In this document: positions 1 to 32,000 of the stretch, one piece after another
Numbering within the stretch: the first letter of the stretch is position 1
How the letters are laid out: every line of letters begins with the position of its first letter
Assembly: GCF_000940845.1 (NCBI RefSeq)
Contig: NZ_CP010341.1
Coordinates: 1,830,001 to 1,862,000, forward strand
From: Propionibacterium freudenreichii subsp. freudenreichii
GTDB taxonomy: Bacteria; Actinomycetota; Actinomycetes; Propionibacteriales; Propionibacteriaceae
Length of the DNA stretch: 32,000 nt
Direction: 5' to 3'
Translations under genes and position numbers: made by a program
Notes under the pieces: generated by a model
The model's input: the letters and a program-made list of their open reading frames with translations, nothing else
Database searches by the model: none
Told to the model about the DNA's origin: nothing

Positions 1-450
1 GAGGAGCTTGACTACCTCAAGGGCGAGGGACGCAGTCTGATCGCCAAGAAGATCGGGGCCGCCAAGGCTGAGGGCGATCTGTCCGAGAACGGCGGCTACC
101 ACGCGGCCCGCGAGGAACAGGGCCAGCAGGAACTGCGGATCCGCCAGCTCGAACAGATGCTGCAGCATGCCGAGGTCGGCGAGCCACAGGGCGCTCCCGA
201 CGAGGTGACCGCCGGCAGCACCGTGACCGTCGCCTACGACGGCGACCCCGATGACACCGACGTCTTCCTGCTCGGCAGCCGCGAGATGATGGGCGTGGAC
301 AAGTCGGTGGACACCCAGGTGTTCAGCCCGCAGTCGCCCCTCGGCGCGGCCGTGCTGGGCAGGAGCGCCGGCGACACCGTCGAATACCAGGCACCGAACG
401 GCCGCGAGGTGTCGGTGAAGATCATGAAGGTCGAATCGTTCGCAAAGTGA
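1..450 (+). CDS. greA: Transcription elongation factor GreA (5' end cut by window edge)
   Basis: Frame 1 is open from nt 1 to the TGA at 448-450. The translation EELDYLKGEGRSLIAKKIGAAKAEGDLSENGGYHAAREEQGQQELRIRQLE... contains the conserved GreA coiled-coil motif DLSEN..YHAA.EEQ, followed by the C-terminal globular domain. Confidence 0.9.
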   Translation, partial: EELDYLKGEGRSLIAKKIGAAKAEGDLSENGGYHAAREEQGQQELRIRQLEQMLQHAEVGEPQGAPDEVTAGSTVTVAYDGDPDDTDVFLLGSREMMGVDKSVDTQVFSPQSPLGAAVLGRSAGDTVEYQAPNGREVSVKIMKVESFAK

Positions 451-536
451 TCTGACCTCCGTGGCCCGGTGCTTGCCATAGGCTCACACCGACACGGTTA
501 TTTCACGCTTCAATCATCCGAACAAGGAGTTTTGTC

Positions 537-971
537 ATGGGAATTGCCCACTTTGCAGCGCGTTCGCTGTTCGCCACCGTCTTCGTGCGTCGCGGCTGTG
601 CCGTGTTCCAGAATGCCGATCAGATGGCCGGCGTCACGGACGACCTGCTCGACAAGGTGCCCGCGCCGGTGCGCGACATCCTGCCCGATGTGTCCGCAGT
701 GACCCTCACCAAGCTGCAGGGCGGCACGATGACCGCCGCCGGCGTCGCACTGGCCCTGGGCATCGCTCCCCGGCTGGCATCCCTGGTGCTGGCCGCGCAG
801 ATGGTGCCCACCACCTACATGGGCCACCCCTTCTGGAAGTACGAGGGCGGCGACAAGGTGAACCAGCAGATCCACTTCGAGAAGAACCTCTCGCTCACCG
901 GCGGACTGCTCGTCACCGCGCTGGGTGGCGCGAAGAAGGCCAAGAAGGCGAAGAAGGCCAAGAAGGCCTGA
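537..971 (+). CDS. DoxX-family integral membrane protein with a lysine-rich (KKA)x4 C-terminal tail
   Basis: The ATG at 537 follows the RBS AAGGAG (caaggagttttgtcATG). The 144-aa product has about four hydrophobic segments and a DoxX-like pattern (PRLASLVLAAQMVPTTY..HPFW; LSLTGGLL). It ends in GGAKKAKKAKKAKKA. Confidence 0.7.
   Translation: MGIAHFAARSLFATVFVRRGCAVFQNADQMAGVTDDLLDKVPAPVRDILPDVSAVTLTKLQGGTMTAAGVALALGIAPRLASLVLAAQMVPTTYMGHPFWKYEGGDKVNQQIHFEKNLSLTGGLLVTALGGAKKAKKAKKAKKA
933..968 (+). repeat. Four tandem 9-bp units (aagaaggcS) encoding (KKA)x4 at the DoxX C-terminus
   Basis: Direct reading: aag aag gcc aag aag gcg aag aag gcc aag aag gcc, followed by tga. Confidence 0.9.
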
Positions 972-993
972 GCCCTCGCTGAACCACGCGATC

Positions 994-1041
994 GATGATG
1001 AGGGGCCCCGGACACCATGGTGTCCGGGGCCCCTCATCATC
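994..1041. terminator. 48-bp perfect palindrome; probable bidirectional intrinsic terminator between convergent genes
   Basis: gatgatgaggggccccggacacc|at|ggtgtccggggcccctcatcatc is exactly self-complementary through the centre at 1017/1018. It lies between the DoxX stop (971) and the stop of the minus-strand gene (1087). There is no flanking T-tract. Confidence 0.6.
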
Positions 1042-1086
1042 CTGTCACGTCATCATCTGCCACGCGCCACATCGGGATCCAGTGGC

Positions 1087-2049
1087 TCAGTCCTTCCAGA
1101 CCTCCCACCACTGCTTCCCCGCGCCGGAGTCCCGGGTGGCCCCCGCGTCGGGGCTGGTTGCCGAACCATCGTCGCGGCGCACCGAGATGCGTCCGACGAA
1201 GGCATTGAGGTCGAGGCGCCCCGCGCCATTGCCGGCCACGAATTCGTCGAGCCCGGCACCGTCGTCGGGCCAGCTCACGCCACCCAGGCGCGCCGAGGCG
1301 GTGATGGTCACATTGGCGGTGGGGGTGAGGGCCACGTTCAGGTTCCCGGTCTCCACCTTCACCCTGCTGCGGCCGCCGCGGAAATCGCCATGGATGCTGG
1401 CACCGCCGGCCTGCACGAGCATGTCGGACACGCGCGTGACATCGCGCAGCTCGGTGAGCCCGCCGGTCACCCGCACGGTGTCGAGATAGGGCACGCCGGC
1501 GGTGTTGAGGCTGCCTCCGGTGAGTTCGACGCTGACCTCGATCTGGGTGTTCACCCGCACGATGAGCGGCTCCCCCAGCCCGATCCGACGCAGGTCCTCA
1601 CGGCTGCGCGGGATCCTGCCGAGCCCGAACCCCCTGGACGACGACTTCGGCTCGTCCTCGCTGATCACTTCGAGCAGGTCGCCGCGACGGCGCAGCGAGT
1701 GGGGCCCCTCGACGGCCACGGTGGCGATGGTCTGGTCGCCGAGCACCCGCACGCGGCGTCCGGTGACCCGCACCTGCACGGCCGTGACGCCGTGGCTGCC
1801 CGACGGCTCACGTGGCCCCTGCGCCGGCTCGCTGCGGTTGCCCGCCTGTTCGGCGTGGGCCTCCTGGTGCGAGCCGGCGTCGGGCGTCCCATCGACGGCT
1901 TCGGTGTGGTCGTAGGCGGCCTCCTCCGGAGGCTGGCTCGGCGACGGGGCCGGTGCCAGGGCCTTGATGCGGCGGGCCGCCTCAGCGGTGCCGATGGCGC
2001 CGGTCACCAGATCGGTCAGGATCGCGTCCAGCTCGGTGGATTCACTCAT
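1087..2049 (-). CDS. Hypothetical protein: N-terminal helix, Pro/Ala-rich linker, beta-rich C-terminal domain (possibly DUF4097-like)
   Basis: I chose the ATG at 2049 (MSESTELDAILTDL...) within the longer ORF 1087..2403. Upstream of that ATG the reading frame is Arg/Pro-rich junk that overlaps the AI-2E gene. The C-terminal half has repeated short V.V.T/G-rich strands (VRVNTQIEVSVELTGGSLN, VRVTGGLTEL, VKVETGNLNVALT). The family assignment is from memory only. Confidence 0.6.
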   Translation of the reverse strand: MSESTELDAILTDLVTGAIGTAEAARRIKALAPAPSPSQPPEEAAYDHTEAVDGTPDAGSHQEAHAEQAGNRSEPAQGPREPSGSHGVTAVQVRVTGRRVRVLGDQTIATVAVEGPHSLRRRGDLLEVISEDEPKSSSRGFGLGRIPRSREDLRRIGLGEPLIVRVNTQIEVSVELTGGSLNTAGVPYLDTVRVTGGLTELRDVTRVSDMLVQAGGASIHGDFRGGRSRVKVETGNLNVALTPTANVTITASARLGGVSWPDDGAGLDEFVAGNGAGRLDLNAFVGRISVRRDDGSATSPDAGATRDSGAGKQWWEVWKD

Positions 2050-2055
2050 GGCGTC

Positions 2056-2061
2056 AATATA
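2056..2061 (-). promoter_or_regulatory. Candidate -10 box TATATT, 6 nt upstream of the ATG (leaderless-mRNA geometry)
   Basis: The minus strand reads ...GGCCAATATATTGACGCC ATG. This is an AT-rich hexamer in GC-rich surroundings, and no Shine-Dalgarno sequence is present. Confidence 0.35.
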
Positions 2062-2134
2062 TTGGCCGCCTGCCGCCCACCACAGGGACCGCCCGCGAAT
2101 TGGTGGCCCGTTCAGGGCTGGATCGGTCCGTCCG

Positions 2135-3565
2135 TCACGGCTGGGCGACCCCGCCCTCGCCTGCGGTGGATGGGGGATCCGTCCCTGCGACGGTTGGTGG
2201 CGCGTCCATGCCACTGGCAGCCGGGGAGGTGGTCCCCGAGGAGCTTGCACCGCGGGCCGTGGCAAGGGGATCGGCGGTGGGGCCCGCTCCCCCGTCGACT
2301 CCCTGGTCGGCCAGCCGGGAGGGTCCGCCCGTCTCCGGCGGGTCGTCTCCGGAACTGCCGGGCGCCAGTTCCGCGAGGTCCTCACCCTGATGGCGGATGC
2401 CACGAATGATGCCGGTGGCGAAGGCGACGATGGGAATGGCGAAGATGCCGCCCACCACGCCCGACAGGGTCATGCCGACGGCGATGCCGACCAGCACCAC
2501 CAGGGGCGGGATCTGCACGGCGCGGCCCAACAGCAGGGGCTGCAGGATGTGGGCCTCCAGCTGCAGGACGGCCACGAACACCGCCAGCATGATGACGGCC
2601 TTCCAGAAGCCGAGCGTCACCAGCGTCACGGCAACCGCGACGGCGCCGGAGAACAAGGCGCCGATCAGCGGCACGAAGGCGCAGACGAAGGTCAGGGCCA
2701 TGATGGCCATCCACAGGTTCGACCCCAGGATGAGTGCGCCGACGCCCGCGCCGACACCATCCACTGCCGCCACGACGACGGCGGCACGCACGTAGTTGAC
2801 CAACGCATGCCAGCCGCTCTTCAGCGGGCCCTGGGCCGCGATCCTGTTGGCGCGCGGCAGGGTCCCGATGATGCTGCGGGCATAGTGTCCGCCGTTCTTG
2901 AGGAAGAAGAAGGTCGCGAACAGGGCCATCGCCAGGCCGGCGAAGAACTTGCCGACGCCCGACCCGGCGGCCGTGGCTACCGACACGATCTGGTTCTGCT
3001 GGGCCTCGAGGTGGGTGCGGGCCTGCGACAGCCAGTTGTTCATCTGCTCCTGGCTGATGTGCAGCGGCCCGGTGCCCAGCCACGTGATGAACGCCTGCAC
3101 GCCCTTGCCGGCCTGCTCGCCGAGCTGCCTCCACTGGGTGCCGATCTGGGCGCCGACCAGGGTCAGCAGGCCGCCGATGATCACCACCAGCAGCAGCAGG
3201 CAGGTGAGCGCGGCCAGCCAGTGCGGCCAGCGGTGCTTGCGCAGGAACAGGTTGAGGGGCATGAGCGCAGCGGTGAGCAACAGGGCCGTGGCAAGGGGCG
3301 TCACGATCTCGGACAGGGTGCCGCCCAGCCACCACATGAGGCCGATCAGGGCGGCGATGATCAACAGCCGCCAGCCCCAGGCCGCCGCGGTACGCAGGGG
3401 GCGCGGCACCAGCGATTCGACGCTTGCGGCGCGCAGGTCCTCAAGTTCCCTGAGCTGCTCGCCGGTCAGCGGCTCGGGACCCGACGAGGGGTGCGGGGCC
3501 TCGTCAGGATGCTGCGGTCGGGTGGGGCGCCGGATCATGCGCCGTCCCAGCGAGAATGCCGGCAT
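2135..3565 (-). CDS. AI-2E family transporter (PerM/YhhT-like permease) with a disordered C-terminal tail
   Basis: The ATG at 3565 follows GAAGGAGGCCCC on the minus strand. The 476-aa product has multiple TM helices and typical AI-2E blocks (FFFLKNG, FVPLIGA, LQLEAHILQPLLLG). The last ~110 aa are rich in G, P, S, T and A. Confidence 0.85.
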   Translation of the reverse strand: MPAFSLGRRMIRRPTRPQHPDEAPHPSSGPEPLTGEQLRELEDLRAASVESLVPRPLRTAAAWGWRLLIIAALIGLMWWLGGTLSEIVTPLATALLLTAALMPLNLFLRKHRWPHWLAALTCLLLLVVIIGGLLTLVGAQIGTQWRQLGEQAGKGVQAFITWLGTGPLHISQEQMNNWLSQARTHLEAQQNQIVSVATAAGSGVGKFFAGLAMALFATFFFLKNGGHYARSIIGTLPRANRIAAQGPLKSGWHALVNYVRAAVVVAAVDGVGAGVGALILGSNLWMAIMALTFVCAFVPLIGALFSGAVAVAVTLVTLGFWKAVIMLAVFVAVLQLEAHILQPLLLGRAVQIPPLVVLVGIAVGMTLSGVVGGIFAIPIVAFATGIIRGIRHQGEDLAELAPGSSGDDPPETGGPSRLADQGVDGGAGPTADPLATARGASSSGTTSPAASGMDAPPTVAGTDPPSTAGEGGVAQP

Positions 3566-3745
3566 GGGGCCTCCTTCAAGCTGCCTGTGCACGCCCTTGC
3601 CCCGGTCGTGCACGTAATTGCCAGTGTGCCGCATCGCGGGCAGTGTCCGGACGCGGCACGCGGCGTGGTGGATGAGGGGCCCGCAGGCACCGGCGGTGGC
3701 TAATGTGTTGCGCGCCGACCAAGCCCACCAACTGCGGGAGAACGC

Positions 3746-4435
3746 GTGAACGCCCAGCCCATCGCCCAGCTCATGGCGCCCGATTGGGCTGCCGCGCTTG
3801 CTCCCCAGGAACCCCAGATCCACGCCATGGGGAAATTCCTGCGCGGCGAGATCGCCGCCGGGCGGGGATACCTTCCCGATGGCGACAAGGTGCTGCGGGC
3901 CTTCAGCCGTCCGATGGCCGACGTGCGGGTGCTCATCGTCGGCCAGGACCCCTATCCGACGCCGGGGCATCCGATCGGCCTGAGCTTCGCGGTGAATCGC
4001 GACGTCCGCCCGCTGCCGCGCAGCCTGGTGAACATCTACCAGGAACTGAGCTCCGACCTGGGGATCCCGCCGGCACCACACGGCGACCTGACCGGCTGGT
4101 TCGATCAGGGCGTACTGCTGCTCAACAGGTGCCTCACGGTGCGGCCGGGCCATCCCGCGTCGCACCGGGGCAAGGGTTGGGAGCCGGTCACCCAGGCCGC
4201 GATCGAGGCGCTCGTCGCGCGGGGCGGGCCGCTGGTCGCCATCCTGTGGGGACGCGATGCCCAGTCGTTGACGCCGATGCTGCAGGCCGGCGGCGTGCCG
4301 ATCATCGCCTCACCGCACCCCAGCCCGCTGTCGGCCCGTTCCGGGTTCTTCGGGTCCAGGCCCTTCAGCCGCGCCAACGCGGCACTCGTCGGGGCCGGCG
4401 CCCAGCCCATCGACTGGGACCTGAACGAGCGCTGA
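3746..4435 (+). CDS. ung: Uracil-DNA glycosylase, family 1
   Basis: The GTG at 3746 lies 7 nt after GGGAG. Motifs present: [20 protein letters not shown] (water-activating loop), GVLLLN, and [10 protein letters not shown] (Leu-intercalation loop). Confidence 0.9.
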
Positions 4436-4546
4436 CACAGCGGCCCTTCTGCCGACCGGGCCGGGGGCCAACCGGCGGGCTCCACACCCGATTGCGCCCA
4501 CAGCGTGCAGCGGTCCGGAACCCCGGCTGCCACGTAAAATGGCGGG

Positions 4547-5182
4547 GTGTTCCGCTTCGATGAGCCTGTGACGTTGACCGCCGAGAACGCCCTTCCCGGC
4601 CGTGACCAGCCCGTGCTGGGGATGCCCTTCTTCCACCGCGTCTTCGGTGACCCGCTCGATCGCGCCTTCCCCGGTGCACAGACCGCCTACTTGGCGGCCG
4701 GGTGCTTCTGGGGCGTCGAGAAGCTGTTCTGGCAGCAGCCCGGCGTGTTGTCCACTGCGGCGGGCTACATGGGTGGCTTCACCAGGAATCCCACCTACGA
4801 AGAGACCTGCAGCGGGCTGACCGGCCACGCCGAGACGGTGCGCGTGGTGTTCGATCCCACGCAGACGAGCTACGAGCAGTTGGTGCGCGTCTTCTTCGAG
4901 AACCACGACCCCACCCAGCTCGACCGCCAGGGAAACGACGTCGGCACGCAGTACCGCTCGGCGTTGTTCACCACCGACGACGAGCAGCAGGCCATCGCCG
5001 AGCGCGTGCGCGACAGCTATCAGCGCGATATGTCGGCGGCGGGCTACGGCCAGCTGACCACCGAGATCGGCAATGGTGGGCCCTGGTACTTCGCCGAGGA
5101 CTACCACCAGCAGTACCTGGACGCGAATCCCCACGGATACTGCCCGGTGCACGCCACCGGCATTCCGTGCACGGCCGCCTGA
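4547..5182 (+). CDS. msrA: Peptide-methionine (S)-S-oxide reductase MsrA
   Basis: GTG start at 4547. The active-site motif GCFWGVE is present. The sequence is colinear with E. coli MsrA as I recall it (ALPGR..., [39 protein letters not shown]). Confidence 0.9.
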
Positions 5183-5192
5183 TCTCACTGCC

Positions 5193-5213
5193 GTCCGGCC
5201 GTGCTGGCCGGAC
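5193..5213 (+). terminator. Hairpin downstream of msrA (8-bp GC stem, 5-nt loop)
   Basis: The sequence is gtccggcc-gtgct-ggccggac, starting 11 nt after the msrA stop. There is no T-tract. Confidence 0.4.
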
Positions 5214-5308
5214 AACCCCCTACCCAACGCAACGCAACCGTGACGCTCTCCTGCTGAGCGCAGGTAAGCCAGCGGATCGGGCACCGGGCGACTTGGGATA
5301 CTGGCACC

Positions 5309-5839
5309 ATGCGTCACTTCTCAGCACCCCGACCCCGCACGCTGCGATGGACCGCTGCCGTGCTTGCCTTCGCCACGGTGCTCACCGTGCTCGCGTGGAC
5401 GTCCGGATCCAACCCGATGCTGCTCACCCTGGCGATCCTGCTCGCACTGCTCACCGTTGTGGCACTGGGTGTGGCGCGGGCCACGGCCCACCCGACGAGC
5501 CATCCCGATCTCGATGATGCCGAGGCCGGGGACACGGAACTCATCCATCTCGACCGGTCAACCGTGCCCGGCGAGACCGAGGATGACCGCCGCCTTGACG
5601 TGGACCCCCACCAGGTGCACGACCTTGGTGGGCTGATCGACTGTATCGGCTCGAACAACTACTTGACCACTGCGGCCCCCGAGGGTGGCAGCTGGCTGGT
5701 GAGGCTGGGCCAGCAGAAGGCCGCCACCATCAATGCCGACGGGTCGGTGACCCATGTCCTGCCGGCCTCCACGCCGCTGGCCGCCGGGAACCACGTGACC
5801 GTGCAATGGCGGGCAGCCAGGGGCCTTCCCGGTCGCTGA
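5309..5839 (+). CDS. Hypothetical membrane protein (two N-terminal TM segments)
   Basis: This 176-aa ORF contains the hydrophobic segments WTAAVLAFATVLTVLAW and MLLTLAILLALLTVVALGVA, followed by a soluble acidic domain. I recognise no family. Confidence 0.55.
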   Translation: MRHFSAPRPRTLRWTAAVLAFATVLTVLAWTSGSNPMLLTLAILLALLTVVALGVARATAHPTSHPDLDDAEAGDTELIHLDRSTVPGETEDDRRLDVDPHQVHDLGGLIDCIGSNNYLTTAAPEGGSWLVRLGQQKAATINADGSVTHVLPASTPLAAGNHVTVQWRAARGLPGR

Positions 5840-5928
5840 CGCCGACGCGCCCCGCAGTCCCCTAGCCCCGCAGCCTCCAGCTCCCAGCCCGCGGACCGAC
5901 TGGCCTGCGGTGCAGCTCCCCGGCGGGG

Positions 5929-6576
5929 TCAGCGCCGGCGTTCCTGCGCCAGGCGCACCGATTCGGGCACTGCCCCCTGCGCCCAGGGTGCCGGCCGTGC
6001 CTCGTCGAGCACGGTACGCACCGGCACGATGCCGCCCCAGCCGCCCGCTCCCCCGCCGTCGGCGTCGACGACCATCTCGTCGGGACCCATCGCCCGCACC
6101 TTCATGATCCAGTTGTCGGCCGTGATCGGCAGGGCGAGCACCATGGTGGCGGCGAGCTGCTTGTGCGTGAGCCCGGGCACCTCCCCCATGCGTCCCGGCA
6201 GGAATGCCTCGGTGAGGGCCCCGAGCAGGGCGGCCTGTTCGTCGCCGGTGACGCGGGTCGCCACGCCGCGCAGCGACGCCGACCGGTAGTTCACCGAGGT
6301 GGAGAAGGCCGTGGCACCCACCACCAGGGCATCGACGGTGGCGATGGTCAACACGATCGGAGCCCCGGCAGCGGCGTGGCGCAACGCCCCCGCACCCGTG
6401 GATCCGTGCATGACGACGCGATCGCCGGCGCGGGCGACATTGATCGGAATCGCCCAGGGCTCGCCATCGGGACTCACCGTGGACAGCGTGGCCAGGCCGA
6501 TCTCGTCGAGCAGCTGGTCGAGCCGGGCCCGATCGGTGATGGCCCGCTCGGGATGACGGTGGATCTGGTTGTCCAT
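5929..6576 (-). CDS. Pyridoxamine 5'-phosphate oxidase family (flavin-binding split-barrel) protein
   Basis: The ATG at 6576 follows AGGAGCCGTG. The N-terminus is typical of the Pyridox_ox_2 family: HPERAITDRARLDQLLDEIGLATLSTVSPDGEPWAIPINVARAGDRVVMHGSTGAG. Confidence 0.75.
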   Translation of the reverse strand: MDNQIHRHPERAITDRARLDQLLDEIGLATLSTVSPDGEPWAIPINVARAGDRVVMHGSTGAGALRHAAAGAPIVLTIATVDALVVGATAFSTSVNYRSASLRGVATRVTGDEQAALLGALTEAFLPGRMGEVPGLTHKQLAATMVLALPITADNWIMKVRAMGPDEMVVDADGGGAGGWGGIVPVRTVLDEARPAPWAQGAVPESVRLAQERRR

Positions 6577-6753
6577 CACGGCTCCTGTCCGGCCGGCATG
6601 GCGTCGGCGCAACGTCAGACTAATCAATCGCGTCACCCGGCCGGCGCGAGGTCCACGACACATCCCGCGAGTAGCCGATCCGGGTGGTTCCCGCCCCTCC
6701 GGGCACGCGGGAGCGGACGTGCCGACGGCGGTGGAACCCGCGACAATGGGGCC

Positions 6754-7368
6754 ATGACCGTGAAAGCCCTGCTCACCGACATGTTCGGCGTCATCGCCCA
6801 GATCCAGCCGGAGTCGGCCCGCACGCGGCTGGTGCGCATCGCCGGTGCCGAGCCCGATGCCTTCTGGGCCGCCTACTGGGCGCACCGCCCCGACTACGAC
6901 CAGGGCATCTCGACGCCCCTGGACTACTGGAGCCGGGTGGCCTGCGACCTGCGGATGGACTTCGGCACGGAACAGCTGATGGAACTGCATGCCGCCGACA
7001 TCGACAGCTGGTCGCTGCGTCACCAGGACATGATCGACGCGCTGCCCAGGGTCAGGGCAGCCGGATACCGGCTGGCGCTGCTGAGCAATATCCCCACCTC
7101 GCTGGCCGAGCATGTCTATGCGGTGGACGAGTTCATGGACGAATTCGAGGTGGTGGCCATGAGTTGCCACATCGACGCCGTCAAGCCCTCGCCCGCGGCC
7201 TACCAGTGGTGCATCGACCGGCTGGACCTGCCCGCCGATGAGATCCTGTTCATCGACGACAGCCAACGCAATGTGGACGCCGCCGCAGCGGTTGGGCTTC
7301 AGGCACGGCTCTATCGTGGAGTGGACGATCTCTTCGCCACCCTGTCGATCGAAAAGAGCCGGATATGA
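6754..7368 (+). CDS. HAD-superfamily hydrolase, subfamily IA (motif I is D-x-F, dehalogenase-like, not D-x-D)
   Basis: Start is the ATG at 6754. Motif I is LLTDMFGVI, motif II is LALLSN, motif III is the K in DAVKPSPAAY, and motif IV is LFIDDSQRNVDAA. Confidence 0.75.
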   Translation: MTVKALLTDMFGVIAQIQPESARTRLVRIAGAEPDAFWAAYWAHRPDYDQGISTPLDYWSRVACDLRMDFGTEQLMELHAADIDSWSLRHQDMIDALPRVRAAGYRLALLSNIPTSLAEHVYAVDEFMDEFEVVAMSCHIDAVKPSPAAYQWCIDRLDLPADEILFIDDSQRNVDAAAAVGLQARLYRGVDDLFATLSIEKSRI

Positions 7369-7871
7369 ACGCCATTGACCTCATGCAGGACTGCTTCGTG
7401 CGCGTGAGCGACACCCTGCCCCATCTGCTCGACGGCTTGTCGGGCGATGACCTGCTGTGGCGTCCGGGCCCCAAGGCCAACCCGATGGCGTGGCTGGTGT
7501 GGCACATCTCACGCTGTGAGGACTCCGAGCTGGACGCGCTGACCGACATCCCGCAGGCGTGGGGGCAGGGCTGGCAGCAGAAGTTCGCCCTGCCCTATCC
7601 TCCCGAGGACGGCGGATACGGCCAGACCAATGAGCAGGTCGCCGCATTCAACGTGTCGGATCCCGACCTGCTGCTCGGCTATTTCTATGCCGCCTCCGCC
7701 CGGGCGGCCAAGGTGCTCGAGCAGGAACGCGCCAAGGACCTCGACCGCATCGTCGACACGAACTGGAATCCGCCGGTGAAGGCCGGCACCCGACTGGTCT
7801 CGGTGGCCAATGACATCACCCAGCACCTGGGCGCGCTGGGATATGTGCGCGGACTGGTCGAGACGCGCTGA
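7365..7871 (+). CDS. DinB-family (DinB_2/YfiT-like four-helix bundle) protein
   Basis: The ATG overlaps the HAD stop (ATGA at 7365-7368). The N-terminus reads LLDGLSGDDLLWRPGPKANPMAWLVWHISRCED, with a C-terminal ITQHLGALGYVRG. This gives a His/Asp/His triad pattern typical of the DinB fold. Confidence 0.65.
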   Translation: MNAIDLMQDCFVRVSDTLPHLLDGLSGDDLLWRPGPKANPMAWLVWHISRCEDSELDALTDIPQAWGQGWQQKFALPYPPEDGGYGQTNEQVAAFNVSDPDLLLGYFYAASARAAKVLEQERAKDLDRIVDTNWNPPVKAGTRLVSVANDITQHLGALGYVRGLVETR

Positions 7872-7896
7872 CCTGCGTCCCGAGCCCGCCGGACGT

Positions 7897-8352
7897 TCAG
7901 TGTGTCGTGGTCGGGCCGGGCGTACCGCCCTCGTCGGGGACGATGTCGCCCGCCTGCGGGGCGTTGCCGGTGTGGCCCCCGGATGCCTTGTCGGCCACCT
8001 GCCCGGCGCGACGCTTGGGCGCTGCCACCGGCTTCGGGGCGGCGGAGGCGCCGTGGATGCCGGACTTGTCGGCCTCCTCGCGCTTCTCCTCCTTGCGCGT
8101 GCGGGAGTAACGGGTGGCGAAGGTCGTCCTGGTGAGCGCCAACCCGATCCCGAACAGCAATCCGCCCAGCAGCAGGCCCACCGAGGTCACGATGAACCAA
8201 GGACGCGGATCGCTGTAGGCGATGCTCGTATTCGTGGCGGCCAGTGACCACAGGGCCTTGAGGTCGAAGAAATAGACCTTGATGAAAATGGCCACGGCGG
8301 CGACGAAGAACACTCCGCCCAGGATCATGAGGGTGCCCTTGACGTATTTCAT
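7897..8352 (-). CDS. Hypothetical membrane protein (two TM segments, basic/Pro-rich tail)
   Basis: The 151-aa ORF begins MKYVKGTLMILGGVFFVAAVAIFIKVYFF, with a second TM segment WFIVTSVGLLLGGLLFGIGLAL. The C-terminus is charged and low-complexity. Confidence 0.6.
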   Translation of the reverse strand: MKYVKGTLMILGGVFFVAAVAIFIKVYFFDLKALWSLAATNTSIAYSDPRPWFIVTSVGLLLGGLLFGIGLALTRTTFATRYSRTRKEEKREEADKSGIHGASAAPKPVAAPKRRAGQVADKASGGHTGNAPQAGDIVPDEGGTPGPTTTH

Positions 8353-8358
8353 GGTTCG

Positions 8359-8364
8359 AGCCTA
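8359..8364 (-). promoter_or_regulatory. Candidate -10 box TAGGCT (TANNNT), 6 nt upstream of the ATG (leaderless geometry)
   Basis: The minus strand reads ...GTCTAGGCTCGAACC ATG. No Shine-Dalgarno sequence is present. Confidence 0.35.
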
Positions 8365-8425
8365 GACGTCGGCGGAGCCGCGCGATGCGGCGCCCCACGG
8401 GCAGGCGCCCGACCCCCGGACGGCA

Positions 8426-8461
8426 AACGGACCCGCCCTCCATTAGGAGGACGGGCCCGTT
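8426..8461 (-). terminator. Imperfect 16-bp hairpin downstream of the SRPBCC gene
   Basis: The sequence aacggacccgccctcc-atta-ggaggacgggcccgtt has 2 mismatches. On the minus strand it is followed by TTTGCC. It lies 25 nt past the stop at 8486. Confidence 0.45.
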
Positions 8462-8485
8462 GCGGGCCTGATCAGTGGTGCCGGA

Positions 8486-8890
8486 TCAGAAGGCGTCGCT
8501 CTCGATGCGTTCCAGTGACGCCTCCCACCAGCCCTGCAGGTATGCCGGGTCCAGGTCGGGGCGCAGGTGGGAGTGCGCCACCTTCACCAGGGTGTGATCG
8601 TCATCTGTGAGGGCCAGCGTCAGGTCGACCAGCGACGGCGGGAGCTCCTCGCTCTTTCTCCACCAGAAGCGGATCTGTTCGCCACGATGGACGCTGCGGA
8701 CGACGCCGGTGCGCCCATCGGCCGCCGTCCACGTCTGTCCCTTTTCCCCGAGGACCGCACCGCGACCCAGAAGGGCCTCGCTACCGTCCTTCGTCATCAG
8801 CACGGCCCAGACCTTGGCGATGGGTTGGGCGATCACGCGGCTGACGACGACGGATGTCTTGGGATCTTCGGTACTGACCTGCTCCGACAT
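8486..8890 (-). CDS. SRPBCC-superfamily (Aha1/START-like) protein
   Basis: The ATG at 8890 follows GAGGTTCCC. The 134-aa product has an N-terminus typical of AHSA1-type SRPBCC proteins (SRVIAQPIAKVWAVLMTKDGSEALLG). Confidence 0.65.
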   Translation of the reverse strand: MSEQVSTEDPKTSVVVSRVIAQPIAKVWAVLMTKDGSEALLGRGAVLGEKGQTWTAADGRTGVVRSVHRGEQIRFWWRKSEELPPSLVDLTLALTDDDHTLVKVAHSHLRPDLDPAYLQGWWEASLERIESDAF

Positions 8891-9019
8891 GGGAACCTCG
8901 ATTCACTTCTCGGATTCAAATGGGCCGGCCTGCCCCAGGGACAGTCTGGTGCGCAGGGCTGCGATGCTTCGCTGCATCATCACCCCGGCCATGTCATGAC
9001 CCTATCGGTACCGACGGCC

Positions 9020-9670
9020 TCAGAGAAGGGTAAATGGACCCTCACGCGGAGTCCACGGCGAGCCGATCTTGCGGGACGAGACGCTGGGTTCGTCGGGCAG
9101 CCAGAACCGCAGCGGCTCGTCGCGGGCCTTGGTGATGCCCACCCGCGGCCCCACCCAGATCTCGGGGGCCAGCGCGTCGGGCACGTGGAGCTCGAACAGG
9201 TCGTCGGGCCCGCCCAGGGGCTGGCCGTTGTCGGCCAATGAAAGGCCGATCGCCGCCCCGAAGTTGCCGGGGCCCTTGGCCAGTTCCGCCTCGGGACGCC
9301 GGGCCTGTGCATCGGCCTGGTCCTCGTCGGGCGACGCCGCCACGATGAAGCCGCGGTTGGTCAGCGCCTGGTCGACGCCCTCGACCACCTCGCCGGCCCG
9401 CATCAGCACCCCGGAGGCGGTGCCATCGGGCGAACACACGATGTTGCCCGACAGGTGGATGCCGTAGCTGGAGTAGACGTACACGTGGCGGGCGGGACCG
9501 AACATCACCGCGGCCCTGCCCGAGGGCCCGCTCACTGCGTGCGACGCCGGATCCTTGGGACCCAGGTAGGCCTCCACCTCGGTCAGCCGGATGGCCACCT
9601 TGCCCCGACGGATGATTGCTCCGAGCAGATATGGCGCCACCGCGTCGGCACGTCGATTGAAATCGATCAC
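9020..9670 (-). CDS. mpg: DNA-3-methyladenine glycosylase (AAG/Mpg family)
   Basis: I chose the GTG at 9670 inside the longer ORF 9020..10141. The product matches Mpg blocks: VAPYLLGAII, LTEVEAYLGPKDPASHA, ARHVYVYSSYGIHLSGNIV, GVLMRAGE, GPGNFGAAIGL. The exact start is uncertain. Confidence 0.8.
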   Translation of the reverse strand: MIDFNRRADAVAPYLLGAIIRRGKVAIRLTEVEAYLGPKDPASHAVSGPSGRAAVMFGPARHVYVYSSYGIHLSGNIVCSPDGTASGVLMRAGEVVEGVDQALTNRGFIVAASPDEDQADAQARRPEAELAKGPGNFGAAIGLSLADNGQPLGGPDDLFELHVPDALAPEIWVGPRVGITKARDEPLRFWLPDEPSVSSRKIGSPWTPREGPFTLL

Positions 9671-9869
9671 GCGCCCAGTCTGACACAGCCACCGGCGCCT
9701 GCCCCCGGCCTTCTGCCCACGGGGAAACCTCCCCCGCACGCGGTATTGCGCGGTGCAGCGAAGCCGTGATCCCCGTCGCGCCGGCGCCGCGGCAACCCCG
9801 GCCGCGCCCGCCGATGAGTGCGTCGAAGCGGTGTGCAGGCCATGACGCCACGCCGACGAAACGCGTACG

Positions 9870-10829
9870 GTGGTGGCCATGTCGCACACGGTGAGGGGAT
9901 ACCTGCGCGCGCTGGGCGCACCCGTTGCCCTGGTGTTCGCGGTGACGGCCTGCGGTGCACCCCAGGCTGGGCAGGCCTCTTCATCGGCCACCACTCCCGC
10001 CAACGCGCAGTCGACCCAGGCGCCGGCCTTCGACCTCACGGTGGCGGGCCATGCACGCCAGGTGATCGACTTCCTGGTGGCGGCGTCGGGCAACAAGCCG
10101 GTGCTGCGGGTCGAGGTGACCCCCACCGCCGCCAACATCACCTACCTGGAGGACGACCAGGCCCACACCATCGGCTACGCCAACGGCCACATCAGCCCCG
10201 TGGATTCGACGGTGAAGTACATCAACCAGGCTCAGTTCAAGCCGTCGGGATTCAATATCGACAATGTCGGGGAGCTGTTCGAGAAGGCCGGCGAGATCTC
10301 CGGTTCCCGCCAGCAGCAGGACCTCCAGATCAACGAGTACAACCAGGGCGTGGTGCTGATGACGGTCACCACCACCCCCGAGACCAGCACGGTCTTCTTC
10401 CGTCCCGATGGCAGCATCGTGAACAAGCTCGACTTCAGCACCGCTGATGGCATGCGTGAGGGCCTCTCGGACACCGTCCAGGGGGCGTCGCGGGTGGAAC
10501 AGGTGGTGATCAAGCCCGATTCGCTGTCTGCCGATGTGCGCACCGACGCGGCCACGATCCAGCGTCGCACCCGCCAGCGGGCCCTGCCGAGCATCACCTC
10601 GAACATCAAGGATTCCTCCGACCCGGGCACCTTCGATCCCGCGCTGATCGACCCGGGGCTGATCGCCCGGCTCGAGCAGACACTGCCCGCAACCGTGGGA
10701 CGCACCCCGTCGACCAGTGTGACGGTGACCATCGCACAGCACGCCGGACAGCGGGTGCCCTTCATGTACTTCCAGTTCAGCGGGGCCGAGGTGGTCACCA
10801 CCATGGCCGGCGACGTCATCGCGAAGTAG
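9870..10829 (+). CDS. Putative lipoprotein (unknown function)
   Basis: The signal peptide has a lipobox (ALVFAVTAC|GAP). The start is either the GTG at 9870 or the ATG at 9879. I recognise no family. Confidence 0.65.
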   Translation: MVAMSHTVRGYLRALGAPVALVFAVTACGAPQAGQASSSATTPANAQSTQAPAFDLTVAGHARQVIDFLVAASGNKPVLRVEVTPTAANITYLEDDQAHTIGYANGHISPVDSTVKYINQAQFKPSGFNIDNVGELFEKAGEISGSRQQQDLQINEYNQGVVLMTVTTTPETSTVFFRPDGSIVNKLDFSTADGMREGLSDTVQGASRVEQVVIKPDSLSADVRTDAATIQRRTRQRALPSITSNIKDSSDPGTFDPALIDPGLIARLEQTLPATVGRTPSTSVTVTIAQHAGQRVPFMYFQFSGAEVVTTMAGDVIAK

Positions 10830-10877
10830 CCGCGCCGGCGTCCGCGGACGTTTTGGGGCCGGTGGGACAATGGTGGG

Positions 10878-11582
10878 ATGCACGTTATCGGGGTCCAGCG
10901 GGTGGACAAGGCGCCTGTTGTTCGCCTACCCGTGGGGCATGGCGAGGATCCCCGTGTGTTGCTGTGGCATCGCGGCTGGGTCGTCTCGCGCTGGCTGTCC
11001 GCCACCGGAGCGGACGAGGAGCTCGTGGTCACGGCGCAGGTGCGACAGCGCACGGCCACTTCACGCACGCCCCGTCGCCGCGGGCACCGGCAGGATCCCG
11101 ACCTGGTGGTGGCGCCCGGAGAAGTGCCCACCAAGCGTCAGCGCGTTGCCGCCTACGCGATCGTGCGCTCACATCGCGGGTTGCTCGGCACGATCTGCAG
11201 CGATCGCACAGCCGTGCCCGGACGTTGGCAGCTGCCCGGAGGGGGTCTGGAGGCCTCCGAGACGTCAAGCCAGGCGGTGATCCGCGAGGTGCGCGAGGAG
11301 ACCGACCAGTCGGTGGCGCTGCGTCGCCTTGTCGACCTGCAGTCCGACCACTGGGTGGGACGCGCCCCGAACGGTCGGCTGGAGGACTTCCAGGCCATCC
11401 GCATCATCTATACGGCGGTCTGCACGGCCCCCACCGAGCCCGAGGTGCTCGACGTGGGCGGCACCACTGAGGCATCGCACTGGGTGTCGCTGCGGGGCTG
11501 GCGTTCGCTGCCCTGGACGTCCAGTGCCCGCTCCGCCCTCGACCGACACGTGGACGAACTCAGCGGCCTGTTCGCGCGCTGA
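10878..11582 (+). CDS. NUDIX hydrolase with an ~85-aa N-terminal extension
   Basis: The Nudix box is GGGLEASETSSQAVIREVREETDQ (GX5EX7REUXEEXGU). The ATG at 10878 follows GGTGGG. The start is not certain. Confidence 0.8.
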   Translation: MHVIGVQRVDKAPVVRLPVGHGEDPRVLLWHRGWVVSRWLSATGADEELVVTAQVRQRTATSRTPRRRGHRQDPDLVVAPGEVPTKRQRVAAYAIVRSHRGLLGTICSDRTAVPGRWQLPGGGLEASETSSQAVIREVREETDQSVALRRLVDLQSDHWVGRAPNGRLEDFQAIRIIYTAVCTAPTEPEVLDVGGTTEASHWVSLRGWRSLPWTSSARSALDRHVDELSGLFAR

Positions 11583-11667
11583 TCGGCCACGCCGACGCCG
11601 CTGCTCGCGCGTCGCGGCGCATCACCCTGCGCCGGTTTCCCGCAACGCACGCGTCCCCGAACGCTCG

Positions 11668-11701
11668 CATCCCGCCGTCCCCTGTCGGGATCGGCGGGAT
11701 G
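11668..11701. terminator. Strong hairpin between the convergent NUDIX and BI-1 genes
   Basis: The outer stem catcccgccg / cggcgggatg is 10 bp. An inner tccc/ggga stem with a 1-nt bulge extends it, around the 5-nt loop ctgtc. There is no T-tract on either strand. Confidence 0.45.
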
Positions 11702-11756
11702 TGCAGCAAGCAGGTGGGCATGCAGTCCGCGAGGACCGTGGGGGGTCGGCGCGTGA

Positions 11757-12569
11757 TCAGTTACGGAAGAAGCTCAGGATGCGCAACAGGTTGGTGTACA
11801 GCCACACCATGGTGACCATCAGGCCGAATCCGGCCCGCCACGATTCCTTGGCCGGCGCGCCCATGCGGACGCCCCGTTCGCATTCCTCGAAGTCCATGAG
11901 CAGGCTCGCCACGGCCAGCACCACGCCGATGGCGGCGAACAGCCAGCTGAGGGCACCCGCGCCGGCACCGATGTTGAAGAAGCCCAGATTCACCCCGAAC
12001 AGCAGGGCGATCAGGTTGATGCCGGCCACCACCGCGTAGCCGATGATCGAGAAGATGAAGATCTTCTGCATGCGGCCGCTGATGCGGGCGCCGAAGGTGC
12101 GGTAGGCGAACAGCGTGACGGCCGCGGCAGCGAAGGTGCCCAGCACGGCCTGGCCCACGATGCCGGGGTAGATGCTCTCCATCACCTGGCTGAATGCCCC
12201 GATGAGGATGCCCTCGAACACGGTGTAGGCCATGATCGCGGGCACCGAGGTGCTGCGACGCACGGTCACCAGGATGGCGGCGACCAGGGCGATCACCGAT
12301 GACCCGAGAGCCAGGGGCAGGGCCATCGCCGGGTTGACGGCGGTGAACATCCAGGCGGCCGCGGCCACTGCCACGAGGATCACGAACAGCGTGGCGGTCT
12401 TGGCGATCACATCGTTCATCGTCATGCGGGCCGCGGGCCGCGACGGGCCCGGGTATCCGCCGGGCGGATAGGACGCCTCCTGATACGCCGCGTCGACGTA
12501 CTGCTGACCCGCTTGGCCAGCGGGGACGAAGGCGTCCGGCCTGGTCAGTACTGGGTTGCTGCTTCGCAC
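11757..12569 (-). CDS. Bax inhibitor-1/YccA family membrane protein
   Basis: The GTG at 12569 lies 6 nt after GGAG. The N-terminus (SSNPVLTRPDAF) is followed by 7 TM helices and the C-terminus YTNLLRILSFFRN, which is typical of BI-1 family proteins. Confidence 0.85.
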   Translation of the reverse strand: MRSSNPVLTRPDAFVPAGQAGQQYVDAAYQEASYPPGGYPGPSRPAARMTMNDVIAKTATLFVILVAVAAAAWMFTAVNPAMALPLALGSSVIALVAAILVTVRRSTSVPAIMAYTVFEGILIGAFSQVMESIYPGIVGQAVLGTFAAAAVTLFAYRTFGARISGRMQKIFIFSIIGYAVVAGINLIALLFGVNLGFFNIGAGAGALSWLFAAIGVVLAVASLLMDFEECERGVRMGAPAKESWRAGFGLMVTMVWLYTNLLRILSFFRN

Positions 12570-12705
12570 CTGTGCTCCGATCTGAGAAATGGGCCCGACA
12601 GGGCCGGGTCGATCCCACCAAGGCTACCCAGTGGCCCTTCGGCGGCCAATGATGAGCCGGCCCGGCTCACACCCAACTGTCCCTGATTTCGCCGTCATCC
12701 GGTGA

Positions 12706-13455
12706 TCAGCGCCGGGCGTCGATCAGGTGTCGCGAGGAGTGGTCGACGAAGGACCTTCCGGCGCGTAGTTGCGCGTCGAGGCACACCAGTTGGTCGTGAT
12801 ACTTGTCCGGCGAGAAGTCAGGCACCCACCAGGGGCACTTGCGCAGGATCCAGACGATGGCCCCGATGTCGAAGTACTCGATGCGCAGGGTCGCGGTGAG
12901 CAGGGACTCGATGTGGAGTCCGGCGGCCTGCGCCTGTGCCGCTTCGACATGCGGGTCGCGGCGCTTCCGGTTCTCCGGCAGCGGGCCGAGGAAATACTCG
13001 ATGAGCTCGAACGACGAGGCCGGCCCCACGTGCTGGGCGAAGTAGTGGCCGCCGGGTTCCAGCACCCGCGCGATGTCGCGCCAGTCCGGCTTCACCGGAT
13101 GGCGGGAGGTCACCAGGTCGAAGCTGGCGTCGTCGAAGGGCAACGGATCATCCCCGGTGGTCTGCACGACCCTGACGCCGCGGGGCCCCAGCAGCTTCCG
13201 GGCGCGCTCCGCATTCGGCGGCCAGGATTCGGTGACCACCATCGTCGGTGGCAGCTGCGGGGCCTCGTTGACCACCTCTCCCCCGCCGGTGTCGATGTCC
13301 AGCGCGGCGTGTGCTCGGGCCAGTCGGCCCGCCAGCAGGCGTGCATATCCCCAGGGCGGACGCTCCTCGGTGGCGCGACCGTCGAGGAAGCCGAATCCCC
13401 ACCCGGTGATATCGGCACTCTGGGCTTCGGCAACCAGCTCAGCAAAGGGCCGCAT
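12706..13455 (-). CDS. Class I SAM-dependent methyltransferase
   Basis: I chose the ATG at 13455 (MRPFAELVAEAQ...). Motif I is ALDIDTGGGE, and the acidic loop VVVTESWPPN and DASFDLVTSRH are also present. The longer ORF reaching 13572 adds only Arg/Pro-rich sequence. Confidence 0.75.
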   Translation of the reverse strand: MRPFAELVAEAQSADITGWGFGFLDGRATEERPPWGYARLLAGRLARAHAALDIDTGGGEVVNEAPQLPPTMVVTESWPPNAERARKLLGPRGVRVVQTTGDDPLPFDDASFDLVTSRHPVKPDWRDIARVLEPGGHYFAQHVGPASSFELIEYFLGPLPENRKRRDPHVEAAQAQAAGLHIESLLTATLRIEYFDIGAIVWILRKCPWWVPDFSPDKYHDQLVCLDAQLRAGRSFVDHSSRHLIDARR

Positions 13456-13461
13456 CAGGTC

Positions 13462-13467
13462 ATTATC
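13462..13467 (-). promoter_or_regulatory. Candidate -10 box GATAAT, 6 nt upstream of the ATG (leaderless geometry)
   Basis: The minus strand reads ...GGGGGCGATAATGACCTG ATG. No Shine-Dalgarno sequence is present. Confidence 0.35.
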
Positions 13468-13757
13468 GCCCCCGGACGGCCATGGCGGTCGCGTCGCGCT
13501 GCGAGGCGGGCACCCGGTGATCGCGCTGGGCTTATCGACTCGTGGACGCAAAACCCTTGCCGCGTAAGGCACCGACGCGCAAAACTAGCAGGAGTTACGT
13601 GTTGCCGGCACTCACACCGGCCCGGACATTGCGACGCGCCTGCCTGCGCTCGTCGATGGTCGGCCACATTGGTCCGCCAGGTACCCGGGCCGGGCAGGAC
13701 GTGACGCCAAGCGACCGGGTCTCCCCCACCCCGGCCCCACCGCATCGGGAGGAACCA

Positions 13758-14531
13758 ATGAGCAAGCGACCGCACACCATCCTGGTTGTCGGAGCCACGG
13801 GAAGCGTCGGCCGCTTCGTGGTGGCCGAGGCCCTCAAGCAGGGCTATGCCACCCGAGCGTTGGTGCGCAACCTTGACAAGGCGAAGACCCTGCCCGAGGG
13901 TGCGCTGGCCGTGGTGGGCGACCTGACCGACGCCGCCACGCTAGACCGGGCACTTGCCGGAACCGACGCGGTGGTGTTCACCCACGGTTCGAACAGCACC
14001 GAGGAGCAGGCCGAGGCCGTCGACTACGGCGCGGTGCGCTCGGTGCTCACCGCCCTGGGCGATCGTTCGGTGCGGGTCGCCCTGATGACCGCGATCGGCA
14101 TGACCAAGCGCGACAGCATCTACAACAAGGAGAACCACGGACGCGACTGGAAGCGCCGCGGGGAGCGTCTGCTGCGCGCCAGCGGCCTCGAGTACACGAT
14201 CGTGCGTCCGGCCGCCTTCGACTACAACGCCCCCGACGCCCACAAGCTCGTGATGCGCCAGGGCGAGCACCCGAGCAATGGCGGCGTGGCCCGCGAGCAG
14301 ATCGCCCGCGTGCTGGTGGACGCCCTGAGCAACGACGCGGCGCGTCACAAGACCTTCGAATTGCTCGACACCACCGGCGAGGAGCAGGCCGACCTGACGC
14401 CCCTGTTCGCAGCACTGCAGCCCGATGAGCCGGCGGCGGCCGACGCGCCGGGCGACTCCGAGAACCTGCCCCTGTCCGATGAGCCGCAGCGCGTACTCGA
14501 CGACCTGAAGCGCCTCACCGACTACGAATAG
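13758..14531 (+). CDS. NAD(P)H-binding protein (NmrA-like / atypical SDR)
   Basis: The ATG at 13758 follows GGGAGGAACCA. The Rossmann motif ILVVGATGSVGRFV sits at the extreme N-terminus, and the overall pattern is that of the NAD(P)-binding domain family. Confidence 0.8.
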   Translation: MSKRPHTILVVGATGSVGRFVVAEALKQGYATRALVRNLDKAKTLPEGALAVVGDLTDAATLDRALAGTDAVVFTHGSNSTEEQAEAVDYGAVRSVLTALGDRSVRVALMTAIGMTKRDSIYNKENHGRDWKRRGERLLRASGLEYTIVRPAAFDYNAPDAHKLVMRQGEHPSNGGVAREQIARVLVDALSNDAARHKTFELLDTTGEEQADLTPLFAALQPDEPAAADAPGDSENLPLSDEPQRVLDDLKRLTDYE

Positions 14532-14582
14532 GCCGGCGCCTGTGGGCCGGCATCTGCCCGGCTCTGCCGACCAAGAACACCC

Positions 14583-14614
14583 GTGAAGCCGACGTCCCCG
14601 GACGTCGGCTTCAC
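14583..14614 (+). terminator. Intrinsic terminator hairpin (14-bp perfect stem, 4-nt loop)
   Basis: The sequence gtgaagccgacgtc-cccg-gacgtcggcttcac is followed by GTTTCAAG. It lies 52 nt after the SDR-like gene stop. Confidence 0.65.
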
Positions 14615-14747
14615 GTTTCAAGCATGTAACAACTGGATCGCGGCTCTTTCGTGCGCCCCACCGGGCCACTAGCGTTTGCTCGTTGCACGCACACCCCATC
14701 TGTCCGCGTCGGGTTCCCGGCGTTCCACGTACGAGGAGGGCTGAGCC

Positions 14748-16211
14748 ATGAACACGTCAGATCGCACTGCATCACCCCACGCGAACCCGCCAGCCCCCTC
14801 AGACGACGGCAAGGCGTCCCCGGCGCTGAAGCAGGTGATGGGGCCCGGACTGCTGTTGTTGTTCGTGGTGGGCGACATCCTGGGGACCGGCGTCTACGCC
14901 CTGACCGGGCAGGTGGCCGGCGAGGTGGGAGGCGCGGCCTGGTTGCCGTTCCTGATCGCCTTCGTGATCGCCATGATGACGGCACTGTCATACCTGGAGC
15001 TGGTCACCAAGTACCCGCAGGCGGCCGGCGCGGCCCTGTATGTGCACAAGGCGTTCGGGGTGCACTTCATCACCTTCATGGTGATGTTCACCGTCATGTG
15101 TTCGGGCATCACCTCGGCCAGCACGGCATCCCGGGCGTTCGCCGTGAACATGGTGCGCGGGCTCACCGGCTCCGAGCCGGCCGACAACAACCCGTGGCTG
15201 CTGGTGGTGGCGCTGGGCTTCATTTTCCTGGTGATGCTGATCAACCTGCGCGGGGTGGCCGAGGGCGTCAAGGCCAATGTGGTGCTCACGCTCATCGAGG
15301 TGTCAGGGCTGCTGCTGGTGATCTTCATCGGCCTGTGGGCGATCACCCAGGGTCGGGCCGACTGGAGCCAGGTGGTGGCCTTCCAGACCAGCTCGGAACG
15401 CAATACGTTCGTGGCGGTGACGGCCTCAACGTCGCTGGCGTTCTTCGCGATGGTCGGTTTCGAGGATGCCGTGAACATGGCCGAGGAGACCAAGGAACCG
15501 ACGCGCATCTTCCCCCGCATCCTGCTCAGCGGGCTGACCGTCACCGGTGTGATCTATGTGGTGATCGCCATCATCTCGGTTGCCCTGGTGCCGGTGGGCA
15601 ATCTTGCCGCGAGCGAGGCGCCGCTGGTTCTCGTGGTGGAAAACGCGGCACCCGGATTCCCGATCAACCAGCTGCTGCCCTGGATCTCCATGTTCGCGGT
15701 GGCCAACTCAGCGCTCATCAATATGCTCATGGCAAGTCGCCTCATCTATGGCATGGCCCAGCAGGATGTGTTGCCGGGCGTGCTGGCGCGCGTCTTGCCG
15801 GTGCGGCGCACGCCATGGACCGCCGTATTGTTCACCACCGCGATCGCCGCCGGGCTGATCCTGTATGTGAGCCTGGCGCGCGGCAGCGCAGTGGTCGGCC
15901 TGCTCGGCGGCACCACCTCACTGCTGCTGTTGGCCGTCTTCGCCGTGGTGAACCTGGCAGTGGTGGTCTTGAAGCGCGACCGGGTGGGGCACAAGCATTT
16001 TCGCACCAGCCGGATCGTCGCGATCGTGGCCTGCCTCCTGTGCCTATTCCTCGTGCTACCGGTGTCGGGGCGTCCGATTGGCCAGTATCAGATCGCCGGG
16101 GTGCTCATCGTGATCGGCGTGGCTCTGTGGGCGGTCACGGTGGTTATCAACAAGCGTGTTGGACGCACGGAGCTGAAGCATCCCGAGGACATCCCGCCCG
16201 AAGTGATCTGA
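14748..16211 (+). CDS. APC-family amino acid (or polyamine) permease
   Basis: The ATG follows GAGGAGGGCTGAGCC. The 487-aa product has about 12 TM helices. Its N-terminal signature (GPGLLLLFVVGDILGTGVYALTG) and overall pattern are typical of APC permeases. Confidence 0.85.
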   Translation: MNTSDRTASPHANPPAPSDDGKASPALKQVMGPGLLLLFVVGDILGTGVYALTGQVAGEVGGAAWLPFLIAFVIAMMTALSYLELVTKYPQAAGAALYVHKAFGVHFITFMVMFTVMCSGITSASTASRAFAVNMVRGLTGSEPADNNPWLLVVALGFIFLVMLINLRGVAEGVKANVVLTLIEVSGLLLVIFIGLWAITQGRADWSQVVAFQTSSERNTFVAVTASTSLAFFAMVGFEDAVNMAEETKEPTRIFPRILLSGLTVTGVIYVVIAIISVALVPVGNLAASEAPLVLVVENAAPGFPINQLLPWISMFAVANSALINMLMASRLIYGMAQQDVLPGVLARVLPVRRTPWTAVLFTTAIAAGLILYVSLARGSAVVGLLGGTTSLLLLAVFAVVNLAVVVLKRDRVGHKHFRTSRIVAIVACLLCLFLVLPVSGRPIGQYQIAGVLIVIGVALWAVTVVINKRVGRTELKHPEDIPPEVI

Positions 16212-16268
16212 ACGGGATGTCCACGCCATCGTTGGCCCGACGGGCGTCGTCACCAGGTGACCAGCACC

Positions 16269-17540
16269 TCAGCCAAGCCCGTAGGCAAGCTCGGGGTGGT
16301 CGGCGGCAATCTCCAGCAGCCGGTTGTATTTGGCCACGCGCTCGCCGCGTGCCGGTGCGCCTGACTTGATGTGCCCGCACCCGGTGGCGACCGCCAGGTC
16401 GGCGATAAAGGCGTCGGGCGTCTCCCCCGAGCGGTGCGACATGAACTGCCGATAACCGGCAGCGGCGCAGATGTTCATGGCGTCGAGGGTCTCGGTGACC
16501 GTGCCGATCTGGTTCAGCTTGATCAGCGACGCATTGGCCACATGACGCTCGATGCCCTTGCGGATGAGCTCGGGGTTGGTGCAGAAGATGTCGTCGCCAA
16601 CCAGCTCCACCCGGGAGCCGAGTTCGCGGGTGAGCTGCTGCCAGCCATCCCAGTCGTCTTCAGCCAAACCGTCCTCAAGCAGCCAGACCGGGTACCCGTG
16701 GACGATGGCCTGGTAGCGCTCGATCATCTGCGCACTGGTGAAGCTGCGCCCATTGACCAGATAGCGGCCATCAGCCTGACGGAACTCCGAGGACGCCGGA
16801 TCAATGGCGATGGCCACGCCCTCGAGGCCGGGGGTATAGCCAGCGTCACCGATCGCAGCCACGATTGTGTCGAGCGCCTGCTCGGGCTCGGCGAAATCGG
16901 GCGCGAACCCACCCTCGTCGCCCAGCCCAACGGGTTGGCCAGAGTCCTTGAGGCGGGCACGCAGGGCGGAGTAGATCTCAGAGCCTGCGCGCACCGCGTC
17001 CGTCATGGAGTCCATCCCGGTCGGGCAGATCATGAACTCCTGGAAGTCGAGCGGATTAGCCGCATGGACGCCCCCATTGAGCACATTGAAACAGGGCACC
17101 GGCAGGCGGGGCGGCTGGCCTCCGATTCCCGGGAGATATTCGAACAGCTCGTTGCCGCCGCTGGCCGCAAGCGCCCTGGTGAAGGCCATGGATACCCCCA
17201 GGATTGCGTTGGCGCCGAGCCGGGACTTGTTCGGGGTTCCATCCAGGGCCAGAAGGCTCTCGTCGAGTTCGCCGACGGACTCGAAGCGGCGCCCAACAAT
17301 GGCGTCGGCAATTTCATGGGTGACGTGGTCCACTGCGGCGAGAACGCCGAGTCCGCCGAAGCGATGTGGATCGTGATCGCGCAGTTCCACGGCCTCGTGT
17401 GTGCCAGTGGAGGCACCGGAGGGGACCATCGCCCGTGCGCGTGTGCCGTCGGACAGGGACAACCTGACCATCAGGGTGGGTCGGCTGCGCGAGTCCAAGA
17501 TTTCCATCGCGTCCAGCGTGGTGATTGTTTGACGTGGCAT
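16269..17540 (-). CDS. eno: Enolase paralog (second copy; all catalytic motifs intact)
   Basis: The ATG at 17540 follows GGGAGGGCACTC. Motifs present: [80 protein letters not shown]. Confidence 0.9.
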   Translation of the reverse strand: MPRQTITTLDAMEILDSRSRPTLMVRLSLSDGTRARAMVPSGASTGTHEAVELRDHDPHRFGGLGVLAAVDHVTHEIADAIVGRRFESVGELDESLLALDGTPNKSRLGANAILGVSMAFTRALAASGGNELFEYLPGIGGQPPRLPVPCFNVLNGGVHAANPLDFQEFMICPTGMDSMTDAVRAGSEIYSALRARLKDSGQPVGLGDEGGFAPDFAEPEQALDTIVAAIGDAGYTPGLEGVAIAIDPASSEFRQADGRYLVNGRSFTSAQMIERYQAIVHGYPVWLLEDGLAEDDWDGWQQLTRELGSRVELVGDDIFCTNPELIRKGIERHVANASLIKLNQIGTVTETLDAMNICAAAGYRQFMSHRSGETPDAFIADLAVATGCGHIKSGAPARGERVAKYNRLLEIAADHPELAYGLG

Positions 17541-17830
17541 GAGTGCCCTCCCGCGTGCTCGCGGACGGCCATGCGCATCGCGTGCCTGCTCGATGCGGGA
17601 TGCCCATGTCCATCCCTTGATTCAACGAACAGGAACTATCAGCAGGTCTGCGGTTCGGGCTCTTATGCCCCGGCGGGTCCCATCGCCGTTTTCAGGATAG
17701 TCCCGCGCATGTGCCCTGGAGCTTCTGATCGCGTGAAAGATTCCACCTCGCGCCTCTAATCATCGGGGAAGGCCGTGTGCCGTCGATGACGCTGCCGACA
17801 CCCACCAGCTGTTCCTGGTGTCTGCTCGCC

Positions 17831-18430
17831 TCAGGCCCTCTGCGCGAACTCCGACCAACCTGCCTCCAGGCGAGCCATGATGGCGTCAAGATCGGCCCGT
17901 GAGGCGTCCATGTCCGTGGCCGCGAGATCGGGGATCTGGAGCACGATGCGGGCCAGGGCGCGGATCACGGCGTCCTCCGGTCGCCCCACGATCCCGGCCA
18001 GCAGGGTGGTGAGCCCGGGCTCGCAGCGCTCCCACCGTTCCTTGGCGTAGGCGCGCAGCGGCGGAGCCTCGACCACCCGGCGCACGAAGGCCGATTGCGT
18101 GCCCGAGAAGGCACCGCGGTCACGGAAGAACTGGTGCAGGGCGTCCAGCACGCTCTGCCCGTCGGCCCGCGATTCGACGGCGGTAATGATCGACTGCATC
18201 CTCTCGTCGGCAGAGTCGACGTTGTCACCGAAGATCACGGCGTTCTTGCCGTCTGGGAAGTGTTTGAACAGCGTTGTCACTGCGGTATCGGCTTCCTCGG
18301 CGATGTCGACAACGGTGACAGCCTCATAGCCGCGCGCGAGCACCAGCCTGCGCGCGGCGGCGGTGAGCGCCGACGAGGTGGCGGCCTTCTTGCGTTCGCG
18401 ACGTCCCTGGCGTTCCGCTGTCTGACTCAT
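17831..18430 (-). CDS. TetR/AcrR-family transcriptional regulator (divergent from the MFS gene)
   Basis: The HTH region reads RRERKKAATSSALTAAARRLVLARGYEAVTVVDIAEEADTAVTTLFKHFPDGKNAV. I chose the ATG at 18430. An alternative in-frame ATG at 18469 would add 13 aa. Confidence 0.8.
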   Translation of the reverse strand: MSQTAERQGRRERKKAATSSALTAAARRLVLARGYEAVTVVDIAEEADTAVTTLFKHFPDGKNAVIFGDNVDSADERMQSIITAVESRADGQSVLDALHQFFRDRGAFSGTQSAFVRRVVEAPPLRAYAKERWERCEPGLTTLLAGIVGRPEDAVIRALARIVLQIPDLAATDMDASRADLDAIMARLEAGWSEFAQRA

Positions 18431-18436
18431 GGCCTC

Positions 18437-18487
18437 AGTGTACAGATCACGTTTGTGTAGCTCCTCCATTTATGTAGTGATTACACT
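18437..18487. promoter_or_regulatory. Candidate operator half-sites (gapped inverted repeat) in the TetR/MFS divergent intergenic region
   Basis: AGTGTAcagATCAC (18437-18450) and GTGATTACACT (18477-18487) are reverse complements apart from a 3-nt indel. Confidence 0.3.
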
Positions 18488-18533
18488 TTTGCAATGGCTG
18501 CGCATATGCTGTCGCTGCGAAAGGAAGTACGTC

Positions 18534-19961
18534 ATGACACAGACATTGACCGCCGTCGAGCCCACCACGAGCTCGCGGCTCGGCAGGCGCCTCTGGGCGA
18601 TCCTCGCGGTCGTCCTCATCGCGGACGCCATCGACCTGATGGATTCCACGATCATGAACATCGCAGCCCCGACGATCCAGCGCGAGATCGGCGGCGGGGA
18701 GGGCCTCATCAAGTGGCTCGGGGCCAGCTATGCGCTCGCGCTGGGCATCCTGCTCGTGGTGGGCGGGCGACTCGGCGACCGCTTCGGGCGCCGGCGGCTG
18801 TTCCTCATCGGCATCGCCGGATTCGGGGTCGCCTCGGTGTTGTGCGCGGTGGCCATCGATCCCGCGTTCCTCATTGCCGCCCGGCTGCTCCAGGGGGCCT
18901 TCGGCGCCCTGCTCATCCCGCAGGGCATCGGCATCCTCATCGCCACCTTCTCCCGTGAGCAGTTCCCCACGGCTGCCTCGATGTTCGGCCCCGTGCTCGG
19001 TGGGGCCTCGATCGTCGGCCCGATCCTGGCGGGATTCCTCGTCGGCGCCAATATCGGTGGCCTGACGTGGCGGCCCATGTTCCTCATCAACATCGTGCTG
19101 TGCGCGGCCGGGCTCATCGCCGGATGGAAGCTGTTGCCCCCGGATCGCGACCTGCAGAAGGTGTCCATCGACGGACTCGGCTCGGCACTGTTGGCAGTGG
19201 GCATGCTCGGCGTCCTGTTCGGACTCATCCAGGGCTCGACCAACGGGTGGACTGCGGTTCCCGTGATCTGCCTGGGCCTGGGTGTCGCCGGGTTCATCGG
19301 CTTCGCCCTGCGCCAACGCCTCGCGACGAATCCCCTCATCGTGCCGGCGCTGTTCCACAACCGTGGCTTCACGTCCGGGTTGCTCATCGGGCTGGGCTAC
19401 TTCGCGGTGGTCAACGGCTTCGCCTATGTGGTCTCGCTCTACTTCCAGATGCACCTGGGGCTCAGCCCGGTGGGTGCCGCGCTGGCCATGATGCCGATGA
19501 TGGTGGGCATCATCATCGCCTCCTTCGTGGCACGCCCGCTCATCCCGAAGCTGGGACGCAACCTCGTGGTGGCCGGCCTGGCCACCACCCTGGCCGGGAT
19601 CGTCGCCCTCATCGCCATCAGCATTGCGGCGGGAGACGCCACCAACCAGTGGATGCTCGCGCCGGCGATCCTCGTGCTCGGATTGGGCATGGGCGCGTCG
19701 TTCAGCAGCATCTACGACGTCGCGATCGGCGATCTCACGACGGACCTCGCCGGTAGCGCATCGGGTTCACTGTCGGCGGTGCAGCAGCTGGCCTCGGCCA
19801 TCGGCTCGGCGGTGGTCACCACGATCTACTTCCAGACCTCGGCAGCCGCCGACGCCAACCGACCCTTCATCGCCTCACTCGTCGTGGTCGGTGCCATCAC
19901 CGCCGTCTGCCTCATCGCCGCTCCCCTGCTGCCGAAGCGTGCCCCGCAGGACGCCCACTGA
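18534..19961 (+). CDS. MFS transporter, DHA2 (EmrB/QacA-like, ~14 TMS) drug:H+ antiporter family
   Basis: The ATG at 18534 follows AAAGGAAGTACGTC. The sequence LMDSTIMNIAAPTIQREIGG, motif A GGRLGDRFGRRRLFLIG, and the 475-aa length with ~14 hydrophobic segments all fit DHA2. Confidence 0.85.
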   Translation: MTQTLTAVEPTTSSRLGRRLWAILAVVLIADAIDLMDSTIMNIAAPTIQREIGGGEGLIKWLGASYALALGILLVVGGRLGDRFGRRRLFLIGIAGFGVASVLCAVAIDPAFLIAARLLQGAFGALLIPQGIGILIATFSREQFPTAASMFGPVLGGASIVGPILAGFLVGANIGGLTWRPMFLINIVLCAAGLIAGWKLLPPDRDLQKVSIDGLGSALLAVGMLGVLFGLIQGSTNGWTAVPVICLGLGVAGFIGFALRQRLATNPLIVPALFHNRGFTSGLLIGLGYFAVVNGFAYVVSLYFQMHLGLSPVGAALAMMPMMVGIIIASFVARPLIPKLGRNLVVAGLATTLAGIVALIAISIAAGDATNQWMLAPAILVLGLGMGASFSSIYDVAIGDLTTDLAGSASGSLSAVQQLASAIGSAVVTTIYFQTSAAADANRPFIASLVVVGAITAVCLIAAPLLPKRAPQDAH

Positions 19962-20014
19962 GCGGGCCGACATATCCGACAGAAAGTAGCCGGGCGCCAT
20001 CAATGAAATCACCA

Positions 20015-20037
20015 CCCCATCCCCACCCCAGCACCCC
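20015..20037 (-). other. G-quadruplex-forming motif G4-N4-G4-N1-G4-N2-G4 (C-rich on the plus strand)
   Basis: The plus strand ccccatccccaccccagcacccc corresponds to GGGGTGCTGGGGTGGGGATGGGG on the minus strand. Confidence 0.5.
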
Positions 20038-20056
20038 TCGAGTTTCCCCTCGGGAT

Positions 20057-20087
20057 TCTACGTAGTAGACTTGCTCTACGTCGTAGA
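20057..20087. promoter_or_regulatory. Two tandem 13-bp palindromic operator-like sites upstream of the ABC-2/TetR operon
   Basis: Site A is TCTACGTAGTAGA (20057-20069; 5-3-5 palindrome, also containing the perfect 8-mer CTACGTAG). Site B is TCTACGTCGTAGA (20075-20087; perfect 6-1-6 palindrome). The two 13-mers differ at a single position and start 18 bp apart. Site B overlaps a -10-like TAGAGT located 19 nt before the ATG at 20109. Confidence 0.6.
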
Positions 20088-20108
20088 GTTACGACGGATG
20101 GAGCACGA

Positions 20109-21043
20109 ATGTTGGTAGCCAAGGGAATCATCAAGTCGTATGGGAACCTCAAGGTTCTCCGCGGCGTCGATCTGTCGGTCGAGCGAGGGCAAATTCTTGG
20201 CCTCATGGGGGTGAATGGGGCGGGCAAGACGACACTGATTTCGATCCTTGCCGGACTGACGCGGCCGGATGCCGGCGACGTGCACATTGGGGGCGTGGAT
20301 CTGCTTCGTCACCGCCGCCAGGCCGCCCGGCATATCGGGGTCGCCCCACAGGCGTTGGGCATCTACCCGACCCTGACGGTGCAGGAGAACCTGGATTGCT
20401 TTGCGGGGCTGGCTGGTTACTCCGGTCGGAAGGCCCGTTCCCGGACTGCTGAGATCGCGCGGTTGATGGGTCTGCAGGATCTGCTCGACCGGCCCGCAGG
20501 TCACCTCAGCGGTGGCCAACAGCGGCGTCTGCATACCGGGATGGCGCTTCTGGGTCACCCGGACGTCTTGTTCCTGGACGAGCCGACAGTCGGCTCGGAT
20601 GTGCAATCACGCGAGGTGCTGCTCAGCATCGTCACACATATGGCGAATGAGGGCACCGCCGTGATCTATACGACGCACTACCCCGCTGAGCTTGAGCAGT
20701 TGGATGCAACCATCAACGTGCTCGTCAACGGCAGGATCACGGTGACCGGCAGTGTCCAGGAAGTCACCGGGCAGTGGGCCTCATCATCGATATTCCTTCA
20801 TTTCCGGGGCAAGACACCGCGGAAGTGGACGGGTGGAAGGAAGACCGCGGCGGACTGGTTCCAATCCGGCCGGTCAGCGATCCCGGTCAGATGCTCGGCC
20901 AGACATTGAGCACGCTCGGGGCTGCTGCGGGCGGTCTGGACGATGTACGCATCACCCGTCCCAGCCTCGAGGCGGCGTATCTGGCGATCACGGGCGACCA
21001 TGCGCTTGCGGAAAAGGAGGCCAGCGATGTCGTTGCTGCCTAG
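20109..21043 (+). pseudogene. ABC transporter ATP-binding protein (DrrA-like, ABC-2 type), apparently frameshifted near 20780-20790
   Basis: Frame 0 (20109 onward) encodes Walker A GVNGAGKTT, the signature LSGGQQRRL, Walker B VLFLDEPT, and the H-loop TTHY. After ...VQEVTGQWASS it degenerates into basic junk up to the stop at 20909. Frame 2 (open from 20696, ending at TAG 21041-21043) encodes the expected C-terminal domain ...IIDIPSFPGQDTAEVDGW...VRITRPSLEAAYLAITG and overlaps the permease start as usual. Confidence 0.6.
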
Positions 21044-21800
21044 CATGTCGATTGCCAGAACTACCTGGAGGCTGCAGCTGCGCGATCCTGGGTCGTCAGT
21101 AATCATGACCCTCCTGCCGCTCATCCTCGTGCCGCTGCTGAACCCCAGCGCGAAGGCACAGCTGATCCTGTCCGGATATCCGAACGCCAGCGGTGCCGAG
21201 CAGACGGTGCCTGGGCTCGCCATATTGTGCGCGTTCCTGTCCGTTGAGCAGGTCACCACCTTGTTCTTCCGCGAACATGCGTGGGGAACATGGGACCGGC
21301 TGCGCGCCAGCGCGGCGTCCACTGCCGACATCGTGACAGGCAAAGTTGTTGTCCGCTTCCTGATTCAGCTCGCTCAGACTGCCATCGTCTTCGCCGTGGG
21401 TGCGCTCATCTTCGGTTACCGTCCCAACGGCTCGGTGCTCGCGATCGGTATCGTCGTGATCGTGTTCACCGCCATGCTCGTCGCCTTTGGCGTGATGCTT
21501 GTCGCGCTGTTTCGCACCATGGATCAGGCCGATACGGTCGGAATGCTCGTGGGCATGCTCCTGGCCGGCCTGGGCGGCGCCCTGGCACCTGTCGCGTCGT
21601 TCCCCGGCTGGGTGCAATCGCTGGCCCACGTCAGCCCCGCCTTCTGGGTGTTGGACGCCCTGCGCCGCCTCACCCTGGACAGCGCACACCTGACTGACGT
21701 GATGCCCGCGATAATCGGCACGCTCGCCTTTACCGCCGGGTTCGCACTGATTGCCGCCGTCAGCTTCCGCTCCAATGCCGTGAAAGTAGGCACCACATGA
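21027..21800 (+). CDS. ABC-2 type transporter permease
   Basis: The ATG at 21027 follows AAAAGGAGGCCAGCG. The 257-aa product has 6 predicted TM helices and the typical N-terminus ARTTWRLQLRDPGSSVIMTLLPLIL. It overlaps the frame-2 end of the ATPase by 17 nt. Confidence 0.8.
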   Translation: MSLLPSMSIARTTWRLQLRDPGSSVIMTLLPLILVPLLNPSAKAQLILSGYPNASGAEQTVPGLAILCAFLSVEQVTTLFFREHAWGTWDRLRASAASTADIVTGKVVVRFLIQLAQTAIVFAVGALIFGYRPNGSVLAIGIVVIVFTAMLVAFGVMLVALFRTMDQADTVGMLVGMLLAGLGGALAPVASFPGWVQSLAHVSPAFWVLDALRRLTLDSAHLTDVMPAIIGTLAFTAGFALIAAVSFRSNAVKVGTT

Positions 21801-22435
21801 GTACGAGTGGGCGTCCCATGCGCCCGACCCTGTCCCGGGACTACATCCTTCACACTGCATTGCACATCGTGGACCGTGACGGTTCCGACAAACTCACCAT
21901 GCGCCGGCTGGGCACCGAGCTTGGCGTAGATCCGATGGCCATTTACCACTATGTGCCGAACAAGGCCGCCCTGTTCGACGGCATTGCCGAGACGATCTGG
22001 TCATCGCTCGACCTGGGCGTCCCGAGCCCGGACGAAAGCTGGCAGCAGCAACTCATCGCCGCCATGCGCGCCTTGCGTGGAGTCCTGCGGGCGCACCCGA
22101 ACGCGGTCGCCCTCGTCGGCACCCGGCCCGTAACCAGCCCCGAGCTCCTAACCGTCATAGAGCAACTGCTCGGCTTTCTCACCGAGGCGGGCATGCCTGC
22201 AGACGCTGATACGGCCGATCTGCTGAGCACCCTGGTCAACTACACGATCGGCCAAGTCCTCGCAGAGGTCGGCGAGCCGGTCGGAGCAGAGTCAGCCCCA
22301 GCCAATTACCAGGCCCTGTCTCCCCAGACCCACCCACATCTGAGCGCCCTGCTGAACAACGGCTGGACTTACGATCCGGACGCCCAGTATGACCACGGTC
22401 TCAACGCCCTGCTCGCAGGCTGGCGCCAGACCTGA
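21797..22435 (+). CDS. TetR-family transcriptional regulator (last gene of the ABC-2 operon)
   Basis: The ATG overlaps the permease stop (ATGA). The HTH region reads LSRDYILHTALHIVDRDGSDKLTMRRLGTELGVDPMAIYHYVPNKAALF, and a TetR-type C-terminal domain follows. Confidence 0.85.
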   Translation: MSTSGRPMRPTLSRDYILHTALHIVDRDGSDKLTMRRLGTELGVDPMAIYHYVPNKAALFDGIAETIWSSLDLGVPSPDESWQQQLIAAMRALRGVLRAHPNAVALVGTRPVTSPELLTVIEQLLGFLTEAGMPADADTADLLSTLVNYTIGQVLAEVGEPVGAESAPANYQALSPQTHPHLSALLNNGWTYDPDAQYDHGLNALLAGWRQT

Positions 22436-22549
22436 CACCCCCACGCGAACACGGTTCCTTGCATATCCAGATCCAGGGACCCATCGGCCGCCTCAGCGAG
22501 TGCCATCTCCGGTCCAAGACCAGCGCTGGCCTCACATGTAGCGGGGTCG

Positions 22550-22622
22550 TGCCCCCAGCGGGATTCGAACCCGCACTGGAGCGGGTTTAAGCCGCCTGCC
22601 TCTGCCGTTGGGCTACGGGGGC
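22550..22622 (-). tRNA. 73-nt tRNA, anticodon UAA (nominally Leu/UUA) but with class-I architecture (5-nt variable loop); isotype uncertain
   Basis: Hand-folded cloverleaf of the reverse complement: GCCCCCG TA GCCC AACGGCAG AGGC A GGCGG CTTAAAC CCGCT CCAGT GCGGG TTCGAAT CCCGC TGGGGGC A. The T-loop is the canonical TTCGAAT. No CCA is encoded. Confidence 0.85.
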
Positions 22623-22630
22623 CCGGAAAC

Positions 22631-22636
22631 AGACTA
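22631..22636 (-). promoter_or_regulatory. Candidate -10 box TAGTCT (TANNNT), 8 nt upstream of the tRNA 5' end
   Basis: The minus strand reads ...CCGATTAGTCTGTTTCCGG|GCCCCCG. Confidence 0.3.
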
Positions 22637-22731
22637 ATCGGCGGCACCCACACGCGCGACACGAACCGGGACAACCAGGGCCAACCGGCGATTCACCGGA
22701 CCTGCCCACCAAGACGGCCCAGGCCCGTGCG

Positions 22732-23688
22732 CTAGTCGGCGCTGATCGCCTGTCCCTTGCCGTCCACCAGCATGCTCAACGCGATGCCATCGAGGATGTC
22801 GGACTCGCTCACCACGAGTTCGGGTGCCCCCACGCGGGAGGCGACCTCCTCGACGATCAGGGCCCCGGCGCACAACACCTCGGCACGCTGCGGCTGCACG
22901 GGCCCCCAGCTGACCACCTCGGACACGGTGGCACCCAGCAGCCGATCAGCCACCTCGTGCACCGCTGCCTGGCTCAACACCGAGCCGTGCACGCGCGAGC
23001 GGTCGTAGCGGCGCAGGTGCTGTGCAAGGGCGGACATGGTGGTCACGGTGCCGGCCACGCCGATGAAGGTGCGGATGTCGGACAGCTCCACCCCGCTCGA
23101 GTCGAGCTCGGAGCGCACCAACTGCCGGGCACGGGCGATCTCGTCGGCCGTGGGCGGGTCAGAGCGCAGGATGCGCTCGCGCAGTCGCCGGGAACCGATG
23201 TTGAGGCTCACCGACGCGTCGATGTGGGCCAGGTCCGCGCCCGCGCCGACGCCGCGCACCAGCTCGGTGGATCCCCCACCGGAGTCCATCACCAACACCG
23301 GGTCGGCCTTGGACCGGATGCCCGACAGGGCCCCCCGGAAACTCAGGTGCGCCTCTTCCTGCCCCGACACCACCTCGGCGTTGATGCCCAGCCGGGCGCG
23401 CACCCCACGGAACAGCTCGTCGCGGTTCTGGGCGTCGCGGGTGGCCGAGGTGGCCACGAAGCGTCCCCGCTCGCAGTCGAGGTCGGCAATGATCTCGTTG
23501 AACTGCTCGCAGGCGTCGAACGCGCGGTTGAGGGCATCGGGGGCGAACAGGCCGGTGGCGTCGACGCCCTGACCCAACCCCACGAACAACAGCCTGCGGT
23601 CGTATTCGTGCAGCGATCCATCGGGGTTGAGGCTTGCCACGAACAACCTCATCGTGTTCGTTCCGCAGTCGATCGCCGCAACCCTCAT
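22732..23688 (-). CDS. ppx: Ppx/GppA-family phosphatase (exopolyphosphatase-like)
   Basis: The N-terminus is the ASKHA-fold motif MRVAAIDCGTNTMRLFVA. Also present are ATSATRDAQN and the DSGGGSTE phosphate loop. The start overlaps the stop of the upstream DUF501 gene by 4 nt. Confidence 0.85.
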   Translation of the reverse strand: MRVAAIDCGTNTMRLFVASLNPDGSLHEYDRRLLFVGLGQGVDATGLFAPDALNRAFDACEQFNEIIADLDCERGRFVATSATRDAQNRDELFRGVRARLGINAEVVSGQEEAHLSFRGALSGIRSKADPVLVMDSGGGSTELVRGVGAGADLAHIDASVSLNIGSRRLRERILRSDPPTADEIARARQLVRSELDSSGVELSDIRTFIGVAGTVTTMSALAQHLRRYDRSRVHGSVLSQAAVHEVADRLLGATVSEVVSWGPVQPQRAEVLCAGALIVEEVASRVGAPELVVSESDILDGIALSMLVDGKGQAISAD

Positions 23689-24200
23689 CGCTTGCTCCCC
23701 TCCGGGCGTGGGACGCAGGAGTGCTTCCAGAACTCACCCACGGCGCGCACCGTCTCGTCACCGAGCGGGTTGACGCCCGGCCCTACCGCCAGCGCATGGC
23801 CGAGCAGCGCGTGCAGGCACTTCACGCGGGTGGGCATACCGCCGGCGCTGATGCCGTCCAGCTCGGGCACCTCGCCCAGCGCGGCACGATCGGCCAGATA
23901 GGACTCGTGGGCCGCCCGGTAGCGCTCGGCCAGCTCCGGATCGTTCTCAAGGCGCCGCGTCATCTCGGCCATCACGCCGTTGGCCTCCAGCCGTGAGCAC
24001 GCCGCCACGGCGCGCGGGCAGGTGAGGTAATAGGTGGTGGGGAACGGAGAGCCGTTGGGCAGCCGCGGTTCGGTGGCGATCACGCCGGGACGTCCGCAGG
24101 GGCATCGCCAGGCGACCCCCACGACGGCCCGTGGCTCGCGGCCGAGTTGCTCGGCGACAATCTGCTCGTCAGCGGGACTGAGGGGCTCGATTTGGCGCAT
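23685..24200 (-). CDS. DUF501 domain protein
   Basis: I chose the ATG at 24200 (MRQIEPLSPADEQIVAEQLGR...). Conserved blocks present: RCPCGRPGVIATEPRL, PFPTTYYLTCP, GGMPTRVKCLH. Its position between ftsB-like and ppx matches the conserved actinobacterial arrangement. Confidence 0.75.
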   Translation of the reverse strand: MRQIEPLSPADEQIVAEQLGREPRAVVGVAWRCPCGRPGVIATEPRLPNGSPFPTTYYLTCPRAVAACSRLEANGVMAEMTRRLENDPELAERYRAAHESYLADRAALGEVPELDGISAGGMPTRVKCLHALLGHALAVGPGVNPLGDETVRAVGEFWKHSCVPRPEGSKR

Positions 24201-24279
24201 TCTCCAATTGTGGCACGACCGAAAAACGGCATGCGCCGGACGGAGCTCGCCTCGGGTCCGCGACGCGGCGGTGGGCCGG

Positions 24280-24921
24280 TCAGCCTCCGCTGGTTGGCGC
24301 GGCGCTGGGTCCCACGACCCGTTCGATCCGACTCGGCGTCGGCGTCTCGGTGGGCTTGTCAGCGCTCTTGTTGCTGTCCCATGCGCGCTGCCACCACGCC
24401 TCTGCCTGCTGTGCCCCGACGCCGGTGCGGTCGATCTTGGCCCCGCCGCCGTAGGGGTCGCCGTTGGCATCCACCACCTGGTAGCCGGTCTCGCCGGGCA
24501 TCACCCAGCCGAGCCTGCTGCGCGCCTGGGCCCGCACATAGTCCGGGTCGTTCCAGCGCTGCTGCTCGTTGTCAAGCTGGCTGATGTGCTCCTGGCTGGA
24601 CGCGATGGCCGCCCTGGCCTGGGATATCTGCTGGCGCTGGTCGACGTAGACCCGCAGGCTGGTGATCAGCGAGATGATCAGCACCGCCACGATCGCCAGG
24701 ACGGCGGCCAACCGCCGGGTCATGCGGGCGCCGGTGCGGGCGACCGGGCCGGTTGCCTCGTTGCCCGACTCGTCGCCCTCGGCACCCGAGCTCGTCTGGG
24801 TCTCCAGGCGGGCGCGTTCATGCGAGCTGCGACGCGAGGTGCGCGCTGCGGTGCGGGTGCTGGGGGTGTCGCCCGCCGAGGGGGGCGCACTGCGGCGCCG
24901 GCTGGAACGGGACGAGACCAT
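24280..24921 (-). CDS. Septum formation initiator family protein (FtsB/DivIC-like)
   Basis: A single TM segment (LAAVLAIVAVLIISLITSL) is followed by a coiled coil (RVYVDQRQQISQARAAIASSQEHISQLDNEQQRWNDPDYVRAQARSRLGWVMPGE). The N-terminal region is basic and disordered. The start is uncertain (ATG at 24921 chosen; other in-frame starts exist up to 25029). Confidence 0.75.
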   Translation of the reverse strand: MVSSRSSRRRSAPPSAGDTPSTRTAARTSRRSSHERARLETQTSSGAEGDESGNEATGPVARTGARMTRRLAAVLAIVAVLIISLITSLRVYVDQRQQISQARAAIASSQEHISQLDNEQQRWNDPDYVRAQARSRLGWVMPGETGYQVVDANGDPYGGGAKIDRTGVGAQQAEAWWQRAWDSNKSADKPTETPTPSRIERVVGPSAAPTSGG

Positions 24922-25198
24922 GTCCCCATTGTCCCCCGACACCGGCCCGGGCGGCATCCGGCAACGCCCGACGCCGTTGAATTCACAGGGCGCGGACCCG
25001 CGCGGACGCGACGCGGGTGGACATGTCACGCCTTAGATGGCGCCCCCTGGCATGGCGCTCGGGCACGCCACGGGGACATGCCACCCCGGATATGCCACCG
25101 AGGAGATGCAACAGGGGGCGCCACCGGCCTTGCGGCCGGCAGCGCCCCTGTGCGGGTCGTTCAGTGCTGGGCGTCCACCCGGCACCGTGCGTCCATCA

Positions 25199-26500
<1,302 letters not shown>

Positions 26501-26602
26501 TCAGTGTTTTTGGGAAGGCGTTGAGCCCCCTGTCCAGCCTAATGGGTCCGCCGCCACAAAGCGCCTGACGGGAACCACCCGCCGTGACGGCTTCATGCCC
26601 CC

Positions 26603-27274
26603 TCAGGACTGTTCGGCGGCCCTGATTTCGGCCTCCCAGCGGCGCAATGCCGCGCGCGTGGCCTGGTCCGCGTCCACTCCGACGCGTTGGGCCCGGCGCA
26701 CGAGGCTGAGAATCTTCTCGCCGGCCTCACGATCACTGATCGAAAGGTCCTCATCCTGGGCCGGCCCCATGTCGGGACCCACGTCGTGCACCCGCTGGGC
26801 CACCTTGGCCGCCCGCGCCAGCGTGGGCAGGGCGTCGGCGATGCCGTCCAACGACGAATCGCGATGCTTGGCGGCCTTCTTGCGTCGTTCCCAGCTGGCG
26901 TCGAGGTCATCGGGCACCTCGGCGTCGCCATAGACATAGGGATGGCGGGCAATGAGCTTGTCGGTGATGCCGCGCACCACCTCGGCGATGTCGTATTCGC
27001 CCTCGTCAGAGGCGATGGACGCGTGGAAGACCACCTGCATCAGCAGGTCGCCGAGCTCCTCGCGCTGGTCATCGGCCGTGCCGACCTCGATGGCGTCCAC
27101 CACCTCGGCCGTCTCCTCGATGAGGTGCTTCACCAGGCTGAGATGGGTCTGCCTGGCGTCCCAGGGGCATTCGATGCGCAGCGTCTGGTTCACTGCCACG
27201 AGCCGGGCGAATTCCTCGCCGGCCCGTTGGGCCGCCGCGGGCAACGAGCCCACATCGTCGGGGCGCTGGTTCAT
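26603..27274 (-). CDS. mazG: MazG nucleoside triphosphate pyrophosphohydrolase
   Basis: The ATG at 27274 overlaps the upstream stop (TGATG). Motifs present: LRIECPWDARQTHLSLVKHLIEETAEVVDAIE, EELGDLLMQVVFHA, ARHPYVYG. Confidence 0.85.
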   Translation of the reverse strand: MNQRPDDVGSLPAAAQRAGEEFARLVAVNQTLRIECPWDARQTHLSLVKHLIEETAEVVDAIEVGTADDQREELGDLLMQVVFHASIASDEGEYDIAEVVRGITDKLIARHPYVYGDAEVPDDLDASWERRKKAAKHRDSSLDGIADALPTLARAAKVAQRVHDVGPDMGPAQDEDLSISDREAGEKILSLVRRAQRVGVDADQATRAALRRWEAEIRAAEQS

Positions 27275-27807
27275 CAGCGGTCGGTGCTCAGCTTCGACAG
27301 TGATCCGGTACCGGCCACGGCAAAGTCGGTGGGGCTCCACGCGCCGTAGCGCGGGTTCACCACGGGGGCCAGCGAGGCGGCGTCCTTCTGCACGTTCTTG
27401 CCCTTGGCCGACAGCACCAGGGCCGTCAGGCGCAGCTGTCCGTCAACCGCCTGGGCGCAGTCATTGTCGGCCAACAGGCCCCGCGCATTGCCCAGGGCCT
27501 GCTTGGCCTGGTCCATGTCGGAATCCGACAGCGTCACGCCGTACTCGCGCGCCAGCTGATCGGCGATCATGCCCTCGCCCACATAGGAGACCACCACGCG
27601 GCGGATGTCCCCGGGCGTGTACTGGCCGGCGCCGCCCCCGGCGTCCAGCATCTTCGAGCAACCGTCGGCGTAACGGGTGATGGTCGACTCGCTGACCCGG
27701 GCACCGTCCAGCTCGATGGCCGTTGCGGGGCTGGGTGAGCAGCCGGCGAACATGGCAAGCGCCGCGGCGGGCACACCAATCCTGACGAGCAGCGAACGCC
27801 TGGACAT
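27274..27807 (-). CDS. Putative lipoprotein (unknown function)
   Basis: The ATG at 27807 follows GAAGGAGTTACTCG. The signal peptide has a lipobox (AALAMFAGC|SPS). The gene sits between mfd and mazG. Confidence 0.7.
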   Translation of the reverse strand: MSRRSLLVRIGVPAAALAMFAGCSPSPATAIELDGARVSESTITRYADGCSKMLDAGGGAGQYTPGDIRRVVVSYVGEGMIADQLAREYGVTLSDSDMDQAKQALGNARGLLADNDCAQAVDGQLRLTALVLSAKGKNVQKDAASLAPVVNPRYGAWSPTDFAVAGTGSLSKLSTDR

Positions 27808-27927
27808 CGAGTAACTCCTTCGACGGGACGGAGCGGCCGCGAGACCGCACAGGCGTGCGCCACCGCGGGGCTGGACGGCGCGAGAGCCGGGCAGCGCATC
27901 TGGCGATGAGCTTAGTGCAGCCGGGGG

Positions 27928-27933
27928 CCTAGC
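27928..27933. repeat. 6-bp target-site duplication CCTAGC (left copy)
   Basis: An identical hexamer sits immediately outside each IS terminus. It fits the NCTAGN target known for IS481. Confidence 0.8.
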
Positions 27934-28930
27934 TGTACTTCCCCGTGACGTTGTGAACGCGGGCTGAGGGAGTCTGGCCGCCGATCCCGGTGTGGGGTCT
28001 GTGGTGATTGTAGTGATGGAGCCAGGTCTCGTAGGCTGCGGCGCGCTCGGCTTCGCTGGCGTAGGGCTTCGCGTAGGCCCACTCGACGGCGAGGGTTCGG
28101 TTGAACCGCTCGACCTTGCCGTTGGTCTGCGGCCGGTATGGCCGGGTCCACTTGTGCTTCACCTCGTCGCCGAGCGCGTCAGCGAAGGCGCCTGACCGGT
28201 AGCAGGAACCGTTGTCGGTCATCACCGCGGTGACTGTGACGCCCAGGCCTGCGAAGAACGCGTTCGCGCGGGTCCAGAACCCCGCTGCGGTCTCTTTGCG
28301 CTCGTCGTCAAGGATCTCTGAGTACGCGATCCGGGAGTGGTCGTCCACGGCGTGGTGCAGATACCGGTAGCCGCGAGAGCCGGCTGCCCCGGCACGGGCT
28401 GCCTTGTCGCGGGCCACTCCCGCGTGACGGTCCTGCATGGATCCGCGACCGTGGGCACGCCACCCGCCGCCGTCGGGGATCCGGCCTTGTTTCTTGATAT
28501 CTACGTGCACGAGCTGGCCCGGCGCGGCGACCTCGTACCGTGTCGGCTTCGGGCGGCGAACCGGCAGCCCGGTGGCCTGGTCGATGTTGATCAGCTTCGG
28601 CATCTTGTATCGGGCGAGCACCCGACCGACCGTGGAACGGTGCAACCGCAGGTGATACGCGATCCGGTGCGGACCCCACCGGCGAGTGAACCGCAACGCG
28701 ACGATCCGATGCTCCGTCTTACGCGAAAGCCGGTTCGGTGACGAGGTGGGCCTCGAACTACGGTCGATCAACGGCAGCCCTGCCCGGTACCTGTCGGCCC
28801 ACCGCTTCACCGTCGCGGGCGAGCACTGGAACCGTTCCGCCGCCCGCCGCAACGACCAGCCCTGTTCCACGACGAGAACAGCAAGACGACGACGCCCTTC
28901 CGGTGTCAAGGGTGCGTTAGCGTGAGTCAC
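27929..28930 (-). CDS. IS481-family DDE transposase
   Basis: The GTG at 28930 follows GGAGGTCTTC. There is an N-terminal HTH (GWSLRRAAERFQCSPATVKRWADRY). The DDE triad contexts are LVHVDIKK, AVMTDNGSCY and PQTNGKVERFNRTL. The ORF reads through the terminal IR, and its TAG (27929-27931) lies in the flanking target duplication. Confidence 0.9.
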   Translation of the reverse strand: MTHANAPLTPEGRRRLAVLVVEQGWSLRRAAERFQCSPATVKRWADRYRAGLPLIDRSSRPTSSPNRLSRKTEHRIVALRFTRRWGPHRIAYHLRLHRSTVGRVLARYKMPKLINIDQATGLPVRRPKPTRYEVAAPGQLVHVDIKKQGRIPDGGGWRAHGRGSMQDRHAGVARDKAARAGAAGSRGYRYLHHAVDDHSRIAYSEILDDERKETAAGFWTRANAFFAGLGVTVTAVMTDNGSCYRSGAFADALGDEVKHKWTRPYRPQTNGKVERFNRTLAVEWAYAKPYASEAERAAAYETWLHHYNHHRPHTGIGGQTPSARVHNVTGKYS

Positions 28931-29026
28931 GAAGACCTCCGTGGTCAGGAGAGTGAGTGTGGTAACCCACATCCTGCCCGGAGGTCTTCGCTACCTCACC
29001 CGTTCACAACCTCCCGGGGAAGTACA
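27934..29026 (-). mobile_element. IS481-family insertion sequence, complete (1093 bp)
   Basis: The terminal inverted repeats are TGTACTTCCCCGTGACGTTGTGAACG (27934 onward) and the reverse complement of the right end, TGTACTTCCCCGGGAGGTTGTGAACG, matching at 24 of 26 positions. The element carries a single DDE transposase ORF and is flanked by 6-bp CCTAGC direct repeats. Confidence 0.9.
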
Positions 29027-29032
29027 CCTAGC
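29027..29032. repeat. 6-bp target-site duplication CCTAGC (right copy; contains the mfd stop codon)
   Basis: This hexamer is identical to the one at 27928-27933. The minus-strand TAG at 29028-29030 terminates the mfd ORF. Confidence 0.8.
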
Positions 29033-32000
29033 CCGCGGCGGCACCGGCGGTTGCCCCCACCGTGTCACCTGCAGTGTTGCCGGCGGTGCCCTGCCGCCTG
29101 GGGGCATCGGGCAGCAGGATGTCGCGCACGAACCCGGAGGCCCAGGCGATCAACTCGTCGCCGATGATGGGCTGGCCACCGACCTTGGCGGTGCGCGGTG
29201 CGGGCACCAGGGCCAGGTTGGCGGCGTTCTTCACCAGGGTGCCCGGGTAGAGCCGGTCGAGGCGCACCCGGCGCGAGTCGGGCAGCGACAGTTCGGTGCC
29301 GTCGGGGGCCCGGCGTCCGGCAATCGGCGCAAACCTGATGGATCGGCCCTGGCTCATCACCTCGGTGAGTCCTGCCTGACGGCACAGCAGCCTGAAGGCC
29401 GCCACCGTCAGCAACGATTCGGCCTGCTCGGGCACGGGGCCGTAGCGGTCCTGCAGCTCGCCGCGCAGCGCCTCGATGTCGTCGGTGCTGGTGACCTCGG
29501 CGATGCGCTTGTACATCTCCAGGCGCAACCGCTCCGATTCCACATAGTCCTCGGGCAGGTGGGCGTTGACGGGCAGCTCGATGCGCATCGGCTTCTCCTC
29601 CTCGCCCGGGCCATCGCCCTTGAACTCGGCGACGGCCTCCCCCACCAGGCGCAGGTAGAGGTCGAAGCCGACGTCGGCGATGTGGCCGGACTGCTCATCG
29701 CCCAGCAGGTTGCCGGCGCCACGGATCTCCAGGTCCTTCATGGCAATCGCCATGCCGGCGCCCAACTCGTTGTTGGCGGCCAGCGCGGCGAGCCGGTCAT
29801 GCGCCGTGGTGGTGAGCGTGCGGTCACCGGGGTACAGGAAGTATGCGTAACCGCGCTCGCGGCTGCGTCCCACCCGGCCGCGCAGCTGGTGCATCTGCGA
29901 CAGGCCCATGTGGTCGGCACGATCCACGATCAGGGTGTTGGCGGTGGGGATGTCCAGGCCGGCCTCGACGATGGTGGTGCACACCAGCACGTCGGCGCGC
30001 CGCTCCCAGAAGTCGACCATCACCTTCTCCAGGGTCTTCTCGCTCATCTGCCCATGGGCGGTGACCACGCGGGCCTCCGGCACCATCTCGCGGATGCGGG
30101 CGGCCACCCGATCGATGCTGGCCACCCGGTTGTGCACCAGGAACACCTGGCCCTCACGTGCCATCTCGCGACGGATCGCGGCCAGCACCTGGCCCTCGTC
30201 ATAGGGGCCGGCGAAGGTGAGCACGGGGTGACGTTCCTCCGGTGGCGTGGTGATGGTGCTCATCTCGCGGATACCGGTCACCGCCATCTCCAGGGTGCGC
30301 GGGATGGGGGTGGCACTCATCGAGAGCACATCGACGTTGACGCGCAGCTTCTTCAGCGCCTCCTTGTGCTCCACACCGAAACGCTGTTCCTCGTCGATGA
30401 TCACCAGGCCGAGGTCCTTGTAGTGCACCTTGGACGACAACAGCCGATGGGTGCCGATCACCACGTCGACCTTGCCCTGCGCCATCTCCTCCAGGGTGGT
30501 GGCCACCTCCTTCTCGGTCTGGAAGCGGCTCAGCTGGGCCACCGTCACGGGAAAGCCCGAGTAGCGCTCGGCGAAGGTCTGGTAGTGCTGCTGCACCAGC
30601 AGCGTGGTGGGCACCAGCACGGCCACCTGCTTGCCGTCCTGCACGGCCTTGAAGGCGGCACGCACGGCGATCTCGGTCTTGCCGTAGCCGACGTCACCAC
30701 AGATCAACCGGTCCATCGGCACGATCTGCTCCATGTCGTGCTTCACGTCGGTGATGCAGGCGAGCTGGTCGGGGGTCTCCTCGTAGCGGAAGGCGTCCTC
30801 CATCTCGTGTTGCCAGGGGGTGTCGGGGCTGAAGGCATGTCCGCGCGAGGCCTGGCGGGCCGCGTACAGCTTGATCAGGCCGGCAGCCACCTGGCGTACG
30901 GCCTTGCGGGCGCGGCTCTTGCGGTGCTTCCACTCGGCGCCGCCCATCTTGTCGAGCGCCGGTGCCTCACCACCCACGTAGCGGGTCACCTGGTCGAGCT
31001 GGTCCATCGGCACATAGAGGCGATCGCCGGGCTGCCCGCGCTTGGACGCCGCATATTCGATCACCATGTACTCACGGGTGGCCCCTGCCACCGTGCGCTG
31101 GGTCATCTCCACGAAGCGTCCGACACCGTGCTGCTCGTGCACCAGGGGGTCGCCGGGCTTCAGCTCCAGGGGCACCACCTGGTTGCGGCGCTTGGTGGGC
31201 ATCTTGCGCGACGAGCGGTCTGCGTTGGGCTGGTTGGTGATGTCGCCGGCGGCCACCAGGGTGAGCTTGAGGTCGGGGGCGCGGAAGCCGTGGCGCAGTC
31301 CCGACAGGATGATGGACACCACATGGGGCTCGGGCTCATCGGGCAGTTCGTCGAGCACGCGGGCGGGCGTGTCATGGTCGCGCAGCATCTCGGCCATGCG
31401 GTTGGCCAGTCCCTTGCCCTCGACGCTGGACACCACGCGCCAACCGCGGGCCAGATCATCGGTCATGGTGGCGATGGCCTTCTCGGCGTCGCCGCGCCAG
31501 CCGGGCAGCGGCTCCATGTCGAGGATCATCTCGGGGATCCCCCCGGCGAACGCCGCGTCGGCGGCCGAGACGGATTCGCCCGCGGATGCGGATTCTCCGG
31601 TGGGGTCCTCGCCCTGCGGGGCACTGTCGGGTGCCGCGGCGAAGGCCGACAGGCTCCACCAGCCCTGGCCGATGTCGAGGCTGTGCTGGCGCACATCGGC
31701 CAGCTCCTGGTACGACGACGCGGCCAGGTCGATGGGGGCCTTGCCGCCCGCGGCAGCAGCCGCCCACGAGGCGTGCAGGAACTCCTGGCTGGTGCGCACC
31801 AGGTCGGCGGCGCGGGTGCGCACCAGCTCCGGGTCGCAGACCAGGGTGAGGGTTTCGGGGGCCATCACGTCGACGAGCAGCTCCACGCCGTCGGCAAGCG
31901 CCGGGATGAGGGCCTCCATGCCCTCCACCGACTGGCCCTGCGAGATCTTCTCCAGCATCTCGGACAGTTCGGGGTGGGCGTCGACGAGGGCGGCCGCGCG
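29028..32000 (-). CDS. mfd: Transcription-repair coupling factor Mfd (N-terminal part lies beyond the window edge)
   Basis: The frame is open from the window end to the TAG at 29028. The RNAP-interacting domain ([15 protein letters not shown]) is present. Superfamily-2 helicase motifs are present ([45 protein letters not shown]), as is the TRG region. Confidence 0.95.

Follow-up and report, generated by a model that had tools for sequence, protein, structure and literature searches.

A strain-variable ABC-2 efflux cassette with a TetR gene beside tRNA-Leu in Propionibacterium freudenreichii, probably acquired horizontally and carrying a frameshift

In the window, i.e., the whole 32-kb stretch of Propionibacterium freudenreichii DNA that was analysed, genes for an ABC ATPase, an ABC-2 permease and a TetR-family regulator lie between an MFS gene and the 3' end of a tRNA gene, which raises the question of what this cassette is and how it came to be there. 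We conclude, with a probability of roughly 80%, that it is a self-contained, TetR-autoregulated ABC-2 (DrrAB-type) efflux operon, a piece of accessory DNA that was acquired horizontally and is broken in this strain. An earlier interpretation from the letters alone (hereafter, the sequence-only reading), that of a horizontally acquired efflux module, is thereby supported. The genes at the locus are the following:

20109..21043, + strand: gene of a DrrA-like ABC ATPase, here a pseudogene (Pfam ABC_tran, 4e-34)
21027..21800, + strand: ABC-2 (DrrB-like) permease, 257 aa (Pfam ABC2_membrane, PF01061, 7e-25)
21797..22435, + strand: TetR-family repressor, 212 aa, final gene of the operon (TetR_N, PF00440, 3e-7; TetR_C_1, PF02909, 9e-20)
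22549..22622, − strand: tRNA-Leu(UAA), with its 3' end facing the cassette (ARAGORN; Rfam, 53.6 bits)

The Pfam domains and two overlaps confirmed the proposed three-gene unit with overlapping start and stop codons. ATPase and permease genes overlap by 17 nt (permease start at 21027, intact-frame ATPase stop at 21043), and permease and TetR genes share 4 nt (ATGA at 21797-21800); the permease gene is preceded by its own AAAGGAGG ribosome-binding site. The cassette had been given the bounds 19962-22549, of which 19962-20108 was found to be intergenic, the ATPase gene starting at 20109. Its position next to the 3' end of the minus-strand tRNA was confirmed, with the gap from the TetR stop being 113 nt instead of the 115 nt counted before.

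The gene order follows that of the doxorubicin/daunorubicin exporter DrrAB of S. peucetius, where an ATPase gene and a six-helix permease gene are likewise joined by a translational overlap. As in DrrA, the C-terminus of the cassette ATPase is extended; the extension closes with PSLEAAYLAITG, a motif which we take to resemble LDEVFL of DrrA. Unlike S. peucetius DrrAB, the cassette is not accompanied by a biosynthetic cluster, its ATPase is frameshifted here, and both proteins fall below the family cut-offs: the best NCBIfam match of the ATPase, TIGR01188 drrA, reached 218 bits (cut-off 312), and the permease matched the DrrB models TIGR00025 and TIGR01247 weakly at 44-54 bits (TIGR01247: 44 bits, cut-off 223). 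The NCBIfam TetR model was also matched below its cut-off (93 versus 265 bits), and since this applies to all three proteins, no substrate was transferred from these models. The closest solved nucleotide-binding domains are of the ABCA type, and the nearest solved relatives of the regulator are 3bqy, TetR of classes A/D, ActR and SimR (PDB, 1e-12 to 1e-21).

Alignment with 10 strains revealed a +2 frameshift in the ATPase gene, caused by a CG insertion at 20818-20819. The frameshifted ORF ends at 20909 and encodes 266 aa (310 aa in the intact allele), the true C-terminus lying in a different frame, which runs to 21043. The insertion is common to the window and the loci L081, L100 and L103 and is present in independent assemblies; L082 carries a separate 1-bp deletion at 20289, and no frameshift interrupts the gene in L084-L090, L097, L098, L101 and L104-L106. 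JS13-2 and LT618780 are examples of the intact allele, LT604998 and LT618781 of the +2 frameshift seen in the window. As the ATPase is truncated ahead of its C-terminal domain, the pump is most likely non-functional in this strain, with the permease and repressor genes still intact. The module had been described as old or decayed, the frameshift having been overlooked; decay is borne out by it, and great age is doubtful, given that strains of the species still differ in having the cassette and that its identity to the copy of a sister species is 95-96%.

Regulation of the operon may be read from the region upstream of the ATPase gene, which contains two predicted operators:

20057..20069, + strand: predicted operator O1, palindrome TCTACGTAGTAGA, one of two motif matches in 32 kb
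20075..20087, + strand: predicted operator O2, palindrome TCTACGTCGTAGA, 22 nt upstream of the ATPase start

Scanning the 32 kb with the TCTACNNNGTAGA motif gave these two matches, both upstream of the ATPase gene, where 0 were expected; elsewhere, no match was obtained in 152 kb. The putative operator array is conserved across related cassettes: TCTACnnnGTAGA palindromes precede the ATPase gene in 21 of the 22 non-redundant ones (49 sites in total), at a spacing of 18 bp and with 2-3 copies per cassette. A literature search for TCTACnnnGTAGA returned unrelated papers only. The right arm of O2 reads TAGAGT, a -10-like hexamer; since a scan of 19.8-22.8 kb for the sigma-70 consensus found no promoter, the one assigned to O2 is putative. 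Over the same range, the terminator consensus had a single, chance-level match, located within the ATPase gene.

We propose that TetR dimers would sit on the two 13-bp palindromes at 20057-20087, 18 bp apart and overlapping the -10 region upstream of the ATPase gene. The repressor would be released by a small molecule, probably an antibiotic of aromatic or polyketide-like nature, and the derepressed ATPase/permease pair would export the releasing compound.

Comparable systems are three TetR plus DrrAB-like ABC sets of Streptomyces coelicolor/lividans (SCO1718/SCO1719-20; SclR/SclAB, corresponding to SCO4358-60; SCO5384-82), whose regulators bind two palindromes and repress the pump, whose derepressed pumps confer multidrug resistance, and for which horizontal spread has been suggested (bioRxiv 10.1101/2022.11.11.516236). 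The likeness lies in a TetR repressor encoded next to an ATPase of the DrrA-like and a permease of the DrrB-like kind, a pair of palindromic operators on the 5' side (predicted in the present case), a repressor probably dedicated to its own pump, and no link to a biosynthetic cluster. The Streptomyces regulators are encoded divergently, whereas the regulator gene described here closes the operon, with the 4-nt overlap. With Tn10-type TetR/tetO, the cassette has in common the two-domain TetR_N plus TetR_C_1 regulator fold family, predicted tandem palindromic operators overlapping the promoter of the efflux gene, and the format of a compact mobile resistance module. It differs from Tn10 in that the pump is of the ABC type instead of MFS, in that the regulator is co-transcribed instead of divergent, and in the sub-threshold TetR score; there is no sign that tetracycline is its ligand.

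With respect to origin, base composition was considered first at the level of the window, where the cassette forms the end of a longer region:

14748..22544, no strand: lower-GC block of amino-acid permease, fluoride riboswitch/eno2, TetR1, MFS and cassette (0.63-0.685 G+C in the composition profile)

The G+C content of 19972-22544 (19962-22549 gave a like value) is 63.5% versus 67.9% window-wide, the minimum of the whole 32 kb, and the 2.3-kb segments of lowest G+C are those starting at 19651-20051. GC3 of the cassette genes is 0.70-0.80 (pooled, 0.774), compared with a mean of 0.865 (sd 0.037, minimum 0.794) for the 25 other genes of the window, giving a z value of -2.5. A/T-ending codons amount to 22.6% in the cassette versus 12.9% in the other genes (Fisher p = 1.9e-12), and the six rare codons named by the sequence-only reading to 4.0% versus 2.3% (p = 0.007), an excess driven by ATA, AAA and TTG. 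The assertion of more A/T-ending and rare codons therefore stands overall and fails for GGA, which is not enriched; that of a lower G+C than the neighbours was upheld, and the two hand counts behind it were exact on recount (69 G+C in 120 nt of the ATPase start, 20109-20228; 79 G+C in 120 nt of the MFS start, 18534-18653). Codon usage thus measurably deviates from that of the flanking genes, the deviation being moderate (z about -2.5 against 25 genes of one 32-kb window).

Taken alone, this deviation could be compatible with weak expression. A native, vertically inherited operon with a weak codon bias due to poor expression, deleted in JS15-type strains and lost in other Propionibacterium, would conform with the overlap of cassette GC3 with that of the lowest native genes (g6163, 0.79; eno2, 0.80). 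Regarding the cassette family as a whole, the copy at locus L091 has a host-like GC3 of 0.88-0.92, so that members of the family need not have a low GC3. L096, the nearest relative examined for composition, lies on a contig of 62-64% G+C with a cassette GC3 of 0.78-0.83; L109/L110 are closer than L096 (permease identity 81%) and also have 64% G+C. According to our preferred reading, that of horizontal acquisition, the cassette would have come from a lower-GC actinobacterial source and settled between the MFS gene and the tRNA-Leu(UAA) 3' end.

Comparison of strains, the contexts of which were drawn from exact-protein look-ups, revealed the cassette to be a presence/absence polymorphism with the following structure:

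19972..22544, no strand: variable segment of 2573 bp, the whole cassette (blastn alignments of L099 and L102 break at 19971/19972 and 22544/22545)
19441..19971, no strand: SNP-dense left flank, covering the 3' end of the MFS gene (of 39 L099-window differences, 18 lie here)
22545..22702, no strand: right SNP-dense flank, tRNA-Leu and spacer towards ppx (17 differences in 158 bp)

The cassette is lacking in L099 (= JS15, the type strain, DSM 4902) and in L102 (CP018002). In the cassette-less allele, 68 bp take the place of the 2573 bp; this spacer occurs in L099 and L102 only and forms, on the tRNA strand, a 12-bp stem followed by a T run, i.e., a terminator hairpin. It was discarded as a cassette remnant, its local alignment score of 25 being not significant against a shuffle mean of 22 ± 4. 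The dense left flank contrasts with a single difference between L099 and the window in 11247-19440, and the 1.9 kb next to the right flank contain three. Of 20 loci examined, two had no match on one flank; in the remaining 18 informative loci, the two flank haplotypes co-segregate perfectly with presence or absence of the cassette. The SNP-dense flanks thus mark a recombination tract around the cassette. Derivation of the JS15-type flank from the L107-like sister lineage was rejected, since the window agrees with L107 at 12 sites and L099 at 6, which implies a third lineage as its source.

As to gain or loss within P. freudenreichii, the observations point in opposite directions. The sister lineage, which carries the cassette at the same junctions as the window, favours presence as the older state; the cassette-less allele, with its well-formed tRNA terminator, looks like an original empty site. 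Variants of the tRNA acceptor stem in the outgroup loci L001, L002, L013 and L107 were mixed and uninformative on polarity.

Nucleotide identity of the sister lineage (L146/L107), to which the 326-kb contig MJGMD1__coassemble_1792 belongs, to the window is 95-96% for the cassette, 92-95% for TetR1/MFS, 91-94% for eno2 and 90% for the amino-acid permease, compared with 73-85% for the core genes on either side of the block (ppx/DUF501/ftsB, 78-85%). The MFS gene had been called native-looking, which is correct for its composition only; it belongs to the block of about 8 kb (14.8-22.5 kb) that has been exchanged with the sister lineage and is missing from other Propionibacterium species. In P. 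cyclohexanicum, P. acidifaciens and an uncultured Propionibacterium, the syntenic tRNA-Leu site is without the cassette and there is other content between tRNA-Leu and BaxI. With the cassette missing from these three species, L099 and L102, the family as a whole does not keep it at this position. An MFS/TetR pair in the same slot of P. acidifaciens and the uncultured species, at about 30% identity, was dismissed as not orthologous.

Beyond the genus, the expectation that the best matches would fall outside the host clade proved right for permease and TetR, whose nearest named homologues lie beyond Propionibacteriaceae, with none from other members of that family among the named matches. Permease identity is 67% to a Pseudonocardiaceae MAG and 64% to a Bifidobacterium MAG, the nearest named permease/TetR homologues including Nocardiopsis at 58%; these taxon labels are MAG annotations. 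Identity of Ppx to Pseudonocardiaceae does not exceed 50% among the matches listed, and the neighbouring BaxI follows a vertical identity gradient within the family.

For a native operon, the common junctions in the sister lineage and the absence of mobility genes and att sites would be natural. It is nonetheless improbable in view of the 95-96% identity to the sister copy as against 78-85% for adjacent core genes, of homologues in Pseudonocardiaceae, Bifidobacterium and Nocardiopsis at 58-67%, exceeding the identity of Ppx to those groups in the listed matches, and of a cassette-less allele that is no clean deletion, given its 68 unrelated bp and SNP-dense flanks. Acquisition from outside accommodates these observations, with the cassette having later spread among P. 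freudenreichii strains and the sister species probably by homologous recombination of the flanks, not by an integrase.

The tRNA-Leu end itself is a site of change, with two independent strain-specific breakpoints within 5 nt of it: 22544/22545 for the cassette and 22552 for an island in L085, which carries Hachiman, lies on contig JBJDUL010000014.1 of GCA_044990475.1 and has its junction 3 nt inside the tRNA end. As in tRNA-linked genomic islands, the cassette sits on the tRNA 3' side, is of atypical composition and varies between strains. The remnant of an integrase-mediated island, with integrase and att sites eroded, would be consistent with this composition, with the variable segment ending 5 nt from the tRNA and with the L085 junction at the same end. 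Unlike such islands, the cassette is only 2.6 kb long and lacks both a recombinase and att direct repeats, as had been noted from the sequence: the interval from BaxI to ppx contained no integrase or recombinase, either in the window or in about 20 other strain loci, the tRNA-Leu 3' end (25 nt, ≤3 mismatches) has no second copy in the window, and repeats across 11.5-23 kb, direct or inverted, were at chance level, with no direct repeats flanking the cassette. Moreover, the same cassette is found elsewhere in non-tRNA contexts, and the polymorphism is bounded by a signature of homologous recombination. We therefore regard an eroded island as unlikely. The tRNA side, which had been put forward as the classical integration side, matters as a plasticity hot spot, with no sign of integrase-mediated insertion; in the absence of integrase and att repeat, the cassette is best explained as exchanged by homologous recombination within a plasticity zone next to the tRNA, apparently via flanking homology. 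A plasmid vector was not found either, the best tblastn match of the permease in PLSDB being 39% identical.

The three-gene order with its overlaps is kept in the Pseudonocardiaceae MAG, the Bifidobacterium MAG and other metagenome contigs, and operator array plus gene order recur in about 20 cassettes of unrelated Actinomycetota in unrelated genomic contexts. In L091, crcB adjoins the cassette, and in the window a fluoride riboswitch lies 2.5 kb away. A link of the cassette to fluoride resistance was rejected as coincidence, since it is missing from the other contexts and L091 has no riboswitch at gathering score.

DrrAB-type pumps are classic producer-immunity genes, and L091 has a graspetide-like ATP-grasp/methyltransferase pair 3-5 kb downstream of the cassette, as would be expected of a self-immunity exporter of a secondary-metabolite or bacteriocin gene cluster. 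Against this speak the P. freudenreichii neighbours (MFS, tRNA and ppx, with no biosynthetic genes adjoining), the contexts of L094, L096 and L109, which are unrelated (pilus genes, a UDG, an amylase, a chromate transporter), and the characterised S. coelicolor analogues, which stand alone; a self-immunity role is thus highly improbable. A self-contained efflux operon remains our reading.

A wider proposal, which we put forward tentatively and consider doubtful, is that the cassette belongs to a family of resistance modules, as yet uncharacterised and widespread in Actinomycetota. Its ATPase, permease and TetR genes would stand behind an 18-bp-phased TCTACnnnGTAGA array, would respond to one specific natural product as the signal, and would spread between species by nothing but homologous recombination in plasticity zones beside tRNA genes, with no mobility gene involved. 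Repeated inactivation (two independent frameshifts and the cassette-less allele in P. freudenreichii, and an internal deletion in the L109 cassette) would then be the trace of selection having relaxed once dairy niches were occupied.

P. freudenreichii, the bacterium of cheese and vitamin B12, is food-grade, and in bacteria of this kind transferable resistance determinants come under scrutiny. In what is otherwise ordinary accessory-genome biology, the locus provides a worked example of cassette turnover at a tRNA-adjacent hot spot via flanking homology instead of an integrase. It presents an efflux operon that is strain-variable, exchangeable between species and equipped with a testable predicted regulatory site, and for which natural intact, frameshifted and absent alleles are on hand for phenotype comparison.

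Rightward of tRNA-Leu(UAA), the window carries the conserved actinobacterial block mfd-mazG-eno-ftsB-DUF501-ppx. Leftward of the tRNA gene follow the cassette (ATPase, ABC-2 permease and TetR genes), an MFS gene, TetR1 (a regulator distinct from the cassette TetR), a second enolase, an amino-acid permease, an NmrA-like protein, a methyltransferase and BaxI. TetR and Ppx proteins identical to those of the window were found in dozens of P. freudenreichii assemblies (LT6187xx, CDAC01, CP116039 and others).

Features of the window
11757-12569, BaxI gene
16269-17540, minus strand, second enolase gene (eno2), behind the fluoride riboswitch
17623-17696, minus strand, fluoride riboswitch RF01734 (36.7 bits, gathering score 34), directly upstream of eno2
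17831-18469, TetR1, divergent from the MFS gene
18534-19961, DHA2-type MFS gene, divergent from TetR1
20057-20069, perfect palindrome TCTACGTAGTAGA, putative operator, within 60 nt before the ATPase start
20075-20087, perfect palindrome TCTACGTCGTAGA, putative operator, within 60 nt before the ATPase start
22549-22622, minus strand, tRNA-Leu(UAA)
25199-26488, housekeeping enolase gene (eno1)
27929-28972, minus strand, IS481-family transposase, between mazG/orf177 and mfd

An ARAGORN call of an 83-nt tRNA-Pro(UGG) at 24261-24343 (plus strand), repeated in other strains, is very likely a false positive, lying inside the DUF501/ftsB coding region and giving no Rfam call at gathering score. The IS481-family transposase is strain-specific, being missing in most strains and reversed in orientation in one (L082).

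The lower G+C content noticed in the sequence-only reading was borne out, the cassette being the G+C minimum among 2.3-kb windows, and the hand counts (69/120 from 20109, 79/120 from 18534) were exact. The GC3 of the cassette genes was 0.70-0.80 (pooled 0.774) versus 0.865 ± 0.037 in 25 other genes, and A/T-ending codons were nearly twice as common (22.6% versus 12.9%, p = 2e-12). Among the rare codons that had been named, ATA, AAA and TTG were enriched, but GGA was not. Low GC3 is no inherent trait of the cassette family, since the copy in a Pseudonocardiaceae metagenome-assembled genome (MAG) has a host-like GC3 of 0.88-0.92. In the closest relative examined for composition (L096, contig 62-64% G+C), cassette GC3 was 0.78-0.83, like the window copy.

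Protein searches agreed with homologues outside the host clade, as permease and TetR matches named no other Propionibacteriaceae. After P. freudenreichii, the permease was most similar to copies on metagenome contigs with unrelated neighbours (81% and 75% identity), followed by the Pseudonocardiaceae MAG (67%), a Bifidobacterium MAG (64%) and Microbacterium/Micromonospora (57-58%); TetR gave the same pattern (Nocardiopsis, 58%). The 81% copies (L109/L110) lie on contigs of 64% G+C beside alpha-amylase and chromate-transporter genes, and are the closest non-freudenreichii cassette. Identity of the neighbouring BaxI falls from 85% in the sister lineage (L107/L146) through P. cyclohexanicum (68%), P. 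acidifaciens (57%) and Brooklawnia (54%) to Microlunatus (45%), a series that reads as textbook vertical inheritance; for Ppx, identity to Pseudonocardiaceae proteins does not exceed 50%. The interval from tRNA-Leu to BaxI differed in every species sampled: it spans ~1 kb in P. cyclohexanicum; in P. acidifaciens and an uncultured Propionibacterium it contains UDG and an MFS/TetR pair that is not orthologous to that of the window; and it is absent in a Propionibacteriaceae MAG, where tRNA-Leu directly adjoins BaxI. Horizontal acquisition, as proposed from the sequence alone, is thus supported by four independent lines, namely composition, phyletic pattern, synteny and sister-lineage identity.

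The ATPase is DrrA-like (best match TIGR01188, below cut-off; nearest solved nucleotide-binding domains ABCA-type), the permease is a weakly DrrB-like ABC-2 protein, and the regulator combines TetR_N and TetR_C_1, with TetR A/D, ActR and SimR as closest solved relatives. Related cassettes came from a scan of metagenomes and from searches for identical proteins. Gene order and overlaps were identical in all those with a permease of at least ~47% identity and a downstream TetR gene. The two palindromes are the sole motif matches in the window, where none is expected by chance. Two to three motif copies, spaced 18 bp, were present in 21/22 non-redundant upstream regions, amounting to 49 sites in 3.3 kb of cassette upstream DNA versus 0 in the remaining 152 kb of the same loci. 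A sigma-70 scan of the window found no promoter. Overlap of the putative operator with a promoter is a reasonable inference, because a -10 element could be supplied by the right arm (TAGAGT/TAGAAT), and several relatives have a TTGACT/TTGACA hexamer ahead of the first palindrome. A characterised precedent is provided by the TetR and DrrAB-like transporter sets of S. coelicolor, whose repressors bind two palindromes and silence only their own pump, repressor loss leading to multidrug resistance (bioRxiv 10.1101/2022.11.11.516236). The cassette is an uncharacterised new member of the stand-alone TetR-regulated DrrAB-type efflux operons.

Of the gene unit initially delimited at 19962-22549, positions 19962-20108 are intergenic and hold the putative regulatory site, and a break in the ATPase had been missed. 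Alignment with ten other strains showed a 2-bp insertion in the window (CG at 20818-20819), which makes the frame from 20109 end at 20909, with the true C-terminus (…DDVRITRPSLEAAYLAITG…) encoded in another frame up to 21043. The insertion is common to the independent assemblies L081, L100 and L103; in L082 the gene has a different lesion, the loss of 1 bp at 20289. The intact ATPase of 310 aa is the form encoded in most strains. The frameshift costs the last ~74 residues, including the PSLEAAYLAITG motif, and leaves the Walker A, signature, Walker B and H-loop regions upstream intact. In DrrA, the corresponding part of the C-terminus is required to assemble with DrrB. With this C-terminal loss the pump would be inactive in this strain and the repressor, its gene intact, would be an orphan; the permease retains its own ribosome-binding site. 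The suspected decay thus has a specific cause. In L109/L110 (2347-3774), the ATPase lacks residues ~164-244 and continues in frame into the permease as a single ORF of 475 aa, a further decayed copy. Together with the second independent frameshift and the cassette-less allele, this suggests weak selection on the cassette in P. freudenreichii and relatives.

The cassette was missing in 5/22 long contigs anchored on Ppx: L099 (LT618788, strain JS15, type strain DSM 4902; PMC5644110), three similar ones, and L102 (CP018002). There, 19972-22544 is replaced by 68 unrelated bp that on the tRNA strand form a strong hairpin and then a run of T, resembling a terminator; the boundaries read from sequence were at most 10 nt off. 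The allele types differ at 18 positions in 19441-19967 and 17 in 22548-22702, versus 1 in 8.2 kb farther left and 3 in 1.9 kb farther right, and the two flank haplotypes track the presence of the cassette without exception (18/18 informative loci). This clustering and co-segregation are what a single homologous-recombination import across the indel would leave. The tRNA-Leu gene itself lies within the exchanged tract, since the alleles differ at both ends of its acceptor stem (22551 and 22616; one has G1-C72 and G7·U66, the other G1·U72 and A7-U66). Evidence on the direction of the import points both ways: the cassette-less allele, whose flank derives from a third lineage, resembles an undisturbed empty site, whereas the cassette and its junctions in the sister lineage favour presence being older than absence.

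Elsewhere, JS15-type strains differ from the window by 19 SNPs in ~520 bp at 10724-11246 (orf_9870/NUDIX), probably another recombination tract given near identity otherwise across the 8 kb that follow. One assembly (L084, GCA_001369075.1) has a 2-bp deletion near the MFS 3' end (~19951-19952), with an MFS call of 509 aa, and its eno1 is called short, at 295 aa; these are either strain-specific lesions or assembly errors.

The sister lineage (Ppx 92%, BaxI 85% amino-acid identity) shares gene order and junctions with the window. The cassettes are 95-96% identical at the nucleotide level; the figures are 92-95% for TetR1/MFS, 91-94% for eno2 and ~90% for the amino-acid permease, versus 73-85% for core genes on both sides, and this high-identity block (~14.8-22.5 kb) matches the lower-GC stretch of the composition profile. 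Highest similarity and strongest compositional deviation make the cassette probably the most recent layer of the block. With a GC3 of 0.90 (MFS) versus 0.77 (cassette), the two histories differ whichever the direction of exchange, so that the cassette must at some point have entered the slot between MFS gene and tRNA. As for the proposed "old or decayed" module, the cassette appears younger than "old" and more mobile.

The riboswitch/eno2 pair also falls within this block; the riboswitch is kept in JS15 and the sister lineage (L146), and eno2 is only ~52% identical to eno1. Enolase paralogues under fluoride control are a known association. A crcB fluoride-channel gene lies 1 kb upstream of the Pseudonocardiaceae MAG cassette (L091, 5466-8017), with no fluoride riboswitch at gathering score near it, and a tie between cassette and fluoride was judged a coincidence.

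The tRNA-Leu end is a hot spot of strain variation. One border of the cassette indel lies 5 nt outside its 3' end. In another strain (L085, GCA_044990475.1, JBJDUL010000014.1), homology with the window extends only to 22552, 3 nt into the same 3' end, and the sequence past the junction (10757-20639) encodes a small HTH protein, HamB (1659 bits), HamA (325 bits) and an RmrA-like HTH/M78 peptidase protein; HamA/HamB make up a Hachiman system, which forms a defence island with the RmrA-like protein. The 10 kb beyond this junction contained no tRNA, ppx or integrase. In LT618792 (L090/L106), an IS481-family element 99.8% identical to that at 27929-28972 sits between tRNA-Leu and ppx (~22731-22736). 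In all three cases, the sequence examined had no integrase and no tRNA-derived repeat; the window itself contains no integrase and no repeat of the tRNA end, as had been read from the sequence alone. The tRNA 3' side is relevant as had been pointed out, but classical site-specific integration is unsupported for the cassette, which was probably exchanged by homologous recombination inside a ~8 kb plasticity block and not by an integrase.

The original observation is confirmed and its interpretation supported, with refinements on age, frameshift and exchange route. Reusable products are the operator motif and a natural allelic series of the cassette.

Follow-up and report, generated by a model that had tools for sequence, protein, structure and literature searches.

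The window, i.e., the whole 32-kb stretch of Propionibacterium freudenreichii DNA that was analysed, carries a putative efflux operon headed by two near-identical palindromes. The genes were assigned as a DrrA-like ABC ATPase, an ABC-2 permease, and a TetR-family repressor, which is called the cassette TetR here (Table 1). The palindromes lie within the 147-bp gap between an MFS efflux gene, which ends at 19961, and the ATPase start codon at 20109.

Table 1. Predicted genes, putative operators and candidate signals of the efflux operon (positions in the window)
Feature	Position	Strand	Remarks
Putative operator site 1, TCTACGTAGTAGA	20057..20069		Imperfect 6-1-6 palindrome; PWM score 18.0
Candidate -10 hexamer TAGACT (TANNNT)	20065..20070	+	Right end of site 1; inferred from the sequence
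Putative operator site 2, TCTACGTCGTAGA	20075..20087		Perfect 6-1-6 palindrome; PWM score 20.3
Candidate -10 hexamer TAGAGT	20084..20089	+	Right end of site 2; choice of the earlier note; inferred
Half-site-like TACGACGGA	20090..20098		13 bp past site 2 start
Shine-Dalgarno-like GGAG	20100..20103	+	5 nt before ATG 20109; read from the sequence
DrrA-like ABC ATPase gene	20109..21043	+	Pfam ABC_tran (PF00005), 4.2e-34; disrupted in the window
ABC-2 (DrrB-like) permease, 257 aa	21027..21800	+	Pfam ABC2_membrane (PF01061), 9.1e-25
TetR-family repressor, 212 aa	21797..22435	+	TetR_N + TetR_C_1; predicted binder of sites 1 and 2

The best NCBIfam match of the ATPase was TIGR01188 (drrA). The score, 214.5 bits, is under the cut-off of 312.45, and the match covers model positions 1-213 of 302 only, i.e., no full-length match above the cut-off for a DrrA ATPase was obtained. 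The permease domain PF01061 was recognized with 87.9 bits (cut-off 26.9), and the scores of the DrrB-family NCBIfam models on the permease were below their cut-offs. The orthologous permeases align to the window from 21027, and GGAAAAGGAGG precedes the ATG at this position. This ATG is most probably the permease start, and the longer open reading frame from 20943 is probably unused.

The operon ends with its own TetR gene, as an earlier note on this DNA had claimed with correct coordinates. The regulator belongs to the operon by its shared strand, by the gene order kept in at least 12 orthologous loci, and by the overlap of its ATG with the permease stop codon as ATGA, which indicates translational coupling to the permease. 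The TetR_N domain (PF00440) was found with 30.4 bits (cut-off 24) and the TetR_C_1 domain (PF02909) with 71.5 bits (cut-off 21) at residues 76-210. The reading frame is uninterrupted, with 99% conservation among strains, and the protein is 99% identical to a P. freudenreichii 'Transcriptional regulator'. In the PDB, the full-length matches were 3bqy, an uncharacterised Streptomyces regulator, TetR(A/B/D), ActR, and SimR. The equivalog model PRK13756 scored only 93.3 bits against a cut-off of 265, which rules out the tetracycline repressor proper. With both domains present and predicted palindromic operators at its own operon, the cassette TetR can be placed among the TetR_C_1-type members of the TetR family.

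The earlier note had described the palindromes as two 13-mers that differ at one base, lie 18 bp apart from start to start, and include a perfect 6-1-6 palindrome as the second copy. All of this agrees with the sequence. In site 1, five of the six arm pairs are palindromic and there is a single arm mismatch. Site 2, taken together with the flanking C and G, extends to a 7-1-7 palindrome, CTCTACGTCGTAGAG. The direct repeat across the two sites reaches 16 nt, i.e., TCTACGTAGTAGACTT and TCTACGTCGTAGAGTT, with 88% identity. The pair takes up 31 bp, with its ends 52 and 22 nt ahead of the ATPase start codon, and 21 nt separate the end of site 2 from the ATG. One geometrical claim is only approximate: the sites had been placed on roughly opposite faces of the helix, whereas 18 bp corresponds to 1.71 turns at 10.5 bp per turn, an offset of approximately 103 degrees (257 the other way).

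The pair is not expected by chance. When TCTACGNCGTAGA was searched through the window with at most one mismatch, two matches were found against 0.01 expected, and two or more matches appeared in none of 100 shuffles. With at most two mismatches, three matches were found against 0.51 expected; the third, at 19711, is weak and lies within the MFS gene. In a weight-matrix scan, sites 1 and 2 gave the top two scores within the window, and no further strong site was found in the 32 kb.

Loci encoding homologues of the cassette TetR were collected from genome and metagenome collections, giving 168 loci with 33-100% identity. In only 19 of them is the TetR gene directly preceded by genes for an ABC ATPase and/or permease. 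In these syntenic operons, palindromes of one kind were present wherever the region upstream of the ATPase was available. Locus L081 (69% TetR identity) has TCTACACTGTCGA, TCTACACTGTAGA, and TCTACATAGTAGT at 18 + 18 bp, and the same arrangement of three sites was found in L085 (56%), L087 (55%), and L093 and L094 (53%). Two sites 18 bp apart were found in L169 (69%) and L003 (48%), and a perfect TCTACGACGTAGA lies 8 nt ahead of the ATG in L008 (43%). Site 1 of the window is homologous to sites in L081, L085, L087, L093, L094, and L169. The Bifidobacterium orthologues (L016 and L107) have a different palindrome, GTTAACGNTGTTAA, and the spacing is again 18 bp.

A clear promoter is wrapped by the array in L085, L087, L093, L094, and L003, i.e., TTGAC(T/A/G), 17 or 18 nt, and TA(C/G)(T/C)(C/T)T. 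In all five, site 1 fills the promoter spacer and site 2 starts inside the -10 hexamer; site 3, where present, adjoins the ribosome-binding site in the leader. As shown by this comparison of orthologous sequences, the layout of the putative operators in the window goes back to an array of three operators, placed at 18-bp intervals over a TTGAC(T/A)-17-TA(C/G)TCT promoter, which is kept in the more distant orthologues. The P. freudenreichii lineage, by the same comparison, lost the predicted promoter hexamers and the third full site.

No third full operator was found at 18 bp to either side (20039 or 20093) by inspection and matrix scan. The half-site-like TACGAC that had been pointed out after site 2 does exist, with its start at 20090 and not at 20091. 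The three-site orthologues have a full site 18 bp downstream in place of this half-site, and in L169 the counterpart of TACGACGGA is CTACGTCGG at a 14-bp offset. TACGACGGA is probably a remnant of the third operator seen in the orthologues. It resembles the left half of the third site of the ancestral array, as if moved nearer by a 4-5-bp deletion.

The promoter of the operon in the window is less clear than the promoters of the orthologues. No sigma-70 consensus promoter was found by the promoter scan of 19700-22800, and the only terminator-like site in the same region is inside the ATPase gene. At the positions of the promoter hexamers of the three-site orthologues, the window reads CTCGGG and TGCTCT, so where the promoter lies with respect to the sites is a guess. 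The window offers only two TANNNT candidates for a -10 box, at the right ends of sites 1 and 2. The earlier note had chosen TAGAGT and located it correctly, 19 nt (20090-20108) ahead of the ATG. In L169, the closest relative with the two-site layout, the right end of site 1 reads TAGAGT (TAGACT in the window) and the right end of site 2 reads TAGAAA. This comparison mildly favours TAGACT at site 1 as the putative -10 box over TAGAGT. Read-through from the upstream MFS gene, which lies on the same strand, is also possible, and in that case the sites would work as a roadblock.

The palindromes were also considered as an RNA-level element, i.e., hairpins that end the MFS transcript, or that stabilise or occlude the 5' leader of the ATPase mRNA with its Shine-Dalgarno sequence. 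Some pairing is available for this. Sites 1 and 2 are mutually complementary, and there is an inverted repeat with 23-nt arms, 74% complementary, around a 5-nt gap. The right arm of site 2 pairs with TACGACG of the half-site region, forming a 7-4-7 inverted repeat, CGTCGTA-GAGT-TACGACG (20079-20096). The minimum-energy fold pairs 20079-20085 with 20090-20096 and GCUCU with GGAGC, and a similar small inverted repeat is present in L169. But the fold of 20045-20115 has an energy of -24.3 kcal/mol with a z-score of -1.62, which was matched by 10 of 200 shuffles; RNA structure was rejected as the main explanation because this z-score is not significant. No U-tract follows the hairpin, and the terminator scan found nothing at the palindromes. 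Each site is palindromic alone with a 1-nt centre, which is impossible as a hairpin loop. In relatives, divergent intergenic regions have the sites at distances of 31-39 bp, and the spacers between them are unrelated. The centre and flanking bases also vary independently between sites, a pattern that suggests protein dimers rather than a conserved stem. An RNA element is thus extremely improbable, and binding by a protein is the reading followed below.

The comparison was extended to the wider repressor family. A weight matrix was built from 20 sites of eight syntenic orthologous operons only, and was scanned over the 168 loci (1.2 Mb) and the window. This gave 388 matches against 88-113 in shuffled sequence. 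Adjacent matches exactly 18 bp apart formed 24 pairs (none in shuffles), and those 31-33 bp apart formed 40 pairs; smaller classes were found at 36-39, 22, and 12-13 bp. A cluster of at least two sites was present in 97 of the 169 sequences scanned, i.e., 96 loci and the window. The clusters, 100 in 96 of the 168 loci, consist of palindromes of the type TCTAC[AG]N[CT]GTAGA, almost always as two or three copies. Site 2 recurs as an unchanged 13-mer in L062 and L135, adjoining homologous TetR genes. The position of the clusters follows the TetR gene: 78 of the 100 fall in the 300 bp ahead of the TetR start, which account for 4.2% of the sequence, and another 17 lie 300-2000 bp upstream, heading an operon that ends with the TetR gene. 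No ABC transporter genes were found in 87 of the 96 loci with clusters, so the motif goes with the repressor gene rather than with the pump. The prediction that the cassette TetR is the binder is based mainly on this.

A different regulator could in principle bind the palindromes while the cassette TetR acts elsewhere. The candidates are the other TetR of the window (17831-18431, minus strand) or a global factor. In favour of the former, this second TetR-family gene and the MFS efflux gene are placed directly upstream on the same stretch. Yet the two TetR proteins of the window have no detectable similarity (BLASTP E = 25), and the upstream TetR was rejected as the binder because it is unrelated to the cassette TetR. 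The upstream TetR/MFS pair has its own intergenic region with different repeats. Moreover, 96 loci that differ widely in gene content combine the motif with a homologue of the cassette TetR, and the motif changes in step with the recognition helix of this protein. Binding by another regulator is considered very unlikely, and the cassette TetR is kept as the predicted binder.

The covariation was found by comparing the recognition helices of the homologues with their operator variants. GVDPMA(I/V)Y, the helix sequence of the window, pairs with TCTAC[AG]N[CT]GTAGA. GVEAMT(L/V)Y pairs with CTTAC[AG]N[CT]GTAAG, and GVNPMA(A/F)Y with (G/T)(C/A)TACGN..GTATA, while the Bifidobacterium helix, GVSGPAIY, pairs with GTTAAC... 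at its palindromes. The outer operator bases thus covary with the residues preceding the recognition-helix Met. The inner TAC-N3-GTA core is almost invariant, and so are Met35-Arg36, Met47, Tyr50, and Lys56. The outer operator bases seem to be determined by the pair of residues ahead of this Met (D-P, E-A, or N-P). If such a recognition rule is true, E-A replacing D45-P46 would go with CTTACGNCGTAAG.

A structural counterpart of this recognition was found in SimR, the second-best solved match to the DNA-binding domain of the cassette TetR. This domain aligns without gaps to SimR and TetR(D). In this alignment, T34-M35-R36 correspond to S49-M50-R51 of SimR, and M47, Y50, Y52, and K56 to M62, Y65, Y67, and K71. 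In the crystal structure of SimR on TTCGTACGGCGTACGAA, each palindrome is bound by one dimer; Arg51 reads G, and Met62 contacts T and A of GTA. This operator has the core TACGNCGTA, the same as the sites of the window. Since Arg51 and Met62 of SimR are Arg36 and Met47 here, one homodimer per 13-bp site is predicted by homology.

Taken together, sites 1 and 2 are predicted, with a probability of roughly 0.8, to be a tandem operator pair for the TetR-family repressor whose gene ends the operon. The earlier note had proposed this operator pair for the cassette TetR, and the proposal gains support from the homologue loci, the helix covariation, and the SimR alignment. In the proposed mechanism, one homodimer would occupy each 13-bp palindrome, with the TAC...GTA core read by Arg36 of helix 2 and Met47 at the start of the recognition helix. 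Two dimers would sit side by side, 18 bp from centre to centre and approximately 103 degrees apart around the helix. Because the sites are located where the promoter and transcription start of the operon probably lie, the bound repressors would block RNA polymerase, either at initiation or at promoter escape. The ATPase, the permease, and the repressor itself would all be held down, i.e., negative autoregulation. By analogy with the family, a small molecule, probably a pump substrate, would bind the TetR_C_1 domain and push the recognition helices apart, so that the DNA would be freed.

The closest architectural parallel is Pip, the pristinamycin-responsive repressor of Streptomyces, on the ptr promoter. 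Pip represses Pptr via three operators, of which two cover the -35 and the -10 and one lies past the transcription start, and each operator consists of two 4-bp palindromes with 3 bp between. The three-site orthologues are like this system in having several short palindromes in one promoter. The Pip operator is GTAC-N3-GTAC and so has the same TAC-N3-GTA core. The outer bases differ, GTAC in Pip and CTAC/GTAG here, and the sites of Pptr are spaced by approximately 22-23 bp, compared with exactly 18 bp here. The gene for Pip is separate from ptr, which is an MFS pump, whereas the repressor here is the last gene of an ABC-2 operon.

SimR, the repressor of the simocyclinone exporter of Streptomyces antibioticus (PDB 3ZQL), resembles the cassette TetR in the protein as well as in the operator core. 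It is also TetR_C_1-type (PDB match 9.4e-13 for the whole protein) and shares Met-Arg in helix 2 and Met, Tyr, Tyr, and Lys in or after helix 3. SimR binds two operators (OX and OR) with one dimer on each, and two operators are predicted here. However, the SimR operators are 17 bp with TTCG/CGAA flanks in the divergent simR-simX region, and they are not tiled 18 bp apart as here. SimR regulates an MFS pump, not an ABC-2 cassette, and has a long Arg-rich N-terminal arm, whereas the cassette TetR has a short extension (approximately 12 residues, with R6 and R9).

TetR of Tn10 and its relatives is the founding member of the TetR_C_1 family, and matches the cassette TetR in the PDB at approximately 1e-18. 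It binds two 15-bp palindromes with a dimer on each, is released by an inducer, and controls an efflux gene and itself. The ends of tetO resemble the window sites (TCTA...TAGA). Unlike the 13-bp tandem sites of the window, tetO is a 15-bp 7-1-7 palindrome, TCTATCANTGATAGA, in a divergent intergenic region, and the recognition helix is EQPTLYWH in TetR but DPMAIYHY in the cassette TetR. As for the pump, DrrAB-type (daunorubicin-resistance) exporters are the nearest match, i.e., the ATPase fits drrA best and the permease DrrB/ABC-2, with all scores below the family cut-offs.

Approximately 15% of the Streptomyces TetR-family genes are co-transcribed with a neighbour, and footprinted operators often have two or three similar palindromes, e.g., three copies of TGGAACGNCGTTCCA for SCO7222 (Ahn, Cuthbertson and Nodwell 2012). 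The operator sequence of the window is absent among the operators of that study. In open-access text, searches for the exact operator strings returned irrelevant primer matches only, and no paper on the P. freudenreichii TetR/ABC efflux locus was found. By analogy with these systems, the operon would be the TetR paradigm in a co-transcribed form, with a SimR-type core in its predicted operators and a Pip-like ancestry of its putative promoter.

The spacing and the helix residues may reach beyond this operon. Members of the TetR_C_1 clade were found in Actinobacteria, Acidobacteria, and Chloroflexi. Judged from the matrix matches, it may be a rule that operator copies are placed at quantised, subclade-specific distances, i.e., exactly 18, 31-33, 36-39, approximately 22, and 12-13 bp. 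That the operator pair of the window is one instance of an uncharacterised rule in this large clade is a speculative suggestion with a low chance of being right. If neighbouring dimers are in direct contact in the 18-bp arrays, e.g., by the conserved N-terminal arm (R-P-x-L-S-R) placed in the 5-bp linker, the entire promoter would be covered by a cooperative spiral of two or three dimers. Such an assembly would be distinct from TetR (independent dimers) and from QacR (overlapping dimers).

The pump under this predicted control is not complete in the window. The open reading frame at 20109-20909, previously taken for the ATPase gene, does encode an ABC ATPase but is a frameshifted allele and not the whole gene. 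Alignment to L001, a Propionibacterium genome with an intact 310-aa ATPase and only three other differences from the window over 2.5 kb, revealed a 2-bp CG insertion at 20818-20819. The open frame of the window therefore stops at 20909 (266 aa), and the orthologous ATPases have 308-310 aa. The conserved C-terminal part, approximately 72 aa, was found in another frame at 20822-21040 by tblastn with orthologue ATPases, which accounts for the lack of a full-length DrrA match. In P. freudenreichii, the 266-aa allele was found on 53 contigs and the 310-aa allele on at least 92, with intact forms well over 100. Because both alleles are recorded in the species, the frameshift is a real polymorphism and not a one-off sequencing error.

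The switch may thus control a crippled pump in the window. The regulated pump may be inactive in the frameshift allele, it is plausible that the sites are less important there, and the sites could be relics in this strain. A more general form of this idea is that the sites are relics of a decaying cassette, with no present regulatory role, and persist for want of time. It fits with the frameshift allele, which is present on 53 contigs, and with the loss in the window of the third operator and of the -35 and -10 positions of the orthologues. It also fits with broken cassettes in relatives. In L082 and L083, an ISL3 element has taken the place of the ATPase and of most of the permease; these two loci are disrupted remnants that lack the upstream region. 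TetR remnants lie beside transposase fragments in L170-L174. These insertions and remnants are signs of the dispensability of the cassette. However, the two palindromes are close to perfect, score highest in the matrix scan of the window, and are the same in L001 beside its intact ATPase. The TetR frame is intact and conserved among strains, most P. freudenreichii contigs have an intact ATPase, and L169 shows the same two-site layout with intact genes. Relics without function are therefore unlikely, and operators of the cassette TetR that are still in use remain the favoured reading.

The current understanding of TetR-family repressor function is unchanged by these results, and the quantised spacing and the helix-base link are the only part that might repay further work. 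The operator motif TCTAC[AG]N[CT]GTAGA and its variants are on offer for a few hundred uncharacterised TetR-like repressors, together with a simple link from recognition-helix residues to operator bases. Compact multi-operator promoters of this kind could be inducible-expression parts in high-GC Gram-positive bacteria, as Pip/Pptr already is. For P. freudenreichii, a dairy and probiotic bacterium, the analysis provides an ABC-2 efflux cassette that was anonymous before with a likely regulator and a concrete cis-element. The common allele with a broken ATPase bears on the differences between strains in tolerance to antimicrobials or metabolites.

Two short tandem C-rich direct repeats (listed in the table) were found immediately upstream of the operators, at 20008-20057, and stand where the -35 region sits in orthologues. 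An everted inverted repeat, CGTCGTA-GAGT-TACGACG, was located at 20079-20096, where an extra half-site follows and pairs with the right arm of site 2. Its counterpart, GCGTAG-AAA-CTACGT, was recognized at 270-285 of L169, the two-site relative. Two possible readings of this inverted repeat are a third operator that has decayed and a small hairpin in the leader.

A second efflux module, unrelated to the cassette, lies directly upstream, at 17831-19961. The intergenic region of its regulator and pump genes, approximately 100 bp, has repeats of its own, e.g., TGTAGTGATTACA around 18473, and no TCTACG-type site was found in it.

Features of the window and of the Bifidobacterium loci
Feature	Position	Strand	Remark
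C-rich direct repeat	20008-20029		ATCACCACCCC/ATCCCCACCCC
C-rich direct repeat	20034-20057		CCCCTCGAGTTT/CCCCTCGGGATT
TetR_N-only regulator	17831-18431	minus	start probably 18431; divergent from MFS pump
DHA2/EmrB-type MFS pump	to 19961		start probably ATG 18535; divergent from TetR_N-only regulator
Bifidobacterium palindromes, L016	3175-3210
Bifidobacterium palindromes, L107	about 2170-2205

The ABC ATPase gene was frameshifted by a 2-bp CG insertion at 20818-20819, with effects to 21043, as compared with the intact Propionibacterium locus L001. The ORF stops at 20909 and encodes 266 aa, as compared with products of 308-310 aa from L001 and the orthologues. Neither allele is rare in P. freudenreichii records; both are common, with 53 contigs for the 266-aa form versus more than 100 for the intact form. 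For the permease, the long ORF that begins at 20943 is probably artefactual. The alignment of the 257-aa orthologue permeases begins at ATG 21027, which is preceded by GGAAAAGGAGG and falls within the 3' end of the ATPase gene, which is out of frame.

The cassette was broken at loci encoding close TetR relatives (67-72% identity; L082, L083, and L170-L174). In L082 (122-1714) and L083 (374-1966), an ISL3 transposase stands in place of the ATPase and of most of the permease. In L170-L174, a Transposase_mut fragment adjoins another TetR homologue, in which no TetR_N domain was detectable.

Whole-operon orthologues in Bifidobacterium (L016 and L107) carry a different palindrome, GTTAACG(A/T)TGTTA, with the 18-bp spacing retained. 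Their recognition helix is GVSGPAIY, whereas that of the window is GVDPMAIY. Distant homologues (33-47% identity), i.e., L010, L021, L025, L033, and about 35 further loci of Acidobacteria, Rubrobacteria, Streptomyces, and others, have pairs of perfect TCTAC[AG]N[CT]GTAGA or CTTACGNCGTAAG immediately upstream of the TetR gene, spaced by 31-33 or 36-39 bp. Among these homologues, both the spacing class and the operator variant track the recognition-helix sequence.

Follow-up and report, generated by a model that had tools for sequence, protein, structure and literature searches.

A short-armed tRNA-Leu(UAA) gene downstream of ppx in Propionibacterium freudenreichii is a UAA member of the actinobacterial type I tRNA-Leu family

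Introduction

In Escherichia coli, the tRNA-Leu(UAA) encoded by leuZ is a class II molecule with a long variable arm and its gene lies in the glyW-cysT-leuZ operon. Tranfer RNAs whose anticodon and body disagree are known from Streptomyces, in which sporadically distributed mistranslating tRNAs resemble tRNAPro but carry Ala, Thr or Asn anticodons and have a dedicated ProRS paralogue. The closest described system is that of Streptomyces coelicolor, which contains four class II leucine tRNAs, including bldA with the UAA anticodon, together with one type I tRNALeu(CAA) whose variable loop is A44-C45-A46-G47-C48 (PMC6614811). A single leucyl-tRNA synthetase, ScoLeuRS, charges both types, and leucylation of the type I tRNALeu(CAA) was shown to need the U8:A14 pair and the 5-nt variable loop, A73 being dispensable (PMC6614811). 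The type I species of S. coelicolor is no substrate for the E. coli LeuRS; the actinobacterial LeuRS owes this capacity to its leucine-specific domain, in which the C-terminally located residues L732/G733 of ScoLeuRS are needed (PMC6614811). Type I tRNA-Leu was treated as a rarity in that study (Fan et al. 2019, PMC6614811), the only one that our search for literature on bacterial class I tRNA-Leu retrieved, and a search on tRNA-Leu of P. freudenreichii found nothing relevant.

Here, a 32,000-nt stretch of P. freudenreichii subsp. freudenreichii (contig NZ_CP010341.1, positions 1,830,001 to 1,862,000), called the window in the following, was analysed around a tRNA gene with a UAA anticodon. 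A first-pass annotation of this DNA had considered the architecture of the tRNA to be at odds with bacterial tRNA-Leu and had raised deliberate mistranslation as an explanation. The gene is a UAA member of the known actinobacterial type I tRNA-Leu and is ordinary for its clade.

The tRNA gene and its cloverleaf

The gene was delimited as follows.

22550..22622, minus strand: tRNA-Leu(UAA), class I, 73 nt, with a 5-nt variable loop (ARAGORN, Rfam RF00005, covariation, synteny)

ARAGORN called a tRNA-Leu(taa) at 22549-22622 on the minus strand, and the Rfam model RF00005 matched 22550-22622 of the same strand with 53.6 bits for a gathering score of 29 (E = 5e-09). The match covers the model over its full length (1-71 of 71), which identifies a canonical cloverleaf tRNA. 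From its 5' end, the molecule reads GCCCCCG UA GCCC AACGGCAG AGGC A GGCGG CUUAAAC CCGCU and is followed, after the anticodon arm, by CCAGU GCGGG UUCGAAU CCCGC UGGGGGC A. The acceptor stem GCCCCCG/UGGGGGC contains a G7·U66 wobble and the discriminator is A73, while the D stem is made of three Watson-Crick pairs and a C13·A22 mismatch. The anticodon stem GGCGG/CCGCU, with G27·U43, carries the loop C-U-UAA-A-C and places the anticodon U34 A35 A36 at window positions 22589-22587. Finally, the variable loop is CCAGU, 5 nt, and the T stem is GCGGG/CCCGC. ARAGORN, the Rfam model and the sequence itself thus agree on the clean 73-nt cloverleaf, the UAA anticodon and the arms that had been described by hand folding.

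The long variable arm of canonical class II tRNA-Leu, a stem-loop of more than 10 nt, is absent from this molecule of 73 nt only. The earlier assignment to class I, unlike the textbook class II bacterial tRNA-Leu, was therefore right, the 5-nt variable loop being directly visible. On the other side, the features of a type I tRNA-Leu are all there: a leucine anticodon, UAA, combined with a 5-nt loop instead of the long arm, the U8:A14 pair, G18G19, a nucleotide 48, which is U48, and A73. The loop includes A46-G47-U48.

The minimum free energy fold of the single sequence is not a cloverleaf (z = -2.2), as is usual for GC-rich tRNAs, and it is superseded as structural evidence by the covariance model and by covariation. 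ARAGORN also reported an 83-nt tRNA-Pro(tgg) at 24261-24343 on the plus strand. This call lies antisense within the DivIC/DUF501 coding region, recurs in all strains and gave no Rfam signal even at E <= 1; it was rejected as a false positive.

Linkage to ppx in related genomes

The upstream neighbour of the tRNA served as the anchor for synteny.

22732..23688, minus strand: ppx, Ppx/GppA phosphatase (Pfam PF02541, E = 9e-53)

The protein encoded at 22732-23688 (minus strand) is 100% identical to P. freudenreichii Ppx. In eight out of eight related loci, ARAGORN found a short tRNA-Leu(taa) on the same strand 12-81 nt after ppx. These loci came from P. australiense, Acidipropionibacterium virtanenii, Cutibacterium equinum, Luteococcus sp. 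and three metagenomic contigs. In the same way, no ppx cluster devoid of an adjacent tRNA was found in 14 loci from strains and sister species. The orthologues in the ppx loci measure 73-74 nt, are 84-91% identical and display compensatory stem changes; for the seven distinct ppx-linked genes, the mean identity is 84%. Where their anticodon and T stems differ, the changes compensate each other, as for instance in Cutibacterium with GACGG/CCGUC and UACGGG/CCCGU(A).

Distribution of the family and covariation

A one-genome-per-species collection was scanned with a degenerate pattern that specified only the generic residues of the D loop, YAA in the anticodon loop, NNAGN as a variable loop of 5 nt, and GTTCGA; all stems were left free. 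The scan returned at least 120 class I genes, with 97 UAA and 23 CAA genes among the matches listed. The actinobacterial matches listed cover most orders of the phylum and belong to Propionibacteriales, Micrococcales, Mycobacteriales (Nocardia, Gordonia, Corynebacterium, and Mycobacterium for CAA), Pseudonocardiales, Geodermatophilales, Streptosporangiales, Frankiales and Actinomycetales as well as to Acidimicrobiia and Rubrobacteraceae. Metagenome-assembled genomes (MAGs) from other phyla were also present among the matches listed, namely Planctomycetota, Rokubacteria/Methylomirabilia, Verrucomicrobiales and Armatimonadota (Chthonomonadales, Abditibacteriaceae). No Streptomyces genome was among the matches listed.

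The CAA genes, found in Mycobacterium, Micromonospora, Pseudonocardia and others, plainly form one sequence family with the UAA genes. Their genomic location is distinct, the CAA paralogue being found in a locus composed of pyruvate kinase (pyk), the tRNA, an ANTAR response regulator and a liv transporter. Among the matches listed, ppx was found at most 4.5 kb upstream and on the same strand in 28 of the 97 UAA loci versus none of the 23 CAA loci, and the ppx synteny of the UAA loci extends as far as Acidimicrobiia. In addition, four non-actinobacterial MAGs (Rokubacteria, Methylomirabilia, a Deltaproteobacteria MAG and Planctomycetota) carry the class I Leu(UAA) gene within a Gly-Cys-Leu or Cys-Leu cluster.

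ARAGORN recognized a short tRNA in 128/128 family members analysed. The D arm GUAGCCCAA(N)GGCAGAGGCA is nearly invariant in these matches, the D stem being unconstrained by the pattern. At positions that the pattern left free, the 115 distinct sequences among the matches listed show A73, C13·A22 and C12-G23 in 100% of cases and U48 in 97%; their stems are 92-100% paired, with three to five pair types at most positions. In an alignment of 12 diverse members, 98.3% of cells were paired and 16 of 20 pairs had changed on both sides. None of 500 shuffles did as well and slid alignments reached 37-50% pairing. The cloverleaf is far beyond chance.

Such a conserved, syntenic and covarying family points to an old, vertically inherited housekeeping gene. 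The view that the architecture is anomalous for the clade is not supported, since the same build is common to the Propionibacteriaceae loci and to at least 120 matches. The first-pass annotation had itself named the contrary outcome, an ordinary and conserved Leu(UAA) isoacceptor of the clade, and this is what distribution and synteny reveal.

Transcription

A promoter-like element precedes the gene.

22631..22636, minus strand: TAGTCT, a -10-like TANNNT box and putative tRNA promoter, 8 nt before tRNA position 1 (sequence)

The TANNNT box that had been noticed 8 nt upstream is indeed read as TAGTCT at 22636-22631 on the minus strand; the two P. freudenreichii haplotypes and P. australiense all retain it. 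A TANNNT ends 6-10 nt upstream of the tRNA in 32 of the 103 distinct UAA loci analysed, versus about 1.2 per position elsewhere. A strict sigma-70 promoter scan of 22300-22900 found nothing, nor did a scan of the same interval for intrinsic terminators. Transcription of the gene on its own, as had been suggested, thus receives some support from the enrichment and conservation of the box but none from the strict scan; the idea of an own promoter is based on the TANNNT enrichment. In genera with an interval of just 12-22 nt between ppx and the tRNA, no TANNNT box was seen and co-transcription with ppx is likely.

Codon usage and identity of the tRNA

With genes called by GC3 bias, the window contains a single TTA in about 8,650 codons, or 1/826 leucine codons, and the earlier statement that UUA is very rare is correct there. 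One of the few TTA-containing genes is that of the AI-2E transporter, with TTA at codon 155 of the ORF counted from its first start codon. What UUA means was addressed in 106 loci with a class I tRNA(UAA), in which conserved ORFs were aligned to homologues from other loci and the majority residue in homologues was scored for each codon, a noisy test that includes some shadow ORFs. For 170 TTA sites, the majority residue was Leu in 67%, Val in 9%, Ala in 7% and Phe in 2%. The other five leucine codons gave Leu in 63-73% in the same test, and the control codons TTC and TTT gave Phe in 54% and 41%, respectively. TTA sites match the other leucine codons and hence UUA is leucine in genomes carrying the class I tRNA(UAA). 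The test tells what UUA stands for, but does not single out the tRNA that reads it. The former opinion that the amino acid is not deducible from the sequence was too pessimistic, yet it is not formally overturned.

Taken together, we consider it very probable that the gene is the housekeeping tRNA-Leu(UAA) of P. freudenreichii, of class I and orthologous to the ppx-downstream gene across Actinomycetota. It would be transcribed from its own upstream TANNNT promoter or by read-through from ppx. CCA would be added post-transcriptionally, because it is not encoded by the P. freudenreichii gene; in the family as analysed, CCA is encoded in 27/129 genes. By analogy with S. coelicolor tRNALeu(CAA) and in agreement with the codon test, the single LeuRS, whose gene leuS lies outside the window, would leucylate the tRNA through U8:A14 and the 5-nt variable loop. 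The charged tRNA would insert leucine at the very rare UUA and, through wobble at U34, possibly also at UUG. UUG accounts for about 10% of leucine codons, and the UAA tRNA would have to read it too if P. freudenreichii had no Leu(CAA) gene.

A UAA anticodon where TTA is very rare, as in the window, is also what characterizes bldA. A bldA-like regulatory tRNA would carry leucine and its abundance would limit translation of TTA-containing genes as a switch, a role for which both the extreme rarity of TTA and the putative own promoter could be invoked. It is nevertheless improbable: the developmental role of bldA is probably limited to Streptomycineae, outside of which TTA shows no positional bias and is found in conserved growth genes (Chater & Chandra, PMC4255298). 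Moreover, the tRNA is equally conserved in lower-GC actinobacteria that use TTA freely, as the 170 sites indicate, and bldA itself is class II.

Far less credible is an identity-mismatched tRNA that would insert a residue other than leucine at UUA, in other words deliberate mistranslation. Phenylalanine would be the most plausible residue, as A35, A36 and A73 are common to tRNA-Phe and are determinants for PheRS in the E. coli identity sets. A mismatch in general could invoke the missing long variable arm expected of a bacterial tRNA-Leu. Mischarging with phenylalanine was rejected on the codon-site test, in which Phe accounts for 2% of TTA sites, and TTA sites with 67% Leu cannot be distinguished from other leucine codons. 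The G3·U70 pair is absent, position 3-70 being C3-G70, and there is no U35 for recognition of the Lys, Gln, Glu or Tyr type. A mismatched tRNA would be sporadically distributed with a linked aaRS paralogue, and its codon would stand for another amino acid. On the contrary, the gene is conserved and syntenic phylum-wide, no aaRS paralogue lies next door, the neighbours being ppx and TetR/ABC-2 genes, and the codon is leucine. A type I tRNA-Leu of similar build is in fact leucylated by an actinobacterial LeuRS (PMC6614811). With ppx synteny, no synthetase as neighbour and TTA sites that are leucine, the mistranslation proposed by the first-pass annotation is unsupported.

The strain-variable 3' flank

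The tRNA is present in 6/6 complete P. freudenreichii genomes. A second allele, found in cassette-free strains, differs by G7A and C72U, with both pairs kept. The region on the 3' side of the tRNA gene is organized as follows.

About 19974..22544, no strand: strain-variable cassette of 2,571 nt, starting 5 nt past the tRNA 3' end (Pfam)
21797-22435, plus strand: TetR, in the cassette (Pfam)
20943-21800, plus strand: ABC-2 permease, in the cassette (Pfam)
20109-20909, plus strand: ABC ATPase, in the cassette (Pfam)
12570..19973, no strand: remainder of the species-specific block (Pfam; Rfam fluoride riboswitch)
10878..12569, no strand: NUDIX and BaxI, ancestral downstream neighbours of the tRNA, in the order and orientation of the related loci L005, L006 and L007
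11757-12569, minus strand: BaxI (Pfam PF12811)
10878-11582, plus strand: NUDIX (Pfam PF00293)

The TetR/ABC-2 cassette was present in four of the six P. freudenreichii genomes. In the other two, L134 and L137, its place is occupied by a 68-nt segment with a hairpin and then a T run. Up to 5 nt beyond the tRNA, the haplotypes share 99.8% identity, and they rejoin at the 3' end of the MFS gene. Haplotype comparison thus sets the synteny and indel boundary 5 nt past the tRNA and bears out the earlier observation that the gene sits exactly at a junction. The lower GC of the cassette side, also reported before, is real but modest: GC amounts to 0.62-0.63 in the cassette itself and to 0.62-0.65 at 20-22 kb, versus 0.70-0.72 at 22.5-25 kb.

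The remainder of the block, 12570..19973, encodes an MFS protein, a TetR, a second enolase with a fluoride riboswitch that controls it, an amino-acid permease, an NAD-binding protein and a methyltransferase. In Cutibacterium, in Luteococcus and in the MAG L007, the next genes after the tRNA are BaxI and NUDIX, and in P. australiense one glyoxalase gene separates the tRNA from BaxI/NUDIX. As they adjoin the tRNA in relatives, about 10 kb have been interposed in P. freudenreichii. No integrase was found in the inserted block. An att duplication was sought with the 3' 27 nt of the tRNA, allowing up to 3 mismatches, and was rejected as no second copy occurs anywhere in the window.

In L004, a metagenomic Acidipropionibacterium-like locus, the orthologous tRNA directly borders an element that encodes a serine recombinase and a T4SS coupling protein, so the site is a general insertion target, as tRNA genes usually are. 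The 3' flank of the tRNA is a hot spot at which accessory DNA is inserted and deleted, as is common for tRNA genes, and recombination at the tRNA 3' end explains the strain-variable TetR/ABC-2 cassette. That the tRNA was itself acquired horizontally, as part of the lower-GC cassette or of a mobile element, can practically be dismissed: it does adjoin a strain-variable cassette, phages do carry similar tRNAs and a recombinase/T4SS element does adjoin the orthologue in L004, but the tRNA occurs in 6/6 strains with or without the cassette, elements use it as a target and do not bring it, its ppx linkage is kept in every related genus and, at the breakpoint, it is found on the conserved side.

Significance of class I tRNA-Leu(UAA)

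For the window itself, the finding has little weight, as the gene encodes a normal UUA leucine tRNA that annotation pipelines already call tRNA-Leu. The broader pattern may be of interest to specialists of tRNAs and synthetases. Far from being peculiar to Streptomyces, the short-armed tRNA-Leu(UAA) occurs throughout the phylum, keeps its synteny with ppx out to Acidimicrobiia, and occupies a leuZ-equivalent position in other phyla. Type I tRNA-Leu therefore appears to be far more widespread than PMC6614811 suggests. From this wide spread of class I tRNA-Leu(UAA) it follows that many bacterial LeuRS must accept class I substrates, and the large natural sequence set, with its invariant A73 and C13·A22 and its A46-G47-U48 loop, can be used to study how LeuRS accepts class I. 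The invariant C13·A22 together with A46-G47-U48 may constitute the core feature that replaces the long arm.

A more tentative idea, to which we would give slightly less than even weight, is that class I represents the ancestral form and alone decodes UUA in the whole of Actinomycetota and in several further phyla (Planctomycetota, Rokubacteria/Methylomirabilota, Verrucomicrobiota, Armatimonadota). If true, whole phyla would escape the textbook rule by which all bacterial tRNA-Leu belong to class II, the class II bldA of Streptomyces would be a derived exception, and LeuRS recognition of class I tRNA-Leu would be widespread instead of a Streptomyces peculiarity.

Comparison with known systems

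The P. freudenreichii tRNA is most readily compared to the S. coelicolor type I tRNALeu(CAA), with which it shares a leucine anticodon, a 5-nt loop, U8:A14, G18G19, A73 and a single LeuRS. The variable loops are ACAGC in the S. coelicolor tRNALeu(CAA), CCAGU in P. freudenreichii and ACAGU in Luteococcus. The likeness is judged from these common traits and from the CAA members of other actinobacteria. The two differ by the anticodon, UAA in P. freudenreichii, and by the locus, which is downstream of ppx while the CAA members lie in the order pyk, tRNA, ANTAR regulator, liv. Moreover, the UAA isoacceptor of S. coelicolor is class II whereas that of P. freudenreichii is class I. With this isoacceptor, bldA of Streptomyces, the P. 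freudenreichii tRNA has in common the UAA anticodon, the rare codon and a high-GC actinobacterial host. However, the variable arm of bldA measures 17 nt and its G19 is missing (PMC6614811), and its demonstrated developmental regulation is probably confined to Streptomycineae (PMC4255298).

E. coli leuZ fulfils the same decoding role, and non-actinobacterial class I Leu(UAA) genes are found in the equivalent Gly-Cys-Leu position. It differs by its long arm, and the E. coli LeuRS fails on the S. coelicolor type I tRNA (PMC6614811). Animal mitochondrial tRNA-Leu(UUR) is likewise class I with a UAA anticodon and is recognized partly via U8:A14 (PMC6614811). Nevertheless, it belongs to an unrelated lineage, has a dedicated mitochondrial LeuRS and is not charged by ScoLeuRS (PMC6614811).

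Homologues of 73-75 nt with about 80% identity are also carried by large actinophages and were annotated by their depositors as tRNA-Leu(taa/gag/caa), for instance Leu(taa) in Streptomyces phage CeilingFan and Leu(gag) and Leu(caa) in Mycobacterium phage Bonray. The architecture is thus already treated as tRNA-Leu in routine annotation. The CeilingFan Leu(UAA) and the Bonray Leu(GAG) share the GCCCAA-GGCAGAGG D-arm core, C13·A22, a loop ending in AGU and A73, and in the Bonray CAA copy the D-arm and loop signature is weaker. The phage copies differ in being phage-borne, in lying in tRNA clusters and in having further anticodons. Finally, the mismatched tRNAs of Streptomyces display a superficial likeness only, in that anticodon and expected architecture seem to disagree. 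Unlike them, the P. freudenreichii gene is phylum-wide, syntenic with ppx and without a synthetase neighbour, and its codon is leucine.

Alleles and neighbours of the tRNA in P. freudenreichii

Within P. freudenreichii, the class-I (short variable loop) tRNA-Leu(UAA) exists as a second allele, which is carried at 11067-11139 by two genomes, L134 and L137. It differs by G7A, which turns a G·U pair into A-U, and by C72U, which turns G-C into G·U, so that pairing in the acceptor stem is preserved by both changes. The tRNA is adjoined by a cassette that is present or absent depending on the strain, and that starts 5 nt past the tRNA.

Window about 19974-22544, 2,571 nt: cassette of TetR, ABC-2 permease and ABC ATPase genes

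The cassette occupies 11145-13715 in the genome L133, whereas in strains devoid of it, as in L134 (11145-11212), a 68-nt segment that contains a hairpin and, after it, a run of T stands in its place. The haplotypes with and without the cassette share only 91-95% identity in a stretch of 250 nt lying upstream of the breakpoint, whereas ppx does not differ between them. In a metagenomic Acidipropionibacterium-like contig (L004, 2514-8501), genes for a serine recombinase and a TraG/T4SS coupling protein were found directly after the orthologous tRNA-Leu(UAA), and this region looks like an integrative conjugative element that uses the tRNA as attachment site.

Fluoride riboswitch and second enolase

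Window 17623-17696, minus strand: fluoride riboswitch (Rfam RF01734, 36.7 bits)
Window 16269-17540, minus strand: second enolase gene, in the species-specific block
Window 25199-26488, minus strand: housekeeping eno, in the conserved mfd-mazG-eno-divIC-DUF501-ppx cluster

The riboswitch lies immediately upstream of the second enolase gene. Enolase is among the gene classes known to be associated with fluoride riboswitches, and the second enolase is probably a spare enzyme induced by fluoride.

Other features of the window

Window 27929-28972, minus strand: IS481-family transposase (domains rve, HTH and LZ_Tnp_IS481)

This insertion separates mfd from the mazG cluster and is absent from that site in the six further P. 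freudenreichii genomes that were compared, of which L132 harbours a similar transposase at a different place in the block. Among the called genes of the window, a single in-frame TTA was observed; it lies in an AI-2E family transporter ORF (2135-4165, minus strand) and is codon 155 when numbering begins at the first start codon of the called ORF. An 83-nt "tRNA-Pro(tgg)" called by ARAGORN at 24261-24343 (plus strand) is a false positive that recurs in every strain; the call lies antisense within the DivIC/DUF501 coding region, and Rfam gives it no signal at E <= 1.

Class-I tRNA-Leu in phages and other bacteria

L129, Streptomyces phage CeilingFan, 76768-76842: class-I tRNA-Leu(UAA)
L130, Mycobacterium phage Bonray, 31819-32054: class-II Leu(CAG), with class-I Leu(GAG) and Leu(CAA) beside it

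With a class-I tRNA-Leu(UAA) of their own, Streptomyces phages of about 130 kb could be independent of the developmentally regulated bldA of the host. Given the class-I Leu(GAG) and Leu(CAA) of Bonray, phages therefore use the class-I build for further Leu anticodons.

Across Actinomycetota, a separate conserved set of genes surrounds the class-I tRNA-Leu(CAA) paralogue (L046 4469-8000, L097, L115 and nine other CAA loci), in the order pyruvate kinase, tRNA, ANTAR response regulator and branched-chain amino-acid ABC transporter, the PdtaR-like regulator being divergently transcribed. In an Abditibacteriaceae MAG contig (L041, 10-3120), an 18-gene tRNA array inside 3 kb includes Leu(UAG) and Leu(CAA), both of class-I length (73 nt), and it may be mobile or phage-derived.

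Finally, tRNA-Cys precedes class-I tRNA-Leu(UAA) in Rokubacteria (L037), Methylomirabilia (L113), a Deltaproteobacteria MAG (L057) and a Planctomycetota MAG (L035). In the first two, the gene order is tRNA-Gly, tRNA-Cys and class-I tRNA-Leu(UAA), which mirrors the glyW-cysT-leuZ operon of E. coli, whose leuZ is class II.

Follow-up and report, generated by a model that had tools for sequence, protein, structure and literature searches.

ISPfr17 is catalogued as an insertion sequence (IS) of the IS481 family in the type strain of Propionibacterium freudenreichii, CIRM-BIA1, which carries one complete and one partial copy of it (Falentin et al. 2010, PMC2909200, Table S2). For several members of this family, it has been reported that the transposase gene finds its stop codon in the duplicated target. 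ISLxc2 and ISLxx4 of Leifsonia xyli, which are approximately 1.1 kb long and encode a transposase of 332 aa, take this stop from the duplicated NCTAGN of the host site (PMC2516522). In Rhodococcus equi, the IS481-family element ISRe46/TnRErm46 is flanked by an NCTAGN duplication in which one TAG is the stop codon of the transposase and the other is that of the target gene, for example of an intact parB (Alvarez-Narvaez et al. 2019, PMC6794481). IS481 of Bordetella pertussis, with which the family was founded, is a distant, proteobacterial relative that is present in hundreds of copies and shares the NCTAGN target with the element studied here; its effects on neighbouring genes are documented (PMC3053399). 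Both this type of element and the use of a CTAG as a shared stop are, therefore, already known for the IS481 family.

With regard to the control of transposase synthesis, the parallels come from other families. In IS200, a stem-loop of the 5’UTR sequesters the Shine-Dalgarno (SD) sequence and represses translation of the transposase (Ellis et al. 2015, PMC4513863). The IS200 enzyme is a HUH transposase, of a family unrelated to the IS481 type. Fold-back inhibition of read-through transcripts that come from outside is known for IS10 and IS50, whose transposases, of the DDE Tn5 type, are also of a family unrelated to the IS481-type element.

In this work, we analysed a stretch of 32,000 nucleotides from P. 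freudenreichii subsp. freudenreichii (assembly GCF_000940845.1, contig NZ_CP010341.1, positions 1,830,001 to 1,862,000), referred to as the window, whose numbering is used for all coordinates below. An earlier note, made from the letters of the sequence alone, had described in it an IS481-family element inserted at the stop codon of mfd. Our analysis indicates, with a high degree of confidence, that the locus holds a recent and strain-specific insertion of ISPfr17 at the CTAG of the mfd stop codon, that the stop codon of its transposase is taken from the target, that its leader pairs the ribosome-binding site, and that the insertion is probably nearly neutral.

Borders and identity of the element

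The IS occupies positions 27934 to 29026, on the minus strand, and has a length of 1093 bp, within the range of approximately 1 to 1.3 kb of IS481-family elements with inverted repeats. Its two terminal inverted repeats, each of 26 nt and starting with TGT, match at 24 of 26 positions, with no such pair expected by chance. The repeat at the transposase-stop end (27934 to 27959) is TGTACTTCCCCGTGACGTTGTGAACG, without mismatches to our search pattern, while the one at the transposase-start end (29001 to 29026, read on the minus strand from 29026 to 29001) is TGTACTTCCCCGGGAGGTTGTGAACG. The hexamer CCTAGC flanks the element on both sides, at 27928 to 27933 on the left and at 29027 to 29032 on the right. 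Because the empty sites described below carry a single CCTAGC, these hexamers are a true target-site duplication of 6 bp, as the earlier note had proposed, and its borders for a complete 1093-bp element and the repeat match that it gave were reproduced. A search of the window with the repeat pattern found no copy of the IS besides the one at 27934 to 29026.

The transposase gene extends on the minus strand from a GTG start codon at 28930, located after a GGAGG, to position 27929, and encodes 333 aa. The product combines an N-terminal helix-turn-helix/leucine-zipper region with an rve core: in Pfam, it matches rve, rve_3, HTH_23, and LZ_Tnp_IS481 (28.9 bits vs 22.2), and it reaches 344.8 bits with the NCBIfam profile NF033577 (transpos_IS481), for which the cutoff is 224. 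Its DDE motifs are HVD (D144), TDN (D239), and KVE (E274), with a D-E spacing of 35 residues. These matches back the family assignment that had been made without database searches. A longer ORF of 347 aa, beginning at the upstream ATG at 28972, was considered as the true start and rejected, since the same frame meets a TGA in relatives; the GTG or ATG start behind GGAGG, for its part, is conserved among them.

The 333-aa protein is identical to WP_044636817.1, recorded as the “IS481-like element ISPfr17 family transposase” of P. freudenreichii, and the identical transposase is encoded by several complete genomes of this species. The window element has in common with the ISPfr17 of CIRM-BIA1 the species, the IS family, and the name of the transposase record. 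It appears to be this already named element, an assignment that goes through protein identity with the NCBI record rather than through the ISfinder nucleotide entry.

Two stop codons in one duplicated target

The 3’ part of mfd, the gene for the transcription-repair coupling factor, is located at 29028 to 32000 on the minus strand, with a frame that is open to the edge of the window. Its product contains the RNA-polymerase-interacting domain, the superfamily-2 helicase core, and the C-terminal TRCF domain of Mfd proteins (Pfam CarD_TRCF_RID, DEAD, Helicase_C, and TRCF); full-length orthologues have 1231 aa, in which UvrB_inter is also present. The frame ends in ...GAAAG*, with its TAG at 29030 to 29028 inside the right CCTAGC, and the IS begins one base later. 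Thus, the previous proposal that the TAG of the right copy is the mfd stop codon, that the CTAG of this stop served as the NCTAGN target, and that the IS lies 1 nt past the stop with the mfd frame unchanged is borne out by the translation, which ends there.

What the earlier note had missed is that the transposase gene is not closed by a stop codon of the IS itself. Its reading frame crosses the inverted repeat and ends in ...KYS*, with the codons AGC TAG spanning the border between the IS and the duplication. The final sense codon is split, the A coming from the IS and the GC from the duplication, and the stop TAG (27931 to 27929 on the minus strand) is located within the left CCTAGC, outside the element. 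This is the arrangement of stop codons described for ISRe46, although ISRe46 has other inverted repeats (TGTTGCGGGTCATGACGTTG) and moves a cargo transposon of 6.9 kb that carries erm(46), whereas the element at mfd is a plain IS of 1.1 kb. The similarity to ISLxc2 and ISLxx4 extends to the size, the NCTAGN duplication, and the stop codon taken from the insertion site; in contrast, the inverted repeats of the Leifsonia elements are different, and ISLxc2 has an in-frame stop, while the ORF in the window is intact.

In the mechanism that we propose, the transposase would pick a CTAG and make a staggered cut of 6 bp, which would lead to the duplication of NCTAGN. The CTAG used here consists of the stop codon of mfd and the base just before it, at the end of the preceding sense codon (GGC TAG), so that mfd retains its full frame and its own stop codon, and the transposase ORF is closed by the TAG of the other copy of the duplication.

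The genes that follow the element

Beyond the IS, the minus strand carries the gene of a putative lipoprotein of 177 aa (27274 to 27807; N-terminus MSRRSLLVRIGVPAAALAMFAGC), a mazG-family gene (26603 to 27274; Pfam MazG), whose start overlaps the lipoprotein stop, and the enolase gene eno (25199 to 26488; Pfam Enolase_N and Enolase_C). The mazG assignment also agrees with the gene calls at the corresponding loci of the other P. freudenreichii genomes compared below. The lipoprotein was recognized from its translation, the N-terminus of which, ...AMFAGC, is of the lipoprotein type; a search of the 177-aa protein in Pfam and NCBIfam gave no match, and an identical lipoprotein adjoins mfd in many strains. 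Gene order and domains agree with the earlier description of an IS that parts mfd from the lipoprotein-mazG-eno genes.

The lipoprotein gene starts at a distance of 120 nt from the IS, and a promoter located within this stretch would therefore be undamaged. Folding of the 146 nt of the IS-lipoprotein interval revealed no unusual RNA structure (z = +0.68). Between 27200 and 29400, no intrinsic-terminator-like site was found on the minus strand with a simple E. coli-type consensus, which may miss actinobacterial signals, and the same caution applies to the sigma-70 consensus, with which no promoter-like site was found. With no predicted terminator on the coding strand, transcripts that continue past mfd or past the transposase gene could still extend into the lipoprotein-mazG-eno genes. 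With mfd intact and the 120 nt before the lipoprotein gene untouched, the insertion would be expected to be nearly neutral, and it is probably harmless or close to it.

Empty sites and a second occupied strain

At this locus, at least seven further genomes of P. freudenreichii have the sequence ...GCAGCCGGGGGCCTAGCCCGCGGCGG..., with one CCTAGC and no IS, which is the empty site that the earlier note had predicted for related strains. A look-up with the lipoprotein added 15 more places with the gene order of an empty site; counting gene order, 22 of 23 contigs are empty. In the type strain CIRM-BIA1, the locus tags of eno1 (17320), mazG (17330), and mfd (17350) leave no space for a transposase gene, and the mfd-mazG interval is unoccupied, unlike that of the window strain.

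The exception is LT576034.1, where this CTAG also holds the IS, but in reverse orientation and likewise flanked by two CCTAGC copies. The flanks of this locus and those of the window show 1 + 4 differences over 7.3 kb, and between the IS copies there are 3 differences in 1093 positions, two of which alter the protein. In LT576034.1, the transposase frame enters the opposite strand of the duplication and, therefore, ends in ACC TAG. We read this occupation as a second, independent insertion, which the earlier note had missed. Look-ups with the 333-aa and 347-aa forms of the transposase and with the lipoprotein returned no P. freudenreichii genome with the orientation of the window at mfd, and a scan of metagenome contigs for the pattern of the mfd-IS junction gave no match.

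Approximately 11 P. freudenreichii loci carry copies of ISPfr17 that differ at 0 to 3 nt in 1093 (99.7-100% identity), a near-identity that indicates recent spread or activity. One of these copies is sited 12 nt past the tuf stop codon and another between convergent gene ends; a third, located in a GTTAGG duplication, makes use of the TAA that closes a convergent gene, and yet another deprives an MFS transporter gene of its last two codons. The presence of near-identical copies at many loci, together with their polymorphic occupancy, bears indirectly on the copy-paste transposition proposed for the family. The insertion at mfd is a strain-specific and ordinary polymorphism of a catalogued IS.

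Target preference and use of stop codons across relatives

When genomes representing their species were scanned for the pattern of the inverted repeats, at least 120 stretches were obtained. Among the matches listed, the full-length copies are 78-87% identical to the window IS, and the host genera include Microbacterium, Acidipropionibacterium, Kocuria, Corynebacterium, Actinomyces, Nesterenkonia, and Gordonia, among others. In the 120 listed loci, which come from many Actinomycetota, NCTAGN flanks 131 of 153 IS ends, and TTAG or CTAA is found at 15. No target consensus wider than CTAG was found, although the first and last bases of the duplication are slightly more often G or C. The tetranucleotide is scarce in the window, with 9 occurrences compared to the 28.7 expected, two of the nine being the duplication; of its eight original CTAGs, two are stop codons of coding-like ORFs.

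In the same listed loci, the TAG or TAA of the duplication ends a coding-like ORF, according to a crude GC3-based definition, on approximately 20% of the occupied CTAG sides, compared to 6-10% of the unoccupied ones. The odds ratio is approximately 3, with p values of about 1e-4 to 1e-5, and is stable across thresholds. The enrichment was evaluated per IS end; whole empty sites could be reconstructed for 18 full copies with two flanks, too few for statistics. The P. freudenreichii copies described above agree with this pattern. Purifying selection acting against the disruption of genes would be enough to produce the enrichment, and active targeting is not required. As for the orientation of the IS with respect to the gene that ends at the duplicated stop, 12 cases involve the start end and 12 the stop end of the element; this even distribution argues against either a benefit or a cost of co-orientation.

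A conserved leader hairpin pairs the SD sequence and the start codon

The transposase GTG is located 96 nt inside the IS and 97 nt past the mfd stop codon. The earlier note had seen no hairpin between the two genes; on the contrary, this 96-nt leader folds strongly. The stretch of RNA that connects the mfd stop codon with the start of the transposase gene (131 nt) has a folding energy of -70.3 kcal/mol (z = -5.5), and none of 200 shuffled sequences was as stable. The hairpin extends from 28920 to 29001 on the minus strand, with a core stem in which positions 28991-28972 pair with 28950-28929. Its 3’ arm, ...CGGAGGUCUUCGUG, contains both the SD sequence GGAGG (28940-28936) and the GTG start codon (28930-28928), and both are paired.

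The structure is conserved. RNAalifold applied to 27 distinct leaders of relatives returns the same helix, and 6 of the 10 pairs of the helix that contains the SD sequence show compensatory double changes, such as the replacement of A-U by G-C in 7 sequences. In this helix, 95.5% of the alignment cells are paired, compared to 37-57% when the partners are slid, and covariation as strong as that observed was reached by none of 500 shuffles. The same fold, with different stem sequences, is found in more distant relatives that are 68-72% identical to the window IS, namely an element of the ISCmi2 type from a Clavibacter plasmid and others carried by plasmids of Mycobacterium and Rhodococcus. Rfam contains no family for this leader, and the literature that we searched yielded no description of a leader hairpin in the IS481 family. 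As an intrinsic terminator, the hairpin was rejected: no U-tract follows the stem, and the scan of the minus strand reports no terminator.

The logic of this leader resembles that of IS200, with the difference that here it is deduced from structure and covariation. By pairing the ribosome-binding site and the start codon, the hairpin would allow little translation of the transposase, and we infer that it may keep this translation low especially on RNA that enters from outside, for instance by read-through from mfd. Such an RNA holds both arms of the hairpin and is, therefore, expected to be poorly translated. In addition, the distance between the mfd stop codon and the 5’ arm exceeds 35 nt, so a ribosome that terminates there should not melt the structure.

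Discussion

The insertion could have functional consequences in two directions, as the earlier note had suggested: read-through from mfd might drive the transposase gene, and the IS might alter the expression of the lipoprotein-mazG-eno genes. The positional part of this proposal stands, given that the transposase gene is in the orientation of mfd and begins 96 nt downstream, and no terminator-like site is predicted on the minus strand either between mfd and the transposase gene or across the IS. The functional part does not fare as well. It was built on the absence of a hairpin, and it is weakened because that premise is wrong: the hairpin pairs the SD sequence and the start codon, it is conserved with compensatory changes, its 5’ arm is present on any read-through RNA, and this arm should be beyond the reach of a ribosome ending at the mfd stop. 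Nor does the orientation of the element suggest that co-orientation matters, with 12 cases against 12 among relatives and with the same mfd site occupied in the opposite direction in LT576034.1. For the genes downstream, the insertions of IS481 in Bordetella offer a precedent (PMC3053399), but the 120 nt that precede the lipoprotein gene are intact at the present locus. We consider it unlikely that mfd drives the transposase or that the IS changes the expression of these neighbours. A different history, in which the ancestor already had the IS here and the strains with an empty site lost it by precise excision, or in which the orientation in LT576034.1 arose by inversion in place, might be suggested by the occupation of one site in two strains with nearly identical flanks. 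We regard it as highly improbable: at least seven genomes, 22 of 23 contigs when gene order is counted, and the type strain have a clean empty site, so that one or two gains make a much more parsimonious history than precise excision, back to a single CCTAGC, in nearly all strains, and the 99.7-100% identity of the copies elsewhere indicates recent spread. Concerning inversion, there are 3 differences between the IS copies of the two strains, and their end-specific inverted repeats are whole, in swapped positions; we know of no inversion mechanism for a DDE IS with 26-nt repeats.

The two insertions, which we read as independent, in different strains, at an identical CTAG, and in opposite orientations, also raise the question of whether the mfd stop is a true hot spot by virtue of something beyond its CTAG, such as a local DNA structure or a targeting coupled to transcription where mfd ends. 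The roughly threefold higher frequency of stop codons among the occupied CTAGs than among the unoccupied ones would fit such a preference, but it is also what purifying selection is expected to leave behind, and the flanks outside the CTAG are almost without information. Moreover, a coincidence of two hits would have a probability of approximately 7-20% if only tolerated sites count, a rough estimate that uses about 11 distinct ISPfr17 sites and some 670 CTAGs per genome, extrapolated from 8 per 31 kb. A hot spot of this type seems to us quite doubtful. A broader and more speculative possibility, to which we give limited credence, is that the actinobacterial ISPfr17/ISCmi2 clade of the IS481 family has adapted to dock at TAG stop codons through the combination of a CTAG target, which puts many tolerated insertions right where genes end, a borrowed stop, and a hairpin that insulates the transposase from the transcription of the preceding gene, with the mfd stop as a recurrent landing site in both orientations. 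The reading that we prefer, a recent and nearly neutral insertion of ISPfr17 into a CTAG that happens to include the mfd stop codon, accounts for the locus with high probability.

By itself, the insertion at mfd matters little, as it is a strain polymorphism produced by a catalogued IS. It does have a practical side: the mfd-lipoprotein junction, with the presence or absence of the element and its two orientations, is a handy typing marker for dairy strains of P. freudenreichii. A point for annotation is that the transposase ORF of the ISPfr17 clade terminates outside the element. The aspects worth a small follow-up are the recurrent use of the mfd stop codon in both orientations and the leader hairpin that sequesters the ribosome-binding site. 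It is the hairpin that could hold the follow-up value, since it would offer a simple and testable example of how an IS that regularly lands behind genes escapes activation by them.

Distribution of the element in Actinomycetota

A scan of genome contigs indicates that IS copies carrying the same 26-nt inverted repeats are present in many genera of Actinomycetota, including, among the matches listed, Microbacterium, Acidipropionibacterium, Kocuria, Corynebacterium, Actinomyces, Nesterenkonia, and Gordonia. Inverted-repeat matches were found at no fewer than 120 loci (L019-L138), a host range that represents a lower bound, and the overall identity of the listed copies to the IS of the window is 78-87%. 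A copy 99.9% identical to the latter lies in a metagenome-assembled genome labelled Propionicimonas (locus L077), which may reflect either incorrect binning or transfer in the recent past.

Insertion sites and their duplications

Several metagenome contigs and one draft genome (loci L007-L010 and L140) share a common flank at the transposase-stop end of the IS, where the element and an RpiR/SIS-type regulator gene overlap at the 3' end of the gene, which adjoins a beta-galactosidase gene. This flank seems to correspond to the lactose locus of P. freudenreichii, which varies among strains. The opposite flank varies from contig to contig, a pattern typical of assemblies that collapse a repeat.

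In several full copies (L001, 2899-4003; loci L139, L141, and L142), the 6-bp duplication is imperfect. The mismatch affects only the outermost base, as in CCTAGG/GCTAGG and TCTAGC/GCTAGC; it could have arisen by recombination between copies, by point mutation, or through a stagger that is occasionally 5 bp. In CP124208.1 (L003, 1572-3997), two copies lie in inverted orientation, separated by 240 bp, in surroundings that look like an integrative or conjugative element, with ParB-like and DUF2637 genes. One of the two has the non-canonical duplication GCTAAG, by which its transposase stop becomes TAA.

The window contains a second CTAG that doubles as a stop codon (22732-22735), in a coding-like ORF of 333 codons on the minus strand. 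This site matches the mfd stop in kind but carries no insertion. Downstream of the IS, the stop codon of the lipoprotein gene and the start codon of mazG share a single base at 27274, which suggests that these two genes are translationally coupled.

Conservation of the leader hairpin and the copy behind tuf

The segment GGATGTGGGTTACCACACTC at the apex of the leader hairpin (window 28953-28972, minus strand; columns 32-52 of the leader alignment A1) is near-invariant across 27 leaders that diverge elsewhere. Judged from this alignment, its conservation exceeds what base pairing requires, and the apex could be a promoter element or protein-binding site.

In CP116039.1 (L002, 2880-2910), a copy of the window's IS lies 12 nt past the stop codon of tuf, the EF-Tu gene, and is co-oriented with it. 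The tuf gene is normally very highly expressed, and this copy would offer a naturally occurring test of whether the leader hairpin insulates the transposase.

Follow-up and report, generated by a model that had tools for sequence, protein, structure and literature searches.

Here we found that the transposase gene of an ISPfr17-like insertion sequence (IS) of the IS481 family carries no stop codon of its own and ends on a TAG in the flanking target duplication, the second copy of which holds the stop codon of mfd. The window, by which we mean the whole stretch of 32,000 nucleotides that was analyzed, is from a Propionibacterium freudenreichii-type chromosome with an already catalogued IS. A stop codon borrowed from the target is already known for several IS481-family members (PMC2516522, PMC6794481), and this aspect is not new here. 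Judging from the sequences of its relatives, the arrangement is a trait of the IS481 family and not peculiar to this copy.

The borrowed stop codon and the ends of the element

The complete IS occupies 27934..29026 on the minus strand and is 1,093 bp long. Its terminal inverted repeats (IRs) are 26 bp, with 24 of 26 positions complementary (TGTAC...GTACA), and have the consensus TGTACTTCCCCG[T/G]GA[C/G]GTTGTGAACG. The left IR (IRL, 29001..29026, minus strand) reads TGTACTTCCCCGGGAGGTTGTGAACG on the minus strand. The right IR (IRR, 27934..27959, minus strand) forms the 3' end of the transposase gene and is coding throughout, specifying …V H N V T G K Y and the A of the last codon. A pattern search for the IRs, allowing up to three mismatches, returned only the two ends of this copy and no further copies in the window, with zero matches expected in shuffled sequence.

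On the minus strand, translation of 27860-28000 gives …CAC AAC GTC ACG GGG AAG TAC AGC TAG, or …RVHNVTGKYS*, as the 3' end of the transposase, with no in-frame stop within the right IR. The last Ser codon, AGC, lies at 27934..27932, and its A (27934) is both the final base of the IS and codon position 1. The remaining GC of this codon and the TAG (27931..27929) fall in the first copy of the direct repeat, CCTAGC at 27928..27933 (GCTAGG on the minus strand). In vivo, translation would presumably continue to this flanking TAG. The first-pass annotation had described an IS without its own stop that ends at 27934, with the last Ser codon straddling the IS/target junction and the TAG in the flanking CCTAGC; our reading agrees with this base for base, and the empty sites and identical copies described below place the end of the element exactly there.

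Insertion at the mfd stop codon

Using the exact product of the neighboring 177-aa gene, we sampled ten P. freudenreichii chromosomes. In nine of them (L092-L100), mfd is followed directly by the 177-aa gene and the site at the mfd stop is empty. The empty junction in these nine genomes reads …GCCGCGG-GCTAGG-CCCCCGG…, and in the window the same flanks enclose GCTAGG-[1,093 bp]-GCTAGG. The single GCTAGG of the empty sites fixes the ends of the IS and shows that the insert consists of exactly 1,093 bp and a duplication of 6 bp. The bases at the tips of the IS differ from the bases beside the repeat when the window is compared with the empty sites, so the partition into IS and duplication is unambiguous. 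Copies of the IS at 27934-29026 with 100% nucleotide identity are present at no fewer than six other sites, all with NCTAGN flanks, and among these identical copies the similarity stops exactly at …GTACA, CTAG excepted. The locus is almost certainly a simple insertion of an ISPfr17-like IS481-family element into a GCTAGG containing the mfd TAG, in a P. freudenreichii-type genome. The 6-bp NCTAGN duplication typical of the IS481 family is seen here as CCTAGC on both sides of the element and once in the empty sites, and presumably arose from a staggered cut of 6 bp.

The second copy of the direct repeat, CCTAGC at 29027..29032, holds the mfd stop codon, TAG at 29030..29028. The 3' part of mfd, which encodes the transcription-repair coupling factor (Pfam CarD_TRCF_RID, DEAD, Helicase_C and TRCF), extends over 29028..32000 on the minus strand, and its frame stays open as far as the window goes (position 32000). 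Because the mfd TAG lies inside its own repeat copy, the insertion leaves mfd intact; the called product of mfd has the same 1,231 aa at the empty sites and at one other filled site. It had been proposed that a duplicated tetranucleotide preserves this stop codon. The stop is indeed preserved, but the duplication comprises six bases (NCTAGN, here CCTAGC) and not four. A duplicated stop codon of this kind explains how an IS can sit on the last codon of an essential or conserved gene such as mfd without inactivating it.

Immediately downstream of the IS is the 177-aa ORF (27274-27807, minus strand), which has no Pfam match and begins with a lipoprotein-like signal (…AMFAGCSPS). This gene is kept between mfd and mazG in all ten of the P. 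freudenreichii genomes sampled. The spacer between mfd and the 177-aa gene is 121 nt at the empty site, and the IS now parts the two by 1.1 kb, with a polar effect on the 177-aa gene being possible.

The transposase and its family

The transposase CDS is located at 27929..28930 on the minus strand and encodes 333 aa from its likely GTG start at 28930, with its stop in the flanking repeat. The longest ORF runs from an ATG at 28972 to 27929 and encodes 347 aa. We consider GTG 28930 the likely start because a GGAGG Shine-Dalgarno sequence (28940-28936) lies 5 nt upstream of it, the RefSeq members of the protein cluster are 333 aa with the N-terminus MTHANAPL, and the corresponding column is GTG or ATG in 32 of 32 aligned relatives. 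The 347-aa ORF, which appears in several GenBank records as 'ISCmi2 transposase', probably has 14 residues too many at its N-terminus.

The protein matches NCBIfam NF033577 transpos_IS481 (equivalog) at 344.6 bits against a cut-off of 224, with residues 26-338 covering profile positions 1-283 of 284. The next-best family profile, IS3, scores 83 bits and is below its own cut-off. The Pfam domains are HTH_23 and LZ_Tnp_IS481 (28.9 bits vs 22.2) in the N-terminal part, and rve (150-281) and rve_3 (270-335) in the C-terminal half. A DDE triad could be assigned by motif to VHVD158, VMTD253 and GKVE288 in the 347-aa numbering, with a D-to-E spacing of 35. IS481-family elements are about 1-1.1 kb with one transposase ORF and IRs beginning 5'-TGT, and this element has 1,093 bp, one long ORF and IRs beginning TGTACTTCCCCG….

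An identical 347-aa product is found on 74 contigs. The 90% cluster that contains the window transposase includes the RefSeq 'IS481-like element ISPfr17 family transposase', and we use the name ISPfr17 as given in RefSeq product names and as a comparison at the protein level. In addition to sharing this 90%-identity cluster, the element has a copy with 100% nucleotide identity in P. freudenreichii JS2 (LT576032.1). What differs between ISPfr17 copies is the insertion site, the mfd-stop site being empty in nine of the ten genomes sampled. The P. freudenreichii type strain has 22 ISs, IS481-family elements among them, that are listed in ISfinder under ISPfr names (PMC2909200).

Within the ISPfr17 cluster, near-identical proteins end in KYS, KYT, KYI or KYN. 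For example, P0005 differs from the window protein by one internal residue and the last residue. Otherwise-identical copies that differ in their last residue thus become separate protein records, with all four endings present in one 90% cluster.

Survey of related elements

With one genome scanned per species, 80 loci encoding relatives at 66-99% amino acid identity were recovered, 61 of which were non-redundant and had at least 5 nt of 3' flank. CTAG is present at +2 to +5 after the terminal …ACA in 57 of these 61, and the ORF, traced from the last tblastn segment, stops exactly on the flank TAG in 54. The 5' flank contains CTAG in 51 of 54 relatives. The codon straddling the junction, A|NC, is AGC in 25 cases, ACC in 16, AAC in 8 and ATC in 6 (Ser, Thr, Asn and Ile), with GCC and GGC seen once each where the terminal A is mutated. 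In another twelve contigs the sequence ends precisely at …ACA, before the ORF has closed. A contig break at the edge of a repeat is the usual behavior of assemblers.

Of 50 copies, 29 have the same hexanucleotide on both sides, and the outer N positions agree in 36 and 35 of the 50. This agreement is far above chance, which argues for a 6-bp duplication, and not a 4-bp one, as the rule. An outer N differs between the two hexanucleotides in the other 21 of the 50 (L001-L080). The complete JS2 chromosome has one mismatched copy, TCTAGC vs GCTAGC (L081, 2941-4045), and mismatches are also seen at L083, L084 and L086. Such mismatches could have arisen by recombination between copies, or where assemblies were joined across the repeat. 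L082 and L084 have a common 3' flank and different 5' flanks.

Distant members of the family, at 37-50% amino acid identity, show the same …ACA|NC TAG. These are from Streptomyces, Corynebacterium (including IS5564), Micrococcus, Burkholderia and Rhizobium (ISRel2). They sit on plasmids, and the plasmid copies L102-L105 and L107 were read only around the annotated stop. In one Rhodococcus copy the stop is TAA (…TACAGT TAA). A transposase stop that comes from the TAG of the direct repeat, as described for several IS481-family members, is likewise present at the window copy.

Four of the 61 relatives (L025, L019, L058 and L073) do not have the CTAG arrangement. L025 has a perfect GCTAAC duplication, and its stop is TAA. 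In L019 (2505-2523), six extra bases precede GCTAAC, adding two codons before a TAA stop. L058 (2469-2520) has a 5' flank of ACTAGC and a non-CTAG 3' flank, and its ORF continues for 12 more codons to a TAA; this locus looks like a rearrangement. In L073 the tip is mutated. Another cluster member, P0014 (372 aa, from a Logan assembly), has a 39-residue extension past …KYT. The right IR of P0014 carries IRL-type sequence (…HNLPGKY). The first-pass annotation had held that the transposase C-terminus depends on the insertion site and had suggested comparing the copies of relatives. That comparison bears the idea out, with KYS, KYT, KYI or KYN set by the flank, a CTAG flank in nearly all relatives, and rare non-CTAG flanks leading to TAA or to an extension of 2, 12 or 39 residues. 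The length of the C-terminus does vary with the site, though rarely, as the target hardly changes, and which residue comes last is set by the site in every case.

In L070 from Microbacterium marinilacus, the IRR tip appears to be duplicated in tandem at about 2440-2500 (CACAACCTCATAGGGAAGA CGTTCACAACCTCATAGGGAAGAACA), and a change from G to A within this duplication gives rise to a TAG inside the repeat.

Supply of the stop codon and alternative explanations

The arrangement is best explained in a few steps. The target of IS481-family elements is NCTAGN, and insertion duplicates it in full. Their transposase ORF runs through the right IR without a stop of its own, so that the terminal A of the element (…GTACA) serves as position 1 of the last sense codon. 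The N and C of the target then complete a codon ANC, for Ser, Thr, Asn or Ile, and the following TAG would terminate translation. Because CTAG is palindromic, the TAG is in the right phase for either orientation of the element, and because all six bases are duplicated, a host gene with its TAG in the target keeps its stop. We infer that the lack of an internal stop is a neutral by-product of an ORF that overlaps the IR and a target that is near-invariant.

This reading depends on where the element ends. If the element continued beyond 27929, or if an in-frame stop lay within the IR, the stop codon would be encoded by the IS and the boundary would simply have been mis-drawn. The palindromic CTAG does lend itself to this interpretation, as it extends the apparent IR to 27926/29034 (34 nt). 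Yet at the nine empty sites a lone GCTAGG is all that separates the flanks, and identical copies diverge exactly after …GTACA, apart from CTAG. When copies of one element are compared within a genome, the base after …ACA may be G, C, A or T and is usually the base found in the other flank, and translation of the IR gives no stop. A longer element or an IS-encoded stop is therefore extremely improbable. We also considered a 4- or 5-bp duplication with an outer base belonging to the IS, and rejected it: the outer bases vary among the copies of one element in one genome, they match across the element in about 70% of cases vs about 25-30% expected by chance, and exactly six bases are duplicated relative to the empty site. 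The borrowed stop could also be a coincidence, if an ORF leaving a mobile element had by luck run into a stop at the first full codon of the flank. Taken alone, one copy with a stop no more than two codons from the junction would be nothing unusual. Against this, in 54 of 61 independent relatives the ORF ends on a TAG at this same offset, as it does in members from other phyla at 37-50% identity, and CTAG is about 10-fold under-represented in the window, which leaves chance a negligible prospect.

A different possibility is that the missing stop is an adaptive control, in which off-target copies or an excised junction form would produce an extended and probably less active transposase, so that only correctly targeted copies would stay active. 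In line with this, off-target or rearranged copies do gain 2, 12 or 39 residues, the arrangement is conserved from Actinomycetota to Pseudomonadota, and the variant targets that are seen (CTAA in L025 and L019; CCTAAC for IS481a, PMC3053399) still supply a TAA. The near-invariant target and the overlap of CDS and IR explain this conservation equally well, however, by removing selection for an internal stop. The last residue also varies freely among S, T, N and I, suggesting the extreme C-terminus is not critical, and at only 4 of 61 the non-CTAG copies are too rare for their integrity to be compared. We regard adaptive control as unlikely. The related proposal that the target-supplied stop acts as a landing-site check, giving a transposase of native length only at (N)CTA(G/A) sites, is likewise unlikely. 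If it were true, off-target or rearranged copies, as well as read-through across an excised IRR-IRL junction, would result in extended, less active proteins.

An opposite insertion in JS18 and the scarcity of CTAG

P. freudenreichii JS18 (LT576034.1, L091, 1275-2380) also carries this IS in the GCTAGG of the mfd stop, with an identical 6-bp duplication, but there the whole element is inverted. The JS18 and window copies differ at 3 of 1,093 positions, and both of the non-identical IR tips are flipped together with the body. In JS18 the transposase gene converges on mfd and ends …AAG TAC ACC TAG (KYT*), such that the transposase and mfd stop codons overlap on opposite strands within the palindrome CTAG. 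These observations are best read as two independent hits on the mfd-stop site, one in the window and one in JS18. Inversion in situ through the IRs was considered as an alternative and is less likely, as the IR tips are flipped with the body and there are three internal differences, and it is further disfavored by the window copy being 100% identical to a JS2 copy at another location.

The window contains 9 CTAG sites (5862, 8362, 13585, 13941, 14669, 21040, 22732, 27929 and 29028) vs about 95 expected from base composition, an approximately 10-fold under-representation; GATC occurs 239 times. Three of the eight distinct CTAG sites are the stops of long minus-strand ORFs, namely mfd and the predicted ORFs 13941..14699 and 22732..23688. 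Gene-terminal TAGs may thus account for a good part of the targets on offer. A further reading, of low probability, is that the element is channeled to gene-terminal TAGs in high-GC genomes depleted of CTAG, as the two apparently independent hits on the mfd stop in opposite orientations would suggest, and this would make it a largely gene-sparing parasite.

Comparison with known elements

NCTAGN is the target consensus of IS481 elements and is duplicated on insertion (PMC3053399, PMC2516522, PMC6794481). A copy-paste mode of transposition has been proposed for the family (PMC6794481). In the prototype, IS481 of Bordetella pertussis, the target is likewise a duplicated 6-bp NCTAGN, and the CCTAAC site of IS481a from this species (PMC3053399) parallels the GCTAAC of L019 and L025. 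ISLxc2 and ISLxx4 of Leifsonia xyli have their stop codons inside the NCTAGN insertion site (PMC2516522). These belong to the IS481 family and have the stop in NCTAGN as here, although they are different elements, and the ORF of ISLxc2 contains, after 111 nt, a further in-frame stop that is absent from the window element.

A close parallel is ISRe46/TnRErm46 of Rhodococcus equi, where the transposase gene stops at the TAG of the right direct repeat (DR) and parB at the TAG of the left DR (PMC6794481). The DR is again NCTAGN, and parB, with its stop preserved, is the exact counterpart of mfd here. The two systems differ in that ISRe46 mobilizes a 6.9-kb cargo transposon with erm(46), whereas the window element is a plain IS without cargo. 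For annotation, gene callers and IS-boundary tools should expect the transposase genes of IS481-family elements to overrun the element by five bases.

The transposase leader

In the window, mfd is followed directly by the IS, and both have the same orientation. A consensus scan of 27800-29200 did not return a sigma-70-like promoter, and the only terminator-like sites were two weak ones on the non-coding strand. The transposase leader contains a hairpin (28929..28991, minus strand) that pairs the GGAGG and the first two bases of the GTG start with an upstream anti-Shine-Dalgarno sequence (GAAGACCUCC / GGAGGUCUUC). The predicted fold has a free energy of -64.7 kcal/mol (z = -4.9). The 10-bp core of the hairpin is conserved across 32 relatives, and three of its pairs show compensatory changes on both sides, from A-U to G-C. 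The leader hairpin plausibly blocks or limits translation of the transposase from transcripts that read through from mfd.
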